Assembly (NCBI GenBank): GCA_963761975.1 | Contig: CAVXIR010000007.1 | Coordinates: 558,965-622,964, forward strand | Direction: 5' to 3' | From: Vicinamibacterales bacterium | Lineage (GTDB): Bacteria; Acidobacteriota; Vicinamibacteria; Vicinamibacterales; JAMQPK01 | DNA: 64,000 nt | Shown: positions 1-64,000 of the stretch, in pieces | Numbering within the stretch: position 1 is the stretch's first letter | Layout: every line of letters begins with the position of its first letter | Program-made: the position numbers and the translations under genes | The notes under the pieces: generated by a model | What the model was told of the DNA's origin: nothing | Database searches by the model: none | The model's input: the letters and a program-made list of their open reading frames with translations, nothing else

Positions 1-8191: not shown

Positions 8192-8338
8192 TCGCACTAT
8201 TCGCAGATTGTCAGATTCGTAGATTGTCAGATTCGCGAACTGTCAGATTGGAAGAATGACGATTGGAGGATTGCTCGATTGATTGGCCGTCGACATGTAT
8301 TTTCCAATCGCACAATCTGCGAATCTGCGAATCTTCCA
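8192..8338. repeat. imperfect palindrome built from CAGATTG / CAATCTG units
   Basis: Left half ATTCGCAGATTGTCAGATTCG..., right half ..CAATCTGCGAATCTGCGAATC. It fills the intergenic gap. Confidence 0.8.
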
Positions 8339-9547
8339 ATGCTCCGTCTCGTGCTGGCGCTCTTCCTCTGCACGCCGGTCTTTGCTGCTGACTGGCCACA
8401 ATTTCTCGGGCCGGCACGAAACGGCATCTACACCGGCGCGCCGCTGACCGAAAAATGGGCGTCGACGGGCCCGCGCGTCATCTGGCGCAAACAGGTCGGG
8501 CAGGGGCTGAGCGGACCGGTCGTCGCACAGAATCGACTCATTCTGTTTCACCGCGTCGCCGATCGCGAAGTCGTCGAATCGTTCGATGCGCTCACCGGTG
8601 CGCCGCAATGGCGCCACGCCTATCCCACAACGTATCGCGATGATTTCGGGTTCGATGAAGGGCCGCGCGCGGTTGCTGTTGTTAGCGATGGCCGCGTCTA
8701 CACCTATGGAGCGGAAGGCAAGCTGCATGCAGTCGAGCTGGCGACGGGGAAGCCCCTGTGGGACGTCGACGCCATGCGACAGTTCGAAGTGGCGAAGGGA
8801 TTCTTCGGCGCCGCCGGGTCGCCGCTGATCGACGAGGGAAAGGTCATCGCAAACATCGGCGGCAGGAAAGGCGGCATCGTCGCCTTCGATGCGCAAAGCG
8901 GGAAGGCGGTGTGGACGGCGACGGCCGATGCCGCCAGCTATTCCTCCGGAGTGGGCGCCACGATTCTCGGCCGCCGCTACGCGGTGTTTCTGACGCGTGA
9001 AGGGTTGGTCGGACTCGATCCCGCAACAGGGCAGGTTCGCTTTCAGCGCCCGTGGCGTGCACGCCAGGCGGCGTCTGTGAATGCGGCGACGCCGCTCGTG
9101 GTCGGCAACGCGATTTTCGTGTCGGCCGAGTACGGGCCTGGTGCCGGTCTTCTGCAGTTCGATGGCACGAAGCTCGTCGATGTGTGGCTGTCGAACGACG
9201 TACTGTCGAATCACTACGCGACGAGCGTTCATCACGAAGGGCATCTTTACGGCTTTCACGGCCGTCAGGAATTCGGCCCCGTGTTTCGCGCGGTTCATCT
9301 GCAGAGCGGAAAGGTGCTGTGGAGCACCGAGCGATTTGGCGCGGGAAGCGTGACGCTCGCCGGCAATCGTCTGCTGATCGTCCGCGAGACAGGTGAGTTG
9401 ATTCTTGCCGCAGCGTCGCCGAAGTCCTTCCAGACAATCGCGAAGGCGCAGATCGTTCCACCAACCGTTCGCGCCTATCCGGCGCTTGCCGACGGTGTGC
9501 TGTACGTCCGCAACGACGATACGCTGATTGCACTGGATCTTCGATGA
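8339..9547 (+). CDS. PQQ-like beta-propeller repeat protein (BamB-like fold), secreted
   Basis: Signal peptide MLRLVLALFLCTPVFAADWPQFLGP, then repeated G.V(Y/F)...dG.l.A.d..tG...W blades. Confidence 0.85.
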   Translation: MLRLVLALFLCTPVFAADWPQFLGPARNGIYTGAPLTEKWASTGPRVIWRKQVGQGLSGPVVAQNRLILFHRVADREVVESFDALTGAPQWRHAYPTTYRDDFGFDEGPRAVAVVSDGRVYTYGAEGKLHAVELATGKPLWDVDAMRQFEVAKGFFGAAGSPLIDEGKVIANIGGRKGGIVAFDAQSGKAVWTATADAASYSSGVGATILGRRYAVFLTREGLVGLDPATGQVRFQRPWRARQAASVNAATPLVVGNAIFVSAEYGPGAGLLQFDGTKLVDVWLSNDVLSNHYATSVHHEGHLYGFHGRQEFGPVFRAVHLQSGKVLWSTERFGAGSVTLAGNRLLIVRETGELILAAASPKSFQTIAKAQIVPPTVRAYPALADGVLYVRNDDTLIALDLR

Positions 9548-10179
9548 ATGCCCGTCACCCTTTGTGGTTAACACTGCGCGCGGCTTTTCTTGTGCTCGCG
9601 TCTGTGCTGCTTTCCGCACAGAGTCCTCAGGCACTGTTGACTCGCGCAGTCGGCCAGTTCGAGGCAGGGCAGGTTGCGGAGTCGGCGAGAACCTTCGATG
9701 AGCTCGCGAAACTCATCCCTGATGAAGCGTCTCAGCTGTGGCAGCGCGGCATTGCACTGTATTACGCGGGTCGTTTCACGGACTGCCGTCGCCAGTTCGA
9801 ATCGCACCGAACCGTCAATCCCGACGATGTCGAGAACGCGGCGTGGCATTTCCTCTGCGTTGCGCGGGAACAGACACCTGAAAAGGCGCGTGCGGCGCTG
9901 CTGCCGGTTGGGCCCGACTCACGTCTGCCGATGCGCGAGGTCTACCAGATGTTCCGCGGCACGCTCACGCCGCAGGACGTGTTGAAGGCCGCAGGGAATC
10001 AGCCCGGTGGATTGTTCTACGCCCACCTGTACATCGCGCTGTATTCGGAGGCGCTCGGCAGTGCAGATCTCGCGCGGCAGCACATCAAAGAGGCGGCCTC
10101 GGATCAATATGCCCGCGTTGGAGGCTACATGCACATGGTGGCCACGGTGCATCTCAAGGTTCGGGGTTCTGGGTTCTGA
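9544..10179 (+). CDS. TPR-like secreted hypothetical protein
   Basis: ATGA start/stop overlap with the upstream propeller gene. Signal peptide present. The last codons lie inside the GGTTCTG array. Confidence 0.6.
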   Translation: MNARHPLWLTLRAAFLVLASVLLSAQSPQALLTRAVGQFEAGQVAESARTFDELAKLIPDEASQLWQRGIALYYAGRFTDCRRQFESHRTVNPDDVENAAWHFLCVAREQTPEKARAALLPVGPDSRLPMREVYQMFRGTLTPQDVLKAAGNQPGGLFYAHLYIALYSEALGSADLARQHIKEAASDQYARVGGYMHMVATVHLKVRGSGF

Positions 10180-10270
10180 GGTTCTGGGTTCGCGAGCCAA
10201 AACGCGGAACCCAGAACCCGGAACCCAGAACGAGAACCCAGCACGTAGAACCCAGAACCTGGAACCGCAG
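10158..10270. repeat. palindromic array: GGTTCTG units on the left, CAGAACC units on the right, centred on GGTTCGCG-AGCCAAAA-CGCGGAACC
   Basis: Read directly. It lies between convergent genes. Confidence 0.9.
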
Positions 10271-10274
10271 AGAA

Positions 10275-11571
10275 CTAATTAGACGTCGTCTTCGCGGTCT
10301 TATCCCATGTCCGCAGAATCTGACCCGCCACTTTCTCCTTAGGAGCGCCTGGAACCGGCTCGAACTTCTGCACTCGCCCCGCCATGCAATCGGCAAGATA
10401 GAGGTTGCCCTTCTGGTCTGTCGACATGCCGTGCGAACAGTTCAGCCGTCCCGCCGGTCCACCCGGCGCGCCCCAGCTATACAGATGGTTGCCCTTCTGA
10501 TCGAACTTGAGGATCCGGGCCGTCGGCGAATCGCCGACCCAGATGAATCCGTCCTGATCGATGAAATGGTTGACCATCAGCGTGCCCTGGCTGCTCGGCC
10601 AGTGCGGCGAGCGCAGCGGCCACATGTCGAGGAATTTGCCGTTTTCGTCGAAGACCTGCATGCGCTGATGGCCGCGGTCGACAACGAAGAGCTTCCGGTC
10701 TGCGCTGATGGCGATGCTGTGGACGGTGTTGAACTCGTTCGGCCCGGGGTTCTGCGGGTCTTTCGGCGCCTGCCCCCAGTCCATGATGAACTTGCCGTTC
10801 GGGTCGAACTTCGCGACGCGCTTTCCGCCGTACCCGTCCGAGATAAAGTAGGTGCCGTCGGGCAGCCACGCGATGTCGGTCGGGCGATCGAACGTGTTCG
10901 GGCCCCGTCCGCGCACGCCGAGCTCGCCGTGCGTGAACACGAGCTTGCCATCGTAGGTGAACTTGTAGATCACGTGAAGCTGGTCGTCGATGATCCAGAC
11001 GTGCTTTTGTGGATCGGTACGGACTGATCTTGATCTGATGCGGTCCACGGCCGCACGGCAGCTTCGAAAACATCGGGTCGAGATGCGGCCATTCGTCGAC
11101 CAGGTTGCCTTCGCCGTCGACGATGATGATCGAGTGCTCGAAGCGCCGTTCCCATCCCCGTTTTTCGGTGGGCTCGCACGTGGCGCTAATCCCGTCGCCG
11201 TTGCCCGTCGCAACGCCGCGCGTCGGATTCAGCGCGGCATACGGCGTCCATGGTGCGGCGCCTTCGGGTAGCGGTAACTCGCCGCGCATCGCTATCCAGA
11301 TGCGATCGGGGGATTCGGCATAGACCCCGCCGAACGAGCCCCACGTCCAGCCCTGGTGCGGATGCCGCGTGTCGGGCAACGGCTTAGGCCAGTTCTCGAC
11401 GACGCGGTAGGGGCCGGTTGGCCAATCCTGATGACTCCACCGCTCGGTCTTCGCGGCGGCAGCTGTTTCGGGTTCGGGGGCCGGGGGTTGTGCGGTACTG
11501 CAGCCCGGAAGTCCGGACATCAGCAGCACCGACGCGGCGAACGCCGCGATCACACCATGAGTCCTGCGCAT
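10275..11571 (-). CDS. NHL-repeat six-bladed beta-propeller (peptidyl-alpha-hydroxyglycine lyase-like) lipoprotein, with a 1-nt frameshift near 11016
   Basis: ORF 10477..11571 gives the N-terminus with a lipobox (LMSGLPGC). ORF 10275..11213 gives the NHL blades. The frames join at ..HQIKISPY|DPQKHVWIIDD if one C of TACCGAT is removed. Confidence 0.8.
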
Positions 11572-11638
11572 AAGGAGCCTCCCTTTGTGGAGTGCGTGTT
11601 ACCTGATAACGGGTGGACCGGTCAAGATCGATCTCAAA

Positions 11639-11792
11639 GGTTCTGGGTGCTGGGTTCTGCGTGCTGGGTTCCGGTTCTAGGTTCTCGGTCGTAGGTGCTC
11701 GGTTCTAGGTTCTCTCGGTCGGCCGAGAGAATCAGGAACGGAACCAAATCTTGGAACAAAAACCCAGAACGCACAACCCAGCACCCAGAACC
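11639..11792. repeat. palindromic array of GGTTCTG/GGTGCTG units (left) and CCCAGAAC units (right), centred on CTCTCGGTCGGCCGAGAG
   Basis: Read directly. Confidence 0.9.
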
Positions 11793-11797
11793 GGTTC

Positions 11798-13186
11798 TCA
11801 CGCCCGCAAGTCGTAGCACAACAGTCGCGGCCCGGCACCGTTGATCACGTCTCGCGTGTTCTGCACAAGATAGAGAAGCCCGCGACTGAGCACGGGAAGC
11901 GCCCACGATTCGCGCGCGCCGAAGAGCCACGCCCGCGAAATTTCTTTGTAGCCTTTCGGCGAGAGATCCATCCACACGAGGTGGCCGAGCTCGCCCAGGC
12001 AGAGGAAGTGGCCATCGACCGCCAGCAGCGAGCCGCGATAGGTACTCAGAAGCTGTTCGCGCCGCTGCCCGCCGGCCGCAAAGGTTTCGTTCCATTCAGG
12101 CGTGGCTCGCCACATCACCTTGCCGCTCGCTGTATCGACACACGCGAGCGACGCGTCGGGTTCGTTGCGTCCGTCGAAGCCGTAGAGAAACCCATTGCGA
12201 TAGATTGGCGTGTTCCAATGCAGGCCGAATTCCTGCGTCGTCCAGAGGACGCGATGAGTGAAGTCAGGCCTGATTTCCAGCAGTGCGCCACCTGTCCGGT
12301 AGCTCGCCGAGATGAAGATCTTGTTGTCGAACACGACCGGACACGACGCATTGACAGATTCGAACGACCGGCTGCGCCAGGGAAACGTGAAGTCGACGCG
12401 GCCATTGGCCGGGTCGATCGACAGCAAGCCCCCTGTCGGAGGTGTGGATTCACCTCCCGCGAACACGAACACGCGCCGGCGTCCGTGCACGATGGCGGGA
12501 ACGGGCGATGCGTAGCTTGGCCCCCATTCCGTCCCGGCGCGCCACACCTCGCGGCCGGATGCCTTGTCGAGACCGACTACGCACGGTCCCCCTGGTGCGC
12601 CGACATTGACTATCAATAGCTTGTCTTCGACGAGCGGTGTCGTGGCCGTACCGAAGAAGTCCTGTGGCACCTTGTATTCGGCATTGATGTTCCGTCGCCA
12701 GACCAGCTTTCCCGAACGAATATCGAGACAGTGGAGCTGCCCCTGAGCGCCGAATGTGTAAACGAGATCGCCGTCGATGATCGGGCTCGACCGGGGGCCG
12801 TTGTTATACCCGTAGCGATCTTCGAAGTCCGTTCCATAGCGGAACTGCCAATATGGCGCCCCCGTGTATGCGTTCATGCACTCGACGATCTCTTCATTGC
12901 CGACGCGATGCACGAACGTAAGACGCTCTCCGATGATCGCCGGCGATGCGTAACTCGTGCCCTTCGGGAATTCCCAGACGAGCGGCGGAGGGAGTGTACG
13001 GCTCAGTCGCGTCTCGCTTGACACACCGTTGTGTGTCGGTCCGAGAAAGGACACCCAGTCGTGGGTCACCGCGTCTTTTGCAAGAACCTTTGGTTTGGCA
13101 TGTGCGCGCGCCTGTGCCGAAAGGCGAGAGCCCGCAGCGCTTGCCAGCAACGCTTCAAGGAGTGCACGACGGGACAAGCCCGGCAT
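11798..13186 (-). CDS. PQQ-like beta-propeller repeat protein with Tat-like signal (SRRALL)
   Basis: N-terminus [19 protein letters not shown]. Blade repeats are paralogous to the 8339..9547 product. Confidence 0.85.
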
Positions 13187-13295
13187 GTCGCAATCCTACA
13201 CGACCATGGCCATCACGAGACCGGCTCGCGCCCATCGACCAGACCGAACATCGCCCACCGCCCCCAGACCATCGCTCATCGACTATCATGATGGC

Positions 13296-13844
13296 GTGCA
13301 TCCCTGGCACGACTGCTACGTCGACGATTATTCAGTCGAGAAATCCTTTCCGGTCATCATCGAGGTGCCGAAGGGATCGAAGAACAAGTACGAGCTGGAC
13401 AAAGAGACCGGACTGCTGAAACTCGATCGCGTGCTGTTCAGCGCAGTGCACTACCCGGCCAACTACGGCTTTATTCCTCGCACGTACTGCGACGATGGCG
13501 ATCCGCTCGATGCGTTGGTCCTTGGGCAGGAGCCTGTGCACCCGCTCACGATTGTCGAGGCGCGGGCCATCGGCGTCATGCGGATGCGGGATGAGAAAGG
13601 GCTCGACGATAAGATTGTGGCCGTCAGCGTGGGGGACCCTGCGTTCAAGGACTACACGGATCATGCGCAGCTACCGAATCACATCCTTCGCGAGATCCGC
13701 AGGTTCTTCGAAGATTACAAAGTGCTCGAGCACAAGCAGGTGGTGGTCGAGGATTTGCTTGGACCACCGGATGCGCTGCGTCTCATCCGCGAGGCTTTGC
13801 TGCTGTATCAGCAGCTGCGGCGAGGAGAGCTGAAACACGCGTGA
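13296..13844 (+). CDS. ppa: family I inorganic pyrophosphatase (182 aa, GTG start)
   Basis: HPWHD.., [36 protein letters not shown] and [12 protein letters not shown] are hallmark PPase motifs. Confidence 0.93.
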
Positions 13845-13972
13845 GTTTCGGCGAATTCGCGGCCTCGCTCCTCTTCGGGTTTCTGTCAGTTCTGCTTCCG
13901 CTCGTCATCTTCATCGCGATCGTGGCCGGCTGCGTTTATGTAGCTCGCTGGTGGATCACGCGGAAGAGCTGA
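13841..13972 (+). CDS. possible 43-aa single-pass membrane peptide coupled to ppa
   Basis: GTGA start/stop overlap with ppa. Hydrophobic core [25 protein letters not shown]. Not in the ORF track because it is shorter than 60 aa. Confidence 0.3.
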
Positions 13973-14278
13973 TCGACAAGCATCTCGACGCAGAGGCAGA
14001 AAAATCAGGTAGTGGGTCAGTTTGCCCGACTATGCATCTAAAAGGCAGGTAGTGTCTCAATTAGGCTGAGTGCTCGGCGCTCACGTTGAGAGCCGGAACC
14101 GGAGCCTCCGCGCGCTCGATCATCGCCACCACGTCGGCCATGTCCCACACGCGCTCGCTGAGCGAACTGCCTGACGCCCTGCGTGCGCACGTCGAAACCC
14201 TCCGCGCGAACCAACGTAACAATGGCAACCAAATTATTCAGATTTTATTCACGCACATCGCAAAGTGCTGACGATGAA

Positions 14279-14527
14279 TCACTTACCGTGACGAGCCTGA
14301 GCCGCATCTCTGGCTATCTGTGAGCGTCGTTTGGGCGACAGGCTAGCGGCTCGCGCGATTCCACCTCGTCTACCCAGCTCTACCGCTGCTTTACTCTTCC
14401 CGTCCTTGGTCAGCGACTCGTCGATTTCGCCAGTGGCGATCTTCATGACGTGGACGGCGTTCGATACGACGTCAGCGGGGCGCTTGTGTCCCTTGGGGGT
14501 TCTCGGCATATACTTACCGCTAAGCAT
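14279..14527 (-). CDS. small basic protein with C-terminal GG-x-ARA..LSP..R..IA..AA.AR module (82 aa)
   Basis: ..AAVELGRRGGIARAASLSPKRRSQIARDAAQARHGK. Paralogous to the 17339..17596 product. Confidence 0.6.
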   Translation of the reverse strand: MLSGKYMPRTPKGHKRPADVVSNAVHVMKIATGEIDESLTKDGKSKAAVELGRRGGIARAASLSPKRRSQIARDAAQARHGK

Positions 14528-14610
14528 AGCACGGTCACCCTTAACGCTGCGTCAGGATGCCCGAGACTTTACCAAGACTCGTCCGACCAACAGATAAAAG
14601 GAGCCCGTCG

Positions 14611-14973
14611 ATGCACGAAAGCAAGGACAACCTGCCAGTTCTACTCGATGCACCCGGTGCGACCCTCCGCGCGGTTCGAGGGGGTGAGATGACGGTCGGC
14701 TATGCAAAGTGCGCCGCAGGCACAGATTTTACGCCAGTCCTCAAGGGTCTCGAGGACGACATGTGCCAGTGCCCTCATTGGGGCTATGTTCTCAAGGGTG
14801 CGCTCCACCTGCGGTACACCGATGGCCGTGAGGAGACCGTTCGGGCTGGCGAGGTGTGGTACGCGGCACCAGGCCACACAGCGTGGTGCGACGAAGATAC
14901 GGAATACATCGACGTCAACCCGTCGCAAGACTTCGCACACGTAATCGATCACATAAGGAAGCAGATGCCGTAG
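14611..14973 (+). CDS. cupin-domain protein (120 aa)
   Basis: AAGGAG RBS 7 nt before the ATG at 14611. HWGYVLKG.....G......GE.WY..PGH is a cupin-like pattern. Confidence 0.65.
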   Translation: MHESKDNLPVLLDAPGATLRAVRGGEMTVGYAKCAAGTDFTPVLKGLEDDMCQCPHWGYVLKGALHLRYTDGREETVRAGEVWYAAPGHTAWCDEDTEYIDVNPSQDFAHVIDHIRKQMP

Positions 14974-15112
14974 ATGCAGGGCTGACGAAACAAGCGGCGT
15001 CCGGGTCGCTGAAGGCTGAGCACACCGCACTCAATCAGACTGTGACACTACCAAAAGGCAAAGTAGCTTGCCTACTCAAGCCGGGTGTATAGATCCTACA
15101 CAGGAGGCTCCA

Positions 15113-15391
15113 ATGAGACTAGTGATCATACGGATGGCTGCGGCGGCTGGTTTGATTGCGCTTGGTTGGACTGCAGGCCGGGCGGCTCAAGCGCCCCAAG
15201 CGGACTTCGAGATCGCGATCGCGTCTCCAGCCGGTACCACGACCGTCACCTGTACGCGCGGTTGTGGATTGCAGTTCATCCGAATGACGCCCGACAAGTC
15301 GAAGGCTGAGCGGTCCTTCACGTATACCTGTGGCGGCGGTGGCAATGCACCCAACTGCGGTGGATCCGCCCAGGGCTGGGTGATCCGGTAG
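15113..15391 (+). CDS. small secreted Cys/Gly-rich hypothetical protein (92 aa)
   Basis: AGGAGG RBS and signal peptide MRLVIIRMAAAAGLIALGWTAGRAAQA. Confidence 0.5.
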   Translation: MRLVIIRMAAAAGLIALGWTAGRAAQAPQADFEIAIASPAGTTTVTCTRGCGLQFIRMTPDKSKAERSFTYTCGGGGNAPNCGGSAQGWVIR

Positions 15392-15397
15392 GTTGCG

Positions 15398-16228
15398 CTA
15401 GTTCAGAAGTCCGACAATCTCCTCAACACTCCACACGTGATCGCTAACACCGGCCTCCATCGCTGGCGTCACTCGCAGCGTTTGATGGACGCGGGCGAAG
15501 TTGTAATACATGAAGTAGAGGGCCACCATCGCCGCATGATTCTCGATTTTCTTGCTGAACGCGTTTGTTAGACGCGTGAAACGTCGCATAGACATCCGCA
15601 TCGTGAGGTTCTGGCGCTCAACGAAAGACGTCGAGATGTGTTTCGGATCAGGCGTCCCGTTAACCTCGGTCCGCTTGCAGCCGACGCACACGGGCGGGCT
15701 ATACCGACCACCGCCGCTACCAGCGTTCGCGTAAATCTTATGGAGTTGGGCGTAGTCGATCTCGGTGCCGAACGCGAGATCTATGGCGTTCAGATAGACA
15801 CTGTGACCGTCTGTCGTCAGTTGCACCCGGTTCGCAAGCCGTGACGCCACGTCGTGCATGAAGACGCTCCCGGTTTCAAATGAGCGGTCGCCAATCTGGA
15901 AACTGATGATGAGCTTCGCGTCCGCGTCTATCGCGGTCCACGTCCAGATATCGCCCCATCCCGCCGCCCTTGTCTCTGGCGTCGTGTTCTTTTCCTTGGC
16001 GCCAACGAACGACCAAATTTCATCGCATTGAACGCGCTTCGTAGACAGGTTCCGGATGGCGTCGTTCTGGAATTTCGAGCACGCATCGCCGAGATCTGCG
16101 AGCAGCTTGACGATAGTGTTCTTGGACGCGCCAGTCATCCGCACCGTGGACCGGATGCTGCTGCCCTCAACCAGCGCCCTCATGACCGCCGCTCGCCGTG
16201 CCGTGCTCATCTGATTCATACTGACCAT
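15398..16228 (-). CDS. IS1-family DDE transposase, single ORF (276 aa)
   Basis: N-terminal HTH (LVEGSSIRSTVRMTGASKNTIVKLL), then VQCDEIWSFV, TWTAIDADAKLI, LTTDGHSVY and SFVERQNLTMRMSMRRFTRLTNAFSKK. I recognise these as the IS1/ISMhu11-type transposase core. Confidence 0.88.
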   Translation of the reverse strand: MVSMNQMSTARRAAVMRALVEGSSIRSTVRMTGASKNTIVKLLADLGDACSKFQNDAIRNLSTKRVQCDEIWSFVGAKEKNTTPETRAAGWGDIWTWTAIDADAKLIISFQIGDRSFETGSVFMHDVASRLANRVQLTTDGHSVYLNAIDLAFGTEIDYAQLHKIYANAGSGGGRYSPPVCVGCKRTEVNGTPDPKHISTSFVERQNLTMRMSMRRFTRLTNAFSKKIENHAAMVALYFMYYNFARVHQTLRVTPAMEAGVSDHVWSVEEIVGLLN

Positions 16229-16307
16229 TATGCTTGAACGCCTTTGTATGTCGACCGTGCCTACCCCTACGCATTTGTGGTAGTATCTTACTGCATAGGG
16301 GGTATGG

Positions 16308-17342
16308 ATGGCAGACGAGAAGCCGAAAACGGCCGCCGAGTTCGGGTCGGAAGGCGGTAAGAAGCGCGCCCAGCGGTTGACGCCAGATCAGCGCCGAGAC
16401 ATCTCCAGGCGCGCGGCAGAAGCCCGATGGGGCGCTCAGGGTCGTCTGAAGGTGCTGCGCGCCACGCACGAAGGGGCACTGACGATTGCTGGCGTCGTCA
16501 TCCCCGCTGCTGTGTTGGAGGACGGGACGCGGGTGCTTTCGCGTGCAGGCTTTCTAAAGGCGATCGGACGTACGGGGAAGGCGAAAGGCGGCAGACGCTA
16601 CGACGTTGAATCCAAAGTGCCTGTTTTCTTGACCGCTGAGAACCTTAAACCCTTTATTCCTGACGACTTAGTTGCTAATTCCAACCCGGTTCCTTTTCGG
16701 CCTCTTTCTGGAGCTTCGCTCGGTCTAGCGATGGGCTACAGGTACCAGCTCCTCCCTCAGGTTTGCCATGTGTTCATGGACGCGAAGGAAGCTGACGCGC
16801 TTCGCGCCAATCAGTTGCACATCGCTGAACAGTGCCGGATTCTGAGCCGGGGGTTCTCGATTGTCGGTTTGGCGGCGCTCATCGATGAGGCTACCGGCTA
16901 TCAGAACGTCACGGATCGAGAAAAGCTCGAATCAATTCTAAATACATACCTGGGTAAGGAATTGGCCGCATGGGCAAAGCGTTTCCCTGATGAGTTCTAC
17001 CGCCAGATCTTCCGCCTTCGTGGATGGCCTTGGGTAGGACGGACCAAGAACCCGCCCCAGATTGTGGGCAAGTACACGGACATCATCGTCTACCAACGCC
17101 TGGCGCCGTCCTTGGTCGAAACGCTGCGCCGCCTGAACCCGAAAGACGAAAAGGGAAACAGGCCCCATAAACGCCACCAGTACCTAAGCGCCGACGTGGG
17201 GCATCCCGCACTGGCTCAGCACGTTCATGCGACGACTGCAATTATGCGGACCTGCAAGACGTGGCCGGAGTTCCTAGGACGGCTGAAGATGGCCTTCCCG
17301 AAGGAGACCTCGGCGGATTGGTTGCCCTTCGGCGAAGACTAG
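16308..17342 (+). CDS. P63C-domain protein with N-terminal GG-K-KRA..LTP..R..IS..AA.ARW module (344 aa)
   Basis: Central and C-terminal pattern IDEATGYQ.., FPDEFYRQIFRLRGWPW.., VYQRLAP.., NPKDEKGNR.HKRHQYL matches what I remember of the P63C (phage-derived) domain. Confidence 0.7.
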   Translation: MADEKPKTAAEFGSEGGKKRAQRLTPDQRRDISRRAAEARWGAQGRLKVLRATHEGALTIAGVVIPAAVLEDGTRVLSRAGFLKAIGRTGKAKGGRRYDVESKVPVFLTAENLKPFIPDDLVANSNPVPFRPLSGASLGLAMGYRYQLLPQVCHVFMDAKEADALRANQLHIAEQCRILSRGFSIVGLAALIDEATGYQNVTDREKLESILNTYLGKELAAWAKRFPDEFYRQIFRLRGWPWVGRTKNPPQIVGKYTDIIVYQRLAPSLVETLRRLNPKDEKGNRPHKRHQYLSADVGHPALAQHVHATTAIMRTCKTWPEFLGRLKMAFPKETSADWLPFGED

Positions 17343-17596
17343 CGCCAGCGTGCTTCAGCCGCTTTCCGGGCGATAGCCTTGCGCTTCGCGGGACTGAGCG
17401 CCTTCGCTCGCGCCTTCCCGCCCTTGGACCCTCCGAGCTTCCCTAAAGCTACGGCAGCCGGGTTCTTGCCTTCGTTCGGAGGATCAGGCAGGGGCGAGCC
17501 GTCCAGTTTCTCGCCGATAGCTTGCTCGACGACTTTGCGCGCGATTACCGTAAAATCGTGTGGCGTGCCGCTTTTCTTGCTTGAGCGCCTAGGCAT
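17339..17596 (-). CDS. small basic protein with C-terminal GG-K-ARA..LSP..R..IA..AA.ARW module (85 aa)
   Basis: ..AAVALGKLGGSKGGKARAKALSPAKRKAIARKAAEARWR. Its 3' end overlaps the stop of the P63C gene by 4 nt, in convergent orientation. Confidence 0.6.
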   Translation of the reverse strand: MPRRSSKKSGTPHDFTVIARKVVEQAIGEKLDGSPLPDPPNEGKNPAAVALGKLGGSKGGKARAKALSPAKRKAIARKAAEARWR

Positions 17597-17815
17597 ACCT
17601 CATTCTTACACAAGGAACTGTCATTTTCTGGCGGGCTGGATTCAAACTGACCCACTACCAAAAATCAGCCTCTCTTGTATTCGTGCCTCTTCGTGTTCCT
17701 GTGTGGGCCGCGTCCGCGGCCCGCGAAGTCGATGCCGCCGGTAAAATTCTGCCTCCTGATCTCCTGAGCTCCTGTTTTTGAAAGTCTCTGAGCGTCCGCG
17801 TCACTGCGTCAACGC

Positions 17816-18823
17816 TCAGCGAAGCAGAACCACGACCAACGCAATCAACGCGAGAATGAAAGCTGTGCCCGCCAACCCAAGCGCGTACACGGCGGCCTGC
17901 GGTGGAACGGTCGTCATCGTTTCGAGGAGCGTCCGAGGGCGGTCGGACAAGCCGTCGTTGAAGAGAGATTGCTGCATGACGCGCTTACCCGCAATGACGT
18001 CTTTGATTCCCTCGTCGAGATGGTGTTGCTGAATCACTTTCATCGTGTCGTGCTGAGGGGATGAGGCGGCTGACAGCGCGGCCTTCAGCACCGCATTACG
18101 GATATCGCCGCCGCTCACGGCGTATTTCTCGGCCAGCTCGCGAAAGTTCACGTCGTCTGCGAGCGGCGTCAGCGTGGGGTGCAGCTGCACGCGCCAGATT
18201 TGTTCGCGCTCGTCGACGCCGGGCATCTCGAACAGCACATGCGTGCGGATACGCCGCTCGAACGCCGGGTCGAAGTTCGCCGCCAGATTCGTGGCGAAAA
18301 TCACGACGCCGTCGAACCGCTCGAGTTCCTGCAGCAGCACGTTGACGACGATGTTCGATTCGCGCTGGTAGCCCAGATCGAGCGAGGTCGAACGGCGCGA
18401 GGCAATGGCATCGGCTTCGTCGAAGAAGAGCACGGCGTGCTCCTGGCGGGCGACGCGAAAGACCGCCGCCACGTTTTTCGGTGTTTCGCCCATCCACATC
18501 GATTCGAGCTCGGCGTATCGCACGACCAGCAACCGGCGTCCCAGCGCGTGAGCGATGGCTTCGGCGCAGATGGTCTTGCCAGTCCCGGACGGGCCAGCGA
18601 AGTTGAAGGCGAGCGAGAGACCTGTCGGGTGCCGTTGTCCAAGTCCCCATCGGTTGAAGATGAGGTCATGGCTCGTGACCTGGGCCAATGCCTGATCCAG
18701 CGACCGGCGGGTCGCGGCCGGCAGAATGACGTCGTGAAACGTGCGGCGCGGGACGGTGGACTCGACGGCCCGGCTCTGACCGGTGAGCCCTTCAAAGAGA
18801 CGGTTGAGAGGAAACGGTGCCAA
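17816..18823 (-). CDS. AAA+ ATPase with C-terminal transmembrane anchor (335 aa, TTG start uncertain)
   Basis: Walker A GPSGTGKT, Walker B LFFDEAD, second region of homology ..FDPAFERRI.. and a hydrophobic tail AAVYALGLAGTAFILALIALVVVLL. Confidence 0.85.
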   Translation of the reverse strand: MAPFPLNRLFEGLTGQSRAVESTVPRRTFHDVILPAATRRSLDQALAQVTSHDLIFNRWGLGQRHPTGLSLAFNFAGPSGTGKTICAEAIAHALGRRLLVVRYAELESMWMGETPKNVAAVFRVARQEHAVLFFDEADAIASRRSTSLDLGYQRESNIVVNVLLQELERFDGVVIFATNLAANFDPAFERRIRTHVLFEMPGVDEREQIWRVQLHPTLTPLADDVNFRELAEKYAVSGGDIRNAVLKAALSAASSPQHDTMKVIQQHHLDEGIKDVIAGKRVMQQSLFNDGLSDRPRTLLETMTTVPPQAAVYALGLAGTAFILALIALVVVLLR

Positions 18824-18833
18824 TATAGCGATT

Positions 18834-19427
18834 ATGACATCCGAATCGCTGGTCGGTATCGGCGTGGGGCTGGCGCTGGCGGCCGCAGCCGGGTTTCGCG
18901 TGTTCGTGCCGCTGCTCGCATTGAGTCTGGCGGCTCAGAGTGGATGGATCGCGTTGTCGCCGTCATTCGACTGGCTTGCCACGACACCAGCGTTGCTGGC
19001 CCTGGCAACCGCGACGATTCTCGAGATCTCCGCGTACTACATCCCGTTCCTCGACAACGTGCTCGATACCGTGGCTGCGCCTCTGGCCGTGATGGCGGGT
19101 GTCATCGCGAGCGCGTCAGTGCTGACCGATTTGCCCCCGTGGCTGCAGTACTCCATCGCCATTGTCGGCGCCGGGAGCACCGCCGGGGCCGTCCACGCGT
19201 CCACCTCGCTGCTCCGGCTGAAGAGCTCGGCCGCGACGGCCGGCTTCGGTAATCCGATTCTGGCGACGCTCGAGCTGGCCGGATCCGTCCTGATCGCGTT
19301 GCTGGCGCTCGTCGCGCCGCTCATCGCGCTGGCTGCCGTTGTGCTGATCGTGGTGATCGTCGCGAAACGCGTTAACGCGTGGCGTCTTGCGAACGCCCGC
19401 GCTGCTGTTGAATCCAGTACTCGCTGA
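18834..19427 (+). CDS. DUF4126-like polytopic membrane protein (197 aa)
   Basis: AAAGFRVFVPLL..., multiple Gly/Ala-rich TM segments. Divergent from the AAA+ gene, with start codons only 10 nt apart. Confidence 0.7.
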   Translation: MTSESLVGIGVGLALAAAAGFRVFVPLLALSLAAQSGWIALSPSFDWLATTPALLALATATILEISAYYIPFLDNVLDTVAAPLAVMAGVIASASVLTDLPPWLQYSIAIVGAGSTAGAVHASTSLLRLKSSAATAGFGNPILATLELAGSVLIALLALVAPLIALAAVVLIVVIVAKRVNAWRLANARAAVESSTR

Positions 19428-19533
19428 CGACGCCCGCGTCGTACTTTCGGCGTCGCCGCATCATCGGCCGAACGCTCTGATAGACGAAGAACGCGCCGCC
19501 AAGTCCAATCGCACCTAGAGCCATCCACAGCAT
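19372..19533 (-). CDS. possible small membrane protein (53 aa)
   Basis: MLWMALGAIGLGGAFFVYQSV then a basic tail. Overlaps the 3' end of the DUF4126 gene. Weak evidence. Confidence 0.25.
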   Translation of the reverse strand: MLWMALGAIGLGGAFFVYQSVRPMMRRRRKYDAGVVSEYWIQQQRGRSQDATR

Positions 19534-19619
19534 GGATCGATCTTCGCGGATCGCACGCGTTCGTGCAACTTGACAATCAGGAAACGGATCAAGATTGGAC
19601 GCGACGGAGACAAATTTTG

Positions 19620-20021
19620 TCACTCGTCATGCGAGCGTGCGCGACCGCGCATTTGTTTTACGGCGCCGCGCTTTTTCTTCGTCGCCAGGCGGTTTTCGCG
19701 GGCCGCCGCTTTCGGTTTTGTGGCACGCCGCGGCTTGGGCCGCCTCATGGCATGCTCGACGAGGGCGTTCAGCCTCGCGCGTGCGGCCTCGCGATTCTGC
19801 GCCTGCGTGCGATGCTCGCGGCTGTCAATTAAGAGCACGTCGTCGGAGGTGATCCGGCTGCCAGCCAGCTGCCGCAGCCGTTCTTTGACGTCGGGCGGCA
19901 GGGCCGATGCGGCGACGTTGAAGCGCAGCTCGACTGCGGTCGACACTTTGTTGACGTTCTGACCGCCGGGCCCCGAGGCGCGAACGAATCGTTCCTCGAT
20001 GTCCTTTTCGTCCAGGTGCAT
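19620..20021 (-). CDS. arfB: alternative ribosome-rescue factor ArfB (peptidyl-tRNA hydrolase, GGQ)
   Basis: 133 aa with SGPGGQNVNKVSTAVELRF and a long basic C-terminal tail. The 383-aa ORF in the track is an artefactual extension. Confidence 0.9.
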   Translation of the reverse strand: MHLDEKDIEERFVRASGPGGQNVNKVSTAVELRFNVAASALPPDVKERLRQLAGSRITSDDVLLIDSREHRTQAQNREAARARLNALVEHAMRRPKPRRATKPKAAARENRLATKKKRGAVKQMRGRARSHDE

Positions 20022-20024
20022 GAT

Positions 20025-20098
20025 TCGTAGCTCGTAGCTGGTAGCTCGTACCGACACGTAGCTTGTAGCTCTAGCGTGGGATGCTGCCAGCTGCCAGC
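20025..20098. repeat. palindromic array: GTAGCT units (left) and CAGCTA/CAGCTG units (right)
   Basis: TCGTAGCTCGTAGCTGGTAGCTCGTA...GCTGCCAGCTGCCAGCTACCAGCTA. Lies between divergent genes. Confidence 0.85.
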
Positions 20099-20171
20099 TA
20101 CCAGCTAGGTCCATGCTAACATCGCGCCTTCGCCCCCACAGAAACCGGGTTCTTTTTTGAGGATGGCAGCC

Positions 20172-22028
20172 ATGAAGAAACTCCTTACCTGCGTACTCGG
20201 GCCAGTGCTCGCCGCTTTGGCTGTGGCCGCATGCGGCACGGCTACTCCAGCCGCGACTGCCGGTTCTGGTTCGACGGTGACCATCGATTCGCCAATGACC
20301 GCGCCGAAATGGGCGCAGATGGAAAGGCAGCTGCTCGCCGAGAACGTGCCTGCGGCACGCGAGTTCTTCCAGAAGTATTTCGACGATCGCGGCTACCTTC
20401 TGTGCTTCGTCCGCTGGGGCGCGAACGACGGCCCGGACGATGCGTTCGAGAATTTCAATTATTGGCCCGAGCTTCACGCGCTGGGCGCGGGTGACGAGAT
20501 CGTCCAGATGTACCTGAAGGGTCACGAGGGGATGATCAAGCAGTACACCGAGGCCAAGACGGGAAAGGGCGTGCCCGCCGGCATGGACGGCATGTACGTC
20601 AAGGAGTTCAGCGCGCTGTCCGACTGGCAGCACCACGGCGAAGGGCTTCAGCTCTTCAACCGCATGGCGCTGTCGGTGCCGGCCGATCCGAAATATCTCG
20701 AGCGTGTCCGCCGCTTCGCCGGCTTGTATATGGGCGAGGACCCCGACGCGCCGAACTACGATCCGAAGCACAACATCATCCGCAGCATGATGAACGGCAG
20801 CAAAGGGCCACTGTTGCGGAAGGCGACGTCCATGGAGTGGGTGGGTGAGCCGTTCGACATGAGCGGGTTCGACGCACTACACGGCGAGCGCAACTTCAAC
20901 GAGTTCCTCGCGCACTACCAGGAGTACCACGACGTCGTCGGCGACCATGCGTTGAATCTGGTGGCGACGACCCTGCCGGCGAACGCGTACTTCGCGACGG
21001 GCGATCAGAAATACAAGAAGTGGGTGATCACCTATGTCGATGGGTGGCTCGATCGGATGAAGCAGAACAACGGCATCATCCCGACCTTTGTGGATTTGGA
21101 CGGCAAGATTGGTGGACCGAGCGGAAAGTGGTGGGGCAGCGCATACGGCTGGGGGTTCAGTCCGGTGAATCCGGTGACCAATCGCCGCGAGAATCGCAAT
21201 CGGATGGAGCGGCCCATCATCGGCCTCAACAATGCGCTGTTGCTGACCGGCGATCAGAAGTACATCGACGCATGGCGCAACATGATGAATGCGGTGAACG
21301 CGAACGCACGGACGGTCGACGGGAAAACTCAGTATCCAACGATGTACGGTCTGGATCTGGCGACCGATCCGCGCAGCACCAAGCCGGGCTGGTACGGCTG
21401 GCGCGATCGCCCATGGAACGTCGGAGCGTTCGAGGTGTGGTATTTCTCTCAGAAGCCCGAGGACCTCGCCCGAGTCGAGAAAAATCCATGGGCCGAGTAC
21501 CTTCAGGGACGAAACCCGAGCTACCCCGAGACGGCGATGGCTGAAGATCTCGCGATCATCAAGCGCCGGGTCGAAGGCATACGGAAAGATCAGTCGAAAC
21601 CCGACAAGCGCCTTGCCGACAACATGCTCGATCTGAACCCGGTAAAGACGACGGCCCTGATTCAACTCACCCAGGGAGGGATGGAGCCGGATCGCCGCGG
21701 AAATCTCGTCAATTCCCGGCTGCGTTACTTCGATCCCGCCCGCAAGCGGGCCGGGCTGCCTGAAGACGTCGCGGCGCTCGTTTCAGAAATGAGCGACACA
21801 GGCACGGTCGTGACCCTTGTGAACGTGAGCACGACGACGCCGCGCACGGTCGTCGTCCAGGGCGGCGCGTATGCCGAACACATCATCGAATCGGTCGACT
21901 GGAACGGAAAAACGATCCCGGTCGGCAAGGCCAATTTCAGTGTGACGCTGAACCCTGGAGCCGGCGGGAAGCTGACTTTGAAGATGAAGCGCTATGCCGG
22001 CGATGCGACAGTGAAGTTTCCTTTCTGA
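20172..22028 (+). CDS. hypothetical lipoprotein (618 aa)
   Basis: Lipobox LAVAAC after MKKLLTCVLGPVLAA. Large conserved-looking ORF. I could not assign a family with confidence. Confidence 0.7.
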   Translation: MKKLLTCVLGPVLAALAVAACGTATPAATAGSGSTVTIDSPMTAPKWAQMERQLLAENVPAAREFFQKYFDDRGYLLCFVRWGANDGPDDAFENFNYWPELHALGAGDEIVQMYLKGHEGMIKQYTEAKTGKGVPAGMDGMYVKEFSALSDWQHHGEGLQLFNRMALSVPADPKYLERVRRFAGLYMGEDPDAPNYDPKHNIIRSMMNGSKGPLLRKATSMEWVGEPFDMSGFDALHGERNFNEFLAHYQEYHDVVGDHALNLVATTLPANAYFATGDQKYKKWVITYVDGWLDRMKQNNGIIPTFVDLDGKIGGPSGKWWGSAYGWGFSPVNPVTNRRENRNRMERPIIGLNNALLLTGDQKYIDAWRNMMNAVNANARTVDGKTQYPTMYGLDLATDPRSTKPGWYGWRDRPWNVGAFEVWYFSQKPEDLARVEKNPWAEYLQGRNPSYPETAMAEDLAIIKRRVEGIRKDQSKPDKRLADNMLDLNPVKTTALIQLTQGGMEPDRRGNLVNSRLRYFDPARKRAGLPEDVAALVSEMSDTGTVVTLVNVSTTTPRTVVVQGGAYAEHIIESVDWNGKTIPVGKANFSVTLNPGAGGKLTLKMKRYAGDATVKFPF

Positions 22029-22270
22029 TGAGCCGCAGAAGTTTCAGAATCGCAGCCTTTGTTTGCATCGCGGTGTTCGCATTTACGGCGATCACCGCGG
22101 TGCAGGCGTTTGCGCTCGTCGATGCACAGACACCGGTCGAAGACCTCTTCGCCGCGGTGCGCCTGTGGGTGCCCGCCGCCGTTCCAGATGTTTCGCTTCC
22201 GACCGCGCCGGCAGTTGACACCCATTCTCCGCGCCCGCCGCCCCTCCTCCCCATCTCTAACCAATTCTGA
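22028..22270 (+). CDS. possible small secreted protein (80 aa)
   Basis: The start overlaps the upstream stop by 1 nt. Signal-like FRIAAFVCIAVFAFTAITAVQAFA. Confidence 0.35.
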   Translation: MSRRSFRIAAFVCIAVFAFTAITAVQAFALVDAQTPVEDLFAAVRLWVPAAVPDVSLPTAPAVDTHSPRPPPLLPISNQF

Positions 22271-22294
22271 GCTGAGGCGCCACCGTCGGCGCAG

Positions 22295-22326
22295 CTGGTA
22301 GGGCGCAACTTCAGTTGCGCTACCAG
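22295..22326. repeat. GTAG-type hairpin CTGGTAGGGCGCAAC-TTCA-GTTGCGCTACCAG
   Basis: Read directly. Member of the covarying hairpin family (see findings). Confidence 0.7.
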
Positions 22327-22365
22327 ACTTGAAGCCGTCTGCATGACGGTCGAGAGGAAAGGGCT

Positions 22366-22572
22366 ATGTCTTGGCGACACAGGCTCCGCACAATTCTCGT
22401 GTGCGCGATGCTGGAGTACGCGGCGCTGTACGGGACGGCAATGCGACCCGAACAGATTGAAGAACTGATGCGAACGATGAACAGGCCAACGCTGGCGCAC
22501 GTCAATCCGGAGGAAAGCGACCGCGGTGACGGCGCCGATGACCACGAAGGCGCGATGACCACGGACAACTAA
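22366..22572 (+). CDS. possible small acidic protein (68 aa)
   Basis: AGGAAAGG RBS-like motif about 5 nt before the ATG. No family recognised. Confidence 0.35.
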   Translation: MSWRHRLRTILVCAMLEYAALYGTAMRPEQIEELMRTMNRPTLAHVNPEESDRGDGADDHEGAMTTDN

Positions 22573-22767
22573 CCACGAAGCCACGAAACCACGAAGACAC
22601 GAAGACACGACGACACGACGACACAACAATGGACCCGCGACCCACGAACCTACGAACCTTACGAACTTCACGAACTTCACGAACCCACGAACCTGCGTCG
22701 CGCCATCACCCAGTCATTCGGGGCGCGGCAGCCGACGAACCCACGAAGCCTTACGAACCTACGAACC
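22573..22767. repeat. composite direct array: CCACGAAG/ACACGA(A/C)G units, then CACGAACC units, interrupted by a short GC hairpin
   Basis: Read directly. It fills the gap up to the ferredoxin stop. Confidence 0.9.
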
Positions 22768-23120
22768 TATGAGATCCAGACCGCCTCTGGCGTTATCGTC
22801 TCTTCCGGTGTGCGTCCAGGATCTGGCCGGCCCGACCCGTCGAGCCGGCTAATCGCGCGGACGGTCATATCGTGATCGCACAGGATTTGACAGGACAGCC
22901 TTACGCCCGAGAGGCCCCGTTGTGCGAGCCGTTCCTTCTCGGCCGTCGTCATCCTCGACGGTTCGCCTTCGATGAACTCGACGCGGCAGGTTGTGCACCG
23001 CGCGTTTCCACCGCAGGCGTGCAGAATGTCGACTTTCGCATCCTGCTCGATCGCGAGCACGAGGCGTTTGTTCTCGGCGACATCGAACGTTCCATATCCT
23101 TCAACAGTCAGATTTGGCAT
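22767..23120 (-). CDS. plant-type [2Fe-2S] ferredoxin (117 aa)
   Basis: Cys pattern CGGNARCTTC...C (C-x4-C-x2-C ... C) in a beta-grasp-sized protein. Confidence 0.85.
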   Translation of the reverse strand: MPNLTVEGYGTFDVAENKRLVLAIEQDAKVDILHACGGNARCTTCRVEFIEGEPSRMTTAEKERLAQRGLSGVRLSCQILCDHDMTVRAISRLDGSGRPDPGRTPEETITPEAVWIS

Positions 23121-23137
23121 ACATCATTCTATACACT

Positions 23138-23318
23138 GCGGTTCTGGGTTCTGCGGTTCTGGGTTCTAGGTGCTGGTTCGTTCAGGTTCTAGGTTCAGAT
23201 TCTACGTTCGGGTTCTACGTTCAGTACTAGGTTCCGTTTTTGCGCAGAATGTCTGAACCTAGCACCCCGAACTGAACACCGAGAGCCCAGCACCCAGCAC
23301 CCAGAACCGAGAACCGCG
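23138..23318. repeat. 181-bp palindromic array: GGTTCTG/GGTTCTA units (left) and CCCAGCAC/CAGAACC units (right), with termini CGCGGTTCT / AGAACCGCG
   Basis: Read directly. Lies between divergent genes (ferredoxin and the antitoxin). Confidence 0.9.
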
Positions 23319-23335
23319 TAATGTACAATGCACAT

Positions 23336-23584
23336 ATGAAGCGGTACTCCGTCGCGGAGGCGCGTGCGAGATTTTCCGACCTGCTCGACGCGGCCGAGAA
23401 AGGGCAGCCCTCAGTGATCGAGCGACGCGGCGTGCGGTTTGTCATTCGCCCGGAGGATGGCCCACGCCGCGGCAGCCGGCGCAGCATGATCGAGTACATC
23501 GATCCTGATGTGGCCCGCGGTCAGTGGACCTGGAAATTGGGCGCCGATGGGTTGCGGTTCGAAGGTCGGCGGCCTCGCAAGTGA
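23336..23584 (+). CDS. type II antitoxin (Phd/YefM- or VapB-like)
   Basis: MKRYSVAEARARFSDLLDAAEKGQPSVIERRG is typical of antitoxin N-termini. GTGA overlap with the PIN toxin gene. Confidence 0.7.
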   Translation: MKRYSVAEARARFSDLLDAAEKGQPSVIERRGVRFVIRPEDGPRRGSRRSMIEYIDPDVARGQWTWKLGADGLRFEGRRPRK

Positions 23585-23949
23585 TTCTGCTCGACACCAA
23601 CGCGCTCATCTGGCTCCACCGTCGTGACCGCCGGACACGTAGCCTCGATAAATACGCGACAATCTATGCGTCGCCCGCCAGCCTTCTGGAGCTCCAGATC
23701 CTCATCGAATCTGGCCGGATGCGTCTTCGTCGGGGAACGACGCTGGAGCAGTTGATGGGCGATACGCAGTGGCTTCTCGACGATCCCCCCTCTGCCGACT
23801 GGTTTTCGCGCGCGGTCGATATCGGCTGGACGCGCGATCCGTTTGACCGTCTGCTCGTGGCGCATGCCGGGCTTCGGGGCTGGCGCCTCGCGACCGGCGA
23901 TACTCATCTCGTCGCCAGGCTTGGCGAGCCGCGAAGTGTGGAGCTCTGA
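23581..23949 (+). CDS. vapC: PIN-domain toxin (VapC-like, 122 aa, GTG start)
   Basis: VILLDTNALIW.. (first acidic residue), ..SLLEL.., ..DPFDRLLVA.. acidic PIN signature. Confidence 0.8.
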   Translation: MILLDTNALIWLHRRDRRTRSLDKYATIYASPASLLELQILIESGRMRLRRGTTLEQLMGDTQWLLDDPPSADWFSRAVDIGWTRDPFDRLLVAHAGLRGWRLATGDTHLVARLGEPRSVEL

Positions 23950-23958
23950 TTCGACTTT

Positions 23959-25590
23959 ATGGCAATGGAATCAAATTCGGATCTGCCGCAAACGGTAGAT
24001 CAATCGGTCCAGAGCGAGCTCGAGCGCGAGGTGGCCCGGCGGCGGACCTTCGCCATCATCTCGCATCCAGACGCAGGCAAGACCACGCTGACCGAGAAGC
24101 TGCTGCTTTATGCCGGTGCGATCGAGCTCGCGGGCGCAGTTCGCGGACGAAAAGATCGACGTGCGGCGACCTCCGACTGGATGGAGCTCGAACAGCAGCG
24201 TGGCATCTCGATCACGTCGGCCGCGCTCGAATTCGAGATTCAGGGGCGGCGCATGTCGCTGCTCGACACCCCGGGTCACAAGGACTTCAGCGAAGACACC
24301 TACCGCGCGCTGATTGCCGCCGATAGCGTGGTGATGGTGATCGACGCGGCAAATGGCGTCGAGTCGCAGACCCGCAAGCTCTACGAGGTGTGTCATCGCC
24401 ACCGGCTGCCCATTCTTACGTTTGTCAACAAGTTCGATCGACCGGCCAAAGATCCGCTCGAGCTGATGGACGATATCGAGACGACGCTCGGCATCGCGGC
24501 GGCGCCGGTGAACTGGCCTGTCGGGAACGCCGACGAGTTTCGAGGCGTGTACGACATCCAGCGCCAGACACTGCATCGCTACGAACGCGAAGCGCAGGGT
24601 CAGTATCGTGCGCCGGTCGACGTCTCCGCGATCGACGATCCCGAAGCGCGGTCCGTGATCGGCGACAACGTCTACGCGCATTTCCGCGAGTCGCTCGACG
24701 TCATCCGGTCGGCCGGCACGCATTTCGACGTCGACGAATATCTGGCCGGTCTTCAGACGCCGGTATTCTTCGGCAGCGCGCTCACCAACTTCGGCCTCGA
24801 GCCGTTTCTTCAGGCGCTGGTCGAGCTGGCGCCGCCGCCGGCGGCGCGGTCGAGCGACTCGGGTGTCGTCAATCCGACAGATGATCGTTTTACGGGCTTC
24901 GTCTTCAAGATTCAGGCGAACATGGATCCGCGTCACCGGGATCGCATTGCCTTCGTACGCGTGTGTTCGGGCCGGTTCGAGAAAGACATGGTCCTGTCGA
25001 ACAGCCGCGTTGGCAAGCCACTCCGCGCGTCGCGCGCGTATCGCTTCTTCGGTCGCGACCGCGAGACGATCGACCTGGCCTATGCCGGAGACATTCTCGG
25101 CCTGGTGAATCCCGGCCAGTTTGCGATCGGCGATACGGTGCACACCGGGCAGCCGCTCAAGTTTCTCGGCGTCCCGAGATTCCCGGCCGAGCACTTCGGG
25201 CGCGTGCGTCTGAAAGATACGCGCTACAAGCAGTTCGACGAGGGCATGAAGCAGCTCGAGGAAGAAGGGCTGATGCAGGTGTTCTACACGGCAGCCGGCC
25301 GTCGCGAGCCCATTGTCGGCGTGGTCGGGCAGCTTCAGCTCGACGTCATCACGCATCGGTTGCGCGGCGAGTACAACGTCGAGGTCGTCATCGAGCCTGC
25401 CACCTTCGCGGCCGCACGGTGGCTGGCCGATGCGTCGGCGAAGTTCACGTTGGGCGGGCAGGGCGCTGTCGCAACCGACCGGCTCGAGCGCAAGGTCATC
25501 CTGTTCAGCTCCCCCTGGGAGCTCGAGTATTTCGGCCGTCAGCACCCCAACGTCGAGCTGCTCGCGGAATCGCCGCAGCCAGTGACATGA
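23959..25590 (+). CDS. prfC: peptide chain release factor 3
   Basis: RRTFAIISHPDAGKTTLTEKLL, DTPGHKDF, NKFDR GTPase motifs and full RF3-like length (543 aa). Confidence 0.95.
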   Translation: MAMESNSDLPQTVDQSVQSELEREVARRRTFAIISHPDAGKTTLTEKLLLYAGAIELAGAVRGRKDRRAATSDWMELEQQRGISITSAALEFEIQGRRMSLLDTPGHKDFSEDTYRALIAADSVVMVIDAANGVESQTRKLYEVCHRHRLPILTFVNKFDRPAKDPLELMDDIETTLGIAAAPVNWPVGNADEFRGVYDIQRQTLHRYEREAQGQYRAPVDVSAIDDPEARSVIGDNVYAHFRESLDVIRSAGTHFDVDEYLAGLQTPVFFGSALTNFGLEPFLQALVELAPPPAARSSDSGVVNPTDDRFTGFVFKIQANMDPRHRDRIAFVRVCSGRFEKDMVLSNSRVGKPLRASRAYRFFGRDRETIDLAYAGDILGLVNPGQFAIGDTVHTGQPLKFLGVPRFPAEHFGRVRLKDTRYKQFDEGMKQLEEEGLMQVFYTAAGRREPIVGVVGQLQLDVITHRLRGEYNVEVVIEPATFAAARWLADASAKFTLGGQGAVATDRLERKVILFSSPWELEYFGRQHPNVELLAESPQPVT

Positions 25591-25651
25591 TCGCGGCGGT
25601 CTTTCACGTCACAGAGGAGCCTCTCGAACAGAGGAAATACAAAGCCTCTTT

Positions 25652-25678
25652 GCCGGGTCTAAAAGAACAAGACCCGGC
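25652..25678 (+). terminator. hairpin GCCGGGTC-11nt-GACCCGGC downstream of prfC (no T-tract)
   Basis: Read directly, 62 nt after the prfC stop. Confidence 0.3.
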
Positions 25679-25694
25679 CTACGTGTAGCTAAGA

Positions 25695-25726
25695 ACGTAG
25701 GGCGGGTCCTGCTCTGTGGACCCGCC
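25695..25726. repeat. ACGTAG-type hairpin ACGTAG-GGCGGGTCC-TGCTCTGT-GGACCCGCC
   Basis: Read directly, just upstream of the ABC-F start. Confidence 0.7.
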
Positions 25727-25739
25727 GTCCAAGAAATCA

Positions 25740-27376
25740 ATGATTTCATTCTCCAAAATCAATAAGCAATACGGCAAGCAGGTGCTGTTTGTCGACGCGT
25801 CCTTCCAGCTGAACGAAGGCGAGAAAGTCGGGCTGGTCGGTCCGAACGGATCCGGCAAGACCACACTGTTCCGAATGATTATCGGCGAGGAGCAGCCGGA
25901 CGAGGGTGAGGTGTCGGTTCCGCGCAAGGTGACCGTTGGGTACTTCCGCCAGGATGTCGAAGAAATGTCGGGCCGTTCGGTATTGGACGAGGCGATTGCC
26001 GGCAGCGGACGCCTTGGCACGCTCCATCATGAGCTCGAAGAGCTTCAGCACGCGATGTCCGATCCCGCCAAGGCCGGCCAGATGGATACGATCCTCGAGC
26101 GCTTCGGCGTCGTACAGGAAGAGTACGAGCACCTTGGTGGCTATGCGCTTGAAAGCCGTACTCGGGAGATCCTGCACGGTCTCGGATTCGACGACGAGCG
26201 CATCGACGGCGACGTTGGAGCGCTGTCGGGCGGCTGGAAAATGCGCGTCGCGATGGCGCGGGTGCTGCTGGGCGAGCCAGACGTCTTGCTGATGGACGAG
26301 CCGACCAACCACCTCGACATCGAATCGATCATCTGGCTCGAGGACTTTCTGAAGGCGCGAAGCGGCAGCCTGTTGATGACGTCGCACGACCGCGAGTTCA
26401 TGAACCGGGTGGTTTCAAAGATCGCGGAGATCGACGGCGGCGAAATCACGGCCTATTCGGGCAATTACGACTTCTACGAGCGTGAGCGCGCCATTCGCGA
26501 GGCGAATCGTGAAGCCGCATACGCCCGGCAGCAGGCAATGCTGGCCAAAGAGCAGCGGTTCATCGAGCGCTTCTCGGCGCATGCGGCGAAGGCCGCGCAG
26601 GTGCAAAGCCGGGTCAAGGCGCTCGAGAAAATCGAGAAGATCGAGCTGCCGAAGAAGCGCCGGATCGTGAAGTTCGATTTCAGGCAGCCGCCGCGGTCGG
26701 GCGAGCAGGTGGCCACGCTCGAGCATCTCTCGAAACGCTACGGCCAACGTATGGTTCATCAGGATCTGAACCTGAACATCCGGCGGGGCGAGCGCTGGTG
26801 CGTGATGGGCAAGAACGGTGCGGGCAAGTCGACGTTGTTGAAAATGGTCGCCGGCGCGATTCAACCGGATGAGGGCCGGGTCGCGCTCGGCGCCAGCCTG
26901 AAGATGGGTATTTCTCGCAGCAGGCGCTCGATGTGCTCAATCCCGATCTCACCATCGAAGAGCAACTGCAGCGCGACTTTTCGCATGAGTCGATCGGCGT
27001 TCTCAGGAACCTCGCCGGCGCGTTTCAGTTTTCAGGCGAGGACATCGACAAGAAGATCCGCATGCTGTCGGGTGGTGAGAAGACCCGGCTGGTGATGGCG
27101 CGCATGCTGCTGAACCCGCCGAACTTTCTTGTACTCGACGAGCCCACCAATCACCTCGATCTGGCGACCAAGGAAATGCTGCTCCAGTCGCTCGAGGGCT
27201 TCGATGGCACGATGCTGTTCGTGTCTCACGACCGCGCGTTTCTGCGCGCGCTGAGCAACCGTGTCCTGGAGTTGGGTGGAGAAAGCGGCACGGAGACAGC
27301 GCCGCACGTCTACCCAGGGTCGTATGTTGAGTACGTCGAGCGGACCGGTCACGAAGCCCCTGGCGTTCACCGCTGA
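25740..27376 (+). CDS. ABC-F family ATPase (two ABC domains, ~545 aa) with a 1-nt deletion near 26907
   Basis: GPNGSGKTT, LSGGWKMR, LLMDEPTNHLD in the first half. GKNGAGKST, LSGGEKTR, LVLDEPTNHLD in the second half. ORFs 25716..27095 and 26933..27376 join as ..LKMG|YFSQQALDVLNPD. Confidence 0.85.
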
Positions 27377-27411
27377 CGACGGTTTTTTCGTATTTGCTTC
27401 TGTGTGCGGTA

Positions 27412-29685
27412 TCACGCGTACGAAAATGCGAGCTTGTCTCCGTCCACGCTGATCGTGACGGTTCCGCCATTCTCCAATTTCCCGAACAGAATCTCATCAG
27501 TCAGCGGGTCGCGCACGTCGCGCTGGATGACGCGGCTCAGCGGTCGCGCCCCCATCGTCGGGTCGTAGCCCTTCTTCGCGAGCCACGTGCGCGCGTCGGG
27601 GTTGAGGGTGATCGCCACCTTGCGATCTTTCAACTGGCTCTCGAGCTGCAGCACGAACTTCTCGACAATCGTCTCCATCGCTTCAGAGGTGAGCGTCTTG
27701 AACGTGACGATCGCGTCGAGGCGATTCCGGAACTCCGGGCTGAAAACGCGTTCGATGGCCGACTTCGCCTTGCCCAGCGGGCCGCTGTCGGCAAATCCAA
27801 TCGCGCCGACGCTCATTTCCCGCGAACCGGCGTTCGACGTCAGAATCAGCACCGCATTCCGGAAATCCGCCTTCCTGCCGCTGTTGTCGGTGAGCGTCGC
27901 GTGATCCATCACCTGGAGCAAGATGTTGTAGATGTCCTCGTGAGCCTTCTCGATCTCGTCGAGGAGGACGACGCAGTACGGATGCGTGCGAACCGCATCG
28001 ACGAGTTGTCCGCCCTGTTCGAAGCCGACGTATCCGGGTGGGGCGCCGATGAGGCGGGCGACCGCATGCTTCTCCATGTATTCGCTCATGTCGAACCGGA
28101 TGAACTCGTTGCCGAGCAGCAGCGCGAGCTGTTTCGCCAACTCGGTCTTGCCAACGCCCGTCGGACCCGTGAACAGGAAGCAGCCGGCCGGCCGTTCTGG
28201 CAGCGCAAGCCCTGCGCGCGCCCGCTTGATGGACTGTGCCACCAGGCGCACCGCCTCGTGCTGTCCGAACACCACGCGCTCGAGCGACTCTTCCAGGGTT
28301 CTCAGCCGCTCACGATCGGACGAGGACGCCTGGCGCGCTGGAATGCGCGCCATCCGGGCGATGATGATCTCGATATCGGCGACGTCGACGACAACTGCGG
28401 TAGCGTCGGCTGACACGGGACCGGCCTTCAGGCGTGTGACGGCACCCGATTCGTCGATCACATCGATCGCGCTGTCGGGCAGCCGGTAGTCGCGCAGGTG
28501 CCGCGCGGCGAGCTTGGCGGCAGCATCGAGCGCCGCGTCGGTGTACTTGACGTGGTGATGCTCTTCGTACCGGTTCCGCAGGCCGGCAAGGATGCGGACG
28601 GTCTCTTCGGTTGACGGCTCATCGATGGCGATTTTCTGAAGTCGTCGCGCGAGTGCGCGATCCCGTTCGATGTGCTTGAACTCTTCGAACGTCGTCGAGC
28701 CGATCACGCGCATGTCGCCGGTTGTGAGCAGCGGCTTCAACATCGTCGCGAGATCCATCGTGCCGCCGCTGACCGCCCCGGCGCCGACCGTTGCATGAAT
28801 CTCATCGATGAACAGAATCGCCTTCGGCCGCGCGCTCAGCGCCTTGACGACGGCCTTGAAGCGCTCTTCGAAATCGCCGCGGAAGCGCGATCCTGCCAAC
28901 AGGGCGCCCGTGTCGAGCGAGAAGATCTCGGCATCCTTCAACGAATCCTGCACGTCGTCGGTGAGCAGCCGCACGGCGAGCCCTTCGGCCATCGCTGTCT
29001 TGCCGACGCCGGCATCGCCGACGAACACGGGATTGTTCTTGCGGCGGCGGCAGAGCACTTCGATCGTGCGCTGAAGCTCGTCACTGCGGCCAATCAGGGG
29101 ATCCAGCAATCCCTGGCGCGCGCGCGCCGTGAGGTTGATGCAATAGGCAGACAACGGGTCCCGGGCCGTCGCGGGGCCGTGTTCGCCGCCCGGGCCGAGT
29201 CCCTCGCGTGTCTCAGTGGGGTCGGTTGCGCCGCGATCGTCGGCATGAATCGGCGTCTTCGTGATGCCGTGCGCAAGGTACTCGAGCACGTCGAGGCGCG
29301 TAATGCCTTGCTCGGCCAGAAGCATGGCGGCGCGGGTTTGGGGTTGCTGCAGTATCGCGGCAATCAGGTCGCCGACCTGCGCCTCCTGCCGCTGCGCGCT
29401 TTGCACGTGCAGCACGGCCGCCTGCAGCGCCCGTCGGAATGCGGTCGTCTGCTCGGGTTCGCGTTCCTGCCCTCGTGACAGCGCTTCCACCGACGAATCG
29501 AGGCTGTCGTTGAGCTTTCGGCGCAGCACGGGTAGATCGGCGCCGCAGGCGCCGAGGATGCGCTCGCCGTCCGGCTCGTGCGCGAGCGCGTACAACAGAT
29601 GCTCGAGCGTGAGATAGGCATGGCGGCGAGAAACCGCTTCCCTGAACGCAATATGCAGCACAACCTCGACGGCGGTGGAAAACAT
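27412..29685 (-). CDS. clpA: ATP-dependent Clp protease ATP-binding subunit ClpA
   Basis: Clp N-domain, two AAA modules (GDAGVGKT, GPTGVGKT), 757 aa, immediately downstream of clpS. Confidence 0.95.
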   Translation of the reverse strand: MFSTAVEVVLHIAFREAVSRRHAYLTLEHLLYALAHEPDGERILGACGADLPVLRRKLNDSLDSSVEALSRGQEREPEQTTAFRRALQAAVLHVQSAQRQEAQVGDLIAAILQQPQTRAAMLLAEQGITRLDVLEYLAHGITKTPIHADDRGATDPTETREGLGPGGEHGPATARDPLSAYCINLTARARQGLLDPLIGRSDELQRTIEVLCRRRKNNPVFVGDAGVGKTAMAEGLAVRLLTDDVQDSLKDAEIFSLDTGALLAGSRFRGDFEERFKAVVKALSARPKAILFIDEIHATVGAGAVSGGTMDLATMLKPLLTTGDMRVIGSTTFEEFKHIERDRALARRLQKIAIDEPSTEETVRILAGLRNRYEEHHHVKYTDAALDAAAKLAARHLRDYRLPDSAIDVIDESGAVTRLKAGPVSADATAVVVDVADIEIIIARMARIPARQASSSDRERLRTLEESLERVVFGQHEAVRLVAQSIKRARAGLALPERPAGCFLFTGPTGVGKTELAKQLALLLGNEFIRFDMSEYMEKHAVARLIGAPPGYVGFEQGGQLVDAVRTHPYCVVLLDEIEKAHEDIYNILLQVMDHATLTDNSGRKADFRNAVLILTSNAGSREMSVGAIGFADSGPLGKAKSAIERVFSPEFRNRLDAIVTFKTLTSEAMETIVEKFVLQLESQLKDRKVAITLNPDARTWLAKKGYDPTMGARPLSRVIQRDVRDPLTDEILFGKLENGGTVTISVDGDKLAFSYA

Positions 29686-30008
29686 CAGGCGTCCTCTATC
29701 GTCGCACGTAATGGGTAGCCGGCTTCACGTGAGAGCGTGGCGACCTTGTCAACCTTGGTTTCGGCCACTTCCCAGGTATACACACCGGCAAGGCCGCGGC
29801 CATTGAGGTGCACGTGCATCATGATGCGGTAGGCCTCGGCCGGAGACTTCTGGAACAGCGTCTCCAGGATCTGTAGGACGAATTCCATTGTTGTGTAGTC
29901 GTCATTCAACAAGATGACGTTGTAGAGCTTAGGATCCTGGCTCTTCGTTTCGGCGCGTTCCTTGATCGCACCATCAGTCTCGTCGTGCCGGCCAGCCATC
30001 ATGAGCAT
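29685..30008 (-). CDS. clpS: ATP-dependent Clp protease adaptor ClpS
   Basis: LYNVILLNDDYTTMEFVLQIL...F.....A..IM..VH..G core. Overlaps clpA by 1 nt. Confidence 0.9.
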   Translation of the reverse strand: MLMMAGRHDETDGAIKERAETKSQDPKLYNVILLNDDYTTMEFVLQILETLFQKSPAEAYRIMMHVHLNGRGLAGVYTWEVAETKVDKVATLSREAGYPLRATIEDA

Positions 30009-30112
30009 GCTAGCATGCGGAAAAACATGATCATTTCCGCATACGGCACCGCGTCAGCGGATGTCGCTCGTCGCGATCGAATACTTGTTGGCTTGAATGA
30101 ACTGGTGCGGTC

Positions 30113-30340
30113 TTAATCTCGCGGCACTCTCGTCAGTACGCCGTCAGAGTTGCGCCAGATCGTAACGTTGTGGTCGTCGGCCCATTTTTTGGCGATCTGA
30201 AGCGCCGCCGAGAGCTCGCTCAACGTGAGCTGGTGCGGGTGCGGCACCACGCTCAGCAGATGGCGACCACCTTCGGTCGTTATCAGTACATCTCCATTGG
30301 ACGGAGCATCTCCGTTAGATGGAGAGTCGGGCATTTGCAC
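30113..30340 (-). CDS. hypothetical small protein (75 aa)
   Basis: ORF only. Contains the internal duplication SNGDAPSNGD. Weak RBS. Confidence 0.3.
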   Translation of the reverse strand: MQMPDSPSNGDAPSNGDVLITTEGGRHLLSVVPHPHQLTLSELSAALQIAKKWADDHNVTIWRNSDGVLTRVPRD

Positions 30341-30395
30341 AACCTGGGTACTCTATCAAGATCGATGCCTGTCCCACCTTGGGGCGGCGGCTACG

Positions 30396-30602
30396 CTAGA
30401 GATTCGTCAGTTCGGCCGGCAAAATAGCCTGGCAGCTGGGGCAGGCCACCACACGTCCGCGGCGGGGCAGGGTGGATGTGAAGTTTACCTGGTCACGAAG
30501 GAGCCGGACGGCTTTCAGCGTCGACACGATCTGTCCACAGTGTGGGCACTTTACCGGCGTTTCCAGCCGGTAAACCGCATCGAACTTCTCGGGCTGGGCC
30601 AT
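30396..30602 (-). CDS. small zinc-ribbon protein (CPHC...CPSC)
   Basis: Two CxxC pairs 35 residues apart. I prefer the start at MAQPEKF. Confidence 0.45.
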   Translation of the reverse strand: MAQPEKFDAVYRLETPVKCPHCGQIVSTLKAVRLLRDQVNFTSTLPRRGRVVACPSCQAILPAELTNL

Positions 30603-30686
30603 CCTGGATCTTTTCGGCTGATACAAACACTTCCTTTACTTAGAGTTAGCGACTCAGGCAAAATAAATGAAACCCTTGGTGATTGA

Positions 30687-33230
30687 GTGACACAGCTCAG
30701 CAGGCACGCATCGGTATTTGCGGTCGGTGTCGGCATCTGTGCAGCCGTCGCACTGTTCAGCGTGCGCACGTCTGCCGATCAGGCGCCTGCGCCGGTCACG
30801 GCATCATCCACATCCCAGACGGTCGTCAACAAGTACTGCGTCGGTTGCCACAATCAGAAAGCGCGAACCGGTGGACTCGCGCTCGACACGCTCGATGTCG
30901 TGAATCCTGGCCAGCACGCGGAAATCTGGGAGCGCGTTGTTGAGAAGCTGCGCGCTGGTTCGATGCCGCCGCCGGGACGGCCGCGTCCAGACAACGCGAC
31001 ATATCTTGCCGCGGCGACCGAGCTCGAGAACGCACTCGACACGGCATGGGCGGCCCGCCCCGATCCCGGACGCATCGGTGCGGTGCACCGTCTGAATCGC
31101 ACGGAATACGCCAACGCCATCCGCGATCTCTTCGGCTTCAATGCGCAGAGCATCGACGTGCAATCGCAGCTGCCTGGCGACGAAACGGCAGACGGCAGCT
31201 TCGACAACTTCGCCGATTCCCTTTCCATCTCCACAGCGCATCTCGAGCGTTACATGTCCGTTGCGAGGCAAGTCACGCGGCTTGCAACGGCGCTGCCGCC
31301 GACTCATCCGACCGTCGAGATGTTCGAAGTGCCGCTGCACGTGATCCAGGACGACAGGCAGAGCGAAGATCTGCCCTTGGGGTCGCGCGGCGGTATTGCC
31401 GTGCGCTATCACTTTCCGGTCGACGGCGAATATCGCATCGTCGTCCGACTCCAGCGAAACTATCAGGACTATCTCAAAGGGATGGGATGGGAGCAGCAGC
31501 TGGACGTGCGTCTCGACGGAAAGTTGCTGAAGCGATTTGTTGTGGGCGGCAAAGCAGAGGGCCGTCCCGCCGCGGCCAGCTATGCCGGCGATGGCGAGCC
31601 GGGATTTGCCGGTGCGCCCGAGTGGGAAAAGTACATGCAGATCGACGGCGATGCCGACCTCGAGGTGCGTGTGCCGGTCACCGCAGGATCGCGCGCGGTC
31701 GGCGTCTCTTTCGTCCGCCAGTTGTGGGAGCCCGAAGGGCTGCCGCAGCCGCTGCAGCGGGGCCGTGTGATCACGAACGACGAAGTGTACATGGACTACG
31801 CGAACGTCGCGGCTCTGCAGATCGGTGGTCCGTACCCGAGCGGGACGTCGCAAGAAAAACGTGAGACCACGAACCGGGTCTTCACCTGCCGTCCGGCGAG
31901 GGTTTCCGAAGAGCCGGCATGCGCGACGAGGATTTTGTCGCGCCTCGCGCGGCTCGCGTATCGCCGTCCGGTGACGAAAGCGGACGTGCAGACGTTGATG
32001 ACGTTCTTCGCCGATGGACGACGCCAGGGAGGCAGCTTTGCCAGCGGCGTGCAGTTCGCCCTCGAGCGGATGCTCGTCGATCCCGATTTCCTTCTGCGCG
32101 TGTATCGCGATCCGGTTGCTGGTCGTCGTCCGGTTTCACGCGATGGGAAAATCCAATTTCAGTCGGGCGATTCGTATCGCTTATCCGATCTCGAGCTCGC
32201 CTCTCGCCTGTCGTTTTTCCTCTGGTCGAGCATTCCCGATGACCAGTTGCTGACGCTCGCCGAGCAGCGCAAGCTTTCGGATTCGGCCGTGCTCGACCAG
32301 CAGGTGAAGCGCATGCTCGCGGACCCGCGTGCCGAAGAGGCGTTGGTCGACGATTTTGCTGCGCAGTGGCTGAACCTGCGGCGCGTCGAGGAGGTCGTCG
32401 TCGATCCCGAGCGATACCCAAATTACGACCTCACGTTGATGGAGTCGTTCAAGCGCGAGACCGAGCTCTTTGTTGGCAGCACGCTGCGCGACGACAAGAG
32501 CGTGCTCGAGCTGTTGAATGCTGACTACACGTTCCTGAACGAAAGGCTGGCGAGACATTACGGTGTTCCCGGCATCTACGGGAGCCGCTTCCGTCGAGTG
32601 ACGCTCGCCGACAAGAACCAGCGAGGCGGACTGCTTGCGCAAGGCGCGCTCCTCTCGACGACGTCGTATCCCGACAGGACGTCGCCAGTCCTCCGTGGAA
32701 AGTTCCTGCTGAACAATATTCTGGGGCTCCAGGTCACGCCGCCGCCCCCCGGCGTCGACACGAATCTGGCGCCGACCAAGCCGGGCGCGCCGCCGCCGAC
32801 CATCCGCGAACGCCTGGCCGCGCATCGGACGGACCCGACGTGTGCGAGTTGCCATGGCGTCATCAATCCGCTCGGCTTTGCGCTCGAGAACTTCGACGTC
32901 ATCGGCGGGTGGCGGACGACGGATGAAGCGGGCAAGCCGGTCGATGCGGCCGGCACGACGATGAGCGGAAAGAACGTTGAAGGGTTGATCGGGCTGCGAG
33001 CGCTGCTCCTCGAAGACCGCGAGCAGTTCCCGCGCACGGTGACGGAAAAGCTGCTCGCGTATGCGCTCGGCCGGCGAGTCGAGTACTACGATCGGCCTGC
33101 AATCCGTACCATCGTCCGTGATGCCGCAACCCACGACTATCGTTGGTCGTCGTTGATTTTGGGAATCGTCAAGAGCCCGGCGTTCCAGATGCGCCGCAGT
33201 GCTCCAGAGGTACGTAGCGCAGGGCTTTAG
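30687..33230 (+). CDS. DUF1592/DUF1588/DUF1585-type protein with N-terminal cytochrome c (CxxCH) domain (847 aa)
   Basis: NKYCVGCHNQKARTGGLALD heme-binding motif and a C-terminal ..CASCHGVINPLGFALENFD..G.WR motif. Architecture typical of the Planctomycete-type PSCyt/DUF1592 family. Confidence 0.88.
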   Translation: MTQLSRHASVFAVGVGICAAVALFSVRTSADQAPAPVTASSTSQTVVNKYCVGCHNQKARTGGLALDTLDVVNPGQHAEIWERVVEKLRAGSMPPPGRPRPDNATYLAAATELENALDTAWAARPDPGRIGAVHRLNRTEYANAIRDLFGFNAQSIDVQSQLPGDETADGSFDNFADSLSISTAHLERYMSVARQVTRLATALPPTHPTVEMFEVPLHVIQDDRQSEDLPLGSRGGIAVRYHFPVDGEYRIVVRLQRNYQDYLKGMGWEQQLDVRLDGKLLKRFVVGGKAEGRPAAASYAGDGEPGFAGAPEWEKYMQIDGDADLEVRVPVTAGSRAVGVSFVRQLWEPEGLPQPLQRGRVITNDEVYMDYANVAALQIGGPYPSGTSQEKRETTNRVFTCRPARVSEEPACATRILSRLARLAYRRPVTKADVQTLMTFFADGRRQGGSFASGVQFALERMLVDPDFLLRVYRDPVAGRRPVSRDGKIQFQSGDSYRLSDLELASRLSFFLWSSIPDDQLLTLAEQRKLSDSAVLDQQVKRMLADPRAEEALVDDFAAQWLNLRRVEEVVVDPERYPNYDLTLMESFKRETELFVGSTLRDDKSVLELLNADYTFLNERLARHYGVPGIYGSRFRRVTLADKNQRGGLLAQGALLSTTSYPDRTSPVLRGKFLLNNILGLQVTPPPPGVDTNLAPTKPGAPPPTIRERLAAHRTDPTCASCHGVINPLGFALENFDVIGGWRTTDEAGKPVDAAGTTMSGKNVEGLIGLRALLLEDREQFPRTVTEKLLAYALGRRVEYYDRPAIRTIVRDAATHDYRWSSLILGIVKSPAFQMRRSAPEVRSAGL

Positions 33231-33236
33231 CCCTGC
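33212..33236. repeat. ACGTAG-type hairpin ACGTAG-C-GCAGGGC-TTTA-GCCCTGC spanning the DUF1592 stop codon
   Basis: Read directly. Confidence 0.7.
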
Positions 33237-33248
33237 CAAGGAGACCGC

Positions 33249-34586
33249 ATGTTTCTGACATCGAAGGCCCTTCCACGGCGGACCCTTCTTCGAGGGCTCG
33301 GCGCCACGCTGGCGCTGCCGTTTCTCGACGCGATGGCACCTGCGATGGCGGTTGCGGCGCAGCGCGTCGCACGGAAGCCCGCGCACCGGTTTCTCGCGTT
33401 CTACGTGCCCAACGGCATGGCCATGGAGTACTGGTCGCCGAAGGCCGAGGGCAGTGCCTTCGAGTTGACGCCGATTCTGCAGCCCTTTGAGCCCTTCCGG
33501 AATCAGATGCTCGTGGTCTCCGGTATCAACGCCAACTGGGTGGCGATTCACGCCGGCGCATCGGGCGCGTTCCTCACCGGCACGGCCCGTGGCGGCAAGA
33601 CCGAGATTGAGATCTTCGCCGATACCTCGATGGATCAGCTGCTGGCCCGTCATTATGCGAACGAGACGCAGATCGGGTCGCTCGAGATGGCGATGGATCG
33701 GCCGGCAAACGCCGGTGCCTGCACCGGCAATCTGAGCTGCGTGTACACCCACACGCTGTCGTGGCGCAGCCCGACGCAGCCGCTGCCGATGGAATGGAAT
33801 CCGCGCGCGGTGTTCGAGAAACTCTTTGGCGACGCTGGCAGCACCGATCGAGCGGCACGTGAGGCGCGGATGCGCCAGCACAAGAGCATCCTCGATTCGG
33901 TCAATGAGAAGCTGGCCTCACTGCGTACCGAGCTCGGGCCGCAGGATCGGGTGCGAGTGGAGCAGTACACCGAGGCGGTCCGCGATGTCGAACGCAGGAT
34001 TCAGCGAGCCGAGCAGCAGACCGATCTCGAGCTGCCGGACATGGATCAGCCGCAGGGCGCGCCGCCGCTGTTCGAGGATCACCTGACGCTGATGCTTGAT
34101 CTGCAGCTCCTCGCGTTCCAGACCGATCTCACACGCGTCATCTCGTTCATGATCGGCAAGGAGCAGAGCGCACGGCCGTATCCGCAGATCGGTGTGCCCG
34201 AGGCGCATCATCCGTTGTCGCATCACCAGGACAACCCGGATCTCATCGCCCACATGTCGAAGATCAACCGGTACCACACCGAGCTGTTCTCGAAGTATCT
34301 CGCAAGATTGCGAGGCACCCCGGACGGAGAGGGCACGCTGCTCGATCACATGACGATTCTCTACGGGTGCGGCATCTCGAACAGCACGCGGCACTCCGGC
34401 GAGAACCTTCCGTTGCTCGTGATGGGCGGCGGAGCGGGCAAGTTGAAGGGCGGCCGTCACGTGAAGTTCACCGACAAGCCGTCGATGGCGAACCTGTTGA
34501 TGACGCTGATGGACAAGATGGATGTCCCGGTCGAACGGATCGGCGGAAGTACTGGCAAGGTTCAGCTCGATACGCTCGCGCTATGA
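33249..34586 (+). CDS. DUF1552 domain protein with Tat-like signal (445 aa)
   Basis: RRTLLRGLGATLALPFLDAM N-terminus and the canonical position directly after a DUF1592 gene. Confidence 0.88.
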   Translation: MFLTSKALPRRTLLRGLGATLALPFLDAMAPAMAVAAQRVARKPAHRFLAFYVPNGMAMEYWSPKAEGSAFELTPILQPFEPFRNQMLVVSGINANWVAIHAGASGAFLTGTARGGKTEIEIFADTSMDQLLARHYANETQIGSLEMAMDRPANAGACTGNLSCVYTHTLSWRSPTQPLPMEWNPRAVFEKLFGDAGSTDRAAREARMRQHKSILDSVNEKLASLRTELGPQDRVRVEQYTEAVRDVERRIQRAEQQTDLELPDMDQPQGAPPLFEDHLTLMLDLQLLAFQTDLTRVISFMIGKEQSARPYPQIGVPEAHHPLSHHQDNPDLIAHMSKINRYHTELFSKYLARLRGTPDGEGTLLDHMTILYGCGISNSTRHSGENLPLLVMGGGAGKLKGGRHVKFTDKPSMANLLMTLMDKMDVPVERIGGSTGKVQLDTLAL

Positions 34587-35842
34587 AGAAGTACGTCATC
34601 GCCGCGTTGCTCGTCGCCGCACCGGTCTACGCGCAGGATCCGCCGTCCGGTGACGGGTCCACGCCTTTGCACTGGGCCGCCTATCGGGACGACCTGGCAA
34701 AAGCCGATCAACTGATTCGCGGCGGCGCGAACGTGAACGCGGCGAACGATCTCGGCGTGACGCCGCTCTGGGCTGCCAGCATCAACGGCAGCGTGGCGCT
34801 CGTGACGCGTCTGCTCGAGGCCGGCGCCAATCCCAACGCTGCCCTCATGTCGGGGGAGACGCCGCTGATGGTCGCGTCGCGATCGGGCAAGACGGCCGCG
34901 GTCGAGACGCTCCTCGCGAAAAGTGCCAATCCCAATGCGCGCGGGGCGCGCGGTCAGACGGCGCTGATGTGGGCCGTCTCGCAGGGGCACGCAGACGTCG
35001 TCAAGCTGCTCGTCGCCGGCGGCGCGGATGTGCATGCGAAGTCCGACAGCTGGAGCCAGATGATGGCCGTGCCCCCGCACGGCCTCCCCGAGTACAACAG
35101 GATGATTCCGCATGGGGCCGACACGGCGCTCATGTTTGCGGCACGCAACGGCGACATCGCGTCGACGAAGGTTCTTGTCGAAGGCGGCGCGAATGTCGAC
35201 GACCAGGATGCCTGGGGAGTGAGCGCGACGACGCTGGCGGTGTTTTCGGGATCTGGTGAAGTTGCGCGTTATCTGCTCGAGAAGGGCGCCGACCCGAACA
35301 ACGACAAACCGGGTTTCACGGCCCTTCACTGCGCCATCATGCGCCGCGACGAACAGACCGTCGCAGCCCTCCTGGCGCGAGGCGCCAATCCCAATATCAC
35401 AGTGAAGGTCTGGACGCCGACGCGGCGAGCCTCGGACGATTACCATTTCATGCCGGCGCTCGTCGATGCGTCGCCATACTGGCTGGCGGCTCGATTCACC
35501 GAGCCTGGCATGATGCGCCTGCTCGCCAAACACGGCGCCGACACCAAAGTGGTCCACGAGTCCAACTACGTGCAAGGCGAAGGCTATCAGCGTCGGAAGG
35601 AACGAACGACGGCGCTGATGGCTGCGCTGGGCATGGGGGGCGGCGTGGCGTGGGTGCCGGTCGATCGCGCCAAGCGCGATGCGCTCATCCTCGAGACGGT
35701 GACGTTGGCCGCCGAGCTGGGTGCCGATGTGAACGTCGCCAGCATTGATGGCCGCACGGCGCTCGATTCCGCACGCGCGCAGAAGCATGAGGCCGTAGTG
35801 GCGTTCCTCGAAGGCCGCGGCGCGGTCGGCAAATCGCGTTAG
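34583..35842 (+). CDS. ankyrin-repeat protein, secreted (419 aa)
   Basis: ATGA overlap with DUF1552. Signal peptide. Repeated TPLHWAA / G.TALMWA..GH...V..LL..GA(D/N) motifs. Confidence 0.85.
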   Translation: MKKYVIAALLVAAPVYAQDPPSGDGSTPLHWAAYRDDLAKADQLIRGGANVNAANDLGVTPLWAASINGSVALVTRLLEAGANPNAALMSGETPLMVASRSGKTAAVETLLAKSANPNARGARGQTALMWAVSQGHADVVKLLVAGGADVHAKSDSWSQMMAVPPHGLPEYNRMIPHGADTALMFAARNGDIASTKVLVEGGANVDDQDAWGVSATTLAVFSGSGEVARYLLEKGADPNNDKPGFTALHCAIMRRDEQTVAALLARGANPNITVKVWTPTRRASDDYHFMPALVDASPYWLAARFTEPGMMRLLAKHGADTKVVHESNYVQGEGYQRRKERTTALMAALGMGGGVAWVPVDRAKRDALILETVTLAAELGADVNVASIDGRTALDSARAQKHEAVVAFLEGRGAVGKSR

Positions 35843-35871
35843 ATCGCTCGCGGCTCAAGGGCTCTCAGACA

Positions 35872-35965
35872 GCATTGCCGTATTTTCGATTGGCAATTGC
35901 CAAATTCATTGGCGATTGGAAATTCCCAATCAATTCACAATCGTCAATTGAGAATGCGGCAATGC
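35872..35965. repeat. GCATTGCC...GGCAATGC palindromic element, copy a (94 bp)
   Basis: Termini GCATTGCCGTATT / AATGCGGCAATGC. The interior is made of CAATTG/GATTGG/CAATC motifs. Lies between convergent gene ends. Confidence 0.85.
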
Positions 35966-35966
35966 G

Positions 35967-36235
35967 TCATGTCCCCGCTTGATTCTCATTCCTCATGACC
36001 GCCCCCAGCCGCTGAACGGCGCGGTTCACGGCCATTCTCGCGCCGTCAGGCGTATTGAATCCAAACTGCTCGGCAATTTCAGCGACGCTCCATTGTGCTT
36101 CGACGCGTGCGATCACGAGCTCCCGCTCACGGGGCTTCAGCCGGCCCATGGCCGCGCGGTAGTGATCGTAGGTTTCATGCTCGAGCGCCTGATCAAGTGG
36201 CGACGGATCCTCAGACGGGAATTCCGGCGGCAGCT
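35967..36235 (-). pseudogene. ECF sigma factor relic; only the linker plus region 4 remain
   Basis: ..YRAAMGRLKPRERELVIARVEAQWSVAEIAEQFGFNTPDGARMAVNRAVQRL is a sigma70 region 4 HTH. No region 2 is present. Upstream it runs straight into the GTTCGTG array. Confidence 0.75.
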
Positions 36236-36236
36236 C

Positions 36237-36355
36237 TTCGTGAAGTTCGTGGAGGTTCGTGGGTTCGTGGGGTTCGTGGGTTCGTGAGTTCGTGGGTTCG
36301 TAGGTTCGTGGAGTTCGTGGTTCGTGAGTTCGTCGGTTTGTAGTTCGTGGTTCGA
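36237..36355. repeat. tandem array of GTTCGTG units (reverse orientation of CACGAAC), about 14 units
   Basis: Read directly. It forms the left arm of an inverted pair with 36936-37075. Confidence 0.9.
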
Positions 36356-36464
36356 ATTCCGCGTACTTCGCGACGAGGTGGTACGGCAAAAACTGCCTCG
36401 GCGGGCGACTTTGGTTGATTTCGCTGGCGTTGTCGCTGGCCCATACATTGCTCCTTCCCTTCGT

Positions 36465-36893
36465 ATGCGTCGCTATCAAGATTTCAAGGCGTGGCAGCTC
36501 GCACGCGACCTGCACCGGAAAGTCTTTGCGATGACGTCAACGGGCCCAGCGTCTCGCGACTTCAAGTTTCGCGACAATATGCGTGACGCGGCTGATTCGG
36601 CGCAGCGGAATTTTCCCGAAGGATTCGGCCGGTTTGCGCCGGCCGACTTTGCACACTTCTTGGATCACTCCCGCGCGTCTCTGCTGGAGGTGAAGAACGC
36701 AATCGGCGAGGGATTCGAGCGTAAGTATTTTCGCAACGACGAGTGCGTCGAGGCAGACTCACTAGCGGCTCGCGCGTTGAAAGCGCTGTCTGGGCTGCAG
36801 CAGTATCTGCGATCTCCGGAGGCGAAACGAAACGCCGACCGCGCCCGCGCGCAACACATTGCGCGACGAACCCAACGAAACTCACACACCTGA
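36465..36893 (+). CDS. four-helix-bundle protein ('23S rRNA intervening-sequence protein' family, 142 aa)
   Basis: MRRYQDFKAWQLARDLHRKVFAMT...RDNMRDAADSAQRNFPEGFGR....F..FL..S..SL.EV...I is the pattern I recognise for this family. Confidence 0.85.
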   Translation: MRRYQDFKAWQLARDLHRKVFAMTSTGPASRDFKFRDNMRDAADSAQRNFPEGFGRFAPADFAHFLDHSRASLLEVKNAIGEGFERKYFRNDECVEADSLAARALKALSGLQQYLRSPEAKRNADRARAQHIARRTQRNSHT

Positions 36894-36935
36894 TAGCGAC
36901 CGAACGAACCCGCTGATCCCCCAAGGGCCGACTTG

Positions 36936-37075
36936 CCACGAACCTACGAACCCCACGAACCCCACGAACCTACGAACTGTACGAACCCCACGAACCCCAC
37001 GAAGCTACGAACTGCACGAACTCCACGAACCCCCGAACTCCACGAACTCTCACGAACCCACGAAAGCCGGTTTCA
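36936..37075. repeat. tandem array of CACGAACC units, about 16 units; right arm of the inverted pair
   Basis: Read directly. Degenerate units begin already at about 36862, inside the last codons of the four-helix-bundle gene. Confidence 0.9.
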
Positions 37076-37133
37076 ACTCGTCGGGCGACGGATTCAACAG
37101 ATCTTCCGGGACCGGCCACGACGGTTCAGCCAT

Positions 37134-37229
37134 TCAGTACGCCGCAATCGCGCCGCCGTAGCCGGATCCGACCACGATGACGTCATAACGGGAGCGCAAT
37201 TCGCCGATGGGCGTTGATAGGCTCGGCAT
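37134..37229 (-). pseudogene. N-terminal stump (31 codons) of an FAD-dependent oxidoreductase (Rossmann GxGxxG)
   Basis: MPSLSTPIGELRSRYDVIVVGSGYGGAIAAY then a stop. The rest of the gene is missing and the array follows about 60 nt downstream. Confidence 0.55.
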
Positions 37230-37348
37230 CTCAGGTCACGGTTGGGCGAAAACGGCCGATAAGCTATCGTGTGTATGTGTAGAAGGCAGATTCTTCCACT
37301 AACCGAAGACCCCTGCCAGCGGAAAGTAATCCACTCACGTCAACGACC

Positions 37349-38227
37349 GTGAACACCGAATCGAACAGCTCCATCGACGCTTCGCTGGTCGAACGCCTCT
37401 ATCGCCGGGCGAAAGCCAAGCGCTGGCATTTGTCGCACGACGCTTTTGCCGCGGTGCTCGAGACGAGTTGCGCCAAGGCTTTTGCGAATGGGGATCCCGA
37501 ATCGGATGAGCTGTCCCGTTACCTCGAGTCGCTGCATCTCGAGGACCTGGCGCTGGCGTGTGCCTGCGCACTCGGCGATGCCGTTGCGTGGGATCATTTT
37601 GTGATGGAGATGCGTCCAGGCCTGTATCGCGCCGCCGACGCCCTCGATCCGTCGGGCGGCGCCCGCGAGCTGGCCGATTCGCTGTACGGCGATCTCTACG
37701 GTGTCGACAATCGCGGCGAAGCGCGACAGTCGCTGTTGCGGTATTTCCACGGCCGCAGCAGTCTCGCCACGTGGCTTCGTGCCGTGCTGGCGCAGCGACA
37801 CGTCGACCGCATGCGTGTGACGCGACGTGTTGAGCCGCTGCCCGAGGAGATCGCTGCCAGTACACCATTCGAAGCCGCCGACGCCGAATGCCCCAAGTAC
37901 GTCGAGTTTCTCCGTACCGCGCTCGAGCACGCGCTGACGCATCTCGAACCACGCGATCGGCTGCGATTGGGTCTCTACTACGCTCAGCAGCTCACGCTCG
38001 CCGAAACCGGCAGGCTCCTGAAGGAACACGAGGCGACAGCGTCGCGGCAGCTGGCACGGACGCGTAAAGCCGTTCGGAATGAGGTGGAAAAGAAGCTCCG
38101 CGCCGGCGGGTTGAGCGAGGCTGAGGTCGCCCGGTGTTTCGAGTGCGCCGCCAAAGACGCCGGGACGATGAATCTCGAAGAGATGTTGGGCTCGCGCAAG
38201 GAATTCGCGCAGGATCGTTCTGTATGA
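37349..38227 (+). CDS. sigma-70 family (ECF-like) RNA polymerase sigma factor (292 aa, GTG start)
   Basis: Region 2-like ..SLATWLRAVLAQRHVD.. and region 4 ..LEPRDRLRLGLYYAQQLTLAETGRLLKEHEATASRQLARTRKAVR. Confidence 0.8.
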   Translation: MNTESNSSIDASLVERLYRRAKAKRWHLSHDAFAAVLETSCAKAFANGDPESDELSRYLESLHLEDLALACACALGDAVAWDHFVMEMRPGLYRAADALDPSGGARELADSLYGDLYGVDNRGEARQSLLRYFHGRSSLATWLRAVLAQRHVDRMRVTRRVEPLPEEIAASTPFEAADAECPKYVEFLRTALEHALTHLEPRDRLRLGLYYAQQLTLAETGRLLKEHEATASRQLARTRKAVRNEVEKKLRAGGLSEAEVARCFECAAKDAGTMNLEEMLGSRKEFAQDRSV

Positions 38228-39273
38228 AGAAGGAACCAATGGCGGACGACCACGATCGTGAGATGTGGCTTGGCCCGATGTTGCGGCAGGGGCCGACGGC
38301 GGTGTCCGATCCGTGTATCGACCCCGAGTCGCTCGCCGCCTGGGCGGAAGGCAAGCTGGACACGACACAGGCTGGTGCCGTTGAGCTGCACGCGTCGAAC
38401 TGCCAGCGCTGTATGGCGATGTTGGCGTCGATGGCACGTACCACTCCGGCCGAGGAAGAACGGAAGGCATCGTGGAGTAGAGCGGTGTTGATGCGATGGC
38501 TGGTCCCGTTGACAGCGGCGGCCACGGCTATCGCGATCTGGGTGCTGGTGCCGGATCGGCCGGTTACACAGGTACCCTCGGCGACTGTGCCGCACGAAAG
38601 CGCCCCGCAGGAAAGCGCGCGGCAGGATCAGTCGCGTCGACTAGCCAAGGAACCCGACGTTCCGGCGCCGAGGCCGGTGCCGGAGGCCGGCAAGCAGGAT
38701 CAATCCGCGCAGGATCAATTCGCACCCGTGCTGCCGGTCGAGCGAGATGCCGCGATCCAGCGAGAGCCGCCCCCAAGCGCCCTCGAGAACGCAGGACGTC
38801 GTGCTGAGGTGAAGGAGGAGCGTCAGTCACTCGATGCACTCAGAGAGCAAAGCCTTTCAACGTTGAGGGATCGAGCGGCGGCGGCGCCATCGCAAGCTCC
38901 CGCGGCACAGCTGCCCTCCGCTCCGGCCCCAGCGGGGAACGAAACGTTTGCCGCTCCAATGGTTCAGCAGCAGCTGGCGGCGCCAGCCGCTCCGTCGAGC
39001 GAGTCGACGTCGCCGACCGATCCGCTCATCCGATGGAGGGTCGTTGGCTGGGTTGCCGTTGAGCGATCGATTGACGGCGGCAACACCTGGATTAAGACGA
39101 CCACGCCTCCTGGTGTGATCCCGAATGGCACGCCCATGCTCTGGATCATGTCTGTTCGAGCCGTGGACAACCTGCGGGGAACGATTTTAACTTCAGACCG
39201 TAGAGAGTTTTACACGACCAACGGCGGTATCTCCTGGGAGCGCGTGCAAGAAAATTCAGTAGCTCCGTTCTAA
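38224..39273 (+). CDS. anti-sigma factor (zf-HC2, single TM) with Pro/Ala-rich linker and C-terminal Asp-box (BNR-like) domain
   Basis: ATGA overlap with the sigma gene. H-x3-C-x2-C (HASNCQRC). TM segment WLVPLTAAATAIAIWVLV. SIDGGNTW and TTNGGISW Asp-box motifs. Confidence 0.75.
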   Translation: MKKEPMADDHDREMWLGPMLRQGPTAVSDPCIDPESLAAWAEGKLDTTQAGAVELHASNCQRCMAMLASMARTTPAEEERKASWSRAVLMRWLVPLTAAATAIAIWVLVPDRPVTQVPSATVPHESAPQESARQDQSRRLAKEPDVPAPRPVPEAGKQDQSAQDQFAPVLPVERDAAIQREPPPSALENAGRRAEVKEERQSLDALREQSLSTLRDRAAAAPSQAPAAQLPSAPAPAGNETFAAPMVQQQLAAPAAPSSESTSPTDPLIRWRVVGWVAVERSIDGGNTWIKTTTPPGVIPNGTPMLWIMSVRAVDNLRGTILTSDRREFYTTNGGISWERVQENSVAPF

Positions 39274-39312
39274 GAACAGTGGGGAAGGACCCCACGTTCA
39301 AAGGAGTTTCGA

Positions 39313-40788
39313 ATGCTTGCACGGCTCGGTTTTCTCGCTTCTGTCTGTGTTGCGCTGACTGCCTTTTCAATTCCGGTTAATCCGACCATAGAGCCAGTGC
39401 AGGCCGCGCCCGCAGCCGGACAGGGCTCAACCACGCTGGACGATCAGGTCGATCTGAGCGTCACCGTCTACAACTCGGATATCGCGCTCGTCCGCGATGT
39501 GCGGAACCTCGACCTTCCGCGCGGCACGTTCAATCTGAGTTTCATGGACATCGCGGCGACCGTGAATCCCGCGACCGTGCTGTTCCGATCGCTCAGCGAG
39601 CCGTCGCGTGTGAGCGTCCTCGAGCAGAATTACGAGTACGACCTCCTCGAGCCCGAGAAGCTCTTGCGCAAGTACGTCGGCCGCGACGTGACGCTCGTAC
39701 GCAGCCGGCAGGTGGACGGCACGACACAGCAGGAAGAAGTCACGGCGCACCTGCTGAGTTACAACACTCAGCCGGTCTGGAGAATCGGCAAGGAAATCGT
39801 GACCGGATTGCACGCCGATCACATTCGCTTTCCCGAGTTGCCCGACACCCTCTACAGCCGCCCGACGCTGATTTGGACGCTGGAGAACGGCGGCGCGTCA
39901 CGCCACCGCGTCGAGGCGAAATACCTGGCTGGCAAGCTGTCATGGAATGCCGATTACGTGCTGACGGTGGCGCGCGACGACAAGGCGGGCGACGTCGATG
40001 GCTGGGTGACGCTGACCAACGGCAGCGGCACGGCGTTTCGCAACGCGAAGCTGCAACTCGTGGCGGGCGATCTGAATCGCGTGCGCCAGAACATCGACAG
40101 ACTGATGATGGCCGACCAAGCCATGGGTCGTCGAGAGATGGCCGCTGCGCCGATGGCGCAGGAAGCGTTTTCCGAGTATCACCTCTACACGCTTGGCCGA
40201 AAGACGACGATCAACAACAACGAGACCAAGCAGGTCAGCATGCTGTCCGGGACCGGCTTCCCGGTTCACAAGCGGTATGTCGTCAACGGCAATCAGTTCT
40301 ACTATCACAACGCTGCGAGGCCCGGCGCGCCGATCAAAGACAACGTGGAAGTGTTCTATCAGTTCAAGAACGAAGAGAAGAGCGGCCTGGGCATGCCGAT
40401 GCCGGCCGGCACCGTCCGTGTGTATCAGTCCGATTCAAACGGCGGCGTGCAGTTTGTCGGTGAAGACCGCATCATGCACACGCCGAAGGACGAAACGCTG
40501 AACCTGAAGATCGGAAACGCGTTCGATGTGGTGTGCGAGCGCAATCAGGTCGACTTCGAAAAGATCGCCGCCAATGTCTACGAAATCGAGTACGCCATCA
40601 CGTTGCGCAACCGGAAGACCACGCCGATTACGGTCGAGGTGAACGAGCCCGTCGGCGCCGCGACCTGGCGCATGCTCCATGCGTCGCACAAATGGGTCAA
40701 AACGGCCGCATTCGCGGCGCAGTTCACGGTTCCGGTGGATGCAGGTGCGGAAGCGGTGCTGAAATTTCGGATTCGAGTGAACGGGTAG
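39313..40788 (+). CDS. DUF4139 domain protein, secreted (491 aa)
   Basis: Signal peptide. Pattern ..VTVYNSDIALVRD.R...L..G......D....V.P.T........YEYDL.. plus ..W.A.Y.L....D...D..GWVT..N.SG..F..A.L.LVAGD matches my memory of DUF4139. Confidence 0.75.
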   Translation: MLARLGFLASVCVALTAFSIPVNPTIEPVQAAPAAGQGSTTLDDQVDLSVTVYNSDIALVRDVRNLDLPRGTFNLSFMDIAATVNPATVLFRSLSEPSRVSVLEQNYEYDLLEPEKLLRKYVGRDVTLVRSRQVDGTTQQEEVTAHLLSYNTQPVWRIGKEIVTGLHADHIRFPELPDTLYSRPTLIWTLENGGASRHRVEAKYLAGKLSWNADYVLTVARDDKAGDVDGWVTLTNGSGTAFRNAKLQLVAGDLNRVRQNIDRLMMADQAMGRREMAAAPMAQEAFSEYHLYTLGRKTTINNNETKQVSMLSGTGFPVHKRYVVNGNQFYYHNAARPGAPIKDNVEVFYQFKNEEKSGLGMPMPAGTVRVYQSDSNGGVQFVGEDRIMHTPKDETLNLKIGNAFDVVCERNQVDFEKIAANVYEIEYAITLRNRKTTPITVEVNEPVGAATWRMLHASHKWVKTAAFAAQFTVPVDAGAEAVLKFRIRVNG

Positions 40789-40802
40789 GGTAAGTGTCGT
40801 GT

Positions 40803-40897
40803 GCATTGCCACATTGAGAATTGACGATTGCCGGACTAATTGGCGATTGAGAAATCGTCAATCAATGGACAATTGCCAATCGAAAATGTGGCAATGC
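40803..40897. repeat. GCATTGCC...GGCAATGC palindromic element, copy b (95 bp)
   Basis: Termini GCATTGCCACATT / AATGTGGCAATGC. Lies between convergent gene ends. Confidence 0.85.
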
Positions 40898-40910
40898 TGC
40901 CGACTCGGAA

Positions 40911-41969
40911 CTAGTGGCTCACGCTCGTCACATGTTCCTTAAGTAAGTCTCGCCCAAAGTCTCCATTGAAATCACGCCAGACGGAATGCACGTGATTGCC
41001 GTCGTTCTGCGTGTTGTCGAACTCGATCAGGAAGGTTGGCCCCTGCACGCGGTAGTAATGCTTCTTTCCCCGCTCGAACTCGCCGGCCCAGGCGAACGTC
41101 AGCTTGTCGAGCCCCGCTTTCTTGAGGGCCGCCATCCGGTCGGCGGCAATATCAGGTGCCATCACCGAGACGTAGGCGTCGACGACCCGCATCAGCATCT
41201 CGCGCTGCTTCGGTTGAAGATCCGTTGCGGCAATGCCCGTCGGGGTGAGCGGATTGACGGTGCCCTCGTTGCGCGTGACGATGTCGTTCGGCGCCGTCGC
41301 GTTGATCACGGCTTTTGCGCGCTGTGATTCGTCGAGCGCCATCACGAGCTCGCGGGCCGGATCTTCTTCGAAGCCGAGCACCCTCAAACCCTTCTTGGGG
41401 CCGTCCTTCACTTCTGCCGGGTTTGATCCGAAGAAGTGCGGTGCGGCTGAGACCATGTTGCCGCCGGTCACGGTGAAGTTGAGCGAAACGTGATGGCCTT
41501 CGACTTTCCATCCCCACGTTCCCTTTGCTGAAGGCGTGCCGAACACCCACACGTAATACTTCAGCGGGTTGCGCTCGAGCTTGCCGGGTTTTGAACCCGG
41601 CGGGTTCTCAATGAGGTTAAGGATGCTTTCAAGCTCCATGATGGCGGAGGCCGTCATATAGCCTTTTTGGCTGAGGCCCGCCTTCATCAGGTTATGCGCC
41701 GCCTGCCGCTGGGGCTCGGTCATCTTCTCAATGGTCAGGCCCACCCGCGGATGCATCTCGGTAGGAACGAAGCCGAAGCGCTCGCGCTCTTTGGCATTGT
41801 CGAACGCGAAGCTGGCGGTCTGCTTCTGTTCGGGGGCGAGTGTCGAAAGGAACTTGTTGGCCGCGTCGGCCATGTTCGCGGGGGACCGATCGGCGGCATA
41901 GGTTGCGGCGAAGTACGCCAGTACGCAGCCAAGCCACAGGGCAAACCGAGCTGAACGTAGTGCACGCAT
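40911..41969 (-). CDS. DUF3500 domain protein, secreted (352 aa)
   Basis: ..FLSTLAPEQK....F.F....R..F.F.P......G.....M...Q...A..L....LS..G; W.W...GHH.SLN.T and a terminal ..DFG.D.L..H are typical. Confidence 0.8.
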   Translation of the reverse strand: MRALRSARFALWLGCVLAYFAATYAADRSPANMADAANKFLSTLAPEQKQTASFAFDNAKERERFGFVPTEMHPRVGLTIEKMTEPQRQAAHNLMKAGLSQKGYMTASAIMELESILNLIENPPGSKPGKLERNPLKYYVWVFGTPSAKGTWGWKVEGHHVSLNFTVTGGNMVSAAPHFFGSNPAEVKDGPKKGLRVLGFEEDPARELVMALDESQRAKAVINATAPNDIVTRNEGTVNPLTPTGIAATDLQPKQREMLMRVVDAYVSVMAPDIAADRMAALKKAGLDKLTFAWAGEFERGKKHYYRVQGPTFLIEFDNTQNDGNHVHSVWRDFNGDFGRDLLKEHVTSVSH

Positions 41970-42048
41970 GGGAGAATCCTTTCGAACCACAAAGACACGA
42001 AGACACGAAGGATTTGTGCCGGGAAGAGTATCATAGCCCCAACTATTC

Positions 42049-43167
42049 ATGCCCCGAACCCTCTTTGTTTCTACGGTCCTTCTGGCGATCGGGCTTCCCG
42101 TCAGCTGGCTGGCGGCGCAGGAGTCGCGTGTGCCTTTTGTGTACGTATCGGGTTATCGGCCAGAGATCGCCATCTTTCGACTCGATACGGCGGGCGGCCG
42201 GCTGATCCCGGCCGGCAAGGCCACCAACGTTGGGCAGGAGCCGTCGTTTCTGGCCTTCGACCCGACGGCGAAATACCTGTTTGCCGTCAACGAGACCGAC
42301 CCGGGCCGTGTCCGTTCCTTCACAATCAATCAGGCGAGCGGCGGGTTGACGCCCATCAATGATGTGCCGTCGATGGGCAGCATCACCGCTCATCTCTCGA
42401 CTGACAAGACCGGCCGGTGGCTGCTGGTCGCCAATTACGGCGACACCAAACAGGGCACCATTGCGTCGATTCCGATCGGCCCTGACGGGCGGCTGAGCGA
42501 GGCGGTCGACACCCGGGAGTTTGGCCTGGGATCGATGGCGCATTACATCAGTTCCGATCCGGGCAACCGATTCGTGTTCGTCCCCCTGAAAGGGGGGCCG
42601 TCGGTCGCCCAGCTGGTGTTCGACCCGGCCACGGGCCGAATGAAACCGAACGTGCCGCCACAGGTGACGGCGGCACCGGGTGCGGGGCCTCGTCACCTCG
42701 ACTTTCATCCAAACGGTCGCTTTGCGTATGTCATCAACGAGCTCGATTTGACGATGGCGGCATTTGCCTACGACGCGAAGACGGGACTCTTGCGCGAGCT
42801 CCAGGTGCTTCCGACACTTCCGGCAGCCGCCGACAAGGTGGGCGCATCGGCTGCGGATGTCCACGTGCATCGCTCGGGACGATTTCTTTACGGCTCGAAC
42901 CGCGGCCACAACAGCATCGTCATCTTTCGCCTGGCCGACGACGGCCGCATGACCCTTGTCGGCCACGAGTCGCGCACCATACTCCGGCCGCGTAATTTCA
43001 CGATCGATCCCACCGGCACGTTGATGCTCGTCGCCAACCAGGATGGTGCGAGCGTCTCGATCTTCCGAATCGATCAGAACAAGGGAACATTGGAGCCGGT
43101 CGGGCAGCCGACGCCGGTCGGACAGAACCCTTCGTTCGTCGGGGTTGTGATGTTGGCGGGAAAATAG
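42049..43167 (+). CDS. lactonase-family 7-bladed beta-propeller (6-phosphogluconolactonase-like), secreted
   Basis: ..PSFLAFDP..KYLFAVNE.., GPRHLDFHPNGRFAYVINEL, HRSGRFLYGSNRGHNSIVIF and RNFTIDPTG..L.VANQD.. are hallmark repeats. Confidence 0.85.
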   Translation: MPRTLFVSTVLLAIGLPVSWLAAQESRVPFVYVSGYRPEIAIFRLDTAGGRLIPAGKATNVGQEPSFLAFDPTAKYLFAVNETDPGRVRSFTINQASGGLTPINDVPSMGSITAHLSTDKTGRWLLVANYGDTKQGTIASIPIGPDGRLSEAVDTREFGLGSMAHYISSDPGNRFVFVPLKGGPSVAQLVFDPATGRMKPNVPPQVTAAPGAGPRHLDFHPNGRFAYVINELDLTMAAFAYDAKTGLLRELQVLPTLPAAADKVGASAADVHVHRSGRFLYGSNRGHNSIVIFRLADDGRMTLVGHESRTILRPRNFTIDPTGTLMLVANQDGASVSIFRIDQNKGTLEPVGQPTPVGQNPSFVGVVMLAGK

Positions 43168-43169
43168 AG

Positions 43170-43221
43170 CTCGTGGGTTCGTTGGGTTCGTGAGGTTCGT
43201 AAGGTTCGTAAGGTTCGTCGG
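43170..43221. repeat. tandem array of GGTTCGT units, about 6 units
   Basis: Read directly, immediately after the lactonase stop. Confidence 0.85.
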
Positions 43222-43222
43222 T

Positions 43223-43247
43223 ACGTAGTGTCCGGCTTCAGCCGGAC
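43223..43247. repeat. ACGTAG-type hairpin ACGTAG-T-GTCCGGC-TTCA-GCCGGAC
   Basis: Read directly, 13 nt before the next start codon. Confidence 0.7.
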
Positions 43248-43259
43248 CGTGGAGGCGAC

Positions 43260-44210
43260 ATGCGGGTTCTGCTTTCGTTGTTGCTGCTGTTTCCGATTGT
43301 GATCTCCGCGCAAGAGCAACCGCGCGTCCTTTACTATCCGAAACCCCTCAACCGCGAATACAAGCCGCCGATGAAGCCGGTGACCCGGCTGGCAGACCTG
43401 AAGGCGAAGAACCAGGGCAAAACCACCTGGCGCGAGCCCGTTATCAATGACGGCAACTCGGTGTCGTTCATGGTGCAGGAACCGCCCGGCACCAAGTACG
43501 AACGCCGCATGTATCCGGATTCTGCGGGGTGGTTCATTGTCCTCGACGGACAAGTTCGGTTTGAAGTGGAGAAAGCCGACGGCACCTTCGAGATCATCAA
43601 TGCGACGAAGGGGTCGTATGTGTTCGTGCCCGAGCGCCTTCTGCATTCGATCGAGGTCATGGGCAACACGCCGGCGATTCGATACGAAGTCGCGTCGGGA
43701 CCGTCATCAACACCGGTCTACGAGAAGCGGCCGGCGCAGGCACCCAAGGGTGTCGAGTACATTCCGGTGACGTTGGGCACCGGGTTGAACCCGCTGGATG
43801 TGTACAACCAGGGAAACGGCGGCCAACCATGGCCGTACCACGTGAACGTGTACGAACTCGAGAAGCGGAACGCCACGAAGAAAGGGTTCACGCAGGAGGC
43901 GATGCGCGCCAACCGCGCGCGCGGCAATTTCATCTGCGGCTATCGTCCCACGGCATTTCCGACGGAGAAGGGCGATCGAGGTCACCTGCACACTGATACC
44001 GCCGAATCATGGATCGTCATGCTGGGCGAGTTGCGGTGGGTCTTCGAAGGCGACGAGAAGACCGCGATCATCGCGCAGCAGGGCGACATCATCTATGCCG
44101 TACCGGGCACGTTCCACTCGCCGCAGTTCTGGGGCAAGGAAGGTCTGAACTGCCGGCTGACCCAAAGCACCATGCCATCGCTGAACCATTTGTACGATGC
44201 GAAGAAGTAG
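43260..44210 (+). CDS. secreted bicupin-like hypothetical protein (316 aa)
   Basis: Signal peptide MRVLLSLLLLFPIVISAQ and two cupin-like G..(Y/I)V.VP....H segments. Confidence 0.55.
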   Translation: MRVLLSLLLLFPIVISAQEQPRVLYYPKPLNREYKPPMKPVTRLADLKAKNQGKTTWREPVINDGNSVSFMVQEPPGTKYERRMYPDSAGWFIVLDGQVRFEVEKADGTFEIINATKGSYVFVPERLLHSIEVMGNTPAIRYEVASGPSSTPVYEKRPAQAPKGVEYIPVTLGTGLNPLDVYNQGNGGQPWPYHVNVYELEKRNATKKGFTQEAMRANRARGNFICGYRPTAFPTEKGDRGHLHTDTAESWIVMLGELRWVFEGDEKTAIIAQQGDIIYAVPGTFHSPQFWGKEGLNCRLTQSTMPSLNHLYDAKK

Positions 44211-44250
44211 GCGAACGGTGCCTCGTTTACCTCTGTGGTTGCATTTCCTG

Positions 44251-44413
44251 GTGTCCCGGCCGCGTGATTCGTTGCATAAGTCCCGGAGCGCGGCGCCCGG
44301 ATGGCAAGGCGCGAGGCGCGCGGGAATTATCGGGAATATTTGAGCGCCGAGCAACGCAGCCAGCCGGGATGCCCCGCCCGGGAGTTATGTGACGAATCAC
44401 GCGGCCGGGACAC
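44251..44413. repeat. 163-bp element bounded by a perfect 22-bp inverted repeat (GTGTCCCGGCCGCGTGATTCGT / ACGAATCACGCGGCCGGGACAC)
   Basis: Read directly. Pairing continues imperfectly for about 11 more nt inward. Lies between convergent genes, abutting the sigma factor stop. Confidence 0.85.
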
Positions 44414-45090
44414 TAGCTCGCGCCGATTTTGGCGAACACGGCGGCGACGACCCGGTCGCAGCGCGACTGATGGAACGTGAACGCGTGCGGCGCGCTCAGG
44501 CCCGCCCGCTCCAGGAGGTCGCGCCTGAGTGTGGCTTTGGCGCGTGACAGCCGCGTTTTCACCACATCATCGCTGACACCGAGCGCTTCGGCTGTTTCCG
44601 ACGTGCTCATCCCCTGAACTTCGCGCAGCACGAAGACCTCGCGGGACCCATCGGGCAGTTCGTCCACCGCCGCTTCGAGGAGTGCCGCCAGCTCGCGTGC
44701 GAAGGCGAGACGCTCGGGATCTGGCGCCGCGCCGCCCGATGAGATCGTCTCAACGACGCCGTCTTCGCCGTCGAGCGATTCGTATCGCCCCTGTCTGCGC
44801 GCCCGGGCAATCGCCTCGTTCACGGCAATCCTCGTCAGCCATGTGGCGAACGCCGCGCGCCGGTCGAACTGGCGCAGGTGAGCATACGCGTTGACGTGGG
44901 CCTGCTGCATCACGTCCTCGGCTTCGCGGTCGTCGCGCAGGATGGCACGCACTGCCCGATAGATCCGTTCGTTGTGGCGTCTCATCAGAACTTCGAAAAG
45001 CGCCGTCTGCCCTTGGAGAACGCGCGTCACGACCTCCTCGTCCGAAAAGCCGATCCATCGCTCGAGGACAGCGCCGCTGACCATATGCAT
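44413..45090 (-). CDS. ECF-type RNA polymerase sigma factor (225 aa)
   Basis: Region 2 ..EDVMQQAHVNAYAHLRQFDRRAAFATWLTRIAVNEA.. and region 4 ..LPDGSREVFVLREVQGMSTSETAEALGVSDDVVKTRLSRAKATLR. Confidence 0.85.
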   Translation of the reverse strand: MHMVSGAVLERWIGFSDEEVVTRVLQGQTALFEVLMRRHNERIYRAVRAILRDDREAEDVMQQAHVNAYAHLRQFDRRAAFATWLTRIAVNEAIARARRQGRYESLDGEDGVVETISSGGAAPDPERLAFARELAALLEAAVDELPDGSREVFVLREVQGMSTSETAEALGVSDDVVKTRLSRAKATLRRDLLERAGLSAPHAFTFHQSRCDRVVAAVFAKIGAS

Positions 45091-45261
45091 CGTTGGCTCC
45101 TGAATGCGTTAGCCTGCCTTTGAATAGAGTACCAAACTCGACAAAGGTGACGCGGCACGCCAGCGTCGCATTTGACTACACGTTTACTCGATTTCCGATG
45201 CGGCTGAGCCAATCCGCCGGCGGATTTCGCATCCCTCACCAAGATACGAGGGAGGCGAAAC

Positions 45262-45846
45262 ATGCGCGCTCGAGCGATTGTCTTCCTGGGTTGCATCGTT
45301 GTCTGGGGCGGCGCCGCACATGCGCAGGCCGTGCCGCCGCGATTCGAGGTTGGCGGTGGGGGCGGTGTGCTGGCCGGGGGAGGCAGCAGTGACGGGTTCA
45401 TGATCTTCACGGTGGGCCCACGGTTGACCCTCAACGTCACTCCTCGCGACGGCCTGGAAATCGCCGCCGAGATCGTCGGACCGGTCGAAGGCAACGGGCT
45501 TTACGGCCTTTACGTCCTGCAGTACAAGCGCACCCTGACAGGCCGTGTGGCGAGTCAACGTTCCGTCTTCATGACGGCCGGAGCGGGTGGCACCTTCGAG
45601 TACGAGCGTAGCAGGGAATTTCGCGAGGAACGTCCTGACGGATCGGTGTTCGTCCAGCCACCATACACGCACGCATCAGTCGATGGGCCAATGTTCGTCG
45701 CGGTGGGCGTGGGCTTCGAGCGCGTGCTCGCGCGTTATGTTGCCACGCGAGGCGAGCTGCAGCTGGCCGCATTCCGATTCGGCAGTGTAGGGGTGAGAGG
45801 CACCTTTGGGGTCTCAATCCCGATCGGAGGCTATCGTGTCCGGTAG
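45262..45846 (+). CDS. putative outer-membrane beta-barrel protein (194 aa)
   Basis: Signal peptide ..GGAAHAQA, alternating strand pattern and a terminal aromatic-rich strand. Confidence 0.55.
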   Translation: MRARAIVFLGCIVVWGGAAHAQAVPPRFEVGGGGGVLAGGGSSDGFMIFTVGPRLTLNVTPRDGLEIAAEIVGPVEGNGLYGLYVLQYKRTLTGRVASQRSVFMTAGAGGTFEYERSREFREERPDGSVFVQPPYTHASVDGPMFVAVGVGFERVLARYVATRGELQLAAFRFGSVGVRGTFGVSIPIGGYRVR

Positions 45847-46456
45847 ACACTCACAGCTTCCGGTTATGGCGATCGCCGTGACCGCGCTCACGGCCATCGC
45901 GTGCCAAACAGGAGAGCCAGGCGCTCCGTACGTCATTCCGGGGCCGACGGGGCCAACGCCCGTATCGACGCGGATGCCTTACGTGTGGGATTCGCGCGAC
46001 GAGCTTTCCGTCTGGATCGACAGCAAAGTATCGCGGGGCCCCATCTCGATGACCGGTGACGGACCGGGCGCGGCCATCCGAATCGAGAGTGGGTCGCCGA
46101 CCTTTTCGCTCGAAAACGGCAGTTCCGTGCAATGGGTGCTCCGCGGACCCGATTTCGAACTGCCCGTCACAGGGGTGAGAGCAGTGAGCATCCGTTACAC
46201 GTGGGTGCCGGCCATCCGAAACTCGACCGTTCCCGTAGCCATGCCGGACATCAACGCGGGATTCGAGCTGCCGGAAGGTCGTGCCGGGCTTCTACAGGTG
46301 ACGCTCGGTTCCCCGATCGCACGGGAACCATCAGGGGAAATGATCCTGGAGGACAAGTTTACGAAACCGTTCGATGCACGTTATTTCTATCTGTACTCGG
46401 ATGGTGGAAATCGAGGAGTGCTGGAGATCGATTCGATCGCCCTCATTCGCGAGTAG
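45836..46456 (+). CDS. hypothetical lipoprotein (GTG start, lipobox LTAIAC)
   Basis: Overlaps the upstream gene by 11 nt. The start choice is uncertain (the ATG at 45866 is also possible). Confidence 0.5.
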   Translation: MSGRHSQLPVMAIAVTALTAIACQTGEPGAPYVIPGPTGPTPVSTRMPYVWDSRDELSVWIDSKVSRGPISMTGDGPGAAIRIESGSPTFSLENGSSVQWVLRGPDFELPVTGVRAVSIRYTWVPAIRNSTVPVAMPDINAGFELPEGRAGLLQVTLGSPIAREPSGEMILEDKFTKPFDARYFYLYSDGGNRGVLEIDSIALIRE

Positions 46457-46467
46457 TGGCAGGGCTA

Positions 46468-47047
46468 GAGCGTTTTCGGTATCTGTGTAGCCGCGGCCAG
46501 TCGTCGCAGCAGGGCACGCAGCCGGCGGTCGCGAACCAGCTCGACGAGGCGGGAAAATGCATCTTCGCGACCCATTCCGATTACGCGATGGGAGCGCCCT
46601 TCGCTCAGCTCCCAACGCTTCGTACGCGCTGCAGATGCATTTTCCGGTCACGGGAGTACGTCGCCTCGCTCGCGATGGTTCGCGACCGCCGCCTGCGTGC
46701 CCCGCCGCGGCGCAGTGGTGGTCGCCCGGCGCGACGTGTGAGAGCCGAGCGGCCACAGGCAAACGACGGGGTGGCCGTCCGTCGTGGGTGGGTGATGGCT
46801 GGCGGTCGATAGGTCACAGCCCGACGGCGTCAGTCCAAAAACAACGGCGGCGGCCACCTTCGCGGACGACCAACCCTGGTCGGCCGCGCCATGGCAGAGA
46901 GGGATATCGCCGCCGCGTTGTTTTTCCGGGCCCGGGGCCCCCAACGCGGCAGCCGCGTTGGGGTGGCCTGTGTCGACCGTGACCGCCAGCCATCACCCAC
47001 CCACGACGGACGACTCGCCGTTCGCCACACAGATACCGAAAACGCTC
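46468..47047. mobile_element. MITE-like non-autonomous element (580 bp) with perfect 21-bp TIRs and TA target duplication
   Basis: GAGCGTTTTCGGTATCTGTGT at 46468-46488 and its exact reverse complement at 47027-47047. TA at 46466-46467 and at 47048-49. No credible transposase ORF inside. Confidence 0.7.
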
Positions 47048-47145
47048 TAAAGCCCTGCGCTACCGGCGACTCGCCGTCCTGTCGTGTTGATTTGGATTTT
47101 CCTCTGCGGCTTGGCGTCTTTGCGTTGAGACACAGCGTGTCGAGA

Positions 47146-48480
47146 TCACACGGCGTCTGATAACGAAGTGAAGTTGAACTCGCGAATGCGCAGCGCCGGC
47201 ATGTGGCGACCGGCGGCAACGGCCTCCGAGCGCCCGATGTCTTCCAGCCGGTTCAGCATCAGCAGCGGGCTCTCGTTCCAGCGCAGATTCTTCAACGGGC
47301 GCGTCACCTTGCCTTTTTCGATGAGAAACGCGCCGTCGCGCGTCAGTCCCGTGAAGAGCACCGTCCGCGGCTCGAGCGAGCGGATGTAGAAGAAATGCGT
47401 CACGAGCACGCCGTGGTCGCATTCGGCAATCAGCTCGTCGGTGGTTTTCGTCCCACCCGTCAGCTTCAGACCGCCGCCGGAAAACACGGATGCACCGTTG
47501 TAGATATCGTCGCCTGTCGGCTGCGTACCCTGCTTCTGAGCCCAGAAGCGTGTGTACGACAGATTTCGCAACACACCCCTTTCAATCCACACCGTTCGGC
47601 GAATCGGCAGCCCCTCGACGTCGAAGGGCATACCCAGCAAGTCCGGGTCCGACGGATCCGTATAGAGCGTGACACGCTCGTCGCACACCTTCTCGCCGAT
47701 TCGAGTGCCGCCGCCGGATTTCGAAAATGCGCTGCGCCCTTCATCGGCGCTTCTTGCGTTCAGCGCATTCGACAGAAGGGGCACTAGGTCGTTCACCGCC
47801 TGAGGTTCGAGCACGGCCGTATAGGGCCGAGGGTCGATCGATTGCGGGTTCCGGCTCGCCTGGGCTTTTCGCGCGGCGACACGCCCGATCGCCACCGGAT
47901 CGACGGCACCCCAGTCGCGCGACCCGGTGCTGGCCCAGCCGCTGCCCGTCCCGTCCGGCGTTCTCGCCGTCATCGACAGCTGGGCATCGGTGGTCCGGTG
48001 ATAGGCGAACAACCCGGCGCTCGTCGCCACCGCCACCGAAATGGCGCGTGCTTCGAGGAATCCTGCGGAGAAGATTGGGCCGGCGCCCTGCACGGCGCGC
48101 TGGACAGCGCCGGCGCGGGCGACGGGGTTCAGGTTGGCGGTGTCCTCGAGGTAGGCGTTGACGGTGGCGTATTTCTGCGGCCCCAGCTCCGGCATCATCT
48201 CGGGATCGTCGGGCGACAGCTGCGCAAGTTGAGCGGCAAGCTCTACCGTACGCCTCAGGCTCGCCTGGTCGAGCACGTTGGTCGTCGCCGCTGCCCGCTT
48301 GCGCCCCACGGTCGCCGTGACGGTCACGGAGACGTCGGTGACGCCGCCCGATGTCGTGATGCTGGCGTCCGCGAAGCGCGTGTTGCCGGCCCACTCGCTC
48401 GTGATGTTCACGCGCGTCTGGTCGGCCTTGCTCAACGCCAGCACTCGATCGGCGAGCGCTCTAGCCTCTTCGCGCGTCAT
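47146..48480 (-). CDS. PmbA/TldE-family metalloprotease subunit (444 aa)
   Basis: Starts MTREEARALADRVLALSKADQTRVNITS... The ATG overlaps the reconstructed TldD stop (ATGA). Typical PmbA length. Confidence 0.85.
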   Translation of the reverse strand: MTREEARALADRVLALSKADQTRVNITSEWAGNTRFADASITTSGGVTDVSVTVTATVGRKRAAATTNVLDQASLRRTVELAAQLAQLSPDDPEMMPELGPQKYATVNAYLEDTANLNPVARAGAVQRAVQGAGPIFSAGFLEARAISVAVATSAGLFAYHRTTDAQLSMTARTPDGTGSGWASTGSRDWGAVDPVAIGRVAARKAQASRNPQSIDPRPYTAVLEPQAVNDLVPLLSNALNARSADEGRSAFSKSGGGTRIGEKVCDERVTLYTDPSDPDLLGMPFDVEGLPIRRTVWIERGVLRNLSYTRFWAQKQGTQPTGDDIYNGASVFSGGGLKLTGGTKTTDELIAECDHGVLVTHFFYIRSLEPRTVLFTGLTRDGAFLIEKGKVTRPLKNLRWNESPLLMLNRLEDIGRSEAVAAGRHMPALRIREFNFTSLSDAV

Positions 48481-50097
48481 GATTTCCGCGCCGTGTTCAG
48501 AATGGTGACGTTGCGAAACCGGCTCGGGGGGCATCCATGGCTCACAGAGCTTGACTGTGACGGCTCGCCTTTGCCGTCGTTGAACGACCCACCCAGCCAG
48601 TACCGATGACTTGCCGCCGATCATGTCGAGCGCGTTCCAGAACACCGGGGTGTTGCTCTGATAGGCGACGTCACGCAGCATGCCCGTGATTTTCCCGTTG
48701 CGCACTTCGTAGTACGCCTGGCCCGAGAACTGGAAGTTATAACGCTGGTTGTCGATCGACCATGATCCGCGGTTCTTGATTACGATGCCACGATCGGTGG
48801 CCGCGACGATGTCGTCGAGCGAGATGTCGCGCTCGCCAGGCAACAGCGAGATGTTCGGCATGCGCTGAAACTGCACGGCGTTCCACGATTCGGCAAACGA
48901 GCAGCCATGCGACCGCCGTACGCCGGTGAGATGCTCGATCCACTTCGCCTGCTCGCGGGTCGTCTGGTAATCCTTGAAGATACCCTTTTCGATAATCAGC
49001 CACTGGTCCGCCGGAACGCCTTCGTCGTCCCAGGCAACGCGCGAGAGCGATCCTTCCTGCGTGCGGTCGGCTTGCACGTTCATGAACTCGGGGCCATAGC
49101 GCAGCTTGCCGATCGTCTTGTCTGGCGGCGCGACAAAGCTGGTGCCTGCATAGTTGGCTTCCTGGCCCACCGCGCGATCGAGCTCGGTTGGATGGCCAAT
49201 GGACTCGTGAATGGTCAGCCACAGGTTCGTCGGGTCGAGAATCAGATCGTATTGACCGGCTTCGACGCTCTTGGCGGTCAGCTTTTCGGCCGCAATCGAC
49301 GCCCACCGCTCGGCGTTACCGGGAATGTCGAGCGATTCGACGTATTCCCACCCTTCTCCCCGCGGCGCGGTTTCGTGTTCGTAGGTTTGAAAATCTCCCG
49401 GCGCCGTCGCGGTTGCACTGAAGTTGGGGCCGACGCGGATAAACGTCTGCGTCACGTTCGTGCCCTGCGACGTCACAAGCGTCTTCACCTCGCGCAGAAG
49501 TTGAAGACCGGACGACACGAAGCGGACGTTCCGCACTTTGAGAGCCGCCTCGTTCGCCTTCAGCAGCAGAGCGATCTTGTCCTCGAGAGGAACCTCGATG
49601 GGATCGCGACGCACAGGGGTTATCCACGTGCCCGTCACCGGTGTTGCAGGCGCGAGCTCGACGGGATGCCGCTGCACGGCGCGCGCGGCTCGCGAGAGCG
49701 CGACCGCCTCCTGTGCCGCTTTCTGCACACCGGCGCGCGTCATCACGCTTGTCGCCGCAAATCCCCAGCACCCGTTCACCAGCGCGCGGATGCCGAGACC
49801 GTAGGATTCCTCGTCGGCAACCGAGCTCACCTGGCGCTCGCGCGTCTGTATCAGCTGCCGTCGATAGCGGCCCACCCGTGCATCGGCGTATGACGCCCCA
49901 GCGCTGCGCGCCGCGTTCAGCGCTTCGTTGGCGAGCTCGATCACGAACGGATCGCCACTCGGTGCTACCAGCGTTTGCCTGCCCGCCGCAGCCTCGGCGA
50001 AGGCGGGTGCAGAGCCAGCATGGAGCCTGTTGGTCAGAAGAGCTGCCGCTGTCGCAGCTGTTTGGCCAATAAAATCACGTCTGGTCGGGTTCGACAT
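48477..50097 (-). CDS. TldD-family metalloprotease subunit with Tat signal, carrying a 1-nt insertion between about 48575 and 48607
   Basis: MSNPTRRDFIGQTAATAAALL Tat signal and HESIGHPTELDR zinc-site-like motif. The conserved C-terminus GSFNDGKGEPSQSSSVSHGCPPSRFRNVTILNTARKS-stop is readable only in the adjacent frame. Confidence 0.85.
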
Positions 50098-50173
50098 CAG
50101 GGCGCATCTCCAACCTGAAGATGCTACCCTAGGGATTGGCTTCAGTTCTCAGTTTTCAATTGAGAGGTGCGTA

Positions 50174-50536
50174 ATGAAGAGACTGGCCGCCTTGCTGACG
50201 TTCGCCATGATCGCCGTTGTCCCGGCGGTTGCCCACCACGGCTGGGCCGGGTATTCGGATCAGGAATTCGAGATTACCGGAACGGTTGAGACTGCTGTGA
50301 AACTGGCCGGGCCGCACGGTACCATGCAGATCAAAGTGGATGCACAGATCTGGGATATCACGCTGGCGCCGCCACCCCGGGTAGAGGGCGCGGGGCTGCA
50401 GGCGACGACGATTCCAGTTGGCGCGAAGGTCACCGTGCACGGGCATCGGCATCGCGATCCAAAGCGTTTCGAAGTCAAGACCGAGCGCGTGATGTACAAC
50501 GGCAAGGTTTACAACGTGTACCCGGATCGAAAATAA
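50174..50536 (+). CDS. DUF6152-like small secreted protein (120 aa)
   Basis: Signal peptide ending ..VPAVAHHGWAGY, then a single OB-like domain with ..V.V.GHRHRD. Confidence 0.6.
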   Translation: MKRLAALLTFAMIAVVPAVAHHGWAGYSDQEFEITGTVETAVKLAGPHGTMQIKVDAQIWDITLAPPPRVEGAGLQATTIPVGAKVTVHGHRHRDPKRFEVKTERVMYNGKVYNVYPDRK

Positions 50537-50550
50537 CGCTACCGAGCGCT

Positions 50551-50676
50551 GGGTGCGCTAGGTGCGATGGGTGCGTCAGGTGCGATGGGTGCGTCAGGTG
50601 CGTCGGGTGCGTTAGGTGCGTTAGGTGCGTCAGGTGCGTCGGGTGCGTTAGGTGCGTTAGGTGCGTCAGGTGCGTA
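50551..50676. repeat. direct tandem array, 14 units of the 9-nt GGTGCGTNA
   Basis: Read directly. 126 nt long with strict 9-nt phase. Confidence 0.92.
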
Positions 50677-50733
50677 AGCGAGCGATGACGAGCGGGGGCG
50701 GGTGCCTGTGGGGGCTCCGCGACCCATAAAGGC

Positions 50734-50800
50734 GCGAGCGGCGCGGGGCAATGGGGCCCCGCAAGCGAGCGCCGAGGAGCGGGTGTTGGGGCCCCGCGAC
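50734..50800. repeat. 67-nt GC-rich structured repeat, copy 2 (REP-like)
   Basis: 64 of 67 nt are identical to 7625-7691. Confidence 0.85.
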
Positions 50801-50805
50801 AAATA

Positions 50806-51291
50806 TTGCGCGACGCGTTTGTCTGGCTCGAGCGGTCTGCTCTCGGCGAGTTCATGCGGACGTCCAGCCTCTGGACGTATCCGGCCGTCAATCTGCTTCA
50901 CGTGTTCGGCATCGCCGCCCTTTTCGGCGCGGCACTCATCATCGATCTTCGACTCGTCGGTGTGTGGCGGCGTGTGCCGCTGCGCTCGATCACTGACGTA
51001 GCGGTGCCGGTCGCCGCTTCCGGATTCCTGCTTGCAATCACGACGGGCCTCGGACTGTTTGCGACGCAGGCCACCGAATATCTCGGCAATCCATTTCTGC
51101 TCATCAAGTTCGCAGCCATTGCCGTCGGACTGGCCAACGCGGCGGCCGTGCGCGCGTCGCCGGCATGGCAGGCGCGAGGCAGGCGCGATCTGTCGCCAAT
51201 CGAGCGTCGCCGGCTGGCGATCGTTGGCGGCATCTCGCTCGTGTCGTGGGTTGCCGCGATTGCGGCCGGACGGCTGATCGCGTATTGGTGA
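50806..51291 (+). CDS. hypothetical polytopic membrane protein (161 aa, TTG start)
   Basis: Four hydrophobic segments. Adjacent to the DUF6152-like gene. Confidence 0.55.
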   Translation: MRDAFVWLERSALGEFMRTSSLWTYPAVNLLHVFGIAALFGAALIIDLRLVGVWRRVPLRSITDVAVPVAASGFLLAITTGLGLFATQATEYLGNPFLLIKFAAIAVGLANAAAVRASPAWQARGRRDLSPIERRRLAIVGGISLVSWVAAIAAGRLIAYW

Positions 51292-52173
51292 TCAGGACGA
51301 GGGAAGTCTCTCGGCCAGCCAACGCAATTTGTCAGGGTTCCGGATGGCGCGAATGGCGATGACGCGCTCGCCGTCGGTCGAGCAGACGAACACGGTGTCG
51401 AGCTTTCCGCTGTGATACCCCACCAGCGCGATTTCCCCGTTGATGCTCGCCAACTGCATGTTCCACTCGCCTTGCTCGGTAGCTTTCGCGGCCAGGGCGA
51501 TCATCAGTCTGCCAACAGCGTCGGCGCCGAACACCGGCCGCCTGGCCGCGGCGACCTTCCCTCCGCCATCGGCAGTAAAGAGCACGTCGGCGGCGAGATA
51601 CTGCCCGAGCTTGTTCGCGTCGCCCTGAGTGATCGCCTCGAAGAAGCGCTCGACAATCTCGCGCTGATGTTCGGGCGCGACGGCAAATCTCGGACGTCCT
51701 TCGGAAATGCGCTCCTTCGCGCGATGCACGAGTTGACGCGCAGCCGACGGCGTGGTTTCGAGAACCTTGGCCACGTCGGCGTAGTCGCCGTCGAAGACCT
51801 CTCGCAGCAGGAAAGCCGCACGTTCGGCCGGCGACAATGTTTCGAGCAGCACGAGAAACGCCATCGTCACCGACTCGTGCCGGGCGACGGTATCTTCCGC
51901 CGTGTCGATCTCCTCGGTGGGAACGGGCTCGGGTAACCACGGTCCGACGTACTCCTCGCGACGTGCGCTGGCCGACTTGAGACGGTCGAGACACAGCCTC
52001 GTCACGATCGTCGTGAGCCACGCCCGCGCCGATTCGGGATGGGCCGGCGCCGACACGGCACGCAGCCACGCATCCTGGACGACGTCCTCTGCCTCGCTGG
52101 CGCTGCTCAGCATGCGATAGGCCACCGAGAAGAGATGAGGCCGAAGCGATTGGAACGTGGCGACGTCGATCAT
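51292..52173 (-). CDS. ECF41-type sigma factor (SigJ-like) with C-terminal SnoaL-like extension (293 aa)
   Basis: MIDVATFQSLRPHLFSVAYRMLSSASEAEDVVQDAWLR, ..YVGPWLPEP.. linker and a ~100-aa C-terminal extension, typical of ECF41. Confidence 0.85.
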   Translation of the reverse strand: MIDVATFQSLRPHLFSVAYRMLSSASEAEDVVQDAWLRAVSAPAHPESARAWLTTIVTRLCLDRLKSASARREEYVGPWLPEPVPTEEIDTAEDTVARHESVTMAFLVLLETLSPAERAAFLLREVFDGDYADVAKVLETTPSAARQLVHRAKERISEGRPRFAVAPEHQREIVERFFEAITQGDANKLGQYLAADVLFTADGGGKVAAARRPVFGADAVGRLMIALAAKATEQGEWNMQLASINGEIALVGYHSGKLDTVFVCSTDGERVIAIRAIRNPDKLRWLAERLPSS

Positions 52174-53123
52174 GCGGCAACCATCAGCGTACGCACCTCG
52201 GTGAGCCCGTCGGCAACCGTCGGATAGAGCGGATTCCATCCGAGCTCGCGTTTGGCTTTCGCGTTGTCGAGCGGCAGCCGCGCAGACGCCATGAGGGCGA
52301 TGACCGGAGCCATCATTTTGACGACCCACGCCGGAACCGTTTTCGGCGCGGGCGCCGAGACCGCAGCGGCGAGCTGCGCAATGAATTCGCCCATCGAGAT
52401 CGCGCGGTCATCGACAACGTTATAGATTCGTGAAACGTTCGGCCGTTCGATCGCCGCCACAATTGCGGCGGCTGCGTCCTCGTTGTGCACGAACGGTCCG
52501 ACGCCCGACAGGCCGGCGGGTACAAACATGCGACCCGACCGCGCCTGATCGATCATAAGCCGCGTCGACGGCACTTCGCTGCCATAGAGAAATCCGATGC
52601 GCAGCGTCACCGTCTCGATTCCGCCCGAGGCAGTGGCGGTACGAAGTTGATCCTCCAGCGAACGCAGCGCGACGATGGTGTCCTTTAATGCGCCGTCCTG
52701 GACCGGCGGCAACGGACTGTCCTCGGACACTGGGTGGCTGAAGCTGCCTGTCCCATAGACGCCGACGAACGACTCCGCAACAATGCGCCGTGCACCGGCG
52801 GCTGTAGATGCGGCAATCAGATTCGCCGTCCCACACGTGCGAAGTTCGTTGGTTGGCCGAAGTTGGTTTTTTCTCATCACGCCGCCGGGTGGTATCGCCG
52901 TCAGCAGATGCACGACGACCTCCGGCTGTGCTTCGACGACAAGCGTCTTCAGGCGTTCGGCGTCGAGTGCGTTGCCGACGACGGCCTGGGCTCCCATCGC
53001 TTGGATACGTCGGGCTCCGTCATCTGTTCTGGTCAAGCCGACCACCTGGTGCCCGCGCGATACCAGCGCGCGCACGACTGGCCGTCCAAGTGTTCCTGTG
53101 GCTCCTGCAACAAAGATCCGCAT
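52170..53123 (-). CDS. NAD(P)-dependent epimerase/dehydratase (SDR) family protein
   Basis: MRIFVAGATGTLGRPVVRALVSRGHQVVGLTR Rossmann motif. ATGA overlap with the ECF41 sigma gene. Confidence 0.85.
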   Translation of the reverse strand: MRIFVAGATGTLGRPVVRALVSRGHQVVGLTRTDDGARRIQAMGAQAVVGNALDAERLKTLVVEAQPEVVVHLLTAIPPGGVMRKNQLRPTNELRTCGTANLIAASTAAGARRIVAESFVGVYGTGSFSHPVSEDSPLPPVQDGALKDTIVALRSLEDQLRTATASGGIETVTLRIGFLYGSEVPSTRLMIDQARSGRMFVPAGLSGVGPFVHNEDAAAAIVAAIERPNVSRIYNVVDDRAISMGEFIAQLAAAVSAPAPKTVPAWVVKMMAPVIALMASARLPLDNAKAKRELGWNPLYPTVADGLTEVRTLMVAA

Positions 53124-53176
53124 TTCATCCTCCTGAAATGTAGACGAGGCAGCCGGGCGGGTTGTGACATCGGCTC

Positions 53177-53233
53177 AGGGCGAAGGGGCTAAAAGGGCAA
53201 AGGCTGAGGGCTAAGGGCTAAAGGGCTAAGGGG
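53177..53233. repeat. short array of GGGCTAA(A/G) units
   Basis: Read directly. A related array lies at 60631-60668. Confidence 0.8.
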
Positions 53234-53286
53234 CGGAGGAAGTCGTGCTAATCTGCGGCGCACAACCACCATTAACAGGAGGATTC

Positions 53287-54036
53287 ATGAACCGTCGAGT
53301 GTTCGGCATGACTGTCCTCGGAGCGCTAGCCGCCGCACGTTCGGCATTCGGGCAAGCGCCAAACTGGAGCCAATTCAAGCCGCTCCCGGGCTCATTGAAG
53401 GAGAAGATGCACTCGGGCCAGCAGGTTCGAATCGTTGGTGCGACCTTCGACACCACGCGAGCGCAGCTCCAGGAACTCATCAAGAAAAACGGCAAGGTCG
53501 ACCTGTTCTCGCTGGACGCGCAACACCGTCCGCTGCCGGACGAGCGAGAACTGGTGAAGTTCTGCAAGCTTGCCGAGGAGCTCGGCGCGGGCGTTCAATT
53601 GCGCATCCAGCATCCCAAGTGGGCCTATATGACAGGTCGGTACGCCGACCTCGGTGTCCTGGCCGTCATGGTGCCACTGGTGGAAGAGGTCGAGACGACC
53701 GACGAAGCCATCAACAACTTCTACTATCCGCCGATCGGCAACCGCAGCTGGGGTGGGGAATTCAGATATGGAGAGAAGCCGCCGACCGATCGCCTGAAGT
53801 ACGCGCAGTGGTGGAACGGCAACGGACTGCTGGGCTTTCAAATCGAAACGCTTCGCGGCGCGCTCAATGCGAGAAACATCGTCAAGCCGGGCGTCGATTG
53901 GATCTCGTGGGGACCTGGGGACATGGCGTTCGACATCGAGCGACACTCCAACAGCCCGTTCAAGACTATTGAAGAGGCACACGCGTACGTGAAAGAGCAG
54001 TTGAAAGGCTATGACGTACGACTGCCGAGCAACTAG
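53287..54036 (+). CDS. HpcH/HpaI aldolase / citrate lyase-like family protein with signal peptide (249 aa)
   Basis: AGGAGG RBS. ..DAQH.P.....L..F...A...G....LRI.H......TGRYADLGVLAVMVP.VE..E.. resembles the HpcH/HpaI TIM barrel. Moderate certainty. Confidence 0.6.
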   Translation: MNRRVFGMTVLGALAAARSAFGQAPNWSQFKPLPGSLKEKMHSGQQVRIVGATFDTTRAQLQELIKKNGKVDLFSLDAQHRPLPDERELVKFCKLAEELGAGVQLRIQHPKWAYMTGRYADLGVLAVMVPLVEEVETTDEAINNFYYPPIGNRSWGGEFRYGEKPPTDRLKYAQWWNGNGLLGFQIETLRGALNARNIVKPGVDWISWGPGDMAFDIERHSNSPFKTIEEAHAYVKEQLKGYDVRLPSN

Positions 54037-54075
54037 CCGGTAGCCAGTAGCGGGTAGCGACCAGCTACCAGCTAG
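54034..54075. repeat. GGTAGC / GCTACC mini-palindrome filling the whole 35-nt gap between convergent stop codons
   Basis: TAGCCGGTAGCCAGTAGCGGGTAGCGACCAGCTACCAGCTAG. Confidence 0.8.
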
Positions 54076-54911
54076 ACGAAGTCTATCCGGAAGATATACC
54101 CGTGCGTAGGCGACACGTCGTCTTGCCAGCCGGGATGGATGCCGGCGTCGCTGCTGTAGAGTGCGCCGTTATACCAGGCAAGGCCGTGCGGATCGCTGGA
54201 GCCCTTGTCGAACGTCGCCGTCGCGAGCGTTCGCCCCGTTGCGGCGTCATACTGAATCAGCCCTGCCGATCCGTCGGCGAGGCCGGTGACGAGCCAGATT
54301 GAATTGTCGCGGCGGTCGTACGCCATGCCGTGTGCGCGCGGCACGTTGTAGTTGATGAAGAACTCGGGCTGCCACGTCTTGGCATCGACGCGAAGAATGC
54401 CGCGAAGACGGAGCGCGGCAATGTAGAGCTTGCCGTCGACATATTCGATACCGTGGCATCCGCCGCCGTTGTCTTTCGGTCCAAGCGGAATCTGACGGTG
54501 CGAAATGACCTTGCCGTTCAGATCCATTTCAAAGATGCCCTGTGGCGCCGCGTTCGCGGCCATCCAGACATGACCGCCGCCCCAGGCAATGCCGCTGGTA
54601 TTTTTGGACGGGGTTTTGACGGTCTTCAGCAGCTTGCCTTCCCAATCGGTCAGAACGGCATTGTCTGATTTCTGTTCGCCAATCCACAGACCCTCGGGCG
54701 CGACCGCAATCCCGTTCGGATACATCTCGGGGCTTTTGAAGAGGGCCACCGTCTTGATCTTCTTGACGGGAATGGGTGGCGGCGCGTTTCGATTGCCTTC
54801 GCCGAGGAACGTGGACCCCTGGCGCGGCTGCGGAGCCTGCGCGTGAGCCAATCCTGTACCGAGTAAACCGGCGCCGACCGTTTCCAGGAACGCTCTTCGT
54901 CTCATCGCCAT
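54072..54911 (-). CDS. secreted beta-propeller protein (glutaminyl-cyclase-like/NHL-like), Tat signal (279 aa)
   Basis: MAMRRRAFLETVGAGLLGTGLAHA, then repeated ..PNGIA.., ..SGIAWGGG.., ..HGIEY.DGKLY.., ..HGMAYD.. blades. Confidence 0.65.
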   Translation of the reverse strand: MAMRRRAFLETVGAGLLGTGLAHAQAPQPRQGSTFLGEGNRNAPPPIPVKKIKTVALFKSPEMYPNGIAVAPEGLWIGEQKSDNAVLTDWEGKLLKTVKTPSKNTSGIAWGGGHVWMAANAAPQGIFEMDLNGKVISHRQIPLGPKDNGGGCHGIEYVDGKLYIAALRLRGILRVDAKTWQPEFFINYNVPRAHGMAYDRRDNSIWLVTGLADGSAGLIQYDAATGRTLATATFDKGSSDPHGLAWYNGALYSSDAGIHPGWQDDVSPTHGYIFRIDFV

Positions 54912-54974
54912 GGCTCCATCCTCCGGGGAAGACCTGATTATCCGGGACGGCCACATGGTACCCGAGACAGGCCA

Positions 54975-55655
54975 CTAGTTCTTCGAAAAAATCAGTATGT
55001 GTTGCCGTGGCAGCCGGCCGTCGACGTTCCCGAACCTGTACCCTTCGGCTTCGAGCTCCATTCGGGCTTCGGCGACAGACAGTTTGTGCTCAAACCGAAT
55101 CGGTACCTCCGGGTCCTCTTTCCGGTATTCGAGGAGGACCAGCCGTCCGCCTGGCTTCAGCGCGTTGCGCAGGCCGCGCAGCATCTTCTGCGGCTCTGAG
55201 AACTCGTGATAGACGTCCACCATGAGCACCAAATCCACCGACGAAGGCGGCAGCTTTGGATCATCAGCGGCGCCCTGCACCAGCGTCACGTTGGCGACCC
55301 GCTCACCAGCCAGGCGGGTAGCAAGCATCTTCAACATCTCGGGTTGAAGATCGGTCGCGTAGACACGGCCCTTCGATCCGACGCGCGATGCAAGCCGCAC
55401 GGTGAAATATCCCGAGCCGGCACCGACGTCAGCCACCGTCAATCCAGTGAGCGTTCCCAGGGCATCGAGCGCCTTGTCGGGCTCTTCCTCGGTTTCGCGT
55501 TCGGAGCGCTCGAGCCACTCGGCGCCCTGCCAGCCCATGACGTTTGCGAATCGACGGCCGGAAATTGGATGAACGCCCGGCGCCGCAACGGTTTGCGCGA
55601 GGGCCATTCCCGTGGCCACGAGGACGACCAGCGTGGCCAGTTTCAACGGTCCCAT
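54975..55655 (-). CDS. class I SAM-dependent methyltransferase with signal peptide (226 aa)
   Basis: VADVGAGSGYFTVRLA (motif I), ..VYATDL.., ..VDLVLMVDVYHE.. and PGGRLVLLE. Confidence 0.8.
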   Translation of the reverse strand: MGPLKLATLVVLVATGMALAQTVAAPGVHPISGRRFANVMGWQGAEWLERSERETEEEPDKALDALGTLTGLTVADVGAGSGYFTVRLASRVGSKGRVYATDLQPEMLKMLATRLAGERVANVTLVQGAADDPKLPPSSVDLVLMVDVYHEFSEPQKMLRGLRNALKPGGRLVLLEYRKEDPEVPIRFEHKLSVAEARMELEAEGYRFGNVDGRLPRQHILIFSKN

Positions 55656-55692
55656 GTGCCCGGAGTTTATACTTCCTACGCGAGTGAAAACC

Positions 55693-56322
55693 ATGACGAT
55701 CAATTACGAATGGTATCGGGCCGGCGACCGAGATGAAACAACCAAGCTGCTCGGCGAAGCATTCAGCGAGCGGGATCCTCCGGCCGTTGCGGTAGGGCTG
55801 ACCTCGTCCGAGTTCGAGCATTTCATCCGGCTCCTGTGTCCAAAAGCTGCGGAGGAAGGATTGTCGATCGTCGCCCGAGACGGCGCCACCGGTGAGATGG
55901 TGGGCGCTCTTCTGGCCGAAGACTCTGCCTCGACGATTCCCGAAGGATTGGAGACCTTGAGCCCGAAGCTCAATCCCATTTTCGACATTCTCGGACAGCT
56001 CGATGCCGAGTACCGCAATGGCGGGCGCGCCAGGCCGGGAGAATCGCTGCACCTTTTTCTGCTCGGTGTCGCACGCGGGCATGCCGGGCAGGGGATTGGC
56101 CATGGTCTGGTTGCGGCCTGTTTGAAGAACAATGCGCCGCGCGGCTTTCGCATCGCGGTGACCGAGGCCACCAACAAGACATCGCAGCACATCTTTCGAA
56201 AGCAGGGTTTCGTTGAGCGGGTGCGACGATCGTATTCAGACCACCGCTTTGAAGGACAGGCACACTTCCTGTCGATTGCGGCGGAACACGGCGGACCCGT
56301 TTTGCTCGATAAGGCGATCTAA
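55693..56322 (+). CDS. GNAT family N-acetyltransferase (209 aa)
   Basis: ..LFLLGVARGHAGQGIGHGLVAACL.. acetyl-CoA binding motif (Q/R-x-x-G-x-G/A). Confidence 0.7.
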   Translation: MTINYEWYRAGDRDETTKLLGEAFSERDPPAVAVGLTSSEFEHFIRLLCPKAAEEGLSIVARDGATGEMVGALLAEDSASTIPEGLETLSPKLNPIFDILGQLDAEYRNGGRARPGESLHLFLLGVARGHAGQGIGHGLVAACLKNNAPRGFRIAVTEATNKTSQHIFRKQGFVERVRRSYSDHRFEGQAHFLSIAAEHGGPVLLDKAI

Positions 56323-56323
56323 G

Positions 56324-56425
56324 GCATTGCCGCATTTTCAATTGACAACTGCCATATTGATTGACGATTCACACTTGGTCAGTCGCCAATCAATTAGAAA
56401 TTGTCAATTGAAAATGTGGCAATGC
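56324..56425. repeat. GCATTGCC...GGCAATGC palindromic element, copy c (102 bp)
   Basis: Termini GCATTGCCGCATTTTCAATTGACAA / TTGTCAATTGAAAATGTGGCAATGC. Lies between convergent gene ends. Confidence 0.85.
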
Positions 56426-56439
56426 ATGAAGGCCTTCGT

Positions 56440-56817
56440 TCATGCCTGCCGACCCCTACGGTTCGCCCTCCGCCCTTTGCCGGCGCTCGACGTATACCGC
56501 CACGCCATCTCGAGCACCTCACGCAAATCGCCTCGCTTCACGATTGTCAGCCGGACCAGGACGACTGGATAGCTCGCGTAATGCTTCCGAACGTAATACG
56601 TCGATGGATCTTTGACGACCAGCAAGTCGCGGTTCACGAACCCGACCTGAACGACGAGCGAATCGGGGTCTGCCGCCTTGTTGGTGGCGAGACACGCGAG
56701 CATTTTCCCGCGCAGCTTCAGTGCGGGCGATCCGTACATCGTGCCTTCTTCGACGTCAGGTAAAGAGCCGCCCAACTCACGCACGACGTCGAAGGCTGCC
56801 GACTTCTTGCTATGCAT
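56440..56817 (-). CDS. MmcQ/YjbR family DNA-binding protein (125 aa)
   Basis: ..ALKLRGKMLA......D...LVV.V........V..DP..YY...HY..YP.VLVRL matches the YjbR-like pattern. Overlaps the antiporter 3' end by 8 nt. Confidence 0.65.
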   Translation of the reverse strand: MHSKKSAAFDVVRELGGSLPDVEEGTMYGSPALKLRGKMLACLATNKAADPDSLVVQVGFVNRDLLVVKDPSTYYVRKHYASYPVVLVRLTIVKRGDLREVLEMAWRYTSSAGKGRRANRRGRQA

Positions 56818-58351
56818 CGAGCATCTCCAAATCCTCGCGCGGGGTCGCGTGCAACTCGGCCCAGTCGAGCTCTTCCTCGAGCCGATGAAACGCATCGTCT
56901 GAGATCTTCCCCCCGCTCCGCAATTTCGCGAGCAGCTCGCGCTGTGCGCAAATGGCATCCAACCGGATGCGGTCATGCCCGGTGTCGGCTTGTGGATTCG
57001 AGCGATTCTGGGCGACCGTGCGCATGGCTTCGTATTCGGCCCGTACGCCTGCAACCGCGTCGCTGTTCCGGTCGCGAAGCGTGGCAAGCGCGGCATCAAC
57101 AAGGGCGGTGCGGGCTCGGGAGACTTCTCCTTCGAGTGAACGGTCGGGCTCGAGCCTGAGCCAGCGTATGAGCAGATTCACCGTGAGCCCCTGAACGATC
57201 AACGACCCCAGCACCACGATAAACGCGCTGAGCACGATGACATCGCGATGGGGAAACCCGGCCGGAAGCGCGAACGCGGTGGCGAGTGTGACGAGCCCGC
57301 GCATTCCACACCACGAGATGAGAAGCGCCTCCCGCGGCGTCGTCGATTCGAACCTTGCGCCCAGTCGAAACACCCGCGGTGCCAGGCTGCTCGTCATGAC
57401 CCACACGATGCGGACGAGTACGACGACGACGAGAACCGTCAGGGCAAACCCGATGGCGTTCCATCGCGTGGCATCGTCCAGACGCGTCAGAATCGTGCGT
57501 GCCTGAAGCCCCATCAGGAGAAAGGCGAGCACGTTGAGGACGAAGACGGTGAGCTCCCAGATCGCATACGAGTGCACGCGATCGCGCGCGCTTTGAATCG
57601 CCGGACCGTCGCGGGCCACGGTCATCGCGAACGCCACGATCGCCAGAATCGGTGAAATGTGCAGGTGCTCGGCGATGACCCACGTGCCGAACGTGACGAC
57701 GAATTCCGAGACTCGAGCCGTGAGCGTCTGCCCGAGCCACGCCTTCATCCTGAAATAGAGCTTTGCGAACACCCACCCAAGCAGGAGGCCGCCGGGCGCC
57801 GCGATAATCAATTGCGGAGCCATCGACCCTATCGATGGCTCCTCATGCGTGGCGATGGCAACCGCCGCCGTAAACATCAAGAGCGACGTGGCATCATTCA
57901 GCAGGCTTTCACCCTGCAGAATCGCCATGGTGCGGCGGGGGAGCGGAAACTTCGTCAGAACAGCCGCCGCCGCGGCTGCGTCTGGCGGCGCCACAATCGC
58001 GCCGAGTGCAATCGCCGCAGCGAGCGGCATCCCAGCGAGTGCCCAGCCGGTCCACGCCACAGCTGCGGTTGTCAGCACAACGGCGAAGAGCGCAAGCCCG
58101 GTGAGAGGCAGCCAGTCGCGTCGCAGCTCGCGCGGCGGAAGGTCGTAGGCCGCATCGAGCAGCGCGGGTGCGATGAACAACGCGAGCGCGAGGCGCGGCT
58201 CCATCTCGATCTCCGGCGCCCACGGCAGCGCCGCGACGCACGCGCCGGCAAACGCGAGCATCGTCGGATACGGCGCGCCGATATGGCCGGAGAGCTTCAA
58301 GAGGACAATCGAGACGAGCAGGAGCGCGAGCAGGCTCTCGAAGAGGGCCAT
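56810..58351 (-). CDS. Na+/H+ antiporter (CPA1 family, 513 aa)
   Basis: Eleven to twelve TM segments, ..LLNDATSLLMF.. motif and a C-terminal soluble helical domain. Confidence 0.88.
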   Translation of the reverse strand: MALFESLLALLLVSIVLLKLSGHIGAPYPTMLAFAGACVAALPWAPEIEMEPRLALALFIAPALLDAAYDLPPRELRRDWLPLTGLALFAVVLTTAAVAWTGWALAGMPLAAAIALGAIVAPPDAAAAAAVLTKFPLPRRTMAILQGESLLNDATSLLMFTAAVAIATHEEPSIGSMAPQLIIAAPGGLLLGWVFAKLYFRMKAWLGQTLTARVSEFVVTFGTWVIAEHLHISPILAIVAFAMTVARDGPAIQSARDRVHSYAIWELTVFVLNVLAFLLMGLQARTILTRLDDATRWNAIGFALTVLVVVVLVRIVWVMTSSLAPRVFRLGARFESTTPREALLISWCGMRGLVTLATAFALPAGFPHRDVIVLSAFIVVLGSLIVQGLTVNLLIRWLRLEPDRSLEGEVSRARTALVDAALATLRDRNSDAVAGVRAEYEAMRTVAQNRSNPQADTGHDRIRLDAICAQRELLAKLRSGGKISDDAFHRLEEELDWAELHATPREDLEMLDA

Positions 58352-58354
58352 CGC

Positions 58355-58537
58355 CTACCGCTTTTTCCGGGTTGCTGTTCGTTTCCGCCGGGTAGCCGTT
58401 CGTTTCCGCTTTACACGCTCAGGCAGCGTCTTTCCGCCGGTCTCCCGGTTCCATTCCTCGAATGTCTTGTTGGAGATTTTTCCCTGAACCAGCAATTCGG
58501 CAAATTTCCGGCGCTGCGCCTGGCTCTTGAAGGGCAT
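58355..58537 (-). CDS. small basic protein (60 aa)
   Basis: MPFKSQAQRRKFAELLVQGKIS.. with a tandemly duplicated tail RKRTATR-RKRTATR. Confidence 0.45.
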   Translation of the reverse strand: MPFKSQAQRRKFAELLVQGKISNKTFEEWNRETGGKTLPERVKRKRTATRRKRTATRKKR

Positions 58538-58622
58538 AACCGGAGTTTAGCCGAACCCGAATCTGCCAATCTCCCGAGGCCGATGGTGCGTAGTGTCCCT
58601 ATGGACTACGATGTCCCGTCCT

Positions 58623-59705
58623 ATGAGAAAGGCCGCATTGTGGGCGGTTATTGCGTGTTGCCTGCCTTCCCTGGCGTCCGCCCATCCGGTGCCTTTCAGC
58701 TACATCGACGCGCGCATCCAGCCTGCCGGCATTGAGGTCACCGTCGTCGCACACATTTTTGACCTCGCCAACGACCTCAAGCTTGAGCCGCCTGAACGGC
58801 TGCTCGACCCTCAGACACTGAAGGCGCAGGCTGGCGCGATTGGGCAGCTGCTGAACGATCGCCTTGCGATCACGGCGTATGGGACCCGGCTGGCGCATGC
58901 GGCGTGGTCCGAGCCCGAGGCGCTGCCGGAACGGCAGTCGATCCGGCTCCAGACACGTTACGACCTCCCACGACAGCCCGGCAGGCTGGACGTGACGACA
59001 CTGATGTTTCCCTACGACCCGCAGCACAAGACCTTCTTGAATGTGTACGAGAAGGATCAGGTCGCCGCGCAAGCCATTCTGGATAAAAACAAGACAACTT
59101 TTCAATACTTCATGGGCACGCGGCAGGGCACCTGGGCGGTGCTGGAGCGCTTCGTGCCGGCCGGCGTGCACCACATCCTGATTGGGCCCGACCATCTGAT
59201 GTTTCTGGCCGGGCTCCTGCTGCTTGGCGGCACGCTAAAGCAATTGCTCATCGTCGTTTCCGCGTTCACCGTCGCCCACAGCATCACGCTCTCGCTGGCG
59301 GCGCTGGGTCTGGTCATCCCGCCCGCCAACGCCATCGAGCCGGCGATAGCGCTCAGCGTCGTGTACGTCGGCGCGGACAATCTGCTCGTCAGGGCGGGCG
59401 GGCGCGATACGCGCGTGTGGGTTGCGTTCGCCTTCGGGCTGATTCACGGTTTCGGGTTCGCGAACGTCCTCCGGGAGATGGATTTACCTAATCGGGCGCT
59501 CGGATGGACGCTATTCTCCTTTAATATAGGAGTCGAAATCGGACAGCTCGTCGTGGTGGTGCTCATCGCGGCACTGTTCGCATGGATTCGATCGCGCAGC
59601 GAGATCGCCGGGCGGCGGCTCGCGGTGGCCGGCTCAATCGTCGTGATGCTGGCCGGCGCATTCTGGTTCGTTCAACGGGTCTTCTTTTCTGGAGGCACGG
59701 CATGA
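58623..59705 (+). CDS. HupE/UreJ family membrane protein with N-terminal periplasmic domain
   Basis: ..GVHHILIGPDHLMFLAGLLL.., ..FTVAHSITLSLA.. and ..FGLIHGFGFA.. motifs. Start uncertain (58593 or 58623). Confidence 0.78.
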   Translation: MRKAALWAVIACCLPSLASAHPVPFSYIDARIQPAGIEVTVVAHIFDLANDLKLEPPERLLDPQTLKAQAGAIGQLLNDRLAITAYGTRLAHAAWSEPEALPERQSIRLQTRYDLPRQPGRLDVTTLMFPYDPQHKTFLNVYEKDQVAAQAILDKNKTTFQYFMGTRQGTWAVLERFVPAGVHHILIGPDHLMFLAGLLLLGGTLKQLLIVVSAFTVAHSITLSLAALGLVIPPANAIEPAIALSVVYVGADNLLVRAGGRDTRVWVAFAFGLIHGFGFANVLREMDLPNRALGWTLFSFNIGVEIGQLVVVVLIAALFAWIRSRSEIAGRRLAVAGSIVVMLAGAFWFVQRVFFSGGTA

Positions 59706-60625
59706 GGCGCATCATCCTTCTCACAGCCTTGATCGCTGTCGGCGCAATGACGTTCGTCGTTGCGCAGCAGGGCGGGCAAAAGCCCATGGTGGTCGAGGTC
59801 GAAAAACTGAAAGACAACCTGTTCATTCTCAAGGGTGGCGGAGGCAACACAACCGTCTTCGTCCAGTCGAACGGCATCAGCGTCGTCGACACGAAGAATC
59901 CGGGCTGGGGCGCGCCGATTCTGGCGAAGATCAAGGAGCTGAGCGACAAACCGATCACGACCATCATCAACACGCACACGCACGGCGATCACGTGAGCGG
60001 CAACGTCGAGTTTCCGACGACGGTCGATATCGTCGTTCAGGAAAATACGGCGACCAACATGAAGCAGATGCGGCCTGTGACCGGCATGAGCAAGCCCGGT
60101 GCGCCGCCGCCGACGAACATCTTCGAGCAGAACGGTGGCAAGGGCCTTCCGAAGCGCACCTTCAAAGATCAGATGACGCTCTTCAAGGGCCCCGATCAAA
60201 TCGACCTGTACTACTTCGGTCGCGGTCACACGAACGGTGACGCCTGGGTGGTCTTCCCATCGCTGCGCGTCGTGTCCGCGGGCGACATTGTCTCGGGTAA
60301 GAACCTCCCGCTGCTCGACGCCAACAATGGTGGTAGCGGCCTCGAGATCGGCGACACCATCGGCAAGGCGCACAGCACGTTCAGTAAGCTGGCCGACACC
60401 GTCGTGACGGGTCACAGCGTCAACATGAACATGACCGAGCTCCAGGAGTACGCGACGTTCAACCGCGAATTTGCGGCCATGGTGCGGGAGGGGAAGAAGG
60501 CCGGTAAAAGTGCAGAGGAAATGGCAAAATCCTGGCAGCAGCCCGCCAAGTACACCGGCTATGCAGAGCCTCAGCCGGCGCGGCTAAGTACGAACGTTCA
60601 AGTGATTTACGACGAAATCAAATGA
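59702..60625 (+). CDS. MBL-fold metallo-hydrolase, secreted (307 aa)
   Basis: ATGA overlap with the HupE-like gene. THTHGDH zinc motif. Confidence 0.85.
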   Translation: MRRIILLTALIAVGAMTFVVAQQGGQKPMVVEVEKLKDNLFILKGGGGNTTVFVQSNGISVVDTKNPGWGAPILAKIKELSDKPITTIINTHTHGDHVSGNVEFPTTVDIVVQENTATNMKQMRPVTGMSKPGAPPPTNIFEQNGGKGLPKRTFKDQMTLFKGPDQIDLYYFGRGHTNGDAWVVFPSLRVVSAGDIVSGKNLPLLDANNGGSGLEIGDTIGKAHSTFSKLADTVVTGHSVNMNMTELQEYATFNREFAAMVREGKKAGKSAEEMAKSWQQPAKYTGYAEPQPARLSTNVQVIYDEIK

Positions 60626-60630
60626 ACGCT

Positions 60631-60668
60631 GGCAAAGGGCTAAGGGCAAAGGGCTAAGGCCTAAAGGA
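60631..60668. repeat. short array of AAGGGCTA units
   Basis: GCAAAGGGCTAAGGGCAAAGGGCTAAGGCCTAAAGG, related to 53177-53233. Confidence 0.75.
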
Positions 60669-60678
60669 CGGCTGAGTT

Positions 60679-60706
60679 GTTCGCTGCGTGAAAAGGCGCA
60701 GCGAAC
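60679..60706 (+). terminator. 10-bp perfect hairpin GTTCGCTGCG-TGAAAAGG-CGCAGCGAAC downstream of the MBL gene (no T-tract)
   Basis: Read directly, 54 nt after the stop. Confidence 0.4.
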
Positions 60707-61002
60707 GGCTTCGCCTCCGTAAGGCGTGCATCAGCCCGTCCGGGGAAACGGTGCAGACGGCAAGCAGCGCAGCCGATATCCATCTCTTAGAGAGTATCGC
60801 CCCCCAACTCCACCGCTTTGTGAACGCCATAGCTAGCCGAAATTGGTGCCTTTCGTGAAGTATTCGTTTGGGCCGTGGCAAGTATGTGCGCAAGTTCAGG
60901 TTGGGGCGTGAATGCGTCAAGATTCCGACGTATCCCGCCTGCCATGGGTGCAAAAGTGATAAAGAATTTCACGCTCAGGCAAAATTGGGACCCGTACAAC
61001 CC

Positions 61003-61031
61003 TTGACTTGTTTGGTTACCGCCCGTACATT
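61003..61031 (+). promoter_or_regulatory. candidate sigma70-type promoter TTGACT-17nt-TACATT
   Basis: Near-consensus hexamers with a 17-nt spacer in an AT-richer non-coding stretch, about 95 nt upstream of the protease ATG. Confidence 0.35.
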
Positions 61032-61128
61032 GGATCATCGCCTAAACGCTGTCCCTGAGCGTTGGGGTTTCCCACAACTACTATTCGGACGTGATGGGCG
61101 AAGCCCTTCACAGCGGAGCTGTAGCTCT

Positions 61129-61950
61129 ATGCGCCTCAGTCGACGCACTCGACGCACGTTGCTTGTCTCTGGGCTGGCGATTTGTATTGCCGCGCTGGGC
61201 TTTTCCCTGGGCGCCTGGTACTCGCAGCGTCGTCTCGAAAACAGGATCGCGGCCGCGATCCAAGCGCAGAGCTCTCTCCAGAACGCGCTTGCCTCCGAAG
61301 TCACGCATCATCTGACGACCGAAATGGGGCTCATGCCGATCAGCCTGCTGCGCGATCGGCGTAAGAGTTTCGTCGAGGTGAATGCCTACGACGAGTTTGG
61401 CGCGATGCGTTACAGCACGGCGGGATACCTGGGCAATGGGTACTTCATTACGGTGAAGCACGGTGTCATGGCGCTGAACGAAGACCAGCACCGCACAGAT
61501 TCGGTCGTCGTGCTCTACAAGAACAACCCGATTCCGGCGCTCGTCGTCGACAGCGGCTCAGCCGACGCCGAGGTGCATCCCGGAGATTGGGCCATCATCA
61601 AGATCGATGAAGAAATCGACCTGCCGCCGCTGAGTATCGATATCGAATACGACTACGACTTCGCCGATCCCATCTTCCGTCTTGGAAACGACTACTCGAA
61701 GGGCATCATTCTCAGCACCGGCTACATTGGCCAGAAGACGTCGAACGGCCTTGTGACGTCGCTGACCGATGGCCATCCCGGTGTGTCTGGCGGGGGAGTG
61801 CTGAACAAGAAAGGCAATCTCGTCGGCATTCCGATCGGCCGCATGGAAGCCGACTATCGGTTTTCGTTCATCCTGCCGCTGCGTGCAGAGATGTTCCGGA
61901 AGGTCCCGTCACTGTCGGCCGGGCACATTCAACCGACCAACGGTTCATAA
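61129..61950 (+). CDS. membrane-anchored trypsin-like (S1/PA clan) serine protease (273 aa)
   Basis: N-terminal TM anchor. Candidate triad TVKHGV (His), GDWAIIK (Asp) and GHPGVSGGGV (Ser). Confidence 0.7.
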   Translation: MRLSRRTRRTLLVSGLAICIAALGFSLGAWYSQRRLENRIAAAIQAQSSLQNALASEVTHHLTTEMGLMPISLLRDRRKSFVEVNAYDEFGAMRYSTAGYLGNGYFITVKHGVMALNEDQHRTDSVVVLYKNNPIPALVVDSGSADAEVHPGDWAIIKIDEEIDLPPLSIDIEYDYDFADPIFRLGNDYSKGIILSTGYIGQKTSNGLVTSLTDGHPGVSGGGVLNKKGNLVGIPIGRMEADYRFSFILPLRAEMFRKVPSLSAGHIQPTNGS

Positions 61951-62152
61951 TATTTCCAAAGACATTCGCACGAAATCATTGGCTGCCTTGGCTCCGCAGC
62001 TCTTCGGTGAGGTGCGCCACACGTCCAGAAGTTCCCGCACTCCTCGTAACCGTCCCCCCAAGCGCCCTCCGTGTTAGTATCCGCCCGATCAGCGTCTCGC
62101 CGGCGTTAGCCGGATCGAGCATCTCCGACAATCGAGTCCGGATTGGACTCTT

Positions 62153-62980
62153 GTGACTCTCATGACCGAACCAGACGCTTATCTTCTTGGACGCAGCCGG
62201 GTCGAGGAAGAGCGCCTCCGCAAGCAGGTCCAGGAGCTCGCCGGGGAGGCGCACTGGTTGCTCGATCAGCTCGACATTCGGCCCGGCGCAAGGGCGATCG
62301 ATCTCGGCTGCGGGCCGCAAGGGGTGTTGGATCTGCTCTCCGCCCGCGTGGGACCGTCAGGTACTGTGCTGGGGCTTGAAGCGAGCGAGCACTTCGTCGC
62401 ATCGGCCAGAAAGTACGTGGCCGATCGACGGCTGGCCAACGTAGAAGTCGTGCAGGGCGACGCGAAGGCCACGAACCTGCCACGAGAGTCGTTCGACGTG
62501 GTTTTCTGTCGGCTGGTCTTTGTCAACGTGCCAGAGCCGGAACGGGTGGCCGAAGAGATGGTCGCGCTCGTGCGGCCGGGCGGTGTCGTCGCGAGTCACG
62601 AAGCGGACTACTTGCCGCATTTTTGCGATCCGCCCTCGCCCGCATGGGACCGCCTGTTCGAGATCCTCCAGGCATACTCTCGCGCGAGGGGGATCGATCT
62701 GTTCGTCGGGAGGAAAACCCATCGCATGCTGGCCGACGCGGGGATCGTGGAGGTTCGCGTCAATCCCGTGATCCACGTCTACCCGCACGGACACAACCGC
62801 CGAACGATCTTCCTGGATTTCATCCAGAACATCCGCGACGCAGCCGTCCGAGGGGGCTTCGCGGAGGAAGCGGAGTTGACCCAACTTGTCGAGGAAGTGC
62901 GACGCCACCTCGACGACCCTCGCACGCTAGTGGTTTCGCACCTCTTCTTTCAGGTTTGGGGCCGTAAACCGGAGCGCTAG
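62153..62980 (+). CDS. class I SAM-dependent methyltransferase (275 aa; start 62153 GTG or 62162 ATG)
   Basis: AIDLGCGPQG (motif I), ..VLGLE.., ..FDVVFCRLVF.. and PGGVV. Confidence 0.8.
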   Translation: MTLMTEPDAYLLGRSRVEEERLRKQVQELAGEAHWLLDQLDIRPGARAIDLGCGPQGVLDLLSARVGPSGTVLGLEASEHFVASARKYVADRRLANVEVVQGDAKATNLPRESFDVVFCRLVFVNVPEPERVAEEMVALVRPGGVVASHEADYLPHFCDPPSPAWDRLFEILQAYSRARGIDLFVGRKTHRMLADAGIVEVRVNPVIHVYPHGHNRRTIFLDFIQNIRDAAVRGGFAEEAELTQLVEEVRRHLDDPRTLVVSHLFFQVWGRKPER

Positions 62981-63127
62981 TCGCATCGAGTCGATGAGCT
63001 TGTTACCGGGAATCGACGGCAATGTTTCGATTCATCATGCCTCCACAAGCGTCCCCTACGCTGATTGGTCACGCGGCTGATTGCCGAGGTCGATGCCGGA
63101 GCCGTTTCTATTGCTCGGGAGAGATAG

Positions 63128-63835
63128 ATGCGTTTCAACTCGCTGATTGGTCGCGCAACGGGCGGTAGCGGGCTTCTCTCGTTATTGCTGTCCGCCGGCT
63201 GTTCGTCCCCCGCGGATTGGCAGGTGGCATCCGTCACTGCGTGGCTTCAGGACAAGTACGTTTTGATGGTGCCCCACCCAGCGCAGGCTCAAGTTGCAGT
63301 GGCGGCAGGCAGTTTCTTCACGAAAGATGCGGACACCAGGGCTTTGTTCATCGAAGTCGCTTTTCAAGCCGTTACAGCTCAGCGTGACTCGCTGTCGGTC
63401 TGGAGGTCGGCGCTTTCGGCCGCCGGGATTCCGGACGCCAAGATTCCCAAAGATATTCCGGGGGAGTACCGCTACTTCGATTCGAAGCCCGTGTCACTTG
63501 TGATTGGCGCTGCCAGGCACGAGGCGAAGGTAATCGCCACGCTCGCGGAGACGAACATCCTGAAAATCAAGGACCTCGCCATCGTTGGTGAGGGTGTGTC
63601 ACCGAAGGGCTGGACAGGTTCGTTCTCTATTAATGGGCTTCAAAGGTTCATCGGCCTGGTGAAGCTCGGGGAAGAGGCTCGGCTCACATTTGTGTATCAG
63701 GTTCCCGCTTCGTTCGATCGCAAGAGCGCCAAGCTCGATTTTCAAGGAGAGATGCGAGAGCTGCCCGAATATTCAAAGGCGAGTGAGCAGCCCGAAAACG
63801 TGATTTGGCATCCGGAGATGTGGGGAGACAAATAG
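63128..63835 (+). CDS. hypothetical lipoprotein (lipobox LLSAGC)
   Basis: Signal/lipobox only. No family recognised. Confidence 0.5.
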   Translation: MRFNSLIGRATGGSGLLSLLLSAGCSSPADWQVASVTAWLQDKYVLMVPHPAQAQVAVAAGSFFTKDADTRALFIEVAFQAVTAQRDSLSVWRSALSAAGIPDAKIPKDIPGEYRYFDSKPVSLVIGAARHEAKVIATLAETNILKIKDLAIVGEGVSPKGWTGSFSINGLQRFIGLVKLGEEARLTFVYQVPASFDRKSAKLDFQGEMRELPEYSKASEQPENVIWHPEMWGDK

Positions 63836-63841
63836 CAGCCG

Positions 63842-63921
63842 CGACTCCAAGACTCCCACGACTCCGAGACTCCTGGACTCCGAGACTCTGAGACTCCCAG
63901 ACTCCCAGACTCCGAGACTCT
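63842..63921. repeat. direct tandem array of 8-9 nt GACTCCNAG units, about 9 units
   Basis: Read directly. Lies between convergent gene ends. Confidence 0.9.
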
Positions 63922-63926
63922 TATTC

Positions 63927-64000
63927 CTATCCTTTACCCTCGAGGTAGGTATACCCGTGCAGCCCGTCTTCGAAAAACCGGATGAGGCGTCCTGATTCTT
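63927..64000 (-). CDS. 3' end of an unidentified gene running off the window (..ESGRLIRFFEDGLHGYTYLEGKG-stop)
   Basis: Only an open frame of 24 codons ending in TAG at 63927-63929. Not in the ORF track. Confidence 0.25.
   Translation of the reverse strand, partial: ESGRLIRFFEDGLHGYTYLEGKG

Follow-up and report, generated by a model that had tools for sequence, protein, structure and literature searches.

Comparative sequence analysis indicated that this locus is probably one of the copies of a single-gene module conserved in soil Acidobacteriota and relatives, with inversions and deletions linked to its flanking arrays. In this module, a PF05635 four-helix-bundle (4HB) gene would be transcribed from a sigma-54-type promoter of its own, have a leaderless or near-leaderless start, and lie in a 'loop' of ~450-650 nt between two inverted arrays of short tandem units (the arms). 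As a rule, two convergent neighbours would flank the module closely, with their stop codons at its edges.

Organization of the locus

The features found in the window (the whole stretch of 64 kb that was analyzed) are listed in Table 1. This DNA belongs to a genome of the Vicinamibacterales (Acidobacteriota). An initial annotation of this DNA had proposed five parts, namely a sigma-factor relic, an intact 4HB gene between two arrays, and an oxidoreductase stump, and all five were found where it had placed them. In ECF sigma models, the sigma relic matches the C-terminal half only (positions ~91-165 of TIGR02937). The left arm has a C/G ratio of 0.30 and its final letters are GGTTCGAA; the right arm is C-rich and G-poor (C/G = 2.86). 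A CRISPR array was rejected as an identity for these repeats, which are contiguous units of 7-10 nt with no spacers. A DUF1552 gene is also a neighbour in the window.

Table 1. Features of the 4HB locus, in coordinates of the window
Feature	Position	Strand	Remarks
ECF sigma-factor relic, C-terminal ~89 codons (region 4 only)	35967..36236	-	PF08281 (Sigma70_r4_2) E=7e-7
Left (upstream) arm, ~14-15 tandem GTTCGTG-type units of 7-10 nt each	36237..36355	+	G/T-rich
Conserved leader, ~110 nt, from left arm to start codon	36356..36464	+	Alignment of 12 loci
Sigma-54-type promoter-like element TGGCCCATACATTGCT (GG-N10-GC)	36437..36452	+	10/12 consensus positions
Four-helix-bundle (4HB) gene, intact, 142 aa	36465..36893	+	PF05635 / TIGR02436
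Right (downstream) arm, ~15-16 tandem CACGAAC-type units of 8-10 nt each	36936..37075	+	Reverse complement of left arm
Spacer, ~50 nt, from right arm to oxidoreductase remnant	37076..37125	.	Without match in loci compared
GMC-family FAD oxidoreductase remnant, N-terminal ~35 codons	37126..37229	-	In-frame TGA at 37134-37136

The oxidoreductase stump had been described as 31 codons of an FAD/Rossmann protein. It is indeed an N-terminal remnant of an oxidoreductase, but it continues to 37126 through an in-frame TGA, giving ~35 codons instead of 31. The remnant (MPSLSTPIGELRSRYDVIVVGSGYGGAIAAY, then the stop) aligns with the N-terminus (codons 1-35) of an intact GMC oxidoreductase of 1190 aa in a related locus, L020:4316-7885(-); the TGA arose by a point mutation. 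In L020, the intact gene and the orthologue of the ECF sigma gene that the window carries at 37349 are divergently oriented. We looked for the source of the spacer in L001 (the sister locus), L020, the other loci and the rest of the window, and no match was obtained.

The four-helix-bundle protein

The product of the 4HB gene scored 65.6 bits with PF05635 (cutoff 33.8; E=5e-18) and 56.4 bits with TIGR02436 (cutoff 24), the family annotated as '23S rRNA IVS protein', S23p or Avd-like. Its C-terminal helix is basic, and the last codons of the gene are made of degenerate array units. A sequence search of the PDB matched 2GSC (1e-11). The AF2 model (pLDDT 94.4, pTM 0.84) is predicted to be an up-down four-helix bundle like those of Xcc0516 (2GSC) and BT_0352 (2RLD); Foldseek aligned it with 2GSC (E=1.7e-5, TM 0.91, rmsd 1.9 A), with 2RLD (TM 0.80-0.84), and with Avd 4DWL and the DGR RNP 8UB7 (TM 0.7-0.8). 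The PADLOC defence models gave no match. In an exact-protein look-up, the 142-aa product was not on record; the gene call of the collection starts elsewhere (189 aa). Gene callers often run such ORFs into the arrays, which produces spurious tails of the type GFVGFV... or HEPTNPRT....

Avd, a relative of the 4HB protein, binds nucleic acid as a pentameric ring. The Avd of diversity-generating retroelements (DGR) shares with the 4HB protein the four-helix-bundle fold, small size and basic character, and Avd-like proteins are recognized by matches to PF05635 (PMC10053308). However, the sequence identity is only ~10%, and there is no reverse transcriptase and no template/variable repeat in the window or the annotated neighbourhoods. 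The DGR reading was rejected, since neither a reverse transcriptase nor a pair of template and variable repeats was found among the called genes around the window, L001, L002 or L020, where the arrays were the sole repeats.

A predicted sigma-54-type promoter

We predict a conserved -24/-12 promoter of the sigma-54 type between the left arm and the ATG. In the 12-locus alignment, the leader has the conserved blocks CTGCGTACT, GC-AAAAYTGC and GATTTC. The -12 GC of TGGCCCATACATTGCT is 13 nt upstream of the 4HB ATG, and this element is the sole match to TGGC-N7-TTGCT on both strands of the 64 kb. At the equivalent position, GGC-N8-TGC is present in 14 of the 17 genome loci. Upstream sequences were also scored against the 12 positions of the sigma-54 consensus TGGCACG-N4-TTGCW, with the -24 GG and the -12 GC at exact spacing. 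A score of at least 9/12 was reached upstream in the sense orientation at 51 of the 94 loci, in antisense at three of 94, and within the gene at one of 94.

The short distance between the -12 GC and the ATG implies that the 4HB mRNA would be leaderless or near-leaderless. Since the predicted promoter is downstream of the left arm, the gene's own transcript would be made without the 5' arm, and a stem like that of the 23S rRNA intervening sequences (IVS) would appear only in read-through RNA.

No rpoN and no enhancer-binding activator was seen among the genes scanned in the window. RNAalifold gave no supported conserved structure for the leader, and the scan for sigma-70 promoters and terminators gave nothing useful. 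Rfam, run in E-value mode on 35800-37400, returned nothing relevant, apart from one spurious miRNA match on a neighbouring palindromic repeat.

Occurrence of the module in related loci

The initial annotation had suggested that the array-ORF-array unit exists as an entity outside rRNA, and that other copies of the gene should likewise have inverted arrays around them. We examined genome loci L004-L019 and 80 metagenome loci. Inverted short-unit arrays flanked the gene on both sides in 62 of the 74 related loci, over a range of 34-94% protein identity, and in all 62 of these two-armed loci the G/T-rich arm was upstream and the A/C-rich arm downstream. The arrays were 50-200 nt long with units of 7-24 nt. 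At least 10 unit families were distinguished among the loci, and the two arms of a locus agree: the mismatch between the unit consensuses of the arms was 12% within loci and 24.6% when arms were permuted between loci (none of 5000 permutations reached 12%). The unit is thus a conserved entity, in which the unit sequences of the two arms co-vary. The annotator had also known of no earlier characterization, and our literature search found no published description of such arrays, nor of PF05635 genes enclosed by an inverted pair of them.

The remaining 12 of the 74 loci had no detectable array on one side. These loci, and L001 with its vestigial right arm, show that the arms can be dispensed with, at least over short periods.

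Other arrays are common in this DNA. Arrays of GTTCGTG and of other unit types occur in ~15 more places in the window; most abut stop codons, and their strand polarity is fixed, G/T-rich on the sense strand of the preceding gene. The idea that the arrays are special to the 4HB cassette was therefore abandoned. Among the related loci, a neighbour's stop codon was within 45 nt of the left arm edge in 18 of 32 and of the right arm edge in 24 of 32.

If the arrays were simply ordinary 3'-end features of the neighbours, a 4HB gene could stand between two of them by chance in an array-rich genome, as the further arrays of the same polarity and the arms that, in most loci, begin a few nt from neighbours' stop codons would allow. 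We regard such a coincidence as extremely unlikely. It is already contradicted by the recurrence of the bracketing in 62 of 74 loci, across that range of protein identity and those unit families, and by self-BLAST of the 64-kb window, in which the array pair is the only inverted pair with arms more than 200 nt apart; the same was found in related loci, and at this stringency neither they nor the window contain a second gene bracketed in this way. In addition, the neighbour of the left arm, both in the window and in L001, is the start of a gene (or a remnant of it) and not a 3' end, and an empty site in L004 (see below) is free of arrays.

Inverted arms and predicted stem

A stem of ~120 nt enclosing the ORF had been proposed, by analogy with the 23S rRNA IVS. 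The arms are inverted and able to form it: in the MFE fold of 36225-37090 they pair in a near-continuous stem of ~115 nt (dG -403 kcal/mol, z = -9.65 vs shuffles). The part of the analogy that concerns inverted arms around an ORF thus stood, both in this predicted stem and in the 62 two-armed loci. The part that concerns an IVS-like RNA did not, given the predicted promoter after the left arm and the lack of a G.U signature described here. RNA-level pairing would leave a strand-specific G.U signature in hairpin stability, and none was seen in the 62 loci, where the sense hairpin was the more stable in 30 and the antisense hairpin in 31.

In the ACGAACC group, exchanging a locus's own partner arm for a foreign one had only a marginal effect on duplex energy, and this was driven by L012. 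The claim of covariation at the level of base pairs was therefore dropped, and co-variation of unit families was tested instead. Arm co-variation is thus at the unit-family level in these sequence comparisons, and fine-scale compensatory change is absent in the ACGAACC group.

These results bear on an IVS-like RNA element, in which a transcript would span both arms and RNase III would cut the stem of ~115 bp, releasing or destroying the 4HB mRNA. The predicted stem speaks for it, as do the unit families that co-vary between arms and the protein family and ORF-in-stem-loop layout shared with the IVS of Coxiella and Leptospira (PMC4990558). Moreover, upstream of the left arm there is usually a co-directional gene whose stop codon borders directly on the arm, which read-through transcripts would thus contain. 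Nevertheless, we consider this explanation unlikely: an mRNA from the conserved predicted promoter would carry the 3' arm only, hairpins are equally stable in sense and antisense, the main unit family shows no finer compensatory change, and there is neither an Rfam match nor an rRNA context.

Inversions and empty sites

The unit had been regarded as a mobile or recombinogenic cassette. The rearrangements among relatives fit recombination at the arms. Compared with L005, loci L004, L006 and L013 have inverted flanks around a core in direct orientation, and the same applies to L010 and L011, a second, independent site pair. These differences are between assemblies of different species, with one orientation per assembly, and the flanks diverge by 5-15% between orientation states. 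L007 has a third arrangement, so that RidA and the 4HB gene occur in three states among related MAGs; a third array adjoins RidA, and the three states appear explicable by inversions between arrays. Together with three deletions (next section), both orientations at two site pairs and these three states fit the recombinogenic half of the proposal. True mobility is at most suggested: contig annotation and Pfam scans revealed no recombinase gene within ~13 kb on either side, and no transposase or integrase domain in or near the module.

Both orientations at one site, found in two independent site pairs, and a RidA/4HB three-array system met in three of its four possible arrangements, are also what a programmed invertible switch (inverton or shufflon) could give, if a recombinase often flipped the segment between the arrays and so varied the expression of the 4HB gene or its neighbours. 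This is very unlikely. The predicted promoter travels with the gene, and flipping would have no obvious regulatory effect; recombinase genes are absent from the vicinity; the length, imperfection and variability of the arms are those expected of homologous, not site-specific, recombination; and the single orientation per assembly, with the divergence of the flanks, fits rare evolutionary events.

Presence and absence of the module also differed. The site that holds the module in L010 and L011 is empty and array-free in L004, and L010 has a different array at the site where L004-L007 have the module. The intergenic flanks of the empty site in L004 and the filled sites in L010 and L011 are too diverged to reveal target duplications. 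The module occupies at least six unrelated neighbourhoods, and a stringent-pattern scan of the genome collection found no genome with more than one locus; one copy is present in the 64-kb window.

The empty site and the variety of neighbourhoods are compatible with a transposable element that moves as a unit and whose terminal inverted repeats are the arrays, with the 4HB protein as mobility factor or cargo. Gene-less inverted arrays, which are frequent, would then be MITE-like derivatives, and there is an old proposal that IVS ORFs serve mobility (cited in PMC4990558). This account appears decidedly unlikely, because no transposase, integrase or reverse transcriptase is in or near the module, copy number is at most one per genome in the scan, the arms are free to vary in length and unit sequence, which transposase-recognized ends are not, and no catalytic motif is known in the four-helix bundle.

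Deletions beside the arms

Both flanking genes had been described as relics truncated exactly at the arrays. That they are relics is borne out by relatives, which carry a full-length sigma gene (L001) and an intact oxidoreductase gene (L020). The sigma gene of L001 encodes ~195 aa with region 2 present, and has one frameshift in the assembly. The exactness applies to the left side, where homology between the window and L001 ends at 36236, but not to the right side, where the spacer of ~50 nt intervenes. Compared with relatives, the window has lost ~370 bp on the left, which is the 5' two-thirds of the ECF sigma gene. The loss on the right is larger, ~12.5 kb, and runs from a TonB-type receptor gene through the GMC oxidoreductase gene, of which 35 codons are left. 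The large GMC gene is likewise present in L001, ~9 kb to the right of the 4HB gene.

L001 has a left arm of only ~7 units in the same place, and its right arm consists of a few degenerate units, where the TonB-type receptor gene ends; both arms of the window are longer. The truncations had been taken as a mark of the arrival of the cassette. This was not upheld: in L001 the cassette lies beside a full-length sigma gene, so the truncations are later deletions and the cassette is older. Three deletions (sigma, GMC and a DNA-alkylation gene in L004) finish at array borders or within ~50 nt of them, and that in L004 has a GGTTCGT microhomology at its junction.

Comparison with known systems

The 23S rRNA IVS are inserted at helix 9, 25 or 45, and those with an S23p/PF05635 ORF are found in Leptospira, Coxiella burnetii, Brucella and Xanthomonas-type bacteria. 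The module resembles them in protein family and in having the ORF in the loop of a stem from flanking complementary sequences. Both are compact (about 0.45-0.85 kb), have no other gene, and sit where a hairpin would otherwise be. They differ in that the module lies between protein-coding genes or their remnants, with no rRNA match in 35800-37400, that its arms are arrays and not a unique inverted repeat of ~28 bp, and that it has a predicted promoter of its own and a fixed arm polarity. The function and origin of ORF-bearing IVS and S23p proteins have been open for more than 25 years, and a selfish or mobile origin of the IVS has long been suspected (PMC4990558).

Invertons and shufflons are similar in that inverted repeats flank a segment found both ways, and a three-array setup gives several permutations. 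In contrast, the repeats of the module are long degenerate tandem arrays, there is no dedicated recombinase, and the states are distributed between species. Like the present arrays, REPs/BIMEs and the tandem repeats of Borgs are short, intergenic, hairpin-capable, concentrated at gene 3' ends, fast in copy-number change and of many independent origins (PMC3733652, PMC9879509). Unlike them, the arrays studied here are made of head-to-tail units of 7-24 nt, with many unit families per genome and a strict G/T-rich-first polarity, and one class specifically encloses a protein gene.

Proposed model and significance

In the conserved-module explanation, the arms would be members of the strand-asymmetric arrays that the lineage places at gene 3' ends. 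The differences in orientation are as inversion between the arms would give, and the outer edges of the arms coincide with deletion junctions. We infer that concerted evolution keeps the arms complementary, by slippage within arms and gene conversion between them. At the level of transcription the arms probably act as directional stops or insulators. The last arm that the 4HB mRNA and any read-through RNA would meet is the A/C-rich, G-poor one, which is similar to a Rho-loading (rut) tract. Only read-through transcripts would form the long RNA stem.

A more speculative and, in our judgement, unlikely extension is that the ORF-containing 23S rRNA IVS descend from an element of which these modules are the free-living form, which would make the modules a distinct 'hairpin-dwelling' class of genetic element. 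A pentamer of the PF05635 protein would recognize the units or the hairpin/cruciform, and would promote array formation, homogenization or recombination; or it would use the A/C-rich 3' array of the mRNA for base pairing with G/U-rich arrays at the 3' ends of many other transcripts. The lineage-wide intergenic arrays, and the hairpin arrays without a gene, would then be products or targets of the protein.

With the modules, the 'ORF inside stem' design is now seen outside rRNA in a set that is large, varied and not described before, with features that can be tested directly: the predicted sigma-54-type promoter, the polar, co-varying arms, and the rearrangements between genomes that map to the arms. 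They open the questions of whether the stem is a signal in RNA or in DNA, and whether the protein acts on its own arms. It may also be asked whether inverted arrays drive gene inversion and loss in the soil Acidobacteriota, which are abundant and little studied. The polar intergenic arrays found at gene 3' ends throughout the lineage may represent a novel type of boundary for transcription.

Locus parts and short-unit arrays in the window

The window is a piece of a metagenome-assembled genome of Vicinamibacterales (Acidobacteriota), and it contains the parts of the four-helix-bundle (4HB) locus as the initial annotation described them. The 4HB protein is a clear PF05635/TIGR02436 member according to family-model matches. 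The nearest structures to its AlphaFold model (pLDDT 94.4) were Xcc0516 (2GSC), BT_0352 (2RLD), and Avd, the accessory protein of diversity-generating retroelements (DGR). Folded as a single RNA (36225-37090), the two arrays that form the arms of the module paired as a nearly continuous stem of ~115 nt, with a dG of -403 kcal/mol versus -330 +/- 8 for shuffles (z = -9.65).

Coordinates of the 4HB locus and other features in the window
Feature	Position	Strand	Description
Sigma relic	35967-36236	minus	89 residues; region 4 of ECF sigma factors only (Sigma70_r4_2, E=7e-7; TIGR02937 positions ~91-165)
Left array	36237-36355		~14-15 head-to-tail GTTCGTG-type units, 7-10 nt each
Promoter-like element	36437-36452		TGGCCCATACATTGCT; sole TGGC-N7-TTGCT in 64 kb
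4HB gene	36465-36893	plus	Intact ORF, 142 codons
Right array	36936-37075		~15-16 CACGAAC-type units; reverse complement of left array
GMC oxidoreductase stump	37229-37134	minus	Encodes MPSLSTPIGELRSRYDVIVVGSGYGGAIAAY and a stop
ECF sigma gene and next ORF	37349-39273		292-aa ECF-type sigma factor (closest NCBIfam model the Myxococcales-type TIGR03001, well under cutoff); overlapping ORF with weak zf-HC2 anti-sigma motif
ACGAACC-type arrays	403-626, 1860-1989, 6253-6306, 22574-22769, 43171-43218		
Gene-less self-inverted hairpin arrays	8199-8334, 10158-10271, 11639-11792, 23136-23315, 54034-54074		Short loop
Further arrays	20025-20106, 50546-50675, 53177-53234, 60631-60664, 63839-63920		
Palindromic repeat	35873-35963, 40803-40899, 56324-56426		~95 nt, AT-rich (GCATTGCCGCATTTTCAATTGACAATTGCC...GGCAATTGTCAATTGAAAATGTGGCAATGC), 3 copies; REP- or MITE-like
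P63C-domain ORF	16308-17342		PF10546, E=2e-31
AAA ATPase gene	17816-18823		

Intergenic tandem arrays with 7-9-nt units from several unrelated families (ACGAACC-type, GGTTCTG, CAGATTGT, GGTGCGTYA, GGGCTAA, GAGACTCC, and TCGTAGC) occur throughout the window, so arrays as such are not special to the 4HB locus, and coincidence was weighed as an explanation for the bracketing of the gene. Self-comparison showed that the pair around the 4HB gene is the only inverted pair in the 64 kb with arms more than 200 nt apart; 4HB-flanking pairs were likewise the only ones in ~150 kb of related loci. The arrays are polar. Of the arrays in the window that abut a stop codon, 10 of 10 show the G/T-rich version on that gene's sense strand; the one exception to the rule is the right arm, behind the 4HB gene. 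In every gene-less hairpin array seen, the G/T-rich arm comes first.

The copy of the palindromic repeat at 35873, between an ankyrin gene and the sigma relic, has no counterpart in the sister locus L001 and is thus an insertion polymorphism; it also caused a spurious Rfam match to mir-304. P63C domains are typical of phage or mobile-element proteins, and the P63C ORF with the nearby AAA ATPase gene may form a small mobile or defence island with no link to the 4HB module.

Occurrence of the module in related genomes

With one representative genome per species, we found 16 loci encoding 4HB relatives (34-85% identity), almost all bracketed in the same way. The units of the most distant relatives differed: GGTACGTCG/CGACGTACC in L018, GAGCTGATG/CATCAGCTC in L019, GGTTCAGG/CCTGAACC in L017, and GATCGTTCG/CGAACGATC in L012. 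A metagenome scan gave 80 further loci. Of these loci, 74 had 200 nt or more on each side, and 62 of the 74 carried a tandem array on both sides. Read in the direction of the 4HB gene, every one of these 62 had its G/T-rich arm upstream and its A/C-rich arm downstream.

Arm units measured 7, 8, 9, 10, and 22-24 nt and belonged to at least 10 families. The consensus of one arm mismatched the reverse complement of the other by 12% within a locus versus 24.6% when arms were permuted among loci of the same period; 12% was reached in 0 of 5000 permutations. In the main ACGAACC family, an arm showed no finer complementarity to the partner of its own locus, which places the co-variation of the arms at the level of the unit family. 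The loop between the arms was constant in size (526-619 nt by BLAST).

In L012 (4001-4537), the 4HB ORF runs through the entire right arm into an (NESNDP)n tail. Array-encoded extensions, N-terminal GFVGFVG... or C-terminal HEPTNPRT..., occur in many database homologues (e.g., P0008, P0015, P0020, P0095) and are probably due to over-extended gene calls. The 4HB genes of L008, L011, L013, and L016 and the sigma gene of L001 (L001:9232-9835) are split across reading frames, through either homopolymer errors in long-read assemblies or real pseudogenization.

Genomic setting and deletions

ORF ends no more than 45 nt from the outer edge of an arm were surveyed in 32 long-flanked loci. At the left arm the end of a co-directional ORF was present in 18 loci, and at the right arm that of a convergent ORF in 24, often at 0-6 nt. 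Two convergent genes therefore normally flank the module with their 3' ends, and its arms there follow the polarity rule of the lineage relative to these neighbours. The window departs from this on both sides because of deletions on both flanks.

L001 has the same 4HB gene and is syntenic over window positions 26979 to 36937 (88-91% nucleotide identity). Its short left arm (~7 units) adjoins a full-length ECF sigma gene of ~195 aa with region 2 (one frameshift in the assembly), of which the window lacks ~370 bp; homology ends at 36236, where the array starts. On the right, L001 has a few degenerate units, then a TonB-type receptor gene and further genes, and, ~9 kb further on, genes for a metallophosphoesterase and a large GMC oxidoreductase. 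In L020, a relative's locus, an intact copy of this GMC gene (1190 aa) and the orthologue of the ECF sigma gene at window position 37349 are arranged divergently; relatives keep this sigma/zf-HC2 pair beside the GMC gene. The window retains only GMC codons 1-35 (37126-37229), with a TGA by point mutation and ~50 nt of unassigned sequence between the right array and this remnant. Relative to L001, ~12.5 kb is missing; since the GMC gene of L001 is cut off where the retrieved sequence stops, its length was taken from L020 for this estimate.

The truncations had been read as scars of cassette arrival. In L001 the module is already in place next to a full-length sigma gene, so the deletions postdate the module. 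A third deletion occurred in L004, which lacks the DNA-alkylation-repair gene (DNAalk) found in L006, L007, and L013. The junction has the array on one side and, on the other, a unit-like GGTTCGT with which the upstream gene ends, pointing to illegitimate recombination of array units with sequences that resemble them. The arrays also change length fast, with 14 vs 7 and 16 vs ~4 units in the window and L001.

Inversion and relocation

One chromosomal site, with a third array beside RidA, has three arrangements in different species. L006 and L013 (and L004) have DNAalk - arm - 4HB(+) - arm' - RidA(-) - arm'; L005 has the same order with 4HB inverted; L007 has DNAalk - arm - RidA(+) - arm - 4HB(+) - arm'. 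Single inversions between arrays of opposite orientation lead from one arrangement to another. The module of L010 and L011 is ~3 kb away, between two genes adjacent in L004, and both orientations occur. The corresponding empty site of L004 has no arrays, and the empty RidA site of L010 has arrays of other families, (AGATTCT)n and a (GGAGTCC)n hairpin. The whole module thus differs in position and orientation among related genomes.

A transposon and a programmed switch were weighed as rival readings of these differences. No transposase, recombinase, or reverse transcriptase was seen in any annotated neighbourhood, and the genome scan found no genome with more than one 4HB locus. Comparison among genomes presents the module as a conserved unit whose arms are kept complementary and coincide with inversion end points and deletion junctions.

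Orthologous intergenic positions carry arrays of wholly different unit sequence in related species (L010:810-900 and 1290-1500 vs L004:3795-5001): (AGATTCT)n and a (GGAGTCC)n/(GGAGACTAGG)n hairpin in L010, and ACGAACC-type arrays in L004-L007. The position is conserved and the sequence is not.

Putative promoter and RNA-level analyses

The ~110-nt leader had no conserved RNA structure and no Rfam match. Its most conserved feature in aligned related loci was GGC-N8-TGC, 13-15 nt ahead of the start codon. Scored against the sigma-54 consensus TGGCACG-N4-TTGCW with an exact GG-N10-GC required, 51 of 94 loci reached at least 9/12 in the 100 nt upstream (sense), versus 3/94 in antisense and 1/94 inside the gene. 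The 4HB gene would then have a sigma-54-type promoter of its own and a leaderless or near-leaderless mRNA. As this putative promoter lies inward of the left arm, the mRNA would carry the right arm and not the left, and an IVS-like stem could arise only in read-through RNA from the upstream gene. Selection on RNA pairing tested negative, the arm hairpins being equally stable in sense and antisense (30 vs 31 of 62 loci). An RNase III-type stem in the gene's own mRNA is not supported by these results.

Known systems and possible role of the arms

The closest known system is the ORF-containing intervening sequence (IVS) of 23S rRNA, for which a selfish origin is suspected (PMC4990558). The two share the protein family, compact size, and the placement of an ORF in a terminal stem's loop; an IVS-like RNase III substrate was weighed as a rival reading. 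Unlike the IVS, the module lies outside rRNA, its arms are tandem arrays with strand polarity, and a predicted sigma-54-type promoter lies within it. Members of PF05635 are also described from cas loci (PMC3936711, PMC10910872) and from DGRs (PMC10053308). Avd is a structural relative of the 4HB protein, but DGR parts are absent at the module. We found no earlier report of the array-4HB-array architecture in open-access papers and preprints, which is not proof of absence. Of the cassette interpretation, a recombinogenic, IVS-like cassette outside rRNA is retained, but not the arrival scars or the RNase III-type stem.

The arms would be homogenised by slippage within each arm and gene conversion between them. 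The strict polarity of the two-array loci and of the gene-less hairpin arrays suggests that a strand-asymmetric process is at work, with transcription the simplest candidate. Any RNA polymerase that crosses the module meets a C-rich, G-poor arm last (C/G 2.86 for the window's right arm). This composition is that of Rho-loading sites, and the arms may for this reason be directional stops that shield the neighbour genes. The polar intergenic arrays may represent a type of 3'-end or transcription-boundary element specific to this lineage.

Follow-up and report, generated by a model that had tools for sequence, protein, structure and literature searches.

Hairpin Units and Their Genomic Context

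The window, that is, the whole 64-kb stretch of Vicinamibacterales DNA that was analyzed, was chosen independently of the repeat pattern described here. It contains seven short hairpin units, or eight if a weak one (site F) is counted. All six hairpin sites of the original prediction were found at the positions given for them, and the genes beside them are ordinary and mutually unrelated. Folded as DNA, the units other than site F have energies of −8 to −12 kcal/mol. The GC skew of the window is only ∼0.01 overall.

The focal unit, site D (positions 43221–43251, plus strand), reads GTACGTAG-T-GTCCGGC-TTCA-GCCGGAC-CGTG, has a folding energy of −9 kcal/mol as DNA and is an exact match to the master copy of the family, GTACGTAGTGTCCGGCTTYAGCCGGAC. 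It is located between a lactonase gene (stop at 43167) and a gene for a cupin protein (ATG at 43260), and a tandem array (43171–43218) directly adjoins it. An exact-protein look-up of this cupin protein returned no record.

Site C (33210–33236, plus strand; GTACGTAG-C-GCAGGGC-TTTA-GCCCTGC) lies between the genes for a Planctomycete-type DUF1592/PSD protein and a DUF1552 protein. One hairpin had been predicted to span a stop codon inside this operon, and site C indeed supplies the 3' end of the DUF1592-family gene, namely, six codons and the TAG stop at 33228–33230 (GTA CGT AGC GCA GGG CTT TAG, read as VRSAGL*). The unit ends 12 nt before the ATG of the DUF1552 gene at 33249.

Site B had been described as a single hairpin. 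Its plus-strand unit, B+ (25695–25726; ACGTAG-GGCGGGTCC-TGCTCTGT-GGACCCGCC), is real and belongs to a long-loop subfamily, but an inverted partner, B− (25652–25684, minus strand; ACGTAG-GCCGGGTCT-TGTTCTTTT-AGACCCGGC; −10.7 kcal/mol), had been overlooked. The two form a head-to-head dimer, with their ACGTAG heads 10 nt apart, between prfC, downstream of which B− is found, and the gene of an ABC-F ATPase, whose ATG (25740) follows the end of B+ after 13 nt. Sites C, D, and B+ are all inside codirectional gene pairs, and at C and D a GGAG is present between the unit and the next ATG. The distance of 13–14 nt to the next start codon given in the original prediction was approximately right, the measured values being 12 nt for C and D and 13 nt for B+.

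Site A (22295–22326, both strands; CTGGTAG-G-GCGCAAC-TTCA-GTTGCGC-TACCAG; −12.3 kcal/mol) is symmetric: Its GTAG head pairs with a 3' CTAC, and the unit can be read on either strand. A near-copy is present in another locus (L103). Site F (58585–58610, plus strand; GCGTAG-T-GTCC-CTAT-GGAC-TACG), just upstream of the gene for a HupE-family protein, is similar in sequence to the beginning of site D, with head and tail paired to each other. With a core stem of only 4 bp and a folding energy of −4.5 kcal/mol it is weak or degenerate, in agreement with its earlier ranking as a weaker candidate (58587–58608).

A fifth hairpin, split by a transposable element of the miniature inverted-repeat type (MITE), had also been proposed. 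It exists as site E. Its head half (47050–47064, minus strand; GGTAG-C-GCAGGGC-TT) is 82 nt downstream of the stop codon of a co-oriented gene encoding a TldD/PmbA-like peptidase (47146–50097, minus strand), and its tail half (46453–46467, minus strand; TA-GCCCTGC-CACTAC) adjoins an unassigned open reading frame (ORF; 45806–46456), such that the plus-strand GTAG at 46453–46456 includes the TAG stop of this gene. The 580-bp MITE-like insertion between the halves (46468–47047; terminal inverted repeats GAGCGTTTTCGGTATCTGTGT, TA duplication) interrupts the TTTA loop of the unit and is itself outside the repeat family; no copies of it were found in the fetched loci, in unit loops or elsewhere. The description needs one correction: After excision of 46468–47047 and one TA, the minus strand reads GGTAGCGCAGGGCTTTAGCCCTGCCACTAC and agrees with site C at all of 22 nt. 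The stem is thus common to sites C and E, which do not covary, and site D is an exact copy of the widespread master sequence; the sites of the window do not represent five independent stems. The 5' GTAG flank reported for the hairpins is present; at sites A and F, however, this head is paired with the 3' CTAC, as it can also be at site E.

Enrichment in the Window and Covariance-Model Scan

We scanned the window for perfect hairpins with stems of at least 7 bp and loops of 3–9 nt. Fifty-three were found, four of which have ACGTAG a few bases from the 5' arm, one of them (25652–25678) with the head on the minus strand. As a null, 100 dinucleotide-preserving shuffles of the window were used. ACGTAG with a perfect stem of 7 bp or more beginning 0–3 nt after it was observed four times versus 0.06 expected (maximum 1), and GTAG with such a stem six times versus 0.38 expected. 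The excess of ACGTAG-flanked hairpins over shuffled sequence supports the grouping of these hairpins into one family in the original prediction.

A covariance model trained on units from other genomes only was used to scan the window with filters off. It recovered site D (43220–43251, 50.4 bits, E = 2e-14), site C (33209–33240, 40.8 bits, E = 2.5e-11), B+ (25692–25729, 17.8 bits, E = 6.5e-4), site F (58585–58610, 15.1 bits, E = 0.005), and site A (22298–22324, 15.1 bits, E = 0.005), and beyond these five (E ≤ 0.005) the window yielded no other notable match. B− alone scored 6.2 bits, below significance, because the model expects a 4-nt loop. No match to Rfam 15 was found in the whole window at gathering thresholds.

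Unit Anatomy, Stem Pairing, and Covariation

A typical unit is ∼27–33 nt long and consists of an unpaired head, (GTA)CGTAG, a spacer of 0–2 nt, and a perfect G+C-rich stem of 7–9 bp closed by a TTYA loop; in one subfamily the TTYA is replaced by a loop of 8–9 nt. The alignment used for the model was built such that the CGTAG head does not vary, and units flanking genes of RAYTs (tyrosine transposases associated with repetitive extragenic palindromes, or REPs; see below), which were found without requiring CGTAG, carry GTAG or GTGG.

Stem pairing was examined with an anchor that does not depend on it, that is, CGTAG with a TTYA loop at a set distance from it, which gave 198 unique sequences. 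All seven Watson–Crick pairs were formed in 170 of them, and 28 stem types were distinguished. An alignment of 148 units was then made from the 191 sequences with at least 5/7 Watson–Crick pairs. In this alignment 98.7% of the cells pair, a value inflated by the ≥5/7 prefilter, versus 14–45% when the partners are slid against each other. Double-sided changes occur in five of the seven pairs (117 cells), and the covariation score was reached by none of 500 shuffles. G–U pairs are present in only 4 of 1,036 cells, and this scarcity suggests that pairing as single-stranded DNA fits better than pairing as RNA.

The covariation noted in the original prediction is therefore real. It reflects the presence of REP subfamilies, which is a known property of such elements. 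The complementarity of the stems is indeed kept, but it is not an independent proof of a functional RNA, as it corresponds to the usual subfamily structure of GTAG REPs (PMC3733652) and follows the RAYT clades.

Distribution of the Family in Other Genomes

To analyze the distribution of these units, we scanned one genome per species with the pattern GTACGTAGNGNNNGGCTTNAGCCNNNC, in which head, loop, and outer stem are specified while three stem positions per arm are free. At least 120 stretches matched, and among the matches listed nearly all were from metagenome-assembled genomes (MAGs) of Vicinamibacterales or other Acidobacteriota. The master type, GTACGTAGTGTCCGGCTT[C/T]AGCCGGAC, which is the exact site D sequence, accounts for 81 of the 134 matches listed, and in 120 of these 134 the three free stem pairs are all Watson–Crick. 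Compensated stem variants include GCCCGG/CCGGGC, GGCCGG/CCGGCC, GCAGGG/CCCTGC, and GCCGGG/CCCGGC. Many species-level MAGs have conserved this master sequence.

A total of 281 units with unrelated flanks were detected in 0.9 Mb of loci (loop TTCA in 127, TTTA in 88); since these loci were picked by the pattern itself, both the number of copies and the predominance of the master type are subject to selection bias. Flanking DNA differs between copies, with only a weak CGTG tail after the stem. The idea that the unit brings its own Shine–Dalgarno sequence was unsupported, since past this tail no conservation was observed. The long-loop type of site B, with the same head, was also found in three other loci (L100, L002, and L034), and the possibility that site B is an unrelated pair of hairpins was rejected on this basis. 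A 178-kb metagenome contig in ENA, found via the DUF1552 protein, matches 21 kb of the window at 99.8% identity; being from the same organism, it gives no comparative signal.

Genomic Organization of the Units

The original prediction had placed the hairpins at gene boundaries. Using heuristic gene calls based on a GC3 score, we found that 177 of 221 strict units are outside called genes, while the noncoding share of the DNA is only ∼13%. The upstream gene is co-oriented with the unit in 117 cases versus 52 in which it is not. Among the 80 units with a co-oriented downstream gene, 16 lie 6–20 nt from its start.

Neighboring units within 60 nt of each other are arranged tail-to-tail (23), head-to-head (22), or directly (26). 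Spacing is mostly 4–12 nt in tail-to-tail pairs and mostly 11–34 nt in head-to-head pairs, and one locus (L046) has four tandem copies. At the DUF1592/DUF1552 junction of locus L095, an orthologue with 76% identity, the unit is absent and the C-terminus of the protein is different. This empty junction looks like the counterpart of an insertion at site C, with divergence as the alternative for a single junction at 76% identity.

RAYT Genes Flanked by Units of the Same Family

Using E. coli RayT as a probe, we identified an ORF located between pattern matches in locus L013. The protein matches Pfam Y1_Tnp, and its best match in PDB is 4ER8, the E. coli TnpA-REP. On the NCBIfam model REP_Tyr_transpos (NF047646, cutoff 80) it scores 103.7 bits; a second protein scores 114 bits, and both pass, whereas on the IS200 model (NF033573, cutoff 55) the two reach 24.3 and 38.2 bits and fail. 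The HUH histidines and the catalytic tyrosine are conserved, together with WQ and RY[IV]..NP signatures; H59, H61, Y115, N119, and P120, in the numbering of E. coli RayT, do not vary among eight sequences representing all clades.

L013 has two direct units upstream of the RAYT gene and two inverted ones downstream, and the heads point outward. A similar arrangement is common: In 23 of 25 related loci the RAYT gene is flanked on both sides by like units, a count that includes two cut contigs showing one side. A metagenome scan revealed 11 further RAYT loci, nine of which have flanking GTAG-GGGCCGGC-TTYA-GCCGGCCC units. In seven these are on both sides; the contigs of L127 and L130 break off within the gene, and the units are on the one side that is present. 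A more divergent metagenome RAYT locus has the GGGCCGCC variant. Database searches gave 203 homologues; eight loci on longer contigs were inspected, and all eight have GT[AG]G units on both sides, with a stem type that tracks the RAYT clade. The eight homologues looked up are on contigs from samples other than ERZ25039586, the sample of the window itself.

The GGGCCGGC, GGGCCGCC, and GTCCGGC stem types each occur with a different RAYT clade. The clade of 170-aa proteins (P0072, P0105, and P0094) is flanked by GTAG-T-GTCCGGC or GTCCGCC units, which are of the site D type, and five further loci of this clade also have flanking units. Its gene occupies a conserved chromosomal position, as L137 and L142 are 82% identical through the neighboring genes. 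Among the inspected loci, no RAYT clade was found for the subfamilies of sites C/E (GCAGGGC), site A, or the long-loop site B. The RAYT in L107 has different flanking palindromes and may belong to the kind flanked by terminal inverted repeats (TIRs). RAYT loci are mostly on short contigs, which may reflect assembly breaks at unit clusters.

A REPtron system, in which REPs go with a cognate RAYT, thus exists in this lineage, as seen in related genomes. A REP-like element was the first option named in the original prediction, and the presence of same-family units on the flanks of RAYT genes in these genomes bears it out. As to a RAYT gene elsewhere in the genome, flanked genes were found in the relatives, but the 64-kb window itself has none: Searches of its ORFs of at least 80 aa with phmmer, using E. 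coli RayT and the L013 and L107 RAYTs, detected no homologue.

Origin and Possible Role of the Hairpins

Taken together, the hairpins are very likely REPs of the GTAG-tagged superfamily in Vicinamibacterales, most likely mobilized in trans by a RAYT. Their anatomy, their spread, the extragenic layout in dimers and clusters, one empty site, and the REPtrons in which clade and stem change together were observed directly. The enzymology would be that of the E. coli and Stenotrophomonas maltophilia systems, from whose experimental study it is carried over here. Binding and cleavage of cognate single-stranded REPs have been reported only for enzymes of E. coli, S. maltophilia, and Marinomonas (PMC3479197, PMC8266576). 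The GTAG head of E. coli REPs is bound in a base-specific manner and is required for cleavage at CT (PMC3479197), and in the perfect-palindrome system of S. maltophilia cleavage is lost when the head is mutated and becomes impaired when the stem contains a mismatch (PMC8266576).

By analogy, the units would be nonautonomous, and a RAYT/TnpA-REP (an HUH Y1 enzyme) would most likely act on them in trans. The enzyme may bind the hairpin folded in single-stranded DNA, and the GTAG head may direct cleavage, by which units would be copied or moved. GTACGTAGTGTCCGGCTTCAGCCGGAC, as single-stranded DNA, is a candidate substrate of a RAYT of the 170-aa clade such as P0072. Each subfamily may be matched to its own RAYT clade and provide substrates only if the palindrome is perfect; stem changes would then persist mainly as paired changes, because only perfect palindromes would remain substrates. 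As side effects, units inside operons would be transcribed and could supply stop codons or C-terminal residues, as at site C, or place a stable hairpin 12–13 nt ahead of a start codon.

A different explanation is that the hairpins are primarily a functional RNA motif, i.e., a processing, mRNA-stabilizing, or translation-modulating hairpin selected by the host at each locus. Such a role would fit the preference for positions just 3' of a co-oriented gene, the location of C, D, and B+ shortly before an ATG in codirectional gene pairs, the share of units 6–20 nt from a co-oriented downstream start, and the retention of the master sequence in many species-level MAGs; transcription of many GTAG REPs has also been suggested (PMC3733652). 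Yet the copies have neighboring genes that bear no relation to one another, the L095 orthologue of the site C junction does without the unit, and G–U pairs are nearly absent from the stems. Moreover, the units occur on both strands and in inverted dimers and tandem clusters of up to four, those that flank RAYT genes are of the type matched to the clade, and the window has no Rfam match. We therefore consider an RNA motif quite unlikely as the primary explanation. A secondary use of individual copies by the host, with effects on neighboring genes, is plausible and is visible at site C. It is also conceivable, if unlikely, that the family is not just a selfish or domesticated repeat and that the transcribed hairpin serves the host lineage as a general intercistron expression module, which the RAYT would distribute. 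This possibility arises because the 27-nt master with its GTACGTAG head and TTYA loop is common to dozens of species-level genomes and because units are unusually often 6–20 nt upstream of start codons; the module might, for example, protect the 5' end of the downstream mRNA or provide spacing for translational coupling.

G+C-rich stem-loops at gene ends, with folding energies in the range found here, also recall intrinsic (Rho-independent) terminators or attenuators, which would then share the flank by chance. We regard this as highly improbable, as a T-rich tail is absent from all units (the stems are followed by CGTGGAGG, CAAGGAGA, and GTCCAAGA) and no unit is among the terminator-like sites in positions 25000–44000, whose total (15) does not exceed that in shuffles (15.8). 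Several units are 12–13 nt before the start of the next gene in an operon, and a conserved 5' GTACGTAG head with identical copies in many genomes is atypical of terminators. The combination of head and hairpin further resembles the guide tetranucleotide and subterminal hairpin of IS200/IS605 elements (PMC3479197), and the associated enzymes match Pfam Y1_Tnp, as would be expected if the units were not free-standing REPs but derived, as ends or remnants, from insertion sequences of the IS200/IS605 type or from TIR-bounded MITEs. Such an origin is highly improbable, given that the units are ∼30 nt long with unrelated DNA on both sides and are not surrounded by terminal inverted repeats or target duplications, that the enzymes score above the cutoff of the RAYT equivalog and below that of the IS200 model, and that the RAYT of the 170-aa clade stays at a conserved chromosomal position (L137/L142).

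Significance

Vicinamibacterales is an abundant, largely uncultured order of soil bacteria. The identification of these hairpins as GTAG REPs adds a canonical REP/RAYT system in this order, the kind of element being already known. Such units account for many of the short hairpins found between genes in these genomes, as well as for stop codons and altered 3' ends of genes. The match between unit type and RAYT clade could serve as a lineage marker, and RAYT clades with their own stem types represent natural enzyme–substrate pairs for the recognition of perfect palindromes by HUH Y1 enzymes.

Comparison with Known Systems

The GTAG-tagged REP superfamily comprises 24 families with stems of 6–13 bp (Di Nocera et al. 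2013, PMC3733652), reported from Proteobacteria, Cyanobacteria, Chloroflexi, and the PVC group. In that study the repeats form subfamilies with alternative complementary stem residues as well as head-to-head, tail-to-tail, and head-to-tail dimers, are mostly downstream of genes, and often provide TAG stops by their termini, and RAYT genes have repeats of their own type on their flanks. The units analyzed here agree with this description. For Acidobacteria it describes only TIR-flanked tyrosine transposases, and atypical class 3 proteins with CnGA-footed structures have been found there in addition (Quentin et al. 2018, PMC6006769); the acidobacterial Y1 systems of these two reports are thus only TIR-flanked or CnGA-footed.

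These acidobacterial systems (TIRYT and class 3 TnpA-Y1 of Koribacter and Solibacter) share with the one described here the phylum and the association of a Y1 HUH protein with repeated structured DNA, of which Solibacter usitatus has ∼600 copies (PMC6006769, PMC3733652). Unlike the proteins analyzed here, they have long TIRs or CnGA-footed structures and a Y....Q motif. Membership in class 3 was rejected, because our proteins have RY[IV]..NP and WQ motifs, a GT[AG]G foot, and canonical flanking hairpins; as judged from their sequences, they carry class 2 signatures.

Pseudomonas REPIN–RAYT systems (GTAG-1) are similar in having inverted doublets, clusters, and a RAYT at a conserved position with its own REPs. 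GTAG-1 units differ in that dinucleotides separating the head from the stem are unpaired and that the far end has a conserved 3-bp motif (PMC3733652). In contrast to Pseudomonas, singletons are common here, and tail-to-tail and head-to-head doublets occur in similar numbers.

The E. coli REP/BIME system with RayT (YafM, 4ER8) resembles the present one in the GTAG foot, the inverted dimers, the conserved HUH and tyrosine residues, and the flanking of a RAYT gene, there in single copy, by REPs. The palindromes of E. coli are imperfect and contain a bulge that binding requires (PMC3479197), whereas the units here are perfect palindromes, and protein identity between our RAYTs and E. coli RayT is only ∼20–26%.

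The SMAG repeats of S. maltophilia (GTAG-6 to GTAG-9, with TnpA-Sm) have, like the units described here, a GTAG head, a perfect G+C-rich palindrome of 7–9 bp, and a short loop. Several subfamilies with alternative complementary stems coexist per genome, units are found singly, as inverted dimers, or in clusters, and units bordering a RAYT gene are of its own type (PMC3733652). The host belongs to Gammaproteobacteria rather than Acidobacteriota, and the loop of the S. maltophilia repeats is 3 nt long, whereas it is a conserved 4-nt TTYA here (8–9 nt in one subfamily), where the head is also extended to (GTA)CGTAG. Finally, unlike in S. maltophilia, one master sequence of the Vicinamibacterales units is found across many species-level genomes of the order.

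A MITE-Like Insertion in a REP Unit and a RAYT with a Different Flank

Unit E, a REP unit on the minus strand, is split into two halves (window 47050..47064 and 46453..46467) by a MITE-like element of 580 bp (window 46468-47047), whose exact insertion point is the TTTA loop of the unit. A TA duplication accompanies the element, which has 21-nt terminal inverted repeats (GAGCGTTTTCGGTATCTGTGT) as well as inverted repeats in its interior. REP loops have been reported as the targets of some insertion sequences. No copies of this element were detected among the loci retrieved from other genomes.

One of these loci, from another Acidobacteriota MAG, contains a RAYT gene (L107:6950-7850; 114 bits on the REP_Tyr_transpos model) with a longer palindrome (GTGGCCTAYCCTTTGC...GCAAAGGGTAGGMCAC) at its flanks in place of GTAG units. 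This RAYT may belong to the TIR-flanked kind known from Acidobacteria (PMC3733652).

Taxonomic Labels of Pattern Hits and a Segment Shared with Another Species

Matches to the REP-unit pattern were also found in loci L017, L030, L051, L069, and L109 (and likewise in L005, L014, L064, and L065), whose MAGs are labelled as Bifidobacterium breve, Bifidobacteriaceae, Gemmatimonadales, Solirubrobacteraceae, or Acidimicrobiia. The GC content of the oddly labelled contigs is 64–70%, in line with that of the Acidobacteriota loci (0.646 ± 0.023). The Bifidobacterium-labelled contigs in particular look like mis-binned sequences rather than true hosts of these units.

A segment of the window (14585-14903) is 92% identical over 319 nt to L049:5261-5575, which comes from a different species-level MAG, and this identity is far higher than these genomes otherwise share. 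The segment overlaps an ORF of 138 amino acids, whose match to cupin is weak and sub-threshold. It could be either recently transferred or unusually conserved.

Other Repeats and Promoter-Like Sites in the Window

A third repeat family, which is palindromic and about 95 nt long, occupies three intergenic sites (window 35870-35965, 40802-40897, and 56324-56426). This element (GCATTGCCACATTTTCAATTGACAATTGCC...GGCAATTGTCAATTGAAAATGYGGCAATGC) is relatively AT-rich; folded, it gives a long hairpin of -27.5 kcal/mol (z = -5.9). Another repeat, of 74 nt, is present in two copies which are 93% identical (window 7621-7694 and 50730-50803) and contains the hairpin GCGGGGC-RATGGG-GCCCCGC. In addition, two 284-nt stretches with 75% identity (window 1924-2201 and 6253-6531) both start inside a CGAACC-type tandem array and then run into the adjacent gene end; the pair could stem from duplication of a gene end, or the two could have a 3' region in common.

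Sigma-70-type promoter-like sites were absent from window 25000-44000 (0 in 19 kb, versus 3.5 ± 1.8 expected from shuffles); the reason may be that promoter signals differ in this lineage.

Intergenic Short-Period Tandem Arrays

Many tandem arrays with a period of 7–9 nt and up to about 18 copies lie between the genes of the window (450-626, 1860-1976, 6253-6306, 10158-10271, 11638-11792, 22574-22769, 23136-23315, 36237-36354, 36936-37064, 43171-43218, 50546-50675, and 63839-63920). Their repeat types are GGTTCGTG, GGTTCTG, and GGTGCGTTA; they are found on either strand, and some form facing pairs between genes. One array directly adjoins unit D, the focal GTAG-tagged REP hairpin (43221..43251, plus strand), and in other genomes, too, comparable arrays lie beside REP units and beside RAYT genes (e.g., L135, L048, and L063). 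These arrays are reminiscent of the short tandemly repeated (STRR) sequences known from cyanobacteria.

Follow-up and report, generated by a model that had tools for sequence, protein, structure and literature searches.

Among the closest described counterparts of the element analyzed here are the Correia elements of Neisseria (CREE/NEMIS), which are non-coding and intergenic, have inverted ends of about 26 bp, are flanked by TA, and form stable stem-loops (PMC10969869). Like our element, they are orphans, with no identified parent transposase. In other respects the two differ. Correia elements measure about 100 to 200 bp, are rich in AT, and number more than 100 per genome, whereas our element has 580 bp, a G+C content of 68% (61% for the window, by which we mean the whole 64-kb stretch of DNA analyzed), and apparently a low copy number; it also consists of two long hairpin modules and, unlike Correia elements, has been found twice inside the loops of REP palindromes.

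Three other groups are worth comparing. IS630/Tc1-mariner transposons and the associated MITEs (ISY100, Stowaway-type) insert at TA, generate a 2-bp TA duplication, and have inverted repeats of about 20 to 30 bp that are bound by the transposase (PMC2170065). For the IS630-family ISY100, insertion takes place almost only at TA, and the TA is duplicated (PMC2170065). On the other side of this comparison, we found no IS630-type transposase and no IS with the ends of our element, and IS630 is not among the listed REP-targeting ISs (PMC1525189). The ISs that do insert specifically into REP palindromes, as our element appears to, include IS1397 and ISKpn1 (IS3 family), ISPpu9, ISPpu10, and ISPa11 (IS110 family), and ISRm22 (IS4 family) (PMC1525189). 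These, however, are autonomous, belong to other families, and make other duplications or none, while the element here is non-coding and TA-flanked and has inverted ends. Finally, BOX, RUP, and SPRITE of Streptococcus pneumoniae, as well as BIMEs and REPINs, are likewise mosaics of smaller palindromic modules with nested insertions (PMC10969869, PMC3116915). Our modules, of 240 to 295 nt, are much longer than REP or BOX units, and in contrast to those mosaics a single pair of inverted ends bounds the element, which appears to have moved as a unit and keeps the same order in three copies.

We consider it probable that the 580 bp at positions 46468 to 47047 represent a MITE-like DNA transposon that is non-autonomous and was mobilized in trans; its insertion into the loop TA of a REP hairpin was most likely the work of a TA-duplicating DDE enzyme. 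The ends of the element are clear. The left terminal inverted repeat, GAGCGTTTTCGGTATCTGTGT (46468 to 46488, plus strand), is the perfect reverse complement of the right one (47027 to 47047, minus strand), and the perfect match grows from 21 to 23 nt if the flanking TA is counted in. A repeat finder reported arms of 26 nt at 46466 to 46491 and 47024 to 47049 with 96% complementarity. Extended inward, the ends match at 24 of 26 nt. The original prediction, a 580-bp element with perfect 21-nt inverted ends, is thus upheld, and the ends are far beyond chance: even with up to three mismatches allowed, the 21-mer has exactly two sites in the 64-kb window, one on each strand, and it had no match in any of 100 shuffles, zero chance matches being expected. 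The element starts with GAG and ends with CTC. Its size of 580 bp, measured between the left TA (46466 to 46467) and the right TA (47048 to 47049), presumably the two copies of a duplicated target dinucleotide, is within the range of prokaryotic MITEs, which runs from tens to several hundred bp.

On both sides of the element lie the halves of a GTAG-tagged REP. The left half (GTAGTGGCAGGGC, 46453 to 46465, plus strand) includes the TAG stop codon of the upstream gene (46454 to 46456), and the right half (AAGCCCTGCGCTAC, 47050 to 47063) has its GTAG head on the minus strand. Taking out the 580 bp and one TA gives the uninterrupted site, GTAGCGCAGGGCTTTAGCCCTGCCAC, which on the minus strand reads GTAGCGCAGGGCTTTAGCCCTGCCA and is identical at 25 of 25 nt to 33214 to 33238, an intact paralogue of the target on the plus strand (GTAGCGCAGGGC-TTTA-GCCCTGCCA) whose hairpin, GCAGGGC-TTTA-GCCCTGC, is at 33219 to 33236. 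The proposal had been that this operation would restore a hairpin nearly identical to the one near 33 kb and that the element had landed at the TA of its loop; the landing site is as proposed, and the reconstruction turned out to be better than claimed. The longest stretch shared with 33214 to 33238 is only 16 nt if both TAs are kept and 14 nt if both are removed. Since the 25/25 match appears only at a net removal of 582 nt, the boundaries of the element are exact to the base. The region's only extra similarity to the rest of the window is that of 47047 to 47063 to 33214 to 33230 (17/17 nt). A unit of the REP family consists of (AC)GTAG[CT]G and, behind it, a 7-bp G+C-rich stem that closes a TT[TC]A loop. 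The family recurs in the window at 33214, 43225, and 22298/22323, and sites were also seen in four of the loci used below for comparison (L032, L033, L035, and L036). The target hairpin fits the published definition of GTAG-tagged REPs, namely an unpaired GTAG head and a short G+C-rich palindrome, repeated and extragenic (PMC3733652).

Comparison with relatives points the same way. The element sits between two convergent genes, with an intergenic space of 689 nt in the window. The upstream gene (45836 to 46456, plus strand) encodes a conserved hypothetical protein of 206 aa, which served to find orthologous loci. The downstream gene (47146 to 48480, minus strand) is the PmbA/TldD-family part of a 983-aa ORF at 47146 to 50097, as delimited by the ORF and an internal start; the PmbA_TldD name is carried over from existing Pfam annotations of its orthologues in L032 to L035. 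Orthologues of the upstream protein showed 59 to 79% identity, and at the five syntenic loci, L032, L033, L034, L035, and L036, the intergenic space is 154, 217, 126, 101, and 510 nt, respectively. None of the five contains any part of the element, in agreement with what had been expected of orthologous loci if the element was inserted. In the closest relative, L032, GTAGTGGCAGG-CTAAAC is unbroken over the junction, and its GAGTAGTGGCAGG-CTAAAC corresponds to the rebuilt GAGTAGTGGCAGGGC-TA-AAG of the window. The comparison supports the view that the 580 bp are an insertion and not ancestral sequence. No alignment is possible for the intergenic DNA of these relatives at the orthologous loci.

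Sibling copies were found by an indirect route. A 163-codon frame of the element (window positions 46491 to 46979) served as the query in an exhaustive HMMER search, which returned 11 "proteins," and a profile search added three more. The matches are spurious arginine-rich ORFs lying over sibling DNA in various frames. When the six frames were concatenated and compared with an index of 5.8 billion proteins, no homologue of the element was among the 8000 candidates considered, whose places were taken up by low-complexity words. From these matches, the idea of a repeated family was confirmed by two further full-length copies, at 87% and 84% identity, in other assemblies and at unrelated loci. 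One, at 5189 to 5715 of L037 (contig_19360 of ERZ25039586), aligns with 46490 to 47049 of the window (87% over 568 columns) and has an ABC ATPase gene and a HATPase_c gene as convergent neighbors. The other, at 2917 to 3473 of L043 (contig_139676 of ERZ25039591), aligns with 46492 to 47046 (84% over 571 columns) and lies between two same-strand genes at an unrelated locus. There are thus three full-length copies, in three assemblies and at three unrelated loci, in addition to partial or solo modules. An assembly artifact, in the form of a fold-back chimera, was rejected because the sibling copies are in independent assemblies. An assembly break at the repeat was also considered for a Logan contig (ERR11571147) whose flanking genes are identical and whose sequence breaks off some 18 nt inside the left end, and was dropped, as the other end of this contig is in a hairpin as well.

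In both sibling copies the similarity stops at the right terminus of the window copy. The right inverted repeat is conserved in L037 (GCAGATACCGAAAACGCTC, then TA) and degenerate in L043, and the left end is decayed in both. At the degenerate left end of L043, TTTCCTCATCGGTGTAGCGAA, a match to the copy's own right end is still recognizable (2 of 2000 shuffles score as well), although the flanks of this copy have decayed. The shared right terminus, together with the remnant of a left end in L043, argues that the 580-bp unit moved or was copied as a whole. Among the three full-length copies, only the one in the window has intact ends and a readable TA/TA. Given its perfect ends and the perfect 32-bp arms of its module B, set against the decay in L037 and L043, the window copy looks like the youngest or best preserved of the three. 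The 64-kb window contains a single copy, and roughly 70 kb of DNA from the relatives contains none, so the family appears to be low-copy.

The L037 copy bears on the choice of target. Its right junction reads ...ACCGAAAACGCTC-TA-GCCGGACCC, in which the element's end and a TA are followed by the 3′ half of a REP of the same family, in its TCCGGC variant; it matches the expected junction at 33 of 35 positions. On its left side, about 190 nt upstream of the aligned core, is ACGGAGTGTCCGG, which matches the 5′ half of the REP at 12 of 13 positions; a decayed left end, AGCGTTTCCTTGTAGC, adjoins it directly, and 168 nt of additional sequence follow. With respect to the REP head, this copy and the window copy face opposite ways, as expected for a symmetric TA target. 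Taking the 365 intergenic TAs of the window, 2 of them in REP loops, the chance that two of three copies would be found in REP-loop TAs is roughly 9e-5. With two independent insertions at the same position of the loop, this suggests that the element prefers GGC-TT^TA-GCC loops as a target, which may be a new preference. REPs are known as insertion hot spots, and the IS families listed for them are IS3, IS110, IS4, IS256, and IS5, without IS630 (PMC1525189). Landing in a REP loop by a TA-flanked element with inverted ends is a combination absent from the catalogued REP-targeting ISs.

The interior of the element is not featureless, being made up of two long hairpins between the ends. Folding of the 611-nt region as a single strand of DNA gives -247.8 kcal/mol and a fold z of -18.6. 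Module A (46490 to 46730) has outer arms at 46502 to 46544 and 46670 to 46712 (43 nt, 86%) and inner arms at 46545 to 46564 and 46633 to 46652. Module B (46731 to 47025) has arms at 46776 to 46807 and 46981 to 47012 (32 nt, 100%) and an inner stem at 46838 to 46854 and 46909 to 46925. Within module B, a 25-nt mini-hairpin, CCCCAACGCGGC-A-GCCGCGTTGGGG (46939 to 46963), is a separate small repeat; the L043 copy has it and the L037 copy lacks it, and it turns up again at unrelated positions (162 to 195 of L035 and 10270 to 10291 of L032).

Several features of the interior are unlike those of simple filler. In the three-copy alignment, 95.5% of cells are paired, and there are six double-sided compensatory pairs, three in module A and three in module B, compared with 2.3 +/- 1.2 in shuffles (2/500) and 0 to 1 with slid partners. 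With three sequences, this is modest evidence that pairing in the stems has been maintained, whether through selection on the structure or through correction of one arm by the other. Identity among the three copies is 92 to 96% in module B and 86 to 97% in module A, compared with 54 to 79% in the linker between the modules. Conservation of the interiors above that of the linker, combined with covarying stems, is unexpected of inert transposon filler and so counts against the MITE reading. Moreover, the modules are found apart from each other. Module A is alone in the DNA under spurious ORFs P0022, P0023, P0024, P0027, and P0029 and is present twice, inverted, in P0020, while module B is alone in P0021, P0025, P0026, P0028, and P0030. 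As far as can be read from these sequences, then, the element is a mosaic of palindromic modules within one pair of inverted ends.

How might such an element have moved? In the best-supported reading, a transposase supplied in trans would have recognized the 21-bp inverted ends and inserted the element at the TA of the 4-nt loop (TTTA/TAAA) of the GTAG-tagged REP between the two convergent genes. The simplest model, and the most likely, is a DDE enzyme that works by cut and paste and duplicates the TA through a staggered cut of 2 nt, as in IS630/Tc1-mariner. The cargo is no gene but the two long hairpin modules, which are conserved among the copies and also present separately elsewhere. Because TA is its own reverse complement, sequence alone cannot separate a TA duplication from an insertion free of duplication, and it is by inference that we read the TA pair as a duplication rather than as part of the element. 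The kind of transposase, the current mobility of the element, and any effect on the neighboring genes are likewise things that we infer.

In agreement with the original prediction that no transposase gene is present, no ORF of the element has a Pfam match. The further proposal of mobilization by an IS630/Tc1-mariner-type enzyme stands in part. TA is indeed present on both sides, and the attribution derives from these TA flanks only; a parent IS or a matching end was not found in the databases searched. The 21-mer end had no exact match in GTDB species representatives. An 18-mer of the end gave 31 single matches in JGI metagenomes, about the estimated chance number, none of which extended on a blastn check, and a 16-mer gave 15 single matches in IMG/VR, none with an inverted partner. 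A blastn search of plasmids and phages with the element or its end gave no matches. These scans for ends required 16 to 21 exact bases, so that diverged ends would escape them; at that stringency, no autonomous IS with matching ends was seen in GTDB representatives, JGI metagenomes, IMG/VR, or plasmids. Scans for the core of module A found 5 chance matches in GTDB representatives and none in IMG/VR, and those for the core of module B found none in IMG/VR. The longest of the 18-mer matches, in L007, is a low-G+C coding sequence.

No IS630-type transposase was found among 44 ORFs of the window or among the genes listed for L037 and L043. These 44 ORFs, all likely genes, include a single transposase-like one, of the IS1 type, at 15398 to 16228. 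It was considered as a helper and rejected, as it has no matching ends; IS1 also makes duplications of 8 to 9 bp, which speaks against it as well.

Another kind of DDE enzyme has to be weighed. Members of the IS427 group of the IS5 family are listed in ISfinder with GAG/GGA termini and duplications of 2 to 4 bp. The GAG start, the CTC end, and the 2-bp flanking repeat would be compatible with a TA-flanked MITE of such a non-IS630 DDE family. The IS5-family ISNm1106 is, moreover, among the REP-associated ISs, which have no IS630 member (PMC1525189). We nevertheless regard this origin as unlikely. The literature consulted did not confirm these features of the IS427 group, the length of the duplication included; neither an IS5-type transposase (among the window ORFs) nor a matching end (in GTDB representatives, metagenomes, and plasmids) was found.

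There may be a family of mobile elements that specifically recognizes GTAG-REP loops and carries two independently circulating, structure-constrained modules as functional RNAs or DNA structures, an undescribed class possibly involving no IS630-type enzyme. We give this broader idea only a small chance. If it is true, the modules could act as terminators or RNA stabilizers between convergent genes, or as recognition structures for a structure-specific transposase.

GTAG-REPs are substrates of RAYTs (REP-associated HUH tyrosine transposases, IS200/IS605-like) (PMC3733652), and the known REP-specific ISs belong mostly to the IS110 and IS3 families (PMC1525189). A structure- or site-specific enzyme of the RAYT or IS110 type could have moved the element, with the single-stranded loop of a REP hairpin in its extruded form as the target and no duplication made; the 23-bp "inverted ends" would then be merely the closing stem of a heavily folded element. 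In favor of this are the location of two of the three copies in GTAG-REP loops and the extreme richness of the element in hairpins, with its z of -18.6; in addition, a 582-nt element including one TA, inserted without duplication, fits the rebuilt site equally well. We still find this quite unlikely. HUH and IS110 elements typically lack terminal inverted repeats that are both long and perfect. The two insertions face opposite ways with respect to the REP head, which fits a symmetric TA better than a strand-specific, single-strand mechanism, and there is no RAYT, IS200/IS605, or IS110 gene among the window ORFs scanned.

The structured interior also raises the matter of RNA. Searching the whole window with Rfam 15, whose models include group I and II introns and large ncRNAs, gave nothing at gathering score, and at E <= 10 the region had only Scr6925 (17 bits, E = 7.6). 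An ORF-less group II intron or other known RNA was rejected on the lack of an Rfam match. No promoter-like site was found in the element region, and its two weak terminator-like sites are no more than shuffles give. That the conserved part consists of one or two structured non-coding RNA genes that exist as paralogues, with the inverted ends and TA incidental and no transposon at all, we hold to be very improbable: six double-sided compensatory changes against the 2.3 +/- 1.2 of shuffles, module interiors conserved at 92 to 97% while the relatives' orthologous intergenic DNA is unalignable, and the occurrence of both modules alone in other contigs would fit such genes, but the REP is split exactly, twice, in two genomes, the element is absent at five orthologous loci, the lone Rfam match is the 17-bit chance one and a promoter-like site is lacking, the arrangement of neighbors varies (convergent genes in the window and L037, same-strand genes in L043), and RNA genes do not usually have perfect 32-bp stems. 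The RNA and transposon readings are in any case compatible, in that a mobile element can carry RNA modules.

We therefore return to a trans-mobilized element of the MITE kind as the probable reading. Taken together, this is a genuine MITE-like element of a fairly ordinary kind; what is less usual is its apparent targeting of REP loops and its modular cargo of covarying hairpins. It offers a clean, dated transposition event in an uncultured, high-G+C soil bacterium, with exact boundaries, an intact copy of the target within the window, and empty sites in relatives. For annotation, it accounts for the arginine-rich "hypothetical proteins" that gene callers place over such elements. Beyond this locus, the conserved, covarying modules that also stand alone are a hint that this lineage has a stock of long palindromic modules which may be shuffled among intergenic elements.

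The GTAG-tagged REP hairpins have a common layout, in which (AC)GTAG[CT]G is followed by the two arms of a 7-bp stem on either side of a TT[TC]A loop. Copies lie in the window at 33214-33238, 43225-43250, and 22298-22323 and, in relatives' contigs carrying the syntenic locus, at 4112 and 11635 (L032), 4329 and 4387 (L033), 434 (L035), and 4648 and 4702 (L036). Across the window and these contigs the stems occur in several variants, and some of the hairpins are preserved at orthologous sites among the relatives. No gene for a REP-associated tyrosine transposase was found among the scanned window ORFs.

A 169-bp fold-back (44248-44416), with 58-nt arms that are 79% complementary, also occupies the space between the cupin gene and the ECF sigma gene, which are convergent. 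Because its termini (CTAGTGTCCCGGCC) are similar to the head and stem of the REPs, this fold-back has a REPIN-like appearance; the gap between the two genes in L033 is only ~48 nt. A Logan contig of 2100 nt from another sample (ERR11571147) is the equivalent of window 44386-46485. Three flanking proteins are encoded on it, two of which, the ECF sigma factor and the 206-aa protein, match those of the window exactly. One end of this contig falls ~18 nt inside the left end of the 580-bp element and the opposite end falls within the fold-back; these may be assembly breaks at hairpins or repeats.

A mini-palindrome of 25 to 34 nt, (GGGCCCCC)AACGCGGC-A-GCCGCGTT(GGGGTGGCC), is a separate small repeat. 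Two of the three copies of the element carry it (46939-46963 in the window) and the third lacks it. It is also present in unrelated intergenic DNA of relatives (L035 162-195 and L032 10270-10291). In the sibling copy on L037, 168 nt of additional sequence (5024-5188) separate the decayed left end from module A, with no counterpart in the window copy or in the sibling on L043.

Elsewhere in the window, long inverted repeats have arms made of tandem hepta- or octamers, of the types GGTTCTG, GTTCGTGG, and GATTG. They are found at 10158-10284/11621-11792, 36255-36320/36936-37038, 8199-8324, 40796-40904, and 56324-56425, and some of them enclose 0.6 to 1.4 kb. Repeats in the same style fill the 3′ intergenic regions of L032, L034, and L036. 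A minus-strand ORF at 15398-16228 (276 aa) includes part of an IS1-type DDE transposase domain (a match to DDE_Tnp_IS1 of Pfam at E = 1.7e-9) and adjoins an ORF with a phage-associated P63C domain (16308-17342, plus strand); no inverted ends were found around the IS1-type ORF.

Downstream of the element, TldD and PmbA read as a single fused ORF of 983 aa (47146-50097, minus strand). They likewise form one gene in L034 (6748-9696; 982 aa) and two overlapping genes, of 539 to 540 and 444 to 446 aa, in L032, L033, and L035. The orthologous intergenic site in L036 (4589-5098) holds a different insertion of ~450 bp, edged by inverted arrays of the octamers CACGATGA/TCTTCGTG and containing two GTAG-REPs. 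This gap between convergent genes is thus a repeated target of insertion.
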